53,348 bases of DNA from NCBI GenBank assembly GCA_010909165.1, contig MU008238.1, forward strand, positions 1 to 53,348, in the 5' to 3' direction. The position numbers and the translations under genes are program-made. This document shows positions 1-53,348 of the stretch, piece by piece (position 1 is the first letter of the stretch; each line of letters starts with the position of its first letter). This DNA is from Anthoceros angustus. Its lineage: Eukaryota > Plantae > Anthocerotophyta. A model generated the notes under the pieces. That model did no database searches. It saw only the letters and a list, made by a program, of their open reading frames with translations, and had not been told where the DNA came from.

Positions 1-1720
1 GCATTTTAAAAGTTCAAGTTATTCATTGCTGCTTTTATTACGAATGGCATCCAGAATGAGAGCAACGCGATGAAATGGTCGACATCCAAGAAGGTAATGA
101 TCATTTCGCCACACGTAAATCCATTTTCCGTTGACTCATGGTAAATGACTGCTTTCCGTAAAGTGACGACAATAGTAAAGACCCAACAAACCTTAACGCG
201 ATCAAACAACAATGTTCCCACCCATGGGGATCCGTGGATATGATGACAGTGAAGTTCAAATCCTCTCATTGAGATACGAAAGATAGTTGAGAAAGGTAAT
301 ACATTTCAATAAACTAAATTGAATCCCCGTGAACATTTCTAACTCGATATCTTTGATACAAGACTACTGAGCACACTATGTTCACATCAATGGACAAAAG
401 GACTTGCAGCCCTTTGCCAGTGCCCGCCTAACTGGAAAAAATTAAAAGGTAAAGACTTGGTTCTCGCAACTTTCGTAGGATCGCATAACGATCAGATCTC
501 AAACTCACTTTAGTTGTATATGGTTACAGGATATTAAGAAGAATCTCTCAACAACAGCTCAATTAGAGTTGGAAACAATGACTGGGTCCGAGGTTTAATG
601 GACAATGATCTCAATTCGATTTTGGAGGTAATCAACTAACACTAGGTCTCATGTGTATTTATTTACAGTAATAAATACTAATTTCCTTGTTTACTGATAG
701 TGTCAACAAGTTGCTTTAAGGAAATTAAGGAGAAAATTGAAGCAATGGATTATTAAAAATCAACAACACTACCATCTTTCATCGTAATTGTCATGTATGT
801 TTGTAAATAATAATTAGTTTATTTGTAAGTATATAATGATAACATCGTTTTTTCAAAGGACAAAAGAGGAAAAAGAAGTCAAGATAATGCACCAACGTAT
901 GGACCATCGAAAGAATTTGCCGATTTTGGAAAATGGATGGATAACTTTCAGTATCCACAAGTCTTCCAAGATTTTAAAAGTAGATATGTTCCCATTTGGG
1001 AACATAGCCTCAAAGATCCACCGCAGCCGATCTGCAATGAAGATGGGTCGACAGCAACCCTAGAACAGTACATGGAGATCCAAAAAAGTAAGTGTTATCG
1101 GTTTATATTATTCTTAGTATAGTTTACTGAATCAGTTTATGTAGTACTAATGAAATTTGAGTTTTGGTAATGCGTAAATATGCCAGCCATTGAAAATAAG
1201 GAGTCGAAACCACAGACTTGTTGACTCGATGGAAGATCCAGAAACTACAAAAACATTCAAAAGGTAAGTTCGTAATAATTTATTTATGTAAACAAGGAAA
1301 ATTGATATTCGTATTTTCAAATATGTAAATTTTAACGTTGATACCTCTTGCGTAACGTCCAATCACATTTCCGTAGTGGGAAATCTTCACAGCCATTGCC
1401 TCACATTAGTGAGAAAGGTATTTACCGAGCAAGATCTTCTTCGACTTGAGATGGAGGTAAAATATTAACCGATTTTTGTTTGTAGTTATCAAGAATCAAA
1501 AGGAGTTGTTTGCACTATTTGAGGTTAGTACATCATATTTCTGATGGTGAAATTGAATATGTACGATACCTAACATTTACCATTGCCCGTAAATATTCCT
1601 GCTTTTAAATTTTGAAATGATTAACTTTCTTCGGACCGTATAATGAACAAAGAAAGAAGTATTATTCTCAAGACAGCAGATCCGAAATCGCCGGTATACC
1701 CCTTCAACGCCAGAAGAAGT
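1..1720. other. AT-rich segment with short GT-AG intron-like gaps and unidentified + strand coding fragments
   Basis: Visibly more AT-rich than the rest of the window. Donor-like sites (gtaagt ~1086 and ~1264, gtaaaa ~1458) flank peptide-like pieces such as FADFGKWMDNFQYPQVFQDFKSRYVPIWEH and HCLTLVRKVFTEQDLLRLEME. No family recognised with confidence. Confidence 0.25.
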
Positions 1721-1997
1721 TAGAAAGGATAAATCAAAACCGAAAGAAACAAACAAAGCGTGAAAGTGAAAACTCGGCGAAGTGAAACGAAAGAGAGAGA
1801 AAAAAGACTTTTAAAGTGGTTGCACAAGGCATTTAAAGATGCAAGAGACTCCCGCCACCGCCCCAGTCGAGTGAGGCGCGGCTCGCCCCGCACTCGCCGC
1901 CCCTTACGCCTGTAACGAACGCCGGGCGACGCCCAGAACTCGCCTAACGGCCTCGACTGCTTCGCCGACGCCTCGAGTCTGCTCCCTAACACATAAT

Positions 1998-2876
1998 CTA
2001 AGGCACCCCAGCTCTTCCAAACAAAAATTCCCACTTTGCAAAAACCATGCCGAATAACGATGCATGCGGACGCAAACGTAAGTGCTTTTGAGCACTCACC
2101 GCCACATTACATGCCGCAATGCTCTTGAGCGAGCATTCCTCCCGAGATCTCTGCACTATGTATATAACTCCGCGGTGACCGATCGGGGAGCTGATATCGA
2201 ATTTTTGTTTTCCGAGGGCACTCATGAAAGACATCGACTTTCCTTGCGATTTCGAGGAACAAAAAAGGTCGCAAAATCCTTGGGCCGGATAGCTTTGACG
2301 CCAAGACGGCGGATTTCCTGTGCTGGTCATGCACGGCCCTCATTTCTAGGAGGTCCACCAACTTCCCAACAACCCCGTCAAGGCTATAGCCATGTACCCA
2401 AAGCCTCGAGATTTCTTGCATTGACCGAGGAGTCCTTTCTTCTTTACAAGCCACGACATAGCAGAGCCACATACGCCTCTTCACAACTCCCTTTTCTCAA
2501 GACCCTCGCCTTCTTGTAAGGAACTTGCCAATACCGTGTTGTGCACAATTCTCATTCTTTCGCGAGCTCGAAATCCTATCAAAGGCGTATATCAGTCGTT
2601 GCCATGAGTGGGAACCCGCATCGTGTTCCGCAGGATGCAACCCATTTTCCTTTGCTCAGAGTGGATGCAAGTGGTTAGGCCAGCATGGTCGAGCAAGTCA
2701 TCCGTGTAATGAGGACGCCCCACACGCCCTTCTCCTCGTGCTCGTGTCATTATCGAACTTCCTATATTCCAAGGTTCTCCGACACGACGCTCTTCTAACA
2801 CTAGACCGCACTGCAAATGCGCTCTGCACTGCTGTCCTCATAAATCTGCCTTTATCTTGCACTCTAGACATTTCAC
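1998..2876 (-). CDS. TFIIB: TFIIB-like general transcription factor, copy 1 (frameshifts probably read errors)
   Basis: Consensus across copies gives a Zn ribbon (CLEC...ECGLVLEERRVGETLEYRKFDND; plant TFIIB [20 protein letters not shown]), RVG...DDLLDHAGLTTCI, cyclin repeat 1 (AAAMYVACKEERTPRSMQEI; plant AACLYIACRQEDKPRT) and C-terminus SLKSIADACNVAVSTLKSTYRILRPHASVIVPAWFCK (plant ...LYPHLSKIIPAWYAK). Start codon not resolved. Confidence 0.85.
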
Positions 2877-3072
2877 TCCATATTCTACCGTCCCCGAGAT
2901 AATTAAAAAGTGGAATGTGTAGCCTTGAAATCGTTAACCCACGAGGGCTTTGGACAATGAGTGACTACACAATGATTGTTTTTCAAACAAGAAAGGATTC
3001 CATGGACCTTGAACCTTGACACCTTACGAGGGGCTTGTCCAATGTTTATGAATATATGTAAGTCGATCCCTC

Positions 3073-3333
3073 ATTTATATACCCAAGTTTTCCTTGGCCC
3101 TTGGGAATCTTACGTGGAATTTTGCATCCGAAACCCCTAATTACTATGGGCCAAGGAACAATCATCCTTGGATTTCATATCCCTTTTTTCCCTTAAATTC
3201 GCCCCACTTCCTTCGAGGTTGATTCCGTCCTTGGACTTTGGCCTCACAAATTTTTCCACAAAGTTCTTCTTTCTCGAACGCCACAAGAGTCCGCTAGCCT
3301 ACTTGCGCCGGACGCCGGAGTCTCGCCCCATTG
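3073..3333 (-). promoter_or_regulatory. Candidate TATA (TATATAAAT, 3073-3081) and upstream CCAAT (~3330) of the TFIIB unit; present in each full unit
   Basis: Motifs seen ~200 and ~450 bp upstream of the coding region on the - strand; function inferred only. Confidence 0.3.
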
Positions 3334-4429
3334 GCGCACTCTTGACACCCGGCCAAGATGCACGGAGTCCGTCCCACCCGACGATCGAGCCTCCCACTCC
3401 CCAATGCGACGTTCTCCACGGTTTAGGGTTATCGGGCCTACCACTCCCGAGTGCCCTTTCGGCCCTCCCGTGAGACTTCTCACCGTGAGTGCACGATGGC
3501 ACCGTCGGCAATCCCGACTCAGAATCGGTGAAGCTTGAGAAACCGTTTTAATTTTTGAAAGTGTTTCGTAGAAAGGGCCTATGTAAATTAGCCTACTTGT
3601 ACCAAATATCAAAGGCTATCGCATAAGCTATGTTGAGCTTGAAATGACAACTTGCATGCAAGAGAAGGAAATCAAGTCAACCAAGAACAACCTTTAGACT
3701 AAACCACATCCTTGTAGAGGCGGTGAAAACCAAGCGTGGGATGAAAACAATCACTACTATTCAAGTTTTGAAAAGGGTGGAGACCCCATTAAAAGCGTTG
3801 AGCGCTTTTTAGAGGACTTAACTTTCTCCTCAAGGAGAAGCTCTTTTGCCCACCAAAATTTTCAAACCTCCTAGGAGCAAAGATTTGCATAGTACTAAAT
3901 TGCAATCAAGAATGTAGGTCGCTAGAATGAAGGTGAGATAGTCTAAAATCTTATGTGAAACGAGTCATGTCCATGCACACGATGTTTGATTTAACGAAGC
4001 AAAAATCTTGTCACTAAAGGACGTGGACGAAGGTCTTTTTCCAATCCATGAAGTCCATGCAAACCTTTAACTTTGCATGGTCGGAGTGTGCATGAGTGTT
4101 GGGAATGCGTATGCGACTGGAATGCGGCGCATGTATGGATGGGCGCTGGTCGGATGCATAGGATTCAAACATTGACGTTAATGGAGGAGTCTCGTCACGG
4201 CATTTATGTCGACTATGTGCGACGCGATACCCTCACATCATTCTTGGCACCCGGGACAAACATTTGACCCCTTGCTTCAAAGAAGCATAACAAATTTGGT
4301 CATATAATGCACATACTATTGATACATTTAATTTTACGTAGTGAGAAAAAGTCACCGACCATGTCGCATGCTAGTATGTGAGCCTCAAGCACACTGAGCT
4401 ATTTGATTGAAGGCAAGTTCACAGATAAT

Positions 4430-5321
4430 CTAAGGCTCAATTCCCGAGCTCTTCCAAACAAAAATTCCCACTTTGCAAAACCATGCCGCACTATAACGGA
4501 TGCATGCGGACGCCGGGTAAGTGCTCTTGAGCGTACTCACCGCCACATTACATGCGCCGCAATGCTCTTGAGCGAGCCGCACGTTCCCCGAGATCTGCTG
4601 CACTATGTATATAACTCCGGTGACCAATCGTGGGAGCTTTGATATCGAATTTTGTTTTCCGAGGGCACTCACAAAGACAGCCTCGCAGACTTTCCTTGAT
4701 TTCGAGCCCTGAACAAAAGCTGCAAAAATCCTTGGGCCGATATTTTGACGCCAAGACGGCGGATTTCCTCGTGCTCGTCATGCACCCTCATTTCTAGGAG
4801 GTCCACCAACTTCCCAACAACCCCCGGTCAAGGCTATAGTCAGTACCCAAAGCCTCGTAGATTTCTTGCATTGACCGAGGAGTCCTTTCTTCTTTACAAG
4901 CCACGACATAGCAGCAGCCACACACGCCTCTTCACAACTCCCTTTTCTCAAGACCTCGCCTTCTTGTACAAGGAACTTGACACCGCGTGTTGTGCACAAT
5001 TCTCATTCTTTCGCGAGCTCAAATCCTATCAAAGGCGTATATCAGTCATGAGTGGGAACCCGTGCATTCGTGTTCCGCAGTTGTGGATGCAACCCATTTT
5101 TCCTTTGCTCAGAGTGATGCAAGTGGTTAGGCCAGCATGGTCGAAAAGTCATCCGTACGTGGACGTCCCCACACGCCTCCTTCCTCGTGCTGTCATTATC
5201 GAACTTCCTATATTCCAAGGTTTCGCCGACACGACGCTCTTCTAACACTAGACCGCACTGCAAATGCCGCTCTGCCGCTGTCCTCATAAATTGCCTTTAT
5301 CTTGCACTCTAGACATTTCAC
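4430..5321 (-). CDS. TFIIB: TFIIB-like gene, copy 2
   Basis: ORF pieces QCGLVLEERRVGETLEYRKFDND, RKGSCEEACVAAAM and AWFCKVGIFVWKSSGIEP-stop at 4430. Confidence 0.85.
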
Positions 5322-6892
5322 TCCATATTCTCTACCGTCCCGAGATAATTAAAAAGTGGAATGTGTAGCCTTGAAATCGTTAACCCACGAGGGCTTTGGA
5401 CAATGAGTGACTAAGCACAATGATTGTTTTCAAACAAAGAAAGGATTCCATGGACCTTGAACCTTGACACCTTACGAGGGGCTTGTCCAATGTTTATGAA
5501 TATATGTAAGTCGATCCTCATTTATATCCAAGTTTTCCTTGGCCCTTGGGAATCTTACGTGAATTTTGCATCCCAAACCCCTAATTACCATGGGCCAAGG
5601 AACAATCATCCTTGATTTCGTCATCCCCTTTTTTCCCCAAATTCGCCCCACTTCCTTCGGAGGTTGATTCCGTCCTTGACTTTGGCCTCACAAATTTTTC
5701 CACAAAGTTCTTCTTTCTCGTAACGGACGCCAAGAGTCCGCTAGCTCACTTCGCGCGGAGTCCGCTGCCCTATTGGCGCACTCCGCACACCCAAGAAGGC
5801 CAAGATGCACGGAGTCCGCCTACCCGCACGATCGAGCCTCCCACTCCCCAATGCGACGCCTCTCGCCCACTGCTTAGGGTTATCGGGCCTACCACTCCCG
5901 AGGCGCCCTTTCTCGGCCCTCCCGTGAGACTTCTCACCGGTGAGTGCATCGATGGCCGTCGTGCAATCCCGACCTCAGAATCGGTGAAGCTTGAGAAACC
6001 GCTTTAATTTTTGAAAGTGTTTCGAGAAAGGGCCTATGTAAATTAGCCTACTTGTACTAAATATCAAAGGCTATCGCATCAAGCTATGTTGGAGCTTGAA
6101 ATGACAACTTGCATGCAAGAGAAGGAAAACTCAAGTCAACCAAGAACAACCTTTAGACTAAACCACATCCTTGTAGAGGCAGTGAAAACCAAGCGTGGAT
6201 GAAAACAATCACTACTATTCAAGTTTTGAAAAGGGTGGAGACCCCATTAAAAGCGTTTTGAGCGTTTTTAGAGGACTTAACTTTCTCAAGGAGAAGCTCT
6301 TTTGCCCACCAAAATTTTCAAACCTCCTAGGAGCAAAGATTTGCATAGTACTAAATTGCAATCAAGAATGTAGGTCGCTAGAATGAAGGTGGCGTATAGT
6401 CTAAAATCTTATGTGAAACGAGTCATGTCCATGCACACGATGTTTGATTTAACGTAAGCAAAAATCTTGTCACTAAAGGACGGACGACGGTCTTTTTCCA
6501 ATCCATGAAGTCCATCGGCAAACCTTTAACTTTGCATGGTCGGGAGTGTGCATGAGTGTAAGTGTTGGGAATGCGTGTTGACGATGCTGACCGTGGAATG
6601 CGATGCTGGATGTATGGATGGGCGATGCATAGGATTCAAACATTGATGTAATGGAGGGAGTCTCGGTCACAGCTATGTCGACTATGTGCGACGCGACATA
6701 CTCCTCACATCATTCTTGGCACCCGGGACAAACATTTGACCCCTTGCCAAGCAACAATTTGGCCATAATGCACACACACCTATTGATACATTTAATTTTA
6801 CGTAGTGAGAAAGTCACGACCATGTCGCATGCTAGTATGTGAGCTCAAGCACATGAGCTATTTGATTGAAGGCAAGTTCACAACAAGATAAT

Positions 6893-7784
6893 CTAAGGCT
6901 CAATTCTCGAGCTCTTCCAAACAAAATTCCCACTTTGCAAAACCATGCCGCATTTATAACGGATGCATGCGGACGCAAAATCTGGTAAGTGCTCTTGAGC
7001 GCATTTCACCGCCACATTACATGCGGCAATGCTCTTGAGCGAGCTGCACGGTTCCCTCGAGATCTTACCATGTATATAACTCGCTGACCGATCGTGGGGA
7101 GCTTGGATATCGAATTTTTGTTTTCCGAGGCACTCACTTGAAAGACAGCTCTGACTTTCCTTGCGATTTCGAGCGAACAAAAAAGGTCGCAAAATCCTTG
7201 GGCGGATAGCTTTGGACGCCGGCATGATTTCCCTCGCGGCTCGTCATGCACGGCCCTCATTTCTAGGAGGTCCACCAACTTCCCAACAACCCCTGGTCAA
7301 GGCTATGCAGTAGTACCAAAGCCTCGTAGATTTCTTGCATTGACCGAGGAGTCCTTTCTTCTTTACAAGCCACGTACATAGCAGACATACGCCTCTTCAC
7401 AACTCCTTTTCTCAAGACCCTCGCCTTCTTGTACAAGGAACTTGCCAATACTGTTGTGCACAATTCTCATTCTTTCTCGAGCTCAAATCCTATCAAAGGC
7501 GATATCAGTCGCTGGTCATGAGTGGGAACCCATTCGTGTTCCGCAGCGGTGGATGCAACCCATTTTCCTTTGCGTAGTGCGGATGCAAGTGGTTAGCCAG
7601 CATGGTCGAGCAAGTCATCCGTACGTAGGACGCCCCACACGCCTCCTTCCTCGTGCTTGTCATTATCGAACTTCCTATATTCCAAGGTTTCGCGACACGA
7701 CGCTCTTCTAACACTAGACCGCACTGCAATGCCGCCTGCACTGTCCTCATAAATCGCCTTTATCTTGCACTCTAGACATTTCAC
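6893..7784 (-). CDS. TFIIB: TFIIB-like gene, copy 3
   Basis: ORF pieces KCLECKIKAIYEDSAGG, ETLEYRKFDND, MYVACKEERTPRSMQEIYEAL and SLKSIAACNVAV. Confidence 0.85.
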
Positions 7785-9338
7785 TCCATATTCTCTGTCC
7801 CGAGATAATTAAAAAGTGGAATGTAGCCTTCAAATCGTTAACCCACGAGGGCTTTGGACAATGAGTGACTACACAATGATTGTTTTTCAAACAAAGAAAG
7901 GATTCCACAAAGGACCTTTGAACCTTGACACCTTACGAGGGCTTGTCCAATGTTTATGAATATATGTAAGTCGATCCCTCATTTATATACCCAAGTTTTC
8001 CTTGGCCCTTGGGAATCTTACGGAATTTTGCATCCCAACCCCTAATTACTATGGGCCAAGGAACAATCATCCTTGGATTTCGCTATCCCCTTTTTTTCCC
8101 CCTTAAATTCGCCCACTTCCTTCGAGGTTGATTCTAGTCCTTGGACTTTGGCCTCACAAATTTTTCCACAAAGTTCTTCTTTCTCGAGCCGGACGCCAAG
8201 AGTCCGCTTAGCCTACTGCGCCGGACGCCGGAGTCTCCGTCCTATTGGCGCACTCCCGACACCCGCAAGGCCAAGATGCATCGGAGTCCGGCCTACCAAG
8301 ACGATCGAGCCTCCCACTCCCCAATGCGACGTTCTCCCCACTTAGGGTTATCGGCCTACCACTCCCGAGGCGCCCTTTCTCTCCGTGAGACTTCTCACCG
8401 GTGAGTGCATCGATGGCACCGGTCGGCAATCCCGACCAGAATCGTGAAGCTTGAGAAACCGTTTTAATTTTTGAAAGTGTTTCGAGAAAGGGCCTATGTA
8501 AATTAGCCTACTTGTAAAATATCAAAGGCTATATCGCAAGCTATGTTGGAGCTTGAAATGACAACTTGTATGCGAGAAGGAAAACTCAAGTCAACCAAGA
8601 ACAACCTTTAGACTAAACCACATCCTTGTAGAGGCGTGAAAACCAAGCGTGGATGAAACAATCACTACTATTCAAGTTTTGAAAGGTGGAGACCCCATTA
8701 AAAGCGTTGAGCGTTTTTAGAGGACTTAACTTTCTCAAGGAGAAGCTCTTTGCCCACCAAAATTTTCAAACCTCCTAGGAGCAAAGATTTGCATAGTACT
8801 AAATTGCAATCAAGAATGTAGGTCGCTAGAATGAAGGTGGCGATAGTCTAAAATCTTATGTGAAACGAGTCATGTCCATGCACACGATGTTTGATTTAAC
8901 GTAAGCAAAATCTTGTCACTAAAGGACGGACGACGAAGGTCTTTTTCCAATCCATGAAGTCCATCCGGCAAACCTTTAACTTTGCATGGTCGGGAGTGTG
9001 AGTGTAAGTGTTGGGAATGCGTGTTGACGGCTGACCGTGGAATGCGGCGCCGATGTATGGATGGGCGGTCGGATGCATAGGATTCAAACATTGACAGCTT
9101 AATGGAGGGAGTCCGGTCACGCAGCCTATGTCGACTATGTGCGACGACATACTCCTCACATCATTCTTGGCACCCGGGACAAACATTTGACCCCTTGCTT
9201 AAAGCATAACAAATTTGGCCATAATGCATATGACACATTGAATTTTACGTAGTGAGAAAAGTCACGACCATGTCGCATGCTAGTATGTGAGCCTCACACA
9301 CCTGAGCTATTTGATTGAAGGCAAGTTCACAAGATAAT

Positions 9339-10173
9339 CTAAGGCTCAATTCCCGAGCTCTTCCAAACAAAAATTCCCACTTTGCAAAACCATGCCGACT
9401 ATAACGGATGCATGCGGACGAAAATCGGTAAGTGCTCTTGGCGTACTCACCGCCACATTACATGCGTCGGCAATGCTCTTGAGCGAGTGCACTGCCCCGA
9501 GATCCACACCATGTATATAACTGGACCGATCGTGGGAGCTTCTGATATCGAATTTTTGTTTTCCGAGGGCACTCACCTTGAAAGACAGACTTTCCTTGCA
9601 TTTCGAGCCTGAACAAACAAGGTCGCAAAATCCTTGGGGGGATAGTTGACGCCAAGACGGCGGATTTCCTGGTCATGCGCCCCTCATTTCTAGGAGGTCC
9701 ACCAACTTCCCAACAACCCCTGGTCAAGGCTATAGCTGAGTACCCAAAGCCTCGTAGATTGCATTGACCGAGGAGTCCTTTCTTCTTTACAAGCCACTAC
9801 ATAGCAGCCACATCTTCACAACTCCCTTTCTCAAGACCTCGCCTTCTTGTACAAGGAACTTGCCAGCACAATTCTCATTCTTCGAGCTCAAATCCTATCA
9901 AAGGCGTACATCGTCTGTCATGAGTGGGAACCCGTGCATTCGTGTTCCGCAGGTGGATGCAACCCATTTTCCTTTGCGCTCAGTGCGGAAAAAGCATGGT
10001 CGAGCAAGTCATCCGGCACGACGCCCCACACGCCCTTCTCCTCGTGCGTCATCGAACTTCCTATATTCCAAGGTTTCACTGATACGCTCTTCTAACACTA
10101 GACCGCACTCGCCAAATGCTCGCCTGCACTGTCCTCATAAATCTGCCTTTATCTTGCACTCTAGACATTTCAC
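9339..10173 (-). CDS. TFIIB: TFIIB-like gene, copy 4
   Basis: ORF piece SLKSIADACNVAVST...RPHASVIV; remainder aligns with the other copies. Confidence 0.8.
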
Positions 10174-11741
10174 TCCATATTCTCTGTCTGAGATAATTAA
10201 AAAGTGGAATGTGTAGCCTTCAAATCGTTAACCCACTTTGGACAATGAGTGACTAAGCACAATGATTGTTTTTCAAACAAGAAAGGATTCCATGTGACCT
10301 TGAACCTTGACACCTTACGAGGGCTTGTCCAATGTTTATGAATATATGTAAGTCGCATCCCTCATTTATATACCCAAGTTTTCCTTGGCCTTGGGAATCT
10401 TACGTGAATTTTGCATCCCGAAACCCCTAATTACTATGGGCCAAGGAACAATCATCCTTGGATTTCGCCATCCCTTTTTTTCCCCTTAAATTCGCCCCAC
10501 TTCCTTCGAGGTTGATTCCGCCCTTGGACTTTGGCCTCACAAATTTTTCCACAAAGTTCTTCTTTCGTAACGCCGGACGCCAAGAGTCCGCTAGCCTATG
10601 CGCCGGACGGAGTCCGTCTATCCCACTCCCCAGACACCCGCAAGGCAAGATGCACGGAGTCCGTCGGCCTCCCGACGATCGAGCCTCCCACTCCCCAATG
10701 CGACGTCTCGCCCACGGTTTAGGGTTATCGGGCCTACCACTCCCGAGTGCGCCCTTTCGGCCCTCCCGTGAGACTTCTCACCTGAGTGCATCGATGGCAC
10801 TGCCGTGCAATCCCGACCTCAGAATCGTGAAGCTTGAGAAACCGCTTTTAATTTTGAAAGTGTTTCAGAGAAAGGGCCTATGTAAATTAGCCTACTTGTA
10901 CCAAATATCAAAGGTTATCGCTCAAGCTATGTTGGAGCTTGAAATGACAACTTGCATGCAGAGAAGGAAAATCAAGTCAACCAAGAACAACCTTTAGACT
11001 AAACCACATCCTTGTAGAGGGTGAAAACCAAGCGTGGGATGAAAACAATCACTACTATTCAAGTTTTGAAAAGGGTGGAGACCCCATTAAAAGCGTTGAG
11101 CGTTTTTAGAGGACTTAACTTTCTCAAGGAGAAGCTCTTTTGCCCACCAAAATTTTCAAACCTCCTAGGAGCAAAGATTTGCATAGTACTAAATTGCAAT
11201 CAAGAATGTAGGTCGCTAGAATGAAGGTGGCGATAGTCTAAAATCTTATGTGAAACGAGTCATGTCCATGCACACGATGTTTGATTTAACGTAAGCAAAA
11301 ATCTTGTCACTAAAGGACGTGGACGACGGTCTTTTTCCAATCCATGAAGTCCATCGGGCAAACCTTTAACTTGCATGGTCGGGAGTGTGCATGAGTGTAA
11401 GTGTTGGGAATGCGTGTTGACGATGCCGACCGTGGAATGCGATGCGGATGTATGGATGGGCGCGGTCGGATGCATAGGATTCAAACATTGAGCTAATGGA
11501 GGGAGTCTCGGTCACGGCAGCTATGTCGACTATGTGCGACGCGACATACTCCTCACATCATTCTTGGCACCCGGGACAAACATTTGACCCCTTGCTTCAA
11601 AGCAAGCATAACAAATTTGTCATAATGCACACGTCTATTGATACAATTTTACGAGTGAGAAAAAGTCACCACCATGTCATGCTAGTATGTGAGCTGAAGC
11701 ACACATGAGCTATTTGATTGAAGGCAAGTTCACAAGATAAT

Positions 11742-12544
11742 CTAAGGCTCAATTCGAGCTCTTCCAAACAAAAATTCTACTTTGCAAAACCATGCCGGTA
11801 CTATAACGGATGCATGCGGACGCAACCGGTAAGTGCTCTTGAGTACTCACCGCCACATTACATGCGCCGGCAATGCTCTGAGCGAGCCGCACGTTCCCTC
11901 GAGATCTTACGACCATGTATATAACTCCCAGGACCGATGTGGGGAGCTTGGATATCGAATTTTTGTTTTCCGAGGGCACTCACGCTTGAAAGACTCGACT
12001 TTCCTTGCGCATTTCGAGCCCCGGAACAAAACAAAGGTCTTGCAAAATCCTTGGGCGGATAGCTTTGACGCCAAGACGGCGGATTTCCTGGCTGCTCGTC
12101 ATGCACGGCCCTCATTTCTAGGAGGTCCACCAACTTCCCAACAACCCCCGGTCAAGGCTATAGTCAGTACCCAAAGCCTCAGATTTCTTGCATTGACCGA
12201 GGAGTCCTTTCTTTACAAGCCACGTACATAGCAGCAGCCACATACGCCTCTTCACAACTCCCTTTTCTCAAGACCTCGCCTTCTTGTACAAGGAACTTGC
12301 CAATACCGCGTGTTGTGCACAATTCTCATTCTTCTGTGAGCTCGAAATCCTATCAAAGGCGGATATGTCGTGCCGTCATGAGTGGGAACCCGTGCATTCG
12401 TTCGCGGTGTGGATGCAACCCATTTTCCTTTTGCGCTGTAGTGCGGATGCAAGTGGTTAAACTCATGGTCGAGCTCGCCGTATGCGTGGGGCGTCCCGCT
12501 CCTTCTCTCGGCTCTGTCATTATCGAACTTCATATTTTCCAAGG
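11742..12544 (-). pseudogene. TFIIB: TFIIB-like gene, copy 5, Zn-ribbon end removed at the LTR junction
   Basis: Same unit, but it ends in the ETLEYRKF-coding region immediately before tgtggaatggg at 12545. Confidence 0.75.
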
Positions 12545-15500
12545 TGTGGAATGGGTTTTTGCATCCGAAGAGCCTTGGCCACATTACCCTCTATGTCGTT
12601 ATAGTCCTAGGATTGATCCCAAGGAATGGTGTTGTGTCAAGTGTTACGATCTATGGTTCTAGACCTACCACAACCGACGCCATACCAACCACCCACTCTA
12701 CGGAACCGACCATCGTGGAGGACTCCACCGCCGCTGGGGTTCCACATCAGAGTGGCGTTGCTCGCCACCGCAGCGGTTGACTCAACCAGGCGGGCCACCG
12801 GTAGCGCCGCGTCTTGTCGTGACCACCAGCCGTCACCCGGCTTCCGGACGGGGTCTCAGTCGGTCTTCCCCACCACACACATAGACTCACATCTACTCTA
12901 ATTCACTCCTAGGGGTCGTGCTCGAACTTCCGGAATTAGGCACTCGATCGGGGAATGCGCGACGGCTCGCGGTGTCGACCCCTCTTGGTCTCACTCCTCG
13001 CTTTTCCCCTCCCTCTTTCTATTACTCGCGTTTCCTCAACGCAACCACAATTCCTTACCACGGCATACTCACCCTCTTCTTGAGAACCTCTCCACATGTG
13101 CACAGTCTCTCTCCCTTCCGGCCACAGACCTCACCCGGGCCACGGACCCCTCCTCATGGAATTAACACACTTCGATGGGCGGCTTGTTGGAAGAGGACGG
13201 GGAGATGATCGTGCCGGCGGTTCACCTTGCCGATCTCACCCCGACTTTCCGCAGCAACCCTTGCCCCTTCTCGCGCATGTTGGGCGCCTCACCATTCAGC
13301 AGGCGTGGAGCTTGGCCACTCCGCTCTCGACCATCGAGATCTTCCGGTCTTCTTGTGTGAAGGCGGTCTGAGCTCCGTTTGATCTTGACGGGCGTCTCCA
13401 ATCAACCCCACGAAGGTTCGATACGGAAGTTCACACACGAAATACATCTTTGAGAGACACCCAAAGGTCTCTTATACATCAGTGGTCCAACACGACTCAC
13501 TTCTCTTTAGGGTCTAAAATTGTAGCTCCTACCACGGCGCCTTACCAATCTAAGCCACAACGCTCTGGTGATGGAACTCCCTATCCCTACTTTGAAAAAC
13601 CCGGTCCTAGGCTATCGCGACTCTAAAATCAGCGCCCCGCGATGCCGCCGCCCACGGCCCATGGGGACCCCTCTCGCTCTTGGCCTCGCCTGCGATCCGG
13701 CGATTTTCCCCACAACCTCCACCTCACTCTCCTTTTGAGTTTCCCTCGCGCCTTCCAGCGGGCGTTGCCTTTGTGACCTCTATGTCCATTGTCCGCTCCT
13801 CTCATTTGGACAACCATCGTGTGCTCCTCCTCCATGCTCGGCTGCGCCTCGCTCATCTCTTCCGGCACCACTTGCGGAGGATAGCGCCCGCTCCTACTCG
13901 AGAAGGAACCAGCGTAGCGCTTTGTGGCAGTCAAGATGTCTGACCGGTGGTTTACGCCTCCCATCCCAACAACCACATACACGTTTAGGTGAGCACCCGC
14001 TCACCATGCGGCGAGCAGGGACATGAGCATCCTCATCGGACGCCGTAACTGTCGCCCTTGATCTGAGGTCCTTACCCTCTCCTCCGTGGACAATCACTGG
14101 GCGGCTGCTGTTGATTCTCGGGAGATCATCCCTCCATCTGCGACACTCACAGGTGACTTCCCCACCTCGGTTCCCGTTCCACGGCGGTGGGTGGTTTAGC
14201 CACCGTGGTGGTTGTTCCCAGTGGTTGCTTGGCTCTGCGGTGGTGCTCGGCCTTCTTGGTTTGGCCACCTCTCTCTTGACTCGGCTAACCGTCTCTTTCC
14301 GCTTGTACCTCTCGGACTTCTTGAATTTCTCCAAGGCGCCATCGCTTCCACCTCCTGGACTCGCGAGACCTCATCTTGAAGCTCTTCAATTGTATCGCCC
14401 CTTGACTGATTTACTAAGGCCTCCTTGAGTGGACATGGCATCGCTGCTCACATGCCCTTGGCCTTGCACTCCGTCTGCGCTCCTCGGCCGCCTTGCTCTC
14501 GAGGCTTTCCAACTTCTCCTTGAGCAACTTCTCACATGGCCTTGCACTCGGCCGGTGAGCCATGGGCTTGATCGAGGAGATCCGCTGCGTCGTGCCATGG
14601 CGAAGTCAAACCACGCAAATCCCCAAATTGGGCTGTCCCTTGCCCATCCGCCTCCACAACAATTCTCGTGCGGTGTCTCTATCCCCACCTCGGACGGTTC
14701 GGTGAAATGTCGCCAAAATGTCCGGGAACTCGTTTCTTGCTCTGAAGTTAACCCCTCTCCTCTAGGGGTTGATGCCCTTGCCTCTTCCCCATTCTCCCCT
14801 AGATTCATCCCACACAGGAGGGCAACACCATTTCCCTTTATTTTCTCCTCCTTTACCCAGCGTTCTGCTGCCAGTCTTCAGTGACCACAGGTGTGGCTGT
14901 GGGTTCCTCCTCTGCTGTTGTCCTCCCTTTTCGACCCCCCGTTCGTGCGCCGCTTCTTGCCTTGAAACTTCCCACCCTCTTAGAACCTTCGAGGGCGCAT
15001 TCCCAAGCTGGAATCCTTGCCGAATCCTCCTTAAATTCCTCCTCTTCTACCTTGGGTTCCCGACGGCTTCCAACCATGCAGGACCTGACTTCAACTCCGT
15101 TAAACACGGAATGTAAATACATGAATCGAGAAAAGGTGAAATCAAGGAGGCCGAGGAAGAGAGAGTAAGTCGCCTTCTCCACAGGCTCTTTCGAAAATCA
15201 TCCTTCCCCAATCAATTTGTGTACCCTTGACCACCTCGTGAAGAAAAACCAAGAAGTGATCCGCCATATGATCCAGCCTTCCGGCTCAGAGGAAACACAA
15301 AATCCATTTGGCTAATCCCACCACCGCAGACACGAGTTGGCGAGTCACCCATTGTTCACTCTCACTTCCCCAGCTCATGAGCCTCAAGGTCTTTCACTGG
15401 GGTCAATCACCAAGCTCCCATCTTCCGATGCTTCGCCCATACATCGCTCGAAAGAGGGCCAAATCCCGCCTGCGGCCTTTCCTCGGCCACCCTCTTGCGA

Positions 15501-15872
15501 CTTCCTTAATTGCACTCTTGCACCAATGTGGTGTCAGCACCATTTCTTCCATGAACTGTGCCCAGCCTCCCCGACCAGCCGCTGCCTCACTTTCCTGGTC
15601 CATGTTGGGCCACCCGGTGGGATTTCACCTGGGGCGCCATCTCCTTCTCTCGTTGTTTCCCAAAACAAAACCTCGACCTCCCTGCAGATTCTGTCGAAAA
15701 AATCACGCCTCCGCCTCCTTCCACGCCCGCGAACTTGCCGGGCGCCCGATTTCTCCTCCGCCGCCTGCCCCGATCGTCGGCGCCCTTCCTCCTGCATGAC
15801 CAGAGATGTAGATTTGGCTCAAGGAGTTGTATGCGCGCCTCTTGCAGCCCGCTCCGACGGCCCTCACGGAAA
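12545..15872 (-). mobile_element. Distal part of the 3' LTR of Athila-like Ty3/Gypsy element E (continues at 36905-37325 once the D insertion is removed)
   Basis: Starts tgtggaatggg like the LTRs at 21501 and 25184 and is homologous to them. The other end (tcttccaca, 37325 and 17079) completes a TGTGGAA...TTCCACA terminal inverted repeat next to a PPT. Confidence 0.7.
13900..15872 (-). CDS. Accessory ORF of element E (Athila/Tat extra-ORF-like domain plus coiled coil), fragmented; inferred ATG at 36954
   Basis: Translated pieces AKWILCFL...HMADHFLVFLHEVVKGTQIDWGRMIFE resemble FLWKIIKGAKPDWGTIMYE of ORF 41553-42620. A coiled-coil piece EKLLKEKLESLESKAAEERR follows. Boundaries approximate. Confidence 0.5.
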
Positions 15873-16752
15873 TGTCGTGCATCACGCTGTTGGGCACACA
15901 AGGTACGTGCATCCCGCTCCGGTCCGGCCCGACCTTCACCGCAACAAGAAAACAAAAAGGACTGTCCATGCCACACACAGACAAGGGGGCGATCGCTATG
16001 AAGCCAGCCACAGGCTGGCGCACTGCAACACGACTGTGCGGGCTGCCTACACGGGCTGCCTGAGTTGGTAACCGTGATCCGTGACCGCAGCACCCACACA
16101 CATTGCAATCGTTGAGCCACATGCACACCAAAACCTTGCATTCCAATCAGAAATCCAGCAACACCGCAGTTTTGCGTGAGTCTCAGCAACATTCCCTTTC
16201 CACGGACTTGACAACTGGTTGTTGCAGCTGCCATCGCCAGTCTTGAGGTCTTGGCCGCCATCATGAGCAAGCACCTCCTCTCGGTGTGATGAGGCCACCA
16301 CCGCGTGATCCTTTGGTCACAGCAGCAGCGGGCTTCATGATGTAGCCCACGAGCCACCGGCCGTTTGCAGCCCTGGTTCTAGAAATGACCTAAATGGCCT
16401 AATAACCTATCCTGATAATGTCAGTTAAATAGCTTCATATGGGGTAAGCTAATTAATAGCTATTTCCTAATGGCCAAAATCACATATATAGCCAGCCTAC
16501 CTCTAGGCTACTATATATATTCTTGTAAACAAGTCTGGTGCCACGACAGCTGTCGTGCATCACCGGCACACAAGGTACGTACGTGCATCCCGCGCTCCGG
16601 CCCGACCTTCAGCTGCAACAAGAAAACAGGGCAAAAGGAAATTCTGTCCATGCCACACCCCCCAGCTGATGGACGGCTAGAAGAAAGGCAGCATGGCGAA
16701 GAAGGAGAACTGGAATTATCCAGCACCTGGAAGGAAAGAATAAGGAAACCCC
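15873..16752 (-). mobile_element. 3' terminal repeat block of element D (B1-A2-B2)
   Basis: 15873-15976 (B2) matches 16551-16658 and 28158-~28232 (B1). ~15986-16548 (A2) matches ~36161-36904 (A1). The terminus TGTCGTG at 15873 is preceded by gaaa. Confidence 0.8.
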
Positions 16753-17079
16753 CGGTCTCAGACGTCCCTGCTTTCGCCACCGTGGTGGAACTAGCCACCA
16801 CCCCACTTGACTACACAACTGGCATATTGTGAGCATCCCTAGCATATATAGACACCTTTTATTCTAAAATTCCCAATACCCAAGGACTCTATTTCTACCC
16901 CACCTCCGGGTCAAACCTAAGGGTCGAAAAATTATTATTATCTCCAAGGGCCAAGGACCATTCCGTATAAAAGACCGACTCATGATTCTCAAAGCACTGC
17001 TATTCTAACACATCCAAAACAAAAAAATCGTTCACCCGACACTTGGGAGGCGGGGTTAGTGCACATGTGGTCTTCCACA

Positions 17080-17095
17080 TACTCCCTTCTCATTT
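17080..17095 (-). promoter_or_regulatory. Polypurine tract AAATGAGAAGGGAGTA (also at 23588, 27244 and 37326)
   Basis: Purine run ~18 bp after the pol stop codon and directly before TGTGGAAGACC. Confidence 0.75.
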
Positions 17096-17112
17096 GTTGG
17101 CCCCTCGCCAAC

Positions 17113-20100
17113 TTATTGGTATATTTTGACCCGCCAACCGCTGACGCGCAAGGGGGTGAGCCACTAAGGAGTTGAATTGATCCGTTGTCGAAAACTTCAA
17201 ACTCAAGGGGCCCCATCCATCCGAGATGTAATTTACGGAAAATGCATGTATCGGTTATCATATAGTAAAGCGGATCCCTGTGAACAACGTATTCTTGACG
17301 CTTCAATCTCTTGTCGTGCCACTCCTTCCTCCTTTTGGACATCCCGCATAACTTGGAGGGCTTGTTCTCCTCCGTGTTTTAAACCCACCAACCTTTCCAA
17401 TCGACTTTCTCCACCGGCATTCGACTTGGTTCTGTATTCTGGTGGGAACTTGAATTCTATTGGCATGACGAAATGCCCGTAAGATAATACGGGGTTTTGC
17501 TGCGTTGTCACTTTTCCATGGTCCGACGCCTGCGTTTTGAATGCTTTCATATCCGATACATAATGATGTGAGTTTGGTTAGGATCTTGCACAACAAGCCA
17601 TTTGCCTTTTCCGCCCCCATTGGCTTTTGGGTTATAAGGCGTGGACTTCTGAGCGACGTTGAAGTGGTGGTCATGTTGGAGATTACGATTGACGAAATGT
17701 GTTCCTCACAGCTCCGGGCCCATATCGGTGATGATTTGCTCAGAATGCACGACGCCGAATCTACGGCGCGTGCTTCTACCATCCGCGCGAATCATGGCCA
17801 CCGGGATGTATTGGTTTTGGCGAGCCTTGGTTTTAATGGATAGGACCGAAAAATCGATTCCCCATTTCTCGAATGGTGCTGCAAGTATGGGGACAAGGGG
17901 CCATTGGGTTGTTGTTGGCTTGCCGACCCTTTGGCAAGCGCCAGCCGCTTCACGAACTCCTTGGCATCCTTGTACATTGTAGGCCACCAATAGCCGCCTC
18001 AAAATTTTCACGCATGTGACATGCGGCATAATGACCTCCGCCTCTTCGTGTAAAGAGCTCGGGACTCACACCGCTTGATGCGCACATAACCGCTCCCCCG
18101 TCCGGATGACTCGGTATAAATTCATGTTGCCGCCGTGAATGGTCCGGAGTAGTGGACAAACACTGAATCTGTCTTGGAAAGATGGAGGAATTTGGCCGTG
18201 CCAAGATAATCGTATATCTCCGATATGTTGGTCTTCCGAAGCCACCCTCCCTTCTCAATCGATCCTCCTCCGAACTGGCTTCACTCGGTTTGCAACCCTG
18301 CAGAAAGTGTCTCATCGGAAAGTCGTCTTCTGGTCCTTTCCACCTTCCTGCTTTCAATCGAGATATGAAGTCGGCATTGATATGCTTCCTACCCTCTCTC
18401 GTTTCCACTGTGAAGGTAAACTCAAGCGAAGATCCGTGCTATGCGTCCGAAAGGTCGTTTATTCACAAGGTGTTTCAAGGCAAAGTGGTCAACATGGAAC
18501 ACAAATTCATACGAGAGGAGGTAGTGTCAATTTCGACCGAGTAAACCATTCCGGCTTGGCCTCCGTGGTGGTGTTCCGTCTGTTAGTTGTCTCCCAAAGA
18601 TAGTAGATCGGAAAATCCTTCTTCTTCTCATCCCGCTGGCTAAGGACCGATCCAATTGCAAATGCTGAAACATCAACGAAAACGTGGAACTTCTTACTCC
18701 GGTCCTTTAGCGTGAGTGAGCTGGGTGGTGAAGTCCGAATGCTTCCTCCCGTTGCGTCGTCCATTCCCACTCCTGATCCTTCCTTAACAAGCTCGTTAGT
18801 GGGGCAGCCCGCTTGGCGAAATTTGGAAGCAAGCGTCTATAATACCCGACCATCCTGTGAACCCGGAGTTCCTTTAGCGTTGTTGGTGCTCTAAGTGTGG
18901 CGATGACCTTTACCTTGTCCGGATCTACTTCTATACCTCGGCTTGAAATTCGATGCCCCAACAGAATTCCTTCTGACATGCCGAAGTAGTACTTTTCTGG
19001 ATGCAGGCATAATTGCGTGGCTCGACAGCGTTCCAGGCACTTCCGGAGGTGCGACAGATGGTCCTTGATGCACGCGAAGTCGTCCAGGAAAACTTCCATA
19101 AAGTCGCGGAGGAAGTCCTTGAAAATTTTGACGATGGCTCGCATGAAGGACCCAGGTGCTCCCGTCAACCCAAATGCGCTAAGCATATATGTCCCCGCCG
19201 GTTGTAAAAGCGGTCGAGGCCAATCGCTCTCCCTAAGGTGCAAATTGATTATACCCAGTAGTCTAGGAATGAATACGCCATTCCTGCACACTGATCCGGA
19301 TATTATCGATGAAGGGTAAGGAAAGTGATCCTTCTTGGTGACTTATTCAACCTTCTCTCCCGACAAACTCGGATTTTGCTGGCGCCTCTAGGTACTACCA
19401 CTATTGGAGCCACCCATTCGGTATTGACTATAGGATAGATCACGGCCTTGAGGTACATCTCCAACCGATCCTTTACCTTGAGGGAGTACTTGGATTTAAC
19501 TTGTTGTGGAATCCTTCTGGATTGCTCACGGTTCCAGTCAATCCTATGCTCGCCCCATTCTTTGGGGATCCCTTCATGTCATACCTCAAGGCGAAAACAT
19601 CAGGAATTGCAGCTTCATTCCTTCCTCCAACGCCGCATCCATTGTTACGGAGAATTTGAGCACCTTCACGGAAGAACCTCAACGTCCTTGACTTCATCAC
19701 TGCACTCACTCGCCCTCTGGTGCGGTGCTAACCCCGAATCCTTCCGGCTCCCGTTCCTCTTCTCTCATGCCCCATTCCCTAAACAAATCCTCCGACGTGA
19801 ACGCGCCTCCTCCTTTCTCCACTGCTTCAATCTCGCCGGACCCCTTCCGGAGCATTCACTACCCCGTAACACCGGGTTAATTGTATATGGGATATCTCTG
19901 CGTAGTCCGCTCCTCATCGGACCATGAGATGTGTGCGAACGGAACCTATCTTCCTCTCCCATCTCCCGACGTGTCCTCTGCCGAGGTGTACCTTCGCTTT
20001 GCTTGGAGTTTCACCGCATACATGTCCTTCCACGATAGGCACATCCTTCCCTCCTTGGTCTTGGGATCCCATTCCAACGGTTTAAAACCGACTTCCTTCC

Positions 20101-21480
20101 GCCCCACTTGAGTGCATGCGTACATCCATGTTCGCCAATTAGGACGTCGACAGCGATTTTCCGGATGACTACATAATCCATCAAGTAGGGATGGTTCCAA
20201 TGGTCGTTAGCACCCGCCGGTTCCCCACCGCACCATTACGGACATGTCGGCTAGCCTCAAAACCTTGGTAGTATGTTCAATATCCAAGCCCAATTTCCTA
20301 GCCGTGTCTTCTCATATAATATTTACACCGACCCGTGTCGAGAGGCACTCCTTTGATGACACATCCCGAAATTTCCACTGAGTTGGTGGGCCTTGATCCA
20401 CCATGGATACCAAGTTCACATGAGCGGGTATAGGAACATTGCGCCTCTTTTGGGTTGCGCCTCTTTTAACGCCTCCCGAGTTGCCTATACCGCGGATTGT
20501 CTGAGGAGTTGTCCGAATGTGATCATGAAATGTTGGTCCATGATGGCCTCGGCGAGATTGAAAGAAGCGGTGGCCAGCCTTCCGCCATTTGGTTGGTTGT
20601 GGGTTCGTCATGACTTGGGGTACGGTGGCCCTTCCGTGGGGTGGTGGACTCGGGTGGTGGAAATCGACACCCCGCCTTTTCCCCGTAGCCTCCCGTTCTT
20701 CTTGTATCATATCCATGACTTCACCGACGTGGAAACCCTAACTCGTTCGGTAACTTCTCCGAAATCGAGGGTTCCACCCCTCGACGGCTTCACAGCCCTT
20801 CATTCGCTTTCCTCACTGGAACACTCAATGTCTCACTCACTTTTTGCACATATGGTCCATCCGCCAAGTCACCAGGACTTGTTTTTTCGTCTTGGCCAAC
20901 GTTCACGGTGTTGGTATTTCCGCCAGTGGTGGCGACACTCTCCTCATCCGATCCCGTGGTATCCGCCTCCTTTCTTCTTTTTCCCCCACGCCGCCTCTCT
21001 TTTGCTTTTGTGCTCCTTGTTCTAACGACCATGGCGGAGGCTTCCCCATAATAATCGCCTCACCGCCTAATCCTCCAAGCTCCTCGTGGTTCCAATCTCA
21101 TCCTCCCATACCGCCATAAGTGCATCCTCAACATGCATGGCGACACCGGACTTGGGTTTGGGAACTCCCGGGTGGTGCGCGATCCTCACTGTTTTCGGGG
21201 CTTTGGCGAGCACACTTCCGCCAAATGCCCGCCGCTTGCAATCTTGACATAGTTTATCAAAATCTCCATTGCCTTGACGAGTTGGATAAGGGCAGGCATA
21301 GTGTCCAAGGTTGCGCTTAGCACAAGACGGTGCCCATTGATTGTTACCCCGCCCTTATGAACGCCTACCCGTGGAATTACGAGGCTGGTACATGGTTTTG
21401 GGTACACTTGGGTTGATCAACCTCCCGGATCCGTATGTATCTTCCACCGGACCTCTTCCTCCTCTTCCTCATATCCCAAA
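17113..21480 (-). CDS. Gag-Pol of element E copy 1 (Zn knuckle, protease, RT, RNase H, integrase); many apparent frameshifts
   Basis: Zn knuckle CQDCKRxGHLAEVC ~21210-21250; protease LDTxxGVNII ~20330; RT FGLTGAPGSFMR...FLDDF ~19080; RNase H FHVFVDVSAFAIGSVLSQ; integrase GHYAACH...WPTMYKDAKEFV, PFEKWGIDF; C-terminal WMGP...NGSIQL. Confidence 0.9.
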
Positions 21481-21500
21481 TAGGTAATTCCTTGTCGCTT

Positions 21501-23587
21501 TGTGGAATGGGTTTTGCATCCAAGACGCAAGAGGCCACATTTACCCTCTATGTAGTCCTAGGATTCGATCCAAGGAATGGTTTTGTGTCAAGATGTTCCA
21601 AAACCATGGATTCTAGTCCTCCCACAATCGGGCCTCACCACCATAATCAATCATCGTGTCCTAAGCCCACGACCATGGTAGTTGACCACTGCAGGGTTCG
21701 CCACCGTGTGGTGGATTCCGCCACCGTGGTGGATTCGCCACCGCGGTGGCTGGTTCAGCCACCGTGGGACCCACCTGGCCGGCGGTACGCGTCGCGATCG
21801 ACTATTTGGCGCCCGGTTCCCCCCGCCACGCCTGCTAAGGGTCCATGCTGCAGCCACATGTACACCAAGTCACACTCATGTGGATTCACACCTGAGCTCA
21901 CCGGTGGATGCGCACACGCACGCCGGCACCCACCCGCCGCGATTTCCTCGACCCCACAATTTATTCCCAACCTTCCTGCTCCGCATTTTCCGACTCGCGC
22001 CACCACTTCCTAGACTCCTCTTCACACAACGACTCACTCACCCCTTCTTCTAGGACCTCATACACCACCGCACAAGATGTTCCCACAGATCCTCCTCTCG
22101 TGCCACAGACTCCCCTCTTGGGCCACACAGACCTCCTCACCTTCACAGGGGGCCACAGACCTCCTTGGGCCACACAGACCTCCTCCTTGGGCCACATGCA
22201 CTCTCCTTCACACAGACCAGCCACAGACCTCCCTTGGGCCACAACCCCTTGGGATTAGACACAACTGTTAGACATGGGTTGGGAAAGGAAAACAATTGGT
22301 TGGCTCCACAGCGATTCGACACCCGCGATCTCACCCCGGTCCCCATGGAATTTCCCTCTGGCATGCATTGAGCACCCTTCACCACTAGTCACCCAGACGC
22401 GGAGCTTGGTCACTCACTCGACCATCCAGGATCTCCCGGCCCTCTTGTGACGAGAGGATGACAATAATCAGCCCATCATCGATTGGATGTCTCCAACCAA
22501 CCACGCACACAAATTCGACACACGGGAGCTCACACCGAAATTGTCTGCTAAGAGAGACACTCAAGGGTCTCTTATACATCCGGCAGCGTACCATAGCTCA
22601 CTTTCCCAAAGGTGTCTAAAGATGGCTAACCTACCTCGTGTTTAAAGATGGCTAACTTACCACAAGCGCCTACCAATGTATCTACAAATTCACAAGCTTC
22701 CTAGCACCTTATCCTCTAATCCAAGTGAAAGCCTGACCTATGATGCCGCCCTCTAAAATCGCCTCCTCACTGTGGCCTTAGCCCCGCGCCCATGGGTGTT
22801 CCCCGCCTCCTACCACGCCCGATCCGAAAGATCCTCCTTAATATCTCCACCTCACTCCGCTATCCGAGGTCCCTTCACTCCTCCTAGGAGGCGTCCGTCC
22901 CGCCCTGCAAGACGCTTCCTCGCTCCTCATCGGACAGCCAAAGCATGCTCTCCATCCATGCTCTAGCCTCCGCCTTGCTCATTTCCTCGAGCACAACCGT
23001 GAAGGGTATGCCCGGCTCCTGTGGACAATCCCGGGCCGTGGCCGCTCGAACTGAGGGAGTTGCATCCTCCTCAGGCCTCGACGGTGGCTTCCCCACCTTG
23101 GGTCCTTCTTCCATGACGATGGCCGGCTCCACCACCGTGGTGCGCCTGCTGACGGTGGTGGCCCCCACTGGTTGCTTCATGCTGGTGGTGTTGCTCTACC
23201 CTTCTTCGCTTTGCTGCCTCTCTCTTGACCCTGGCCCTAGCCTCACCTCTCCCCGCTTATACCTCTCAGCTTCACGAACTTCTCCAGGTGCTGCCTCCAC
23301 TTGTTCCGGGCCCCTGTTGTCGAATGAAGGATCCCCACCTTATATAGACAATTTTATTCCTAAAATCCCAAGGTCCAAGGACCTTCTAGCTGGCCTGATA
23401 TTCACAGTTCGAGGCCCAAGGACTAATTATTTGTAAAAGTAATATTGTCATGGGCCAAGGACCATTTTAGTATAAAAGGCCTTGCCTCGGACATTTCCTA
23501 AGCACTCCATCACACAAAACATAAGAAAAACAAAAAACATTCAAACCAATAGTCCAGGGAGGGTTAGTGTACATGTGGTCTTCCACA
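21501..23587 (-). repeat. LTR of family A (~2.09 kb)
   Basis: TGTGGAA...TTCCACA termini, adjacent PPT, TATATAAG on the - strand near 23340. Confidence 0.85.
22100..22253. repeat. Degenerate ~20-bp tandem repeats (ttgggccacacagacctcc) inside family A LTRs; second cluster at ~25770-25925
   Basis: Several copies visible in both LTRs. Confidence 0.8.
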
Positions 23588-23621
23588 TACTCCCTTCTCA
23601 TTTGTTGGCGTCCTCGCCAAC

Positions 23622-25088
23622 TTATTGATAATACTTTTCAACTCGCCAACCAACTCACGGTTGGCAAAGGCGACCATTCAAATCGCGGATGGAACCATTG
23701 TGGAAAACCTCCAAGACCTCGAACGGACCCATCCACCGTCGTCCGCCATAACCGTTGTTACCGTCGTCCCATTCGATATAACTTGGTCTTGTGTCTTCTG
23801 ACGGTCGCGAGTAATGGAGACGCTTCTTGTACCTTAGAGAGGTTTTGAGAATTTGGCGGTGCAGATACTCACAAATTTCGAGGCCGTTTGTGAAGCTCTT
23901 TCTCCTTCTCATTCGAGGCCATCTCGCCTCCCTTCCCCTCTTGAATTGGGTGCAGCCTCGCCTCCACTGTTGTTCCACTTTCTTGGTTGCCGCCTCGCCT
24001 CCCTCCTTGCTTGCTCCGCATCTTTTTTTGCATACAACGCCTCTTGTTTCCTCGCCACTCTTTGTTCCCAGCTTCTTCCTTCCACTTCACCCCTTGATTT
24101 CTTCTTTTTCCTCCGGCCTCATCCCACTGAATCTTCCTCCAAGTGTCACTGCTTTCTTCCTCCATGGAATCCTCTGGGAATCTTGAGGAGCTTTCCTCTC
24201 TGAGGAACTTTCTCCCGAGGACGATGAGGAATCCTTTCTTTTCCCGTTTGGACTTCTTCCCGTTCTTCTTAGCCTTCTTCATCTCCTGCGAGTTAGATTC
24301 CTCGTAATTTAGCGCCGCCTTGATAGCCTTGCCCAAATTCTCCGCTTGCCACCCACGTGTCTCCCCATCTTAGAACCGGGCCTTTAGCGAACCACCGTAT
24401 TGCTCCTCGAACAATGAGGACCACTACGATCACGTGGTGTGAAACCTCTCAACATACGCTTGCAAGGTTTCCTTCCTCTCTTGTAACCTCTCAAGCTTGG
24501 ACAACACGTAGCCCTCCATGTCAATCCCCTAAACCTCTCATGAAGGCATTCTTCAATTCTTCAAAGGTGGTTGGGGGTGACTTGAGGTACTCGCGTATCC
24601 ACTTTGGGACCGCCCGAAGAACTCCATAGAACAGTTGAATGCTGGCGGCATCGGTTTGCAAATGTCACCGCTCAAAGCGCTCAACAAATTCGGGATCCTC
24701 ATACCCCTTTCCCTCCCCATAAGGTAAGGTTGCTTGGTGGTGACACCACCCGCAGGTGGACATGACTGCCATCTTTGGTGAATCGTGGTTGATTCTGACG
24801 GTCCATGCGTTGATTGACAAAATCCGCACACACCGAAGAGAGGTCAAGACAAGTTTGGACCAAGGTTCCTCGGTGGTACCTCGTCCAAGACCGGAGATTG
24901 GGGATCTTGCTCCAACAAGATCGGACAATCCGGCCGATTCCTTACTCCCTTCCCTTCCGCAAGTCGTCCTCCAATTGGGTCCTCCTCAACTCCCGATCCG
25001 CAACCCTTTTCAACCTTTCCACTTGCTGCGCCCGCTTGAGGCTTCTCCCGACTTGACTCAATCCTCCGACTCAACTCGTGGCATCCAT
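23622..25088 (-). CDS. Gag joined directly to the integrase C-terminal tail (PR, RT, RNase H and IN core absent)
   Basis: Gag-like YEDPxEFVERFER...PTTFEELKNAF...ENLGKAIKAALNYEES and a Ser/Lys-rich tract, then WMGPFEVLEVFHNGSI...WRVEKYYQ-stop. Confidence 0.7.
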
Positions 25089-25163
25089 CTACCAAACTAA
25101 ATACACTCAAAGACTAGACACCTAAGCTATGGTTAGTCTTTCCTATAATCCTTGACATAGTTA

Positions 25164-25180
25164 TTCCCGGCAACGCGCCA
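25164..25180 (-). promoter_or_regulatory. Primer binding site complementary to the tRNA-Asp 3' end (Athila-type)
   Basis: TGGCGCGTTGCCGGGAA lies 3 bp from the LTR end; the canonical Athila PBS is TGGCGCCGTTGCCGGGGA. Confidence 0.8.
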
Positions 25181-25183
25181 AAA

Positions 25184-27243
25184 TGTGGAATGGGTTTTGC
25201 ATCCGAAGACAAAGAGGCCACATTTACCCTCTATGTCGTTATAGTCCTAGGATTCGATCCCAAGGGAATGGTTTTGTGTCAAGATGTTCCAAAACTATGG
25301 ATTCTAGTCCTCCTACAATCGTTCCTACCCACCATAATCAACTCGTGTCCGACCCACGACCATGGTGGTGGTGGATTCGCCACCGTGGTGGATTCCGCCA
25401 CCGTGGTGGATTCCGCCACCGCTGTGGTGGGTTCACCACCGGTGGGACCCACCCGGCCGGCGCGCGTCGATCGACTATTTGGCGCCCCCGCCACGCCTGC
25501 TAAGGGCTATGGTCCTATGCACAGATTCACATGTACACCAAGTCACACTCATGGATTCACACCGAGCTCACCGGTGGATGCACCATGGCCACGCCGCGGC
25601 ACCTCACCCGCCGCTAATTTCCTCGACCCCACAATTTATTCCCAACCTTCCTCGGCGTTCCGCATTTTCCGCTCACCACTTCCTAGACTCCTTCACACAA
25701 CGACTCACTCACCCCTTCTTCTAGACCTCATACACCACCGCACAAGATGTTCCCACAGATCCTCCTCTCTGCCACAGACCTCTCTTGGGCCACAGACCCC
25801 TCCCCACAGACCTCTCACACACAGACCTGGCCACGACCTCCTTGGGCCACACAGACCCCTCCTTGGGCCACACACAGACCTCCTCCACAGACCCCTGGGC
25901 CACACAGACTCCTTGGGCCATGACCCCTTGGGATTAGACACAATCGTTAGGGGTTGGGAAAGGAAAAAAAATTGGCTCCCCAGTGCATTCGCACCTGATC
26001 TCACCGCCCCCCGGGAATTTCCCTCCTCGCATGCATTGAGCACCCTTCACCACTAGTCACCCACGCGGAGCTTGGTCACTCCTCTCGACCATCCAGGATC
26101 TCCCGGCCCTCTTGTGGAAGAGGATGACACCGAATCAGCCATCATCGATTGGATGTCTCCAACCAACCACGCGCACAAATTACACACGGGAGCTCACACG
26201 AAATTGTCTAAGAGAGACACTCAAGGGTCTCTTATACATCCGGCAGCCATAGCTCACTTTCCCAAGGTCTAAAGATGGCTAACCTACCTCCAAGTGTTTA
26301 AAGATGGCTAACTTACCACAAGCGCCCTACCAATTCGGTATCTACAAATTCACAAGCTTCCTAGCACCTTATCCTCTAATCCAAGTGAAAGCCTCGACCT
26401 ATGATGCCGCTCCCTCTAAAATCAGCCAGCCTGGCCGCCTAGCCCGCGCCCATGGGTGTTCCCTCGCCTCCTACCACGCCCGATCCGAAGATCCTCCCTT
26501 AATATCTCCACCTCACTCCCGCTATCCGAGGTCCCTTCACTCCTCCTAGGAGGCGCCGGTCATCGCCCTGCGACGCTTTCCTCGCTCCTCATCGCCGGAC
26601 AGCCAAATGCGTTCCTCCATCCATGCTCTAGCCTCCGCCTTGCTCATTTCCTCGAGCACAACGTGAAGGGTATGCTGCCCGTGGACAATCCGGCCGGTTC
26701 CTCGGAATCGAGGGGTTGCATCCCTCCTGGCCTCGACGGTGGCTTCCCCACCTTGGGTCCTTCTTCCGACGATGGCCGGCTCCACCACCGTGGTGGCTCA
26801 TGACGCCCTCCACCACTGTGGTTTCTGCGTGGTGTTGCTCTACCCTTCTTCGTTGCCCGCCTCTCTCTTGACCGGCCCTAGCCTCACCTCTCTCCCGCTT
26901 ATACCTCCGCTAGCTTCTCGAACTTCTCCAGAGGTGCCAGCGTCTCCACTTGTTCCTGGGCCCCTGTTGCTGAATGAAGGATCCCCCACCTTATATAGAC
27001 AATTTTTATTCCTAAAAATCCCAAGGTCCAAGGACCTTCTAGCTTGGCCTGATATTCACAGGTTCGAGGCCCAAGGGCTAATTATTTGTAAAAGTAATAT
27101 TGTCATGGGCCAAGGACCATTTTTAGTATAAAAGGCCTTGCCTCGGACATTTCCTAAGCACTCCATCACACAAAACATAAGAAAAACAAAAAACATTCAA
27201 ACCAACAGTCCAGGGAGGGTTAGTGTACATGTGGTCTTCCACA
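25184..27243 (-). repeat. LTR of family A (~2.06 kb), shared by two units
   Basis: Near-identical to 21501-23587 apart from small indels. PBS on one side and PPT on the other. Confidence 0.85.
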
Positions 27244-28496
27244 TACTCCTTCTCATTTGTTGCCCTCGCCAACTTATTGATAATTTTCAACTCGCCAACC
27301 AACTCGGTTGGCAAAGGCGACCATTCAAATCGCTGGATGGAACCATTGTGGAAAACCTCCGACCACGAACGGACCCATCCACCTTCGCCACCCATAACCG
27401 CTTGTTACCCCGTCCCATTCGATATAACTTGGTCTTGTGTCACGAACGTCGCGAGTAATGGAAACGCCTTGTACCTTAGAGAGGTTTTGAGGAATTTGGC
27501 GTGCAGATACTCACAAATTTCGATCGTTTGTGAAGCTCTTTCTCCCTTCTCATTCGAGGCCATCTGCCTCCCTTCCCCTCTTGAATTGGGTGGCCCTCTC
27601 GCCTCCACTGTGTTGTTCCACTTTCTTGGTTGCCGCCTCCCTCCTTGCTTGCTCCATCTTTTTTGCATACAACGCCTCTTGTTTCGCCTCAGACTCTTTG
27701 TTCCCGACGCGCTCTTCTTCCTTCCACTTCACCCTTGATTTCTTCTTTTTCCTCCCGGCTCTCCCCATCTCGAATCTTCCTCCAAGACTGCTTTCTTCCT
27801 CCATGGAATCCTGGGAATCTTGAGGCTTTCCTCTCTGAGGAACTTTCTCCCGAGGACGATGAGGAATCCTTTCTTTTCCCGTTTTGGACTTCTTCCGTCC
27901 TTCTTAGCCTTCTTCATCTCCTGCGAGTTAGATTCCTCGTAATTTAGCGCCGCCTTGATAGCCTTGCCCAAATTCTTCTCCGCTTGCCACCTTACGTGTC
28001 TCCCCATCTTAGAACCCGTGCCTTTAGCGAACCTATCCTGATAATGTCAGTTAAATAGCTTCATATGGGGTAAGCTAATTAATAGCTATTTCCTAATGGC
28101 CAAAATCACATATATACCTCTAGGCTACTATATATATTCTTGTGAGCGCACAAATGCGTGCATCACCGGCGCTCCAGTCCGGCCCGACCTTCAGCTGCAA
28201 CAAGAAAACAGGGCAAAATTCTGTCCATGCCACACCCCAGCTGATGGACGGGCTAGAAGAAAGGCAGCATGGCGAAGGAGAACTGGAATTATCCAGCACC
28301 TGGAAGGAAAGAATAAGGAAACCCCAAACAGCATCAGCATCACAGCCATGCTCAAGCACGATTACAACGCTATGGGGCCATAGCACCTGTCACACGTAGA
28401 ATGGCAGATGCCACATGAACCCAATTGTGACTAGCAGCCATGAAACCTTGCAATGCAATCACATCCATCTTCACAACTGAAAACGAATTGAAACAG

Positions 28497-28665
28497 TCAC
28501 ACCTGAGTAGCAGTTTCAGCACACTTTGAACAATACCAAAGTTGCTCAGGAACCTCAGCCAAAGGTGGCTGCAAGCAGAAAAGGTGGAACCCCCATTGCA
28601 TCCATCACAAAGCAGCATGAGCTCTCTGCGTCATCCGTGCGGCTGCAGATCTGGCATGGGTAATC
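28497..28665 (-). CDS. PHD finger at the integrase C-terminus
   Basis: With two single-base frame corrections it reads [47 protein letters not shown], a canonical C4HC3 pattern. Confidence 0.88.
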
Positions 28666-31600
28666 GCTGGCGGGATCCAATCAGCTGTTACAATGGTGGG
28701 GTCAAGGTTAGGGAGATGGCACGGGCACAATTTTTGGTGTGATCAGAAATGACCCTGCCATCAGATCCCTGCAGCACCAACACTCCATTGGACTTGACCT
28801 CCTGATCCTAAGCACATGTCTGCTGCTGGAAGTCTCAAGTGTCAGCTGTTTGGCGTTGAAGATACACGAAATCCCCTGGAATTTCTTAAGCTTGGGCCTG
28901 AAGCTCCGCTGCAGTGTGGGCGTACCTTAGTGTGTCCCGATGCTGTGCAATGTGCAAATTTTTCCATAGCCATCGGCATCACTCGGAAAAGGGCAGCCCT
29001 GTCACCTATCATCCTAGCCCAAGTGGCTGGATCATCCAGCGAGACCACGGCCTGCATCTGTTTAGCGATGGAGCTAGGTGGAACAGGCTCCCAAAAGAAG
29101 GAAATAGGGTGAGAAATGAGCTAGGCGTGCCGGCTCATTCGGTACCCCATCAATATATAAGGCAGCATGATGTCCCAATCCCCCTGCTGCAGACAGAGCT
29201 TGGAGGCCCTTTTGATGGTTTGAACCATCCTCTCAGCCAACCCGTCGGCCTGAGGGTGGTCCCTGCTGGTCCTCCTGTGGTCAATTAGTGCCACATCCAA
29301 CAGGTCTTGAATTCCTCGGAATTCTGAACCCTCGGTGAGACACTCCGCGCAACTGCCAAAGCGGCTCAGCACGTTCTGCAAGAAAGCCTGTGATGTGCTC
29401 CTGGATGACTTGTCAGGCAACGCCACGGCCTCCACCCACTTGCTAAAGTGCTCTATCATCACCAAGATGTACACTTACCCTTGGTGTCTTGGGCAGCTCT
29501 CCTATGAGGTCGCAGGACCACCTGAAGAAGAGCCCCATGATGGGGAGTGGGTGCAGCTCTGGGTGCTGCATAGTGAAGGATGTTTTGACGCGGTCACATG
29601 GCTCACAGCAAGCGACACATTCCCGGACTTGTGCATGCATGCCAAACCAGTGGAAGTGAGGGGCCAGCAAGCTGTAGGTCCTCTTGACTCCAAAATGCCC
29701 CATGTCATGTACTCTTCGAATGAGATCAGCACGATCTCCGGGAGGTGGAACCAGCCGTTCCACACCATGGGCCCGCCTCCGGATGAGGTACCCATCTCTC
29801 CAGTAGTAGGCAGCAGCACGTTTACTGCCGCTCACATTCTGCTGCTGTCCAATCTTCACCTAGCTGGCCAGTTTGCACAAACTGAATTGTATGCACGTCC
29901 TCCCATATGTCCTTGGGGACATGTTGAGCTGCTGCAACCTCAAGCTGTCCAAGGCATGTCATGGCCACCAAGGCAGCTACAGCAAAATCTGCCTGTCCTC
30001 GTGGCTGATCATCCTCATCCTGCCTAGCCTCCGTGGCATCCCTACAGCTGCTATCCGATTCCTGGAGAGGGTGTCCGCATTCTGATGTGACACCCCGGCC
30101 TGTGCTCCACATGGAAGTTGTAATCCTGCAAAATCATGGCCCAGCGAGCAAGTTTCCGCTGAGCTTTGTGTTTGTCATCAGCCACTTCAAGGGTTGATGG
30201 TCAGTGACAAGGGTAAACTGCTGCCCATAGAGGTAAGGTCTGAAGTGGCAGACTGCCCAAACAGCGGCATTCGCCCTCATAGCTGCTGTAATTGGCCTCA
30301 AGCAGTTGTTGCTGCGTGAGGCAAAGGCAATCACACGCGTTCCTTCCCTGCTCATCCTCTTGCGCAAGTACAGCACCCAGCCCCAGACTACTCCAGTCTG
30401 TATGAAGCACAAACGGCTTGTCAAAATTGGGACGAGCCATAATGGGTGATGTGCTGAGCCGCTCTTTCAAGGTGTCAAAAGACTGTTGAGCATGCTCATC
30501 CCACAGCCACTCCACGTCCTTGCGCAATAGGTTGTTCAGCGGTTTAGCAATCCTGCTGAAATTCTGGATGTACACCCTGTAATAGTTGCACAATCCTAGA
30601 AATGCCCGTAGTGCTGACACATTGGTGGGCTCCTTCACCCGCTGAATGGCCTGGATCTTGGCTGCATGAGGCATGACTCCATTGGGCACGATCTTGTGTC
30701 CCAAGTATGCTACAGTGCTCATCCCAAACTCACATTTGGAGGGTGGCACGTGAGCTCAGCCTTCCGCAACCTAAGGAACAGATCCTCTAGATGTGCCAAG
30801 TGCTGCTCAAAATCCTCGCTGTGCACAAGGACATCGTCAATGTAGCACATCAAATATGCTGCACCTGCCAGCACAAGATCCATTATCCTCTGGAAGGTGA
30901 CTGGTGCATTTTAAATCCAAAAGGCATCACCAGCCACTCCCACAGCTGCTGAGATCCATGGAAGGCAGTCTTCTTGATGTCCTCCTCAGCAACCGCACCT
31001 GGTTGAATCCTTGGCGTAGGTCAAGTGTGGAAGAAGACTGACTGCCCAATGCGGTCAAAAATTTCTTCAGGGGTCGGCATCGGGTGATCCTGTGCTGTTG
31101 CTACATTTATGGGACGATAGTCCCGCATCCTCTTCTCAGTCCACAGCCCTTGGCTGTCCTTCTTGGCGGCATCACGGTGGCAGCATAGTCACTGCTGGAG
31201 GGCCTGATCAACCCTGCTTCCAGCAATTCCCTGCAGCGGGCGTCCACCATGTCCCATTCTGTCTTGCTGAGACGGTACCTTCTCCTGTAGATGGGCTCCG
31301 AGGTGGTAAGGTTGATCCTAAAGGTCAACACATTACACCTCTTCAGCTCCTTCATTGAGAAGGCGAAGCAGTCTCGATACTTCAGCAGTAGCACGTGAAT
31401 CCTCTGCTTCTGCAGGTCTGTGAGCTCATCCCCATCTTCCAAGGGAAATTATCAGCTGTGACCTTTGTTGATGCTCCATGCTCACTTCCCTTGTGGTCAG
31501 ATGCGGAAAAAGCAGACCTGTTTCCCCATGTAGGCTGCTCCACCCCCAGCATCTGGCCAAAAGGGTAGGTGAGTGTAGCCAGGAAAGGGAAAATGGACAG

Positions 31601-34600
31601 CATCTGCTGGGCACATACTGGCCAGCAAGCTAGGAAGGGCTACAGCTGCAAACTTGGCGTGCAATTGAAAGGCGAGGCAGAGGCTGACCAGCCAAGTAAT
31701 GGCGTGAAGGTCCATGGCTCTGCCTATGGCTGCAGCACGCTGGGGTCGAGTGACTTGAGGTGCTGCTGTAGAGCCTGTTTGAAACCCATCAGGCGCCTCG
31801 CTCCTCTACTCCAGGTTCCTCCCATTGCTGAGTGGTAGTGTTAAGGAGCATGCCATTGCCTTGAGCTCTGTATGCAAAAGAGCCTGGAAAACTCACGAGC
31901 GTGGGCAACGTCTGTCTCGGCTGCCCTGGCACATTGGTAGGGAACCAAGGTGCACGCTCACTAGCAGTGACTGGCTTGGGCTGATGATGTGGTTCCAAGA
32001 CCAGCTGCAGCTGCAAGTGGGGATCCCTGGTGGTGCCACGTAAGGCTAGCTCCATAACCGAAGAGGGACAAGGTTTGTCCAATAATTGCGTAGCCTGTGG
32101 GCATAGCTACCCACCTGGGCAGCATCCATAAGGAATGGGAGCCCACATAATGCTGCACAATCACCATGTCCTGTTGCACATGTGGGCGTGAGTCCAGCTG
32201 GGCAGGTGTGTTTTCCAAGAGATAAGCACAGCGTGGATTATCTTGCTGAGCCCATGCGAGCACCTGGTGCAAGTCCCGAAGAGGCCTGAACGTGCATCTT
32301 CTAAGCCTTGGCCACGGCCTGCCCTGGAAAACCCCTGGCATTCCCAGCCAGCGATGACCATGTCCACAGGTCCCAAAGCATGGATGTGGGCCTGTTGGAT
32401 GTACTGCACATCCTGTGGCCAGGCCGTAAAAGCGCTGTGAGTGGCCTCTGGGGGTAGTTGCTGTGGAAAGCGCTGTTGCAGCCCAAGCAGTCTGAAGGCT
32501 GCAATGTCCCTGGCTATTGGGTCCTTGTCACAATAGACATAGGATAGTGAGCCCGTCAATAGCAAAGCCTCCAGGCCAGTGCAGATACCCCAAATAGCTC
32601 TACCACCGTTAGTTCAGGCTGAGAGGGTGCCCACGTGATCACAGTGCAGTTCAGCAGCTTGTCCTGTGTGGGATGCGCCAACCCTGTAGCCACAAGGCTC
32701 TGGACACGTTGCAATTGAGCCTTGGCATTCTGCAAACGCGGCCACCTCAGCAGGGTAGTCTGGATGAGCCATGGCTTGAGACAAAGTGCTGCCACTGCCA
32801 GGTGAGTCCTCATCAGCTGCAGACTCCAGCTGCCGTTCTACATGGGCAGTGTCCTCACTAGCTCGCCAAGGTTGCAAGACTGAATGTCACAAACCATTTG
32901 GCAGGCTACAAGCGAGGCCACATCAGCAACTGTTTTACCATGAAGGTCCAGTGGCAGATGCGCCACACGGAGCCCCTTGTCTCCAATCAGGCCTGTAAAG
33001 GCTTGTTCCGTCCAGTTGTCCACGCCAATGCCTGGTGGGTACAAAAATTCTTGACCCAACAAGACATCGTAGTTGGTGGCTGTGGTCACAAGACAGGGCA
33101 ATGACAAGGTCATCTCATCATCTGCCCGGGTTAAGGGTAATATCCACCGGTCGGATGGTTTCCCACACACTGGCTCAATTGCCCTGGAAGCAGTCCTGAT
33201 GTTCCAGGGTGATGTGCGAAGAGCATCACCCTTCAGATGCAACCTGGCTGCCAGCACCTTGCCGATTATGACTGGCTGTGCACCTGTGTCAAGCAGCACC
33301 ACCCTGGGTGCGTAACCATTCACTGTCACGTGCCCTGCTCGATTATCAACAACAGCGTTGCTAACCCGGTGTTGAGCCTGTTGGTGGCTGCACTCGTGGT
33401 CTGTCACCAACTTGGCCTGCCACCTGTACACTGCAGACTCCTTCCAGCAAGCCGGAATGCATTCGTGGCTGCTCCATGGGCTGAAGGCTGCTGTCACAGC
33501 GTGACGATCTGTCTGGTGGGAGTTCCCACAATCGGGCATGAGCAACCACAGGATCGGGCTCATTGCATGTGGCCACAACTTCTAGTGTCTGCATCATTTG
33601 CTGCAGCCGGCTGGGTGTAACTCCAAGCTCCTGGAGAGTGAAGAGTGGGATCTCCGTGAGCCTCTTAGCCACCTGTTCAGCAGTGACAGCCTGTGGAAGC
33701 AAGTAAAATTTTTCCGCATGTGATATGCCCTGCCCCCTTTGAGGGGCTGATCCACTTGGCTCTGACCTGGATGAAGAATGGCTCTGCCCCCTGATCGGAA
33801 TGGCAGAACCTGGCGGCAATGGCACATAGGATTGAGGCATCACTGCCCTCGCTGCCTAGTGACAGGTCCAGTAGCTGCTGATGTAATGTCCAGCGTGGTA
33901 TTTGGGAGCACATGCCCCACCCAGCCATCACAACACGTCCCTCTTGGCTGTCACTTGGTGCCTTATCCGCTGTGCAGACCTGATGTGGCAGGCCGTAGTC
34001 CTCTCCTTCAGGTACTGCAACAAGTTCTACTGCTGCAGCCGGTTTGGCTCCTTCAGCACTAGAGAGATTGGCCACCTGCGTGGCCAATGCTGCCAGTTGT
34101 GCCTCCAAGGTTGCGTCCTTCTCAGCATTGGCAGTATTCTTGGCCTTGGCCTTGTCACGTTGCTGTTTGCTCCGTGAAGGCCCTGCTGTTCCAGCTGCAG
34201 CAGCTGTAGGTGCCACTGCTGTCCCACCAACCTCAGCCTTTGCCTTCTGATACCGTCTCTCCGGATGTTTCTGGAAGCAGACCGTGACAACATGGCCGTT
34301 CTTCTGGCAGTGAGTGCAGAACAAACCCTCCGATGGACACTTGCATGCAGTGGACAAGTGCTCTGGACTGCCACAGTAATTGCATAAGGCTGCCGCAGGT
34401 GCTGCTGCTGCTGTAGTAGCTGCTGCCCCTGCCTTGGCTGGCTTAGCTGGCCCTGCCCTTGAGGAAGCTCCCCCATGCGTGGTTGACCCCTTGTTGGTGA
34501 ACATGGACTGGTAGTGATGGAAGGACTTGGCATGCTTGGAGGAGAACACCGAGTAGGCGATCTCCTTCTTCTCCGCCTCTTCATGCACTTGCTCCAAGGT

Positions 34601-35608
34601 GTAGTTATCACCATATTTGTCCACCAAGGAGGACACAAGCTGGAAGTGAAAAGAGAATCACCCTCCAGGGCAACTAAGAATTTCTCCGCTGCCTCCTGAT
34701 CCGTCAACATGCCAGTACCCTCACGTAGCTTTTGCAGCCTACGGAAGCACATCTGGACTGTCTCCCTTTCTTCCTCAGTAGCCAACTCAGCGATTTTCTC
34801 CGGAGTTTTGAGGGGAAGGCCTTTTCCAGAATCTTCAGAAACTCCTCCACGGGGTTGGCATGCTTGGGAGTCTGGATGAACTCAATCAACCCTGCGTTGC
34901 TGTTGTCCTCTCCGCTGGGGTGAGGGGCTCACCACTGTAGGAGGCTGCATGTGGCAACAGTGCCATTAGCAATGGCCTGTTGATGAGCTGTAATGGCGGC
35001 CTGCAACTTGGCATTGTAGGCTAGCTGCAGCGCCCCTGGTGCAAAGGATTCAAGGTCTGCACCGTGGCAGTCAAATCTGCTTGGTGAGCCTCGTACAAAT
35101 CCAATGCCTCATCAGCCATGTAGGCAGACAGCTGTTCGAACATGTACAGGTGATTGTACAACGCAGCGTGCTTGAACTTCACCCGGCTGATTGCCTCACT
35201 CACACGTGGGAAATCTCTCAAAGACATAGTCCCAGGCCTGCCTGAGAATTTTCGTGCCTACTTGATGGTCCTGACTCCATGGTATCAGATCCCTCCGAGA
35301 GGTCAGCTTTAGTCTGTCCTCCTTGTGCTGTTGAAATCACCAATGAATGGTCAGCACCTGGCCTCCACTATCCTGCCTCAAGTCACCAAAATCTGGTGCA
35401 ACTGGATCGGGGCCTGGTTAGCAAAGGGACCAACTTGTGCCTGCAGCAGTTGTAGCTGCTCAGCACCAGGATCTGCTCCCGCTGGGTCTCCTCCTAGAGA
35501 CAGCCGTTGCCGTTGTGCTGGCCGCCTCCTCCTTGCAAAGACCCTGGCTGGCACGTCCCTTGTCCTCAGTCGATGGCGTGGACTACCTCCCTCCTCGTCA
35601 GAGGGCAT
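28497..35608 (-). CDS. Polyprotein of D (gag with two CCHC knuckles, retropepsin, DNMT, RT, RNase H, integrase, PHD); frameshifts probably read errors
   Basis: Knuckles CNYCGSPEHLSTAC and CTHCQKNGHVVTVC (~34290-34385); protease VLLDTGAQ (33282) ...VLLGQEFL; RT APVTFQRIMD...CYIDDVLV (~30850); RNase H FVLHTDWSSLGLGAVLAQ...VTDHQPLKWL; integrase HDMGHFG...CEPC, WSCDL, HPQADGLAERMVQTIK. Confidence 0.9.
31680..32620 (-). CDS. C5 cytosine methyltransferase domain (DNMT3/DRM-like motif order) embedded between protease and RT
   Basis: Motif I VVELFG(G)ICTGLEAL; motif II YVYCDKDPIAR; motif IV DMVIAGWECQGFSRAG..GLEDARSGLF; motif VI YLLENT; motif VIII DAAQVGSYAHRLRNYWTN; motifs IX/X EER..LMGF...IGRAMDLHAITWL. 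Confidence 0.92.
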
Positions 35609-35816
35609 TGCCCATGTAGACAGCACGCCAGAGATCAGCCACCAAGGTAAGCAAGTGCTGCAAGGCAGCCTCCGAGAAAGCAAAACCCCAGCCACAGAAT
35701 CAATGTGAAACGAAAATTCCTGAACACACCAACGCTGCAACTCTGATCCTTCTCCTCAGTAAGCAAAGGGACCTGGAATATCACTATCCTAGCACCTATG
35801 CTGCAACAAGGGAAGT

Positions 35817-36181
35817 GATGGCTGCAAATAGCCAATTTCCCCAACTGAACCCTAAGTGCCCAACCTTTCCAAGGCATTCAGTCCTTGGATTGCACTCAAG
35901 TAGACAAAATGGTACCAACAGATTTGTCTCAACAAGGCGAACACTTTGGTATGCAAATCAGCGGAAACCGACCTGTGGATCGATCGCTATGAACGCTGAT
36001 GGCTGCAAATAGCCAATTTCCACACCTGAACCCTAAGTGCTCAACCTCTCCAAGGCATTCAGTCCCTGGATTGCACTCGAAAGTAGACAAAATGGTACCA
36101 ACAGATTCGTCTCAACAAGGCGAACACTCTGGTATGCAAATCGACGGCAACCGACCTGTGGGGCGATCGCTATGAACGCTG
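35817..36181. repeat. Two tandem copies of a ~182-bp unit in the 5' leader of D
   Basis: gatggctgcaaatagcc...gatcgctatgaacgctg occurs at 35817-35997 and 35998-36181. Confidence 0.9.
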
Positions 36182-36904
36182 GAAGACTTGGGCAGCTTGC
36201 TGCAGATGAAATGCAGCTGCTTCTGCTGCACAATCAGGGCGTGTGGGGATGCTGCCTTGCTAGAGTTGCACGGCCGCCTCCACCAGCTCACTCGCCTCAC
36301 ACGTGAGCTCCAGCAATTGAAAGCAGTTGTCGAAGTAGACAAGCCAGCAGCGCTCACATGTGCTGTGGCGCACCTCGGTGCAAATACGAATCAAAGGGCT
36401 GCCCTACACGGGCTGCCTGGAGTTGGTAAATCCGTGACCTGCCGCAGCACCACACACATTGCAATCGTTCTGAGCCACATGCACACCAAAACCTTGCATT
36501 CCAATCAGAAATCCAGCAACACCGCGGTTTTGCGTGAGTCTCAGCAACATTCCCTTTCCACGGACTTCGACAACTGGTTGTTGCAGCTGCCATCGCCAGT
36601 CTTGAGGTCTTGGCCGCCATCATGAGCAAGCACCTCCTCTCGGTGTGATGAGGCCACCACCTCGCATGATCCTTTGGCCGTTGCAGCAGCGGGCTTCATG
36701 ATGTAGCCCACGAGCCACCTGCCGGGTTTGCAGCCCTGGTTCTAGAAATGACCTAAATGGCCTAATAACCTATCCTGATAATGTCAGTTAAATAGCTTCA
36801 TATAGCTAATTAATAGCTATTTCCTAATGGCCAAAATCACATATATAGCCAATACCTCTAGGCTACTATATATATTCTTGTAAAACAAGTCTGGTGCCAC
36901 GACA

Positions 36905-39900
36905 GAAAGTCGCGACCTCGCGTTGCTGGGTGTGCCCTTCTCCCGATTCTCCATTATTGGTAGTCCCGCTCACTAGGGTTGTAAATTCCCCACAGTGCAT
37001 GCGTCCGTTTCTCGGCCACCGTGGTGGAACTAGCCACCACCCACTTGACTACTCAAGCTGGCATGTGTGAGCATCCCTAGCATATATAGACACCTTTTAT
37101 TCTAAAATTCCCAATACCCAAGGACTCTATTTCTACCCACCCCTCACAGGGGTCAAACCTAAGGTCGAAAAATTATTATTATCTCCAAGGGCCAAGGACC
37201 ATTCCGTATAAAAGACACTCGAGACGATTCTCAAAGCACTCTGCTATTCTAACACATCCAAAACAAAAAAATCGTTCATCCACGACACTTGGGAGGCGGG
37301 GTTAGTGCACATGTGGTCTTCCACATACTCCCTTCTCATTTGTTGGCGTCCTCGCCAACTTATTGGTAATATTTGACCCGCCAACCGTTGTGGCGTTGGC
37401 GGTGAGCCACTAAAATCTTGGAGTTGAATTGATGATCGAAAACTTAAACTACGAAGGGCCCCATCCATCGAGATGTAATTTACACGGAAATGCATGTATC
37501 GGTTATCATATAGTAAAGCGGATCCCGGGAACAACGTATTCTTGGCGCTTCAATCTCTTGTCGTGCCACTCCTTCCTCCTTCTTTGGACATCCCGCATAA
37601 CTTGGAGGCTTGTTCTCTGTCCTCCGTGTCGTCTGAAACCCACCAACCTTTCCAAGCGACTTTCCTTTGGCATTCGACTTGGTTCCTGTATTCTCGGTGG
37701 GAACTTGAATTCTATTGGCATGATGAATGTAAGTAAGATAATACGTTTCTGCGTTGTCACTTTTCCGCGGTCCGATGCATCTTGAATGCGATTTCATATC
37801 GATCATCGCATAGCGGCGGTGAGTTTGGTTAGGATCTTGCACAACAAGCCATTTGCCTTTCCGTCATTGGCTTTTGGGTTATAAAATGGACTTCGTGGCG
37901 GCGTTGAAGTGGTGGTCATGTTGGAGATTACGATTGTGAAATGTGTTCCTCTGTCGGCCGACTCCGGTGACAGCCATATCGGGTGATTTGCTCGAGCAGA
38001 ATCGGCGTGCGCGAATCTACGGCGGTGCACATGCTTCTACCATCCATGTCTGTGGCCACGGGATGTATTGGTTTTGGCGAGCCTTGGTTTTGTGGATAGG
38101 TCCGACAAAATCGATTCCCCATTTCTCGAATGGTGCGCAAGTATGGGGACAAGGGGCCATTGGGTTGTTGCTTGGCTTGCCGACCCTTTGGCAAGCGTCA
38201 CGGCTCACGAACTCCTTGGCATCCTTGTACATTGTAGGCCACCAATAGCCGACCTCAAAATTTTCCTGCAAGTGACATGCGCATAATGACCTCCGCCTCT
38301 TCTTCGTAAAGAGCTCGGGACTCTCACCGCTTGAGTGTGCACCCATAACTCCTCGTCCGGACCGACTCGGTATAAGTTCATGTGCCGTGTGAATGGTCCG
38401 GTAGTGGACAACGCTGAATCTGTCTTGGAAAGATGGAGGAATTTGGCTGCCAAGATAATCGTATATCTCGATATGTTGGTCTTGCCACCCTCCCTTCTCA
38501 ATCGATCGGCTCCCTCCTTCCGAACTTCACTCGTTGGTTTGCAACTCCGCAGAAAAGTGTCTCATCGGAAAGTCGTCTTCCTTTTCCACCTTCCTGTTTC
38601 AATCGAGATATGAAGTCGGCATTGATATGCTTCCTACCCTCTCTCGTTTCCTGTGAAGGTAAACTCACGAAGATCCAGATGCGCGTCCCGAAAGGTCGTT
38701 TATTCACAAGGTGTTTCAAGGCAAAGTGGTCAACATGGAACACAAATTCATACGAGAGGAGGTAGTGTCTGAATTTCCTGACCGAGTAAACCATTCCCAG
38801 TGCTTCGCGCTCCGTGGTGGTATACTTTCGTTCCGCGTCCGTTAGTTGTCTCCCAGCATAGTAGATCGGAAAATCCTTCTTCTTCTCGTCCCGCTGGCTA
38901 AGGACTGACCCAATTGCAAATGCTGAAACATCAACGAAAACGTGGAACTTCTTACTCCAGTCCGGTCCTCTTAGCGTGGGAGCTGTAGCCAGTGTGGTGC
39001 GTAAGTCCTGGAATGCTTCCTCCCGTTGCGTCGTCCATTCCCACTCCTGATCCTTCCTTAACAAGCTCGTTAGTGGGGCAGCCCGCTTGGCGAAATTTGG
39101 AACGTCCTATAATCCCGACCATCCCGGGAACCCGCGGAGTTCCTTTAGCGTTGGTGCTCTAAGGGTGGCGATGACCTTTACCTTGTCCGGATCTACTTCT
39201 ATACCTCGGCTTGAAATTGATGCCCCAGAATTCCTCGACATGCAAGTAGCACTTTTCCGGATGGCATAATGCGTGCTCGCCTGTGCACTCCGAGGTGCGG
39301 CGATGGTCCTTGACAGCCCCAACAGTAAGTCGCCCAGAAAACTTCCATAAAGTCGCGGAGGAAGTCCTTGAAAATTTTGACGATGGCTCGCATGAAGGAC
39401 CCAGTGCTCCGTCAACCCAAATGCGCGCTTGTAAGCATATGTCCCCCCGGTTGTAAAGCGAGGCCAATCGCTCTCCCTAAGGTGCGGTGATTATACCCAG
39501 AGTACGTCTAGGAATGAATACGCCATTACACCGATCCGAGGATATTATCGATGAAGGGTAACGGAAAGTGATCCTTCTTGGTGACTTTATTCAACCTTCT
39601 CCAGTCCTGACAAACTCGGATTTTGCCTGGCTGCCTCTTAGGTACTACCACTATTGGAGCCACCCATTCGGTATTGACTATAGGATAGATCACGTCCGCC
39701 TTGAGGTACATCTCCAACTGATCCTTTACCTTGAGGGAGTACTTCGGATTTAACTTGTACTGTGGAATCCTTACTGGGATTGCTCCTGGTTCCAGGTCAA
39801 TCCTATGCTCGCCCCATTCTTTGGGGATCCCCTTCATGTCTGTTACCTCGAAGGCGAAAACATCGATGCACGCTTCATTCCTCCAACGCCGCATCCATTG

Positions 39901-40737
39901 TCGGAGAATTTGAGCACCTGGAAGAACCTCAACGCCCTTGACTTCATCGGCCCCACTCGCTCTGTGCGGTGCTAACCCGAATCCTTCTTACGGCTCCCGT
40001 TCCTCTTCTCTCATGCCCCATTCCCTAAACAAATCCTCCGACGCGTGAACTGCGTGACGCCTCCAGCCTTTCTCCACTGCTCAATCCCGCCGGACCCCTT
40101 CCGGAGCATCGGCGGTTACCCGTAATGACCCTCGTTAATTGTATATGGGATATCTCGCGGTAGTCCCGCCTCATCGACCATGAGATGTGTGCGACGGAAC
40201 CTATCTTCCTCTCCCATCTCCCGGACGTGTCCTCTGCCGAGGTGTACCCTTGTTTCGTTGGAGTTTCACTGCATACATGTCCTTACTCCACGATAGGCAC
40301 ATCCTTCCCTCCTTGGTCTTGGGATCCCATTCCAGCGGTTTAAAACCGACTTCCTTCCGCCCCACTTGAGCGTGCATTGCGATACATCCATGTTCGGCCA
40401 ATTAGGACGTCGACCAGGCGATTTTTGGGATGACTACATAATCCATCAAGTAGGGGATGGTTCCAATGGTCGTTAGCACCCGCCGCCCCCACCGGCACCA
40501 TTACGGACATGTCGGCTAGCATAAAACCTTGGTAGTATGTTCAATATCCAAGCCCAATTTCCTAGCCGTGTCTTCTCGTCATAATATTTACACCCGACCC
40601 GTGTCGAGGCACCTTTGATGACACATCCCGAAATTTCCACAGTTGGTGGGCCTTGATCCACCATGGATACCAAGTTCACTGAGCGGCTGGGTATATAGGA
40701 ACATTGCGCCTCTTTTGGGTTGCGCCTCTTTTAACGC
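36905..40737 (-). mobile_element. Athila-like element E, copy 2 (LTR start, PPT, IN-RH-RT-PR), truncated in the protease region
   Basis: Aligns with 16780-20470 apart from small indels. RNase H ...AERKYTTTEREALGMVYSVRKFRHYLL; RT entry IRVCQDWRRLNKVTKKDHFPLPFID. Confidence 0.9.
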
Positions 40738-40755
40738 CCTCGTCACATGACGAGG

Positions 40756-41075
40756 CACACACAAAGCGGTACATCTTGGTGGCAACGGACTCGCACGGTG
40801 GGTGGAGCGGTGCTACTAGGGCGGACTCTGACGGTGGCCAAATTCCTCTGAAAACATCATCACAAGGTGCAGGGTGTCGTTGCGGTAAGTAGCGATAGGG
40901 GAACTCATTTCCTCAATGATGTGATAGCAATGACGGACTATTTTGGCATCACACATCGTAAAAGCGGCCCCAAAGGCCAGCGGATTGTGGAAGACCAGCG
41001 GACTTATCGCGCATCCTGAATAAGCTACGGTCAATTATGCATACGGTAGGATACAAAGCTACCATCGGGCTATAT
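40756..41075 (+). pseudogene. Degraded Gypsy integrase core fragment, opposite orientation (element F)
   Basis: Pieces KRYILVATD, KFLxENIITR and SDRGTHFLNDVI, related to the E integrase. Confidence 0.6.
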
Positions 41076-41552
41076 GGNCCTCCGCCTCCTCGAGCCACGG
41101 ATCGTCGGGCACACGCCAGTGCTCCTCTTGCTTTCTTGTTGGGACTTGAGACTCCAAAATCCCCCGCTCCTCCGTAGCCACCCGCTTCCTCCAAAGTCGA
41201 GCCGCGTAAGGTGCCTTGGCTCAAGAGACAAGCAGAGCCGGGTGTCCGAGCGAGAGAGCGAATCGCGCAGTTGCTTGAAAGAATGATCTCCCGCCACTCC
41301 CTCCGCAGTAACCGGCGAAGGGACGCTCGTTGCCGTCGCATAGGTCCGCATGGCTTACTCTCGCCTTTACGCCGCCGCTTACTCGCCTTACGACGCCCTG
41401 CAGCGAGCGTGAATACCGCCATAACGGCCATCGGCAACCCTACGGTCCGCTCCGTGCGCATTCACCTCTCCATGACGTGGCTCTGCCTCATCTAAAATGC
41501 GCCCACTCTAAGTTACTTTACTTGGCGTACTTATCCCATCCTACTCCGGAGG

Positions 41553-43934
41553 GTGATCCGGACTTACCCTGTGCACTCCGAAGGGTGGTCCGGACCCTTC
41601 CATCGGAGGGCAGTCTGTAGCTCCTTCGGAGTATGCTCCGGAGTCCTTCAGCTTACTCCGAAGTGTGGTCCGGAGCTCCTCCGGACTTATTTCTACCATT
41701 CTGCCTTATTTCCCCACGCCAAAAAAACAAAACCCGACCGTTCCTCACAAGGGAAAGTGGTCCTGGGGAGACCGGAGGAAGAGAGCTCAGGAGTCGCTCT
41801 CCTCGAGAGGACGAATGAGGGAAAGAGAGCTCCCACAATGGATATTCCCCAGGAGGTTTTGGATCTCATCGACGGAGGGATGAAGGCCAAGACCAAGAAT
41901 GGCTGGAAGACGGACAACATCAAGGAGCTCAAGTGGAGGCTCTTCGCCAAAATTGTCTTGGGGTTGGTGAATTACCAACGCACCTCCTACTTCAGCACCA
42001 GCTTCTTACAATTTCTGTGGAAGATCATCAAAGGAGCTAAGCCAGATTGGGGGACCATCATGTATGAGGCTTATATCCATCACAGGGAGAAGCTTCTCAA
42101 GCCCAACACGGTGGATGAAGGAGGTGCAAGGCTTTGCTACCTTAGCACCTACTTGGTGCATTTATGGGAGATGGAGGGGCTTTTAACCAGCAAGGAGCTT
42201 GAGGATGCTTGGCATCCTTTCGAGATTATACACCTCAACCCGAGCTTGGAGAGGCCTTTGCCCTTTGCCTTGAGGAAAACCATGGGAGGGCAAACTTCTT
42301 CAAGTGCCCCACCACCAAGACCAAGAATTGAGGAGGTAGCGGCAATACCCGAAGGATTGCCGGAGGCGGAGTATTTTCCCCCACATGAGGAGCAAGGAGG
42401 GGGACGAGAGATGCAGGCCAGTGAGGGCCAAGTGGTGGTTTACCAGGGCGCTCCTACCATGCTAGGAGTGCAGCCTACCACGATAGGAGGACAGCCTACC
42501 GCGGTAGGAGACACACCCCCTAGGGTGGGAGGGGTTCCCACCATCTCATGGGTGCCAGAGGGAGAGGCACCCCGTCAACCTACCACGGTAGGTAGCCAAC
42601 CTATCGCGGTAGGTAGGTAGCCTACGGCGGTAGGGAAGCAACCTACCGCGGTAGAGCAACCACGCCAAGAGGTAGGCGTACCAAGTAGGGAGTAGGAAGG
42701 AGGATCAGCGCAGGGCACCGAGGGCCGCGCCTAGGCAGCAATCACCTGCGCTAGGAGGAAGAGGGGATGGAGTGATGCGAGGGCTCCCGCCCACCCGGAT
42801 GAGGGACGCGAGCTGGAGATTTCAAAGAGACAAGGGTCTGAATTGGGACCCCTAGGAGAATTGCTAAGTGTCTGTGAGGCACTTAGCCAGGTGGACTTGA
42901 AGGCGGCAAGAGAAATAGGAGCCTCCCTCCTGGCATGTCAAGAGGAGGTCCGAGCGAATAAGGCTCAGGAGATGGAAGAGAGACGAGCGGGGACCAAGTG
43001 GCAGCTGGAGACCATGGAGTCCGATGAGAAGGCAGCCAAGTTAGAGAAGGCTGTGGAGAAGCTCCAGCAAGATATTGTGGACCACAAGCGGACAGAGAAA
43101 GCCCTGGAGGGAAAACTGTCCCAAGCGGAAGAGAGAGATGTCCGAGCCACCGGCCAGCGAGACACATGGAGGCAGAAGGCGGAGGACCATTTTGCCCAAC
43201 TAGAGCAGGAGCGACGGATAAAGTCTGAAGCTCTAGGGAGGGAGAAGCGAGCGGTCCAACAAGTGGAGGCACACGAGCAGGTGTTGGCCACCCAGGCCAT
43301 CAAAATCCAGGATGCGGAGGAAGAATTGCGAAAGACTCGGTTGAGCTTGGAAGTGAGACGCACGGAGTTAATCACCCAAGACCTCCAGGTGCAAGGGCTG
43401 GGGCGCGAGAAGAATGCTTGGCAAGAGGAGAAGGAGAAGCTTGCCAAGCAAATGGCGGACCTAGAGCAGAGGAGAGCCCGGGAGGAAGAGCGCCACAAGA
43501 AGATGGTGCATAGATTGCTGGTGGTGAGGAAGAGGCGATTTCGGGCAGATTATGCCCTTTAATCCAAGTTGGCTAGCCAACTTAGGGAAGCCAGGGAGGA
43601 GAATGTCGCCCTTCATGTGAGGGTAGGAGAAGTAATGATGGCAAGGGACGCCTACAGGGATAGGTGTGAGAGCGGAGAATGGCCCACAGAGCTCGACGAT
43701 CTCGAGATGCTGTACCAGAGTTTGGGAGTGCATCTCCACAACCGAGTGCTGAAGGCCAACAATGAGGTGTTGCGCCTGGCAAAGAGGAGGACTTTAGGTC
43801 CTCATGATGATTATCGCGAGGAACTATTGCAAGTAAGGCCGGAGGCTTCAGACTTTGATGAAGCCACAAGTGATATGGACTCCGAGGAGTCAGAGGGGGC
43901 GGCCGAAGGAGAGGAAGCCGCGATTTTGCTTTGA
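41553..43934 (+). pseudogene. Accessory ORF of Gypsy element F (extra-ORF-like domain, QPT(T/A)VG repeats, long coiled coil) with 4 in-frame stops
   Basis: ORFs 41553-42620, 42843-43562 and 43569-43934 share one frame. Stops at 42618, 42693, 42732 (TAG) and 43560 (TAA). First in-frame ATG at 41839. Confidence 0.65.
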
Positions 43935-44551
43935 GTGTGTGGCGATGCTCAAGGAACTCTGCCTTGGTGGCTGAGGAAAGACTCCCTAGAGGTTCTCATG
44001 CAGGTACAAACCACCGTGACCCAAGGAAGAACTTCGTTAATTCGGACGGACCCGACACTTGTGTCGTAAGGGCGAGTTGGAATTAATGAGCCAGCAAACG
44101 GTGTTAGAGTAGGAGATCGTAGAAGGAGGAAGATTAGATGAATCTTGAAGAAGATAGCGTTGTTGATTGAGAAGGTTGAGAAGAGGATTAGAGTGTAGAA
44201 AAATTGGAAGGCCAAAGGCGAGCCTAGGCCAGATCCCAAATCTGATGGGCGCTCCCTATGTGGAGAAGATTGGTCTTAGGAGTAGGGACAAAATCGCGGT
44301 GTGGGTCAGGGGGTCCTTGGGCGCCCGTGATAGACCTGGCATGAGGCACACTGCAATTGTGTTGTGTCGTTGTAGGTCGAGGATTGGTGAATTTTCGGGC
44401 GGTCACGGTGTGCAGTGTGAGGAGAGTAGTGGGCGCCTTGCTTGTTGAGGAGGCTGAGGTAGTGTGTAGATGCAGGCATTGATTGATTTCCCAAGATCCG
44501 GCCGTTCATACAAGTCTCATGGGACGAAACCCAACGTACGAAACAACAGTG

Positions 44552-44683
44552 GGATAAGTGTCCCCACTAGAGGGTGAATCTCGGAAGCCCCGGAATTTTC
44601 CTCCCACAAGGTACTAGGATAAGTGTCCCCACTAGAGGGTGAATCTTGGAAGCCCCGGGATTTTCCTCCCACAAGGTGCTAGG
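44552..44683. repeat. Two tandem copies of a 65-bp unit
   Basis: ggataagtgtccccactagagggtgaatc...cccacaaggt(a/g)ctag at 44552 and 44617. Confidence 0.9.
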
Positions 44684-45170
44684 CCGACAATGTGGGTTTT
44701 TTTTGTTGCAAGCGTGACATTGGCAATACATTATATATGAAAGCTTTTTAAAGTGTTAGACCGAGTTGAGTACATACCTAGATTCTTGTAAAATTCAACT
44801 AAGACAAGGAAACATCCGCACAAGCAGAGAGAGACTGACGTAAGAGAGAGGAGGGAACAGCGAACTCCTGTCTTTTGGGAAGCCCAGCTGTCCGTCAGGG
44901 GTAGCTGAACCGTGATTGGTCTGGTTCAGTCAATCGGCCGCCACCATACAAGCAAGTCACACGAACAAGCCAAAAGAGAATCACCCATAGAGAATTGCGG
45001 GCTACCCCACTTGAAACATTGCCCTGAACGGTTGGCGTGTTAGAAGAAAAGTTCGGTTGGGCACAAGGTATGGTTGTGCGTCGGGAGAGGGATGCATGGT
45101 AGGAGCAGCGCAGGCGTAGAAGAGCACACCCCTCGACTCTGCGACGTGCAAGCTGCTGTGTGACACTACG

Positions 45171-46880
45171 ATGAGGAAGAAGCTAGGGGTGGCCGGAGGG
45201 AGATGGGACTCCCTGCTCAAATCCGTGAACGCAGCCGTGAACCGGAGCATCGTGGGCAAGCACTTCAAGCTGGAGCAACGGGGCACCTACCTGACCCGCG
45301 AGCTGCGAGCCGGCACTGCCACTTTCCTCACCATGGCCTATATCCTGGCTGTGAACGCCAGCATCCTGACGGATTCCGGCGGCACCTGCAGTGTGGCTGA
45401 CTGCATCGGCTTCTTCGCCGACGGGTCGCAGCTCCCCCCGGGACAGCGCCCGGGGCCCGAGTGCAAGTTCCCGCCCGTGGATGTGGGCTATGCCGACTGC
45501 CTGACGGCCGTGAAGAAGGACCTCATCGTGGCCACGGCGGCCGCCAGTCTTATCGGGTGCCTCATCATGGGAGTGTTCGCCAACTTGCCGCTGGCGCTGG
45601 CTCCCGGGATGGGCACCAACGCGTATTTCGCCTACACCGTGGTGGGATTCCACGGCTCCGGGAGCCTGTCCTACAAGAGCGCCCTTGCCGCCGTCTTCCT
45701 CGAAGGCTTCCTCTTCCTCATCATCGCCGGGCTGGGTTTCCGAACCAAGCTGGCCAAGCTTATCCCTAAGCCCGTGCGGATGTCCACGTCCGCAGGGATC
45801 GGCCTGTTCCTGGCCTTCATCGGGCTACAGTCCAGCGAGGGCGTGGGGCTGGTTGCCAGCAGCGGCTCCACTCTCGTCACCCTGGGTGCGTGTCCCCGCG
45901 AGGACAGGCTGCAGCTGGCGCCCGTCATCACTGTCAACGGAACGGTGGCGCTCATGCCTGGGGGAGTGGTCACCTCAGCCATCATGTGCGAGAGGAACAC
46001 CATGGAAGACCCCACCTTCTGGCTGGCGGTGGTGGGCTTTCTGCTCATCGCCTACTCGCTCATCTACAACATCAAGGGCGCTATGATTTACGGCATCTTG
46101 TTTGTTACCGTAATTTCCTGGTTCCGCCACACCAAGGTCACCTACTTTCCCGAGACTGAGGCCGGAGATGCTGCCTATGCTTACTTCAAGAAGGTGGTGC
46201 AGGTGCACAAGATCGAGCACACTGCCGGTGCCTTCAGCTTCCGTGACATAGGGAGGAGCGAGTTTTGGGTGGCCTTGGTCACCTTCCTCTATATTGATCT
46301 TCTGGATACAACCGGCTCCCTCTACTCCATGGCAAAATTTGCAAACTTCGTAGACGAGGAGGGCAACTTCGAGGGCCAGTACTTTGCCTTCATGAGCGAC
46401 GCCACAGCTATCGTCATTGGCGCGTCGCTCGGCACCTCTCCCGTCACCACATTCATCGAGTCTGCCACGGGCATCCGGGAGGGAGGCCGCACCGGCCTCA
46501 CCGCTCTCGCTGTCTCCTTCTATTTCTTCCTGGCGCTCTTCCTCACGCCATTGCTGGCTTCCATCCCTCCCTGGGCTGTGGGTCCAGCCCTGCTGTTGGT
46601 GGGAGTGCTCATGATGAAGTCTGTGGTGGAGATCGACTGGGACAACCTCAAGGAAGGCATTCCCGCCTTCATCACCATCATCCTCATGCCACTCACATAC
46701 TCCATCGCTTACGGCTTGATAGGAGGCATCGGGACCTATATCGCTCTCCACCTGGTAGACTGGGCTCTGCTTGCATTCAATCACAACCGCGGCGCCAAAG
46801 GAGGCTCTCACCCTGGCGAGACCAACGGCAACTTAGCAGCAGCCCCCCTGCCTGCTAACCACTCGGCCTCCGAGGTTTGA
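45171..46880 (+). CDS. AZG: AZG-family (AzgA-like, NCS2-related) adenine/guanine permease, 569 aa, intronless
   Basis: [58 protein letters not shown] and [16 protein letters not shown] closely match Arabidopsis AZG1/AZG2; multiple hydrophobic helices. Confidence 0.97.
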
Positions 46881-47005
46881 AGCTTCTCATTCATGGTTTG
46901 CCGTGGATACATCCTAATTCACGAAGGCCCTTGTAACTGAAAGCACGTAGGTATTTTGTAATATACATTTCAATTCGTAGGCTGGCCCACGTCCAAGTAT
47001 ACGCC

Positions 47006-49014
47006 TCACTTGTCGGAGAATGTCTGACCCCGCAGTAGTTTCTCGTGAAGCTGGACAGCAGAAGGACCAGAGGTTTCCGAAGCGCTGGTTTCTTCAGAAG
47101 AGAAACTGGTTGAAGAAACCTCGGGACCCGGCAGAGTGATCCCCATGTGAGTGAGATGTCGAGCTTGCAGGTCCAAGTAAAGAGCTTGCTGTTGAGTCAG
47201 CTCCTCGGAAAGTCCTGAAACGTGTCCTTCTAGACTGTTGGCCTGCAAGTTGATCACATCTGAGTTAGTCTACATGGAGCAAATCTTGCTGTTCACAGGT
47301 CACCAATGCCAGATTCCAAACTAGTATTGTCACCCCAGGGTCTGGTGGGCTTGTGGCTCTACAACTGGGTGGGAACCGATGGCCTTGAAAGGTTCAAACT
47401 GGTTTCTATAAGAGGCCTGCAATAAGAAACGCTTCACGGAAAAGATACTTACTCTCAATTCAGACCACTCCAGAAGCAGTCTAGATTTTTGCTCTCTGGA
47501 TTTGGTGGTCTCCAGATCCAAGGAAAGCTGCTCAACCCGAGACACAAGCTCAACATACCTGGGGCTTTGCCCAGCTTCACCATGCTCTCCCTTCCAGATC
47601 CAATTCTCATTTCTCTCCTCGGGCCTTGCGAGGCGAGGCACGGGAATGGCCAACATTGGAACACTTGCAACTTGTTGCCGAGAGTCGGATCTGTCTCTGT
47701 CATCGAGGCTACTTCTCGGAGGTTCCAACTTAGGAATAACCACCTGAGACTCCTTCTGCCTAGCTTCCGTGCGCTCCATTAATGCCTCCGCCTCCTCCAA
47801 CTCCTTCTTCTTGGCCTGCTTTCGTCGGACCTCCTCGGGTGAAGCCAAAGCAGGGACCTGAAGCCGGGTTTCTGCCTTGGCTTTCGCGTCTTCGATCTGC
47901 TTCGCTTTTTCGCTTTCTTCCAACTCTTTCTGCCTCACCTTCTGTGTGTGGAACTGCTCGGGTGTGGCTAACATTGGGACAACTGCATGGAGTTCGTCCT
48001 TGGTGTACTCAATCTGCCTCGACCTTTCCGCTTTGGCCACCTCCTCGTCCAACTCTTTCTGCCTCGCCTTCTGCATGTGGAACTGCTCGGGTGTGGCCAA
48101 TGTTGGAACAGCTGAACGATGTTCGTCCTTGGCATTCTCGATCTGCCTCAAGCTTTCGGCTTCGGCCGCTGGAGAAGCTAGTCTGGGGATTGCAGAAGCC
48201 CTGTCATCGCTGCTTTCAGACGCGGAAGCTCTGACATCGATGCTGTCATCAGGCTGTGATGGCCCTGGAATTTCCTGTTTGTGATTGCCAGATCCTGTAG
48301 CCAAATGGACACGGTCCGGATGATTAGGCCGCGCAGGGAGGTCAGAACTCGTTTACCGGTTTCAAGACGGGCATCTGTTCCGCCATTACCTTCCAAACGG
48401 CCAAACAAGTCTTGGGGCGGGAAGGGAGCAAAGCCAGGACTTCTGGCGGGGTCTGGTGATTCTTCTTCAGACGACAGTAAGTCCACTGTTCCGGCAGGCG
48501 CGCCATCGGATGTTGAAGGTGAAGGCGGGCTCACGATAGTCAACTGAGGTCTACTCGGGGCGGGGGCGGGGGCGGCGACGGCGACTTCATCATCCACAAA
48601 ACTGGCTCTGTGCTCCTTGGTGAAAAAACCTAAGTCCAAATCTTCGTCATCCAGCGGCGAGGTTGAGCGGTTTGATGGCGTTGGTACAGAGGATTGAACA
48701 GCCGAGTACTCCAGCGAGACTGGGGACGACGGTGGAACTAAGAAGGATGGTGAGACAGTGTTCCATTGCTGTGTGGCTCCTGACGATGCCGGCTGGCCGG
48801 GTTGACCACTTGAAGCAGCCTTTCTTGGCCAATGGCCTCCCATGCACCCGCAGCAACCGGTGGAGGCCCTCTGAAACCAAGGAAGCCGCCATGCCCTGCT
48901 TAATTTCTGTGTAAAGCAAGTCACACCAGGAAGACACCAAGTATCAAATCAAGATTACAACAGGGCGGAGAGACGCACTGGTGAGTCCGCGTATGTTTCA
49001 TCCCTCATCGCCAT
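47006..49014 (-). CDS. Uncharacterised multi-exon protein: Ser/Pro-rich N-terminus, internal (V)PxLATPEQ...RQKELEE repeats, coiled-coil C-terminus
   Basis: ATG at 49014. GT-AG introns 48907-48978 (72 bp) and 48295-48356 (62 bp) join the ORFs in frame. The 3' exon structure (47006-47450) is only partly resolved. Confidence 0.7.
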
Positions 49015-49612
49015 GGCTGCTGCGAGAAGCAACCAGGAGACGGGCAGAGGGCTAGCGCGTAAGGAACTCACGGCGGCACCAGCCTCTGATTGCTGTTGCT
49101 GTCAGACACTAGAGCTGGGAAAAGAGGTTTGCGAATGCCTGATGCGGAGCACGGGCTGGTGACAGGGACGGAAGCATGCTCATGTGACGCGCATCAATGC
49201 TGCGAGCAATCAAACCAGCAGCCAGAGTCACATGCTCCCACTCACTGCCCCCACTCCACTACGGCGGACTTGAGGGCGCGCCGAATCCCACCATGCCCGT
49301 TCATACAGACCTGCGCATTAGCCGGGCCAGGCCCGCAACGACCGTTTCCCATGCATCGGAGTGGAGAACCAGCTACGAATAACCTACTCTGTAAGGACTA
49401 AATTTCCGTCAAATTAATCACATCGACATATCTCGTGGTTTGATGTTACGTCCCTTTTCAGTGCAAGACCTGCATGTTTGTGTTACCGCTTAGGACCGTC
49501 AAAGCAAGTAAAGTCTGCAGCATTCAGGTGAGCAGGAATCGACCAAGCAACCGACCTGGACGCCACCACCACCCCCTTGAAAACCCGATGCTCAAGACTG
49601 TCACGGCCATGC

Positions 49613-52600
49613 TTAAATTTTCAAGACTGAGGATGTAGAAGTGATGGCATTGTAAATAAGCGTACCCAGTAACGGCGTGAACTGCCCTGTCAAAAGCTGC
49701 AACCAGGACAAAATCAAGGCACCGGTAATGAGAGGCCGATGTGCTATCAACGCTACTGTAAGCGCTCAACCAGAAGCTTACTTTGATAACCTCTTGTGAT
49801 GCAATGCCACCAATTACGGATGCCACACAGTGAAGTTCTCCTGCTCCAAAGCGACAGAACTCCGACACATAGTCTTCAGATACCGAAGCTCCAACAAGTC
49901 CCATCTCACTCAAAAGTCTAAGGCCAACAGGCCGTAGTCTCTCAATATCATTGTTGAGTTCTCTTCACATGAAAAAACACCCCCAGTTAGAACACATGCC
50001 AGCGGTTCTCATTTCCTCAAGTATGCGGTCAATGACGGCTTACTGATCAACAGCCCCTGGAAATCGATTGTAGGTCCTCGCAAAGTGATCAACAGCTCGA
50101 AGTAGAATGTAGAGGGTAGCATTGCTGGACCACAGATGTTCCCATCACTTAAATTTGGCACTTTTTAATCCTGCTGTCAGAATGGACTAATTGGCAAACC
50201 ACATTCAAAGCTAAAGTCAACAAAGTCCCTACCTGCTATCTTCATTCATGAGCCTCTGTAACCCGGCACAAGCCCCAGAGCTGAACTCCTCTGCAAGCCT
50301 GGGGTATCTGAGCACCTGCACCAGCCGTCATCAAGGGTGTTTTACTGCGGAAGCAGGACATGTACCAGCTGCAAGTTAGATTGATGAAGTGGTGCTACCA
50401 AAACAACATGGAGAATACCCTCAAATTTCGTGAGTTCTTGCAAGCCTGCTTGATACTGCTTCTTGGAATTGAAGATGGATCCCGTCCTATGCTTCTTAAA
50501 ATGTTTCGGACATAACTTTCAACAGCAGACACATTAGCCTCAGCACGAGATTGATATATATTTTGCAGCTCCACATAGTACCTGAAATGGCAGAAATATA
50601 TTGAGTCCATACAAACATAAATGAAGTTTTCCTGAATGAATGACAACCTATTCCGCAGCTCTCTTACCCTGTATATGAATGCATGTCAGGTATTCCCCCA
50701 TCCAGGGGCAGATCTCCTTGTCCCTCATTTTCGACAAACAACTGTTGATGACTAAGTCAGAATAACAACAAAATAAGGAACGTCCCAGAGGTACTCGCTG
50801 CCGTAAATGCTGCATTTGGTCGAAGCTTTCCACCTACCACGAGAAAATACCTTTAAGGCTCGGACTATCACCCAGAAGTCAGAGGAACTTGAATTCACTT
50901 CCCCTGCTTTATCGTCTAGCAACACTTGAAGCTCAGAACCTGAATTACCCCGCCTATTAGCAGCCTGGAATAAAGCGCTATGTGACCCAAAAGCAGTCAG
51001 TGACCATAACTTACTGATTTTAGGAGGGGACCAGACTTTGAAAGCAGATTGTAAAGCCTCCCTATAGTTTTCTTCATCATCGGACAGCTTCCTTGCAGAC
51101 AAGGCACTCTGCAGATACTACATCAGACTCATGACAGGGAAACTATGACATACGCTTGAGAGAAGCCCGGAAAGATGCCCCAACCTGCGGCCTACTCTCT
51201 CTAAGTCATAGTTCTTGGCAAGCCAACACCTCAAAGAGCAGTTTGGCCTGAACATCTTAGCCCCAGAAAAAGGAAGGAAAGACACCTTAAACTCTTTTCT
51301 CTCTTTGTCAGTCGATGGAAGCAGGCCACCATGAGTAGCTTTCCATTCTTCAGCTGCCTTGACAAGGAGGACTGCAAATGGAATATGCCTATGCATCAGA
51401 GGGTCCTTTGTATCCATATCGAACTGATCAACGTACCTGCAGAACGATAGAGCCTAAGTTAACAATTCTTGAAAGCATTGGACTTGACAGCAGACTATGT
51501 GATAGGGCATCTGAAACTGAACATTCATAGGATGAGGGTCCTAGAACTCGGAGAGAGTGGAACTATAACAAGTCTCCAACAACAAATACAGGTTCCTATG
51601 CAAAAAGGCCTAGCATTTCAGAAATCCAGTAACTCGGTGCAAGCCCTCAGAATCAAGACAGTTTTTCTTGACGTAAACCACCCTAATACCAGCATACATT
51701 GCATATCCCATAGAGGGCTCAGGGACAAACAGGAATGTCATACGGAAACCATAATACTCACCGTTTCAATTCTGGCCACGGGTTGTGAAGCCGTAGATCA
51801 TCAACTATATTATCTGGTTTGGATTCCACTACATCATGCTCCTGCAAAAAAATCAAGGAGACAACAGCAGCAGGGGGGAAATTCTCAATCCGGATGCCAG
51901 GTGCAGAGTTTGCCAGGGAACATTGTACACAAGGGGCCGAATGAATACCCTTGTACTGATTCGAATAAGCCCGGCCAGCCCATAGGATCGTGCAACAATG
52001 AGCATCACATTATGCAGCCTGCATATATCATCCAACACCACCAGAGCACTTTCCTGCATCTGAAAACATGACGGGTTTCAAAAGTGATTCAATTCCCTGC
52101 TGGTGCACTTCTAAGGCACAAGTACATGCTAAATTTGGCCACCAGTGATAACGATGGAGAGTCGTACCTGCGTAGCAATGACAATGGTGAACTTAGCGAA
52201 AAAGCTTGGGTCGGAATCCAACAGAGATTCAGCAGTCTTCTCCACATACTTTGCTTCGACTGATTCATTGAGCTCTCGAAGAAGACGGCTCACACACTTC
52301 GCCCTGGACTGACCAAGGCTGTCCCAGTCAACTGCCATGACGTTCCAAGAAGTCAAACTAAGAGCTTAGCATGGGAGATTCTGACGGGACAGGCGTAGAT
52401 GTGCTTGATGCACCGAGACAACAAACCGAGATAATTGTTGCCAAGGTCCGATTCTTCGACTAGAGCCGCGTCGATGATCGTGAAGCTTCCAATCCCTCCC
52501 AGAACTAAGTTTTTCAAGGCTTCTGACCCCGTAGGCCCAGAATTGATAACGCATACACTTGCCCTCTCCAGTGCAGCTTGTCCATGTTCCCCATAGAAGT

Positions 52601-52634
52601 GACAACGGCTATACACACGCCTGAGGGCCTGCAC
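49613..52634 (-). CDS. AXR1: NEDD8/RUB-activating enzyme E1 regulatory subunit (AXR1/NAE1/APP-BP1), multi-exon
   Basis: Exons [112 protein letters not shown] and LLTGQFTPL...-stop at 49613. Start codon unresolved. Confidence 0.95.
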
Positions 52635-53348
52635 GCTTAATTCGCCATTTCGTGCGGAAGCAGATTGTGCCGCCGAGCACCAGCAGATGCAGGAAGAGAT
52701 GGCTTGTGCCGCCGCTCACGGATGTGTATGCTACAAGATCCTGTACTGTGACACCACTCACCCTAAACCCTACACCCACTATAGCCTCGCTCGATCTCTC
52801 TCTTATAGACCAACAGCCACAAGCCAACAAGATGCGCAGCAATGCGCCTACCGGACGGATAGGGGGCACCACCGTGAGCGGTCCAAGTGAGGCAAAGGAG
52901 GCGGGGGAGGAAGGAGGGACGTGTGGGCAAGAGCAACGGAACAGGACATGAAATGGGAAGCAAGGGCAAGGAAACAATGGTACAAACAAATACGCACAAC
53001 CCGGCCCCGATTTGATTTGGGAGTTAAGATTGAATGACCGATTCGCTCCGTATTGCGAGGTTCATATGCGGGTAGGCAACCTCAAAATAGGGCGGATACG
53101 CTGTTGTCGACATCCTAAGTTTGAAACCCCTAATCACTGGGGTGAAAGGCCAACCAAAATCGCGACATAAGTAACACCTCAACGGGTGGGGAAACCACGC
53201 ATTAGAAGCAAAACGAGAGTAATAAATTAGCACTAGACACAAGACTAGGCCTCCAAGTAGCCTCTTCTTCTAGGAGGACTCAGCAGACAAAGACCTTTGC
53301 CACCGCTTCTTATTCTCAAATCACGAGTCAACAAGAACATACAGAAAT

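Follow-up and report, generated by a model that had tools for sequence, protein, structure and literature searches.

A probably silent TFIIB-derived macrosatellite, cut by an LTR-like element, in Anthoceros angustus

The stretch of Anthoceros angustus DNA analysed here (53,348 nt, referred to as the window) contains a head-to-tail array that is probably an LTR-cut piece of a gene-bearing TFIIB macrosatellite, in which the copies are near-identical, the breaks in their reading frames are mostly base-calling noise and the locus is most likely silent. In the scenario that we favor, a TFIIB gene copy free of introns would have been combined with a TATA-box promoter and a spacer of ~1.3 kb into a 2.44-kb unit, and this unit would have been multiplied head to tail, most likely when units crossed over unequally or when replication slipped between them. 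The true copies are probably almost identical; poor base-calling in repeated, probably cytosine-methylated DNA would account for most of the apparent divergence of 12% and of the frame breaks, which number 15-20 in each copy.

Units and borders of the array

Self-BLAST of the window revealed shifted self-matches of 8.4, 5.9, 3.4 and 0.8 kb with identities of 84-88%, and a repeat search of the array found the members of repeat families spaced by 2382-2472 nt. A kilobase-sized unit is therefore repeated head to tail, as in a macrosatellite, with 4.3 copies of 2.44 kb corresponding to four full units and an 809-nt fifth. The earlier note had claimed at least five tandem copies; the head-to-tail array of the 2.44-kb unit was recovered, with 4.3 units in place of five complete ones. 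The array and the element adjoining it are as follows:

1993-12545, no strand assigned: array, with units at 1993-4424, 4425-6887, 6888-9333 and 9334-11736 and a partial unit at 11737-12545 (self-BLAST, repeat families)
12545-12676, plus strand: start of an LTR-like repeat (TGTGGAATGGG...) (BLAST of the right flank, border sequences)

Each full unit is composed of a TFIIB-like reading, a TATA box and the ~1.3 kb spacer. Inspection of the border sequences placed the left end of the array 4 nt past the stop codon of copy 1, next to unique DNA. The right end coincides with the first base of the LTR-like repeat, at 12545 exactly, and the terminus TGTGGAATGGG found at this border recurs in the window at 21501 and 25184. 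The fifth copy is thereby cut by the LTR-like element inside the TFIIB-like gene. Pfam searches with ORFs of the spacer and of the right flank gave nothing meaningful, and Rfam and tRNA scans of the array returned no match. A scan of the array for bacterial promoters and terminators was uninformative.

TFIIB likeness of the repeated gene

In every unit, a minus-strand stretch of ~0.9 kb reads as a colinear TFIIB-like protein of ~296 codons (~890 nt). This full reading is a path stitched across copies and is unbroken in no single copy; frame shifts were counted copy by copy against the stitched path using frameshift-aware alignment.

1996-2885, minus strand: TFIIB-like copy 1, 15 frame shifts
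4433-5330, minus strand: TFIIB-like copy 2, 16 frame shifts and 3 stops; piece 5183-5272 matches the TFIIB Zn ribbon
6896-7793, minus strand: TFIIB-like copy 3, 20 frame shifts and 2 stops; piece 7317-7382 matches the TFIIB cyclin repeat
9342-10182, minus strand: TFIIB-like copy 4, 18 frame shifts and 1 stop; piece 10021-10110 matches the Zn ribbon
11745-12545, minus strand: TFIIB-like copy 5, truncated at its 5' end with loss of the Zn ribbon; piece 12182-12274 is the best cyclin-repeat match

With 15-20 frame shifts in every copy as assembled, the longest stop-free minus-strand stretch of the reading is 129 aa, and the intact ORF of ~290 aa expected in each unit is open in none of them. Wherever the stitched reading passes from one frame to another, one or more copies read through the junction in frame, at two of the junctions only via alternative wording from copy 1 or copy 5. 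As ~890 nt for ~296 codons leave no room for an intron, the proposal that the gene body is intron-free holds.

Judged by sequence matches, the first cyclin repeat is of TFIIB ancestry, and the segment spanning the Zn ribbon and B-reader appears to be so too, because in Pfam, NCBIfam and PDB alike the top match, or the sole one, is TFIIB or TFB and the matches are colinear. These matches were obtained with independent pieces from four different copies. Support for the family is weak in each match and consistent across the three libraries (Pfam, NCBIfam and PDB chains), all family matches remaining under the curated cut-offs (17-20 bits compared to 23.6 for PF00382 and 29 for PF08271). Matches in Pfam and PDB appeared only when pieces were trimmed to in-frame runs or were taken from other copies; the whole stop-free pieces of copy 1 gave none in either library.

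The first pair of Zn ligands, CLEC, is read in 4 copies; the second reads (H/A/E)-L/x-Q/E-C and is followed by GLVLEE in the copies seen. PF08271 was the only family match for a piece of copy 2 (E 0.0036) and a piece of copy 4 (E 0.0058), with 16.6-17.3 bits against the cut-off of 29, over profile positions 24-43 of 43, which correspond to the second half of the Zn ribbon and the B-reader; the whole ribbon is in one frame in no copy. The Zn-ribbon pieces also matched positions 37-65 of 312 in the NCBIfam profile NF001658 (37-60 for piece 5183-5272). In PDB, this same piece aligned to residues 36-59 of human TFIIB and 48-70 of yeast Sua7, and its four matches were all TFIIB (E 0.4-1). The change of the B-reader from EWRTF to EYRKF (W to Y and T to K) with retention of RVG agrees with the copies as read: (T)LEYRKFDND is seen in copies 1-4 and RVGRP in 3 copies. 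RVGRP and the motif LLDHAGLTT were recognized by eye only, and the 47-aa linker piece had no match in profile or PDB searches.

For the first cyclin repeat, the three libraries agreed on the family that had been named beforehand, each match lying below its cut-off. PF00382 was matched by copy 5 (E 9.4e-4; 19.6 bits for a cut-off of 23.6) and twice by copy 3 (E 0.0029 and 0.0053), and cyclin-repeat pieces matched positions 148-192 of 312 in NF001658 (E 0.003 and 0.023). All 8 PDB matches of piece 12182-12274 were TFIIB or TFB core domains (E 0.05), with alignment to human TFIIB 152-180. Beyond this point, no piece of the second cyclin repeat was matched in Pfam or NCBIfam and only chance matches (E about 1) were found in PDB, in tests whose power was limited by short in-frame runs (45 aa or less). 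The plant-type C-terminus had no match or random matches in Pfam, PDB and NCBIfam. PAWF is read in copy 5, and by eye the second cyclin repeat and C-terminus (VIY..., NVAVSTLKSTY, PAWF) bear a tentative resemblance to plant TFIIB. From the complete set of TFIIB domains announced for each unit, the ribbon/B-reader half and the first cyclin repeat are thus backed by the searches, and the second cyclin repeat and PAW end are left without a match.

TFIIB-related paralogues of plants include TFIIB1/2, pBRP and BRF. As read, the array gene would share with canonical TFIIB and the plant paralogues the order of Zn ribbon, B-reader, B-linker and two cyclin repeats. Its ~296 codons with no long C-terminal extension fit TFIIB proper better than BRF or pBRP, and the PDB matches of array pieces were TFIIB and TFB chains, with no Brf among them. 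The gene is nevertheless very divergent: even in its two best stretches, of 24-29 residues, only ~41% of the positions are identical to human TFIIB. It differs from canonical TFIIB in being intron-free and multi-copy, in its EYRKF B-reader and in the second pair of Zn ligands, which reads H/E-x2-C in the copies seen.

No relative was recovered in the databases searched. The 129-aa piece found no related protein among 1.84 billion cluster representatives; the sole match, P0001, a repeat protein of 1063 aa, was reached via the repeated motif IEGYSLGGV and was judged spurious. In the ESM Atlas, this piece scored at best 0.84, for replication factor C, which is too low to be informative, and a word search with it among proteins of 71-226 aa gave no relatives. 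Exact look-up of eight ORFs of the window in the protein collection found none of them, and JGI metagenomes scanned for exact 26-mers and for protein patterns gave no relatives. Viral contigs, scanned with an origin from giant viruses in mind, gave none either.

Start codon, copy differences and alternative readings

Two short elements lie at or upstream of the 5' end of the reading:

3068-3081, minus strand: TATA box, reading TATATAAATGAGGG on that strand; it precedes the first Cys codon of copy 1 by 211 nt (motif searches, exact and fuzzy; repeat family D20)
2871-2884, minus strand: 5' defect shared between copies, sequence ATGGAGTGAAATGT (alignment, listing of ATG codons and frames in four copies)

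The motif TATATAAATGAGGG is present again at 7976-7989 and 10359-10372 and in blurred form at 5515-5530, so that in each full unit a conserved TATA box precedes the first Cys codon by ~205-211 nt, in agreement with the suggestion that the gene had acquired a promoter. Plant TFIIB genes contain introns, and the colinear ~890-nt reading has lost them. Past the stop codon, the unit contains no A-rich tract that could represent a poly(A) tail. The proposed retrocopy therefore keeps its intron-free body and lacks the poly(A) tract, and retroposition is inferred from intron loss alone.

None of the four 5' ends (copies 1-4) has an in-frame ATG before the first Cys codon. The sole nearby ATG, at ATGGAGTGAAATGT, is one base out of frame with this codon and is followed by TGA after two codons. 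ATGGAGTGAAATGT is identical in copies 1-4 and has neither CG nor CHG, i.e. it is a clean stretch. The lack of a start codon could itself stem from systematic miscalling of bases, such as a run of G that was called too short; the genes might then be intact. As assembled, frame shifts and the absence of an in-frame ATG leave no copy with a translatable full-length TFIIB-like gene. Most likely, the array at 1993-12545 is silent repeat DNA from which no protein is made, because an LTR element borders and interrupts it and four 5' ends have no in-frame start. The working specialised or dosage-amplified factor put forward in the earlier note is not supported at this locus: there is no open frame, no in-frame ATG in four 5' ends, and the fifth copy is LTR-cut.

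The differences between copies look like read noise and not like decay, because several patterns point in this direction. Over 8.4 kb of self-alignment, gap openings (366) outnumber mismatches (255). Singleton differences (474) are spread evenly over four copies, and the 49 substitution sites with a 2:2 distribution split 17/16/16 over the three possible partitions, i.e. without tree signal. Disagreement is 0.44-0.57 at CG/CHG compared to about 0.2 at positions at least 6 nt away, CpG is kept (observed/expected 0.93, not depleted), other (transposon) repeats of the window have a similar gap-rich pattern at 87% identity, and a 569-codon ORF at 45171-46880 is unbroken. In addition, the copies form a star whose branches are equally long, a neighbor effect is absent, and transitions/transversions are near 1.2 between them. 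The absence of tree structure and the CpG ratio also fit the recent head-to-tail amplification proposed earlier, or ongoing homogenization. The CG/CHG-enriched disagreement suggests cytosine methylation of the array; the link is only suggestive because a noise of ~0.2 per column exists away from CG/CHG and because the control GC dinucleotides are also enriched in disagreement (0.35).

These patterns weigh against a truly decayed pseudogene array, in which the indels and substitutions would be real mutations that arose independently in old copies. All copies are broken, they have the start-codon defect in common and a transposon is inserted, as this reading would have it. However, indels in excess of substitutions, a perfect star pattern with no neighbor effect and a transition/transversion ratio near 1.2 argue against it; CpG is undepleted, unlike in real decay of methylated DNA, and unrelated repeats of the window have the same error profile. 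We consider such decay unlikely. An artefact in which the assembler expanded or mis-joined one unit, or another copy number, is very improbable: the sequence has the quality of a single read, as it would predict, but the array amounts to only 10.5 kb, is internal to the contig, with unique DNA to its left and the LTR terminus to its right, and each unit has its own independent errors, as expected from a spanning long read.

It is likewise doubtful that the units are a working gene family, that is, intact TFIIB paralogues with an altered B-reader that are expressed in some stage or tissue as a specialised or dosage-amplified initiation factor, all breaks and the start-codon problem being sequencing errors. 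Not a single copy has an open frame, the ATG defect is common to copies 1-4 and lies in a clean stretch free of CG/CHG, the locus is LTR-cut, and the search of the 129-aa piece against 1.84 billion cluster representatives found no related protein. Against this stand the TATA box at a fixed distance in each unit, the undecayed CpG and the possibility of assembling a full reading using only variants present in at least one copy. The Zn-ribbon and cyclin signatures are still recognizable in very divergent sequence, which implies past selection. A parallel is provided by human TAF11-Like and DUX4, macrosatellites expressed in the germ line (PMC3018141; PMC5849414).

Comparison with known macrosatellites

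The array probably belongs with D4Z4/DUX4 and TAF11-Like among the gene-bearing macrosatellites. Each full unit has a TFIIB-like reading with its own TATA box, the ORF being open in none. Gene-per-unit macrosatellites are known mainly from mammals (DUX4, TAF11-Like, RS447/USP17), and some of them have functions in the germ line or the early embryo. DUX4 has an intact ORF, encodes a sequence-specific homeodomain factor and has a known germline and embryonic role. The array resembles D4Z4/DUX4 in its kilobase head-to-tail unit with an intron-free gene for a transcription protein; it differs in that its gene goes back to a general factor of Pol II initiation and has no intact ORF, and in that the host is a plant. 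In D4Z4, a kilobase unit arranged head to tail carries an intron-free DUX4 gene in each unit and is normally in repressed chromatin (PMC5849414). TAF11-Like at human 5p15.1 consists of a 3.4-kb unit in 10-98 copies, all carrying a short ORF, and its expression is found chiefly in testis and brain (PMC3018141). TAF11-Like is the closest precedent for a basal-factor paralogue in a macrosatellite, with a TAF11 paralogue in 3.4 kb compared to TFIIB in 2.44 kb; its ORFs are intact and conserved across primates, whereas those of the array are broken as assembled.

A full-text search of the literature found no paper describing a TFIIB-type array, and a plant macrosatellite built from TFIIB would be a new case. 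It is TFIIB that places RNA polymerase II on the start site. If any unit were intact and expressed, it would make it possible to ask whether a stage-specific TFIIB can re-tune the choice of start site. The repeat family might even encode a functional TFIIB paralogue, with its start-site-reading loop rebuilt to EYRKF, that is silenced by methylation and released at one stage of the life cycle, e.g. gametangia, zygote or spore; we regard this as a long shot, and if true it would be a plant counterpart of DUX4 and TAF11-Like, in which a macrosatellite delivers a general Pol II initiation factor. The present locus, small, LTR-cut and noisy, adds little on the matter of a stage-specific TFIIB. Its value lies in the shared start-codon problem, the mapped border and the error profile, according to which frame breaks in repeats of this assembly are not to be read as mutations.

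Extent and borders of the array

The first 16 kb were compared with themselves, and shifted self-matches of 8.4, 5.9, 3.4 and 0.8 kb were found at 84-88% identity, with left ends at 1989-1993 and right ends at 12447-12545. Ungapped repeat families had a start-to-start spacing of 2382-2472 nt. Based on these self-matches and spacings, the array was assigned to 1993-12545, a total of 4.3 units:

1993-4424, full unit 1
4425-6887, full unit 2
6888-9333, full unit 3
9334-11736, full unit 4
a partial fifth unit of 809 nt

The tandem array described in the earlier note is thereby retained, its "at least 5 copies" being slightly generous. Tandem Repeats Finder reports no period above 500, which is the sole reason why it missed the array. 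No additional copies were detected within the window, either by DNA comparison or by protein comparison with the stitched reading (the TFIIB-like path pieced across copies).

The left border at 1993 is located 4 nt beyond the stop codon of copy 1, so that the 3' flank of this copy is lost. The left flank (1-1992) is unique and AT-rich (38% GC) and resembles no other part of the window. On the right, the border at 12545 coincides with base 1 of a repeat starting with TGTGGAATGGG, and the 2.9-kb repeats at 21501 and 25184 start with the same terminus. Copy 5 has therefore been interrupted within the gene by an LTR-type element, with loss of its Zn ribbon. The surroundings contain the following features:

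16776-20473 and 37015-40738, long direct repeat pair of 3.7-3.9 kb, ~87% identity
21501-24393 and 25184-28033, long direct repeat pair of 2.9 kb, ~87% identity
32838-33578, minus strand, ORF for a gag-type aspartic protease

Both direct-repeat pairs are LTR-like, and gap openings are as frequent in them as mismatches.

A TFIIB-derived reading in the unit

A check for an intact ~290-aa ORF per unit gave a negative result: the array contains no long ORF, and the longest stop-free minus-strand stretch is only 129 aa. When the five copies of the region were aligned and the consensus was translated in three frames, a colinear minus-strand reading of ~296 codons in ~890 nt was obtained. As these codons fill the region, there is no room for an intron in the body of the gene, as had been claimed. 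The reading starts with C-L-E-C, followed after ~16 residues by (H/E)-x-x-C-G-L-V-L-E-E, then by E-Y-R-K-F-D-N-D, R-V-G-R-P and D-D-L-L-D-H-A-G-L-T-T; two helical blocks come next, and P-A-W-F is found near the end in copy 5. The second Zn-ligand pair (2781-2819, minus strand, and equivalents) is read not as C-x2-C but as H-L-Q-C in copies 1 and 2, A-L-Q-C in copy 3 and x-E-C in copy 4; one of the noisiest stretches lies directly upstream, so that these residues are provisional.

Whole stop-free pieces of copy 1 had no match in Pfam or PDB. The matching queries were pieces from different copies trimmed to in-frame runs, all on the minus strand:

5183-5272, copy 2: Pfam PF08271 (TFIIB zinc-binding), profile 24-43 of 43, E 0.0036; PDB, TFIIB chains only (4/4, E 0.4-1; human 36-59, yeast 48-70)
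10021-10110, copy 4: PF08271, profile 24-43 of 43, E 0.0058
12182-12274, copy 5: PF00382 (TFIIB repeat), E 9.4e-4; PDB, TFIIB/TFB chains only (8/8, E 0.05; human TFIIB 152-180)
7317-7382, copy 3: PF00382, E 0.0029
7266-7466, copy 3: PF00382, E 0.0053

In NCBIfam, NF001658, a full-length archaeal TFB model of 312 positions, was the sole match of four pieces (E 0.003-0.1), at positions 37-65 for the ribbon/reader and 148-192 for the cyclin pieces. All TFIIB-family matches score below the curated cut-off. Despite these scores, we consider TFIIB ancestry established for the N-terminal module and for the first cyclin repeat, because the family had been named beforehand and concordant matches to it came from three libraries, with pieces of four copies placed at colinear positions. 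Of the domains listed in the earlier note, the Zn ribbon/B-reader module and the first cyclin repeat were thus recovered; Pfam, NCBIfam and PDB lent no support to the second cyclin repeat, to the linker or to the "plant-type PAW" end, and we take their likeness to plant TFIIB from inspection by eye. TFIIB proper appears a better fit than BRF or pBRP, since little sequence follows the second repeat and Brf chains are lacking among the PDB matches. Overall, the proposal of an array with an intron-free TFIIB-derived gene was largely right.

Noise versus decay in the copies

The reading requires 15-20 frame changes in every copy, and the pattern of differences was analyzed. BLAST alignments of the array contain 366 gap openings vs 255 mismatches over 8373 columns, and pairwise distances between copies are all equal (~88%). 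Among the four full units, the 474 singleton differences are evenly spread (119, 99, 114 and 129 per copy); only 49 sites are 2:2 substitution splits, and their 17/16/16 division across the three possible groupings leaves no tree signal. Columns disagree at a frequency of 0.44-0.57 at CG or CHG vs ~0.2 at a distance of at least 6 nt, and a clean neighbourhood is present at only 23 of 130 CG sites vs 403 of 690 A/T-A/T sites. CpG is not depleted (observed/expected 0.93). Two further pairs of repeats within the window, both of transposon sequence, share this profile, at 86.6% identity (166 mismatches, 168 gap openings) and 86.8% (140 and 132). Outside the repeats, a 569-codon ORF (45171-46880, plus strand) is unbroken and is an internal control for assembly accuracy; such a length would be impossible at the indel rate of the array, which limits the noise to repeats. 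This ORF carries a Xan_ur_permease (nucleobase transporter) domain (PF00860, E 9e-27), with no match in NCBIfam; a reading of this length without introns is in itself noteworthy for a plant contig.

These sequence patterns point to base-calling noise in repeated, probably methylated DNA rather than to mutation, the true copies being presumably much more alike. Methylation as the source is only suggestive, since a control indicated that GC-rich context is generally noisier and noise is still high away from CG/CHG. At every frame junction of the stitched reading, at least one copy stays in frame, at two of them only via alternative wording (copy 1, 2320-2457; copy 5, 11778-11840). Apart from a defect at the 5' end, the data would therefore fit intact underlying genes.

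The 5' end, relatives and comparable arrays

The sequence ATGGAGTGAAATGT precedes the first Cys codon at 2871-2884 (minus strand) and at the same place in copies 2-4; it is identical in all four and free of CG and CHG. The ATG within it is shifted by one base from the frame of the first Cys codon and is followed by TGA after two codons; it occupies the expected place of a TFIIB start, ~four codons before the first Cys. The shift therefore reflects either the genuine loss of one base, fixed in the units, or a systematic error, e.g. an under-called G run. No other in-frame ATG was found back to the upstream stop in the four copies keeping their 5' end; a putative splice acceptor may lie just upstream of ATGGAGTGAAATGT. 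A motif search identified a TATA box 205-211 nt upstream of the first Cys codon:

3068-3081, minus strand, TATA box TATATAAATGAGGG
7976-7989, minus strand, same
10359-10372, minus strand, same
5515-5530, minus strand, blurred

The remaining ~1.3 kb of the unit gave no family match and no RNA gene, and the unit has no poly(A) tract after the stop codon.

No relatives were found by a word search with the 129-aa piece among proteins of 71-226 aa, in metagenome contigs, or in viral contigs (a test for a possible giant-virus origin that detects only close relatives), and eight ORFs of the window had no exact entry in the protein collection. A search of 1.84 billion representatives likewise gave no relative; its single match, P0001, is a repeat protein of 1063 aa whose tail is transmembrane-like, and was discarded as a chance match driven by a repeated short motif.

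The suggestion of a specialised or dosage-amplified factor is unsupported at this locus, where there is no open frame, no in-frame ATG in any of the four 5' ends, and copy 5 is cut. The array in the window is truncated and noisy, an edge that is probably silent. Full-text literature searching brought up no description of TFIIB arrays in bryophytes or in other plants. By analogy, gene-bearing macrosatellites, such as RS447, which carries USP17, come closest among known systems. In D4Z4, every repeated unit contains the DUX4 retrogene (PMC5849414). The human TAF11-Like array is built of 3.4-kb units, compared with 2.44 kb in the TFIIB-like array; each contains an ORF that encodes a paralogue of a subunit from the basal transcription machinery, and expression is in testis and brain (PMC3018141). 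The TFIIB-like array is probably a further case within this known class.
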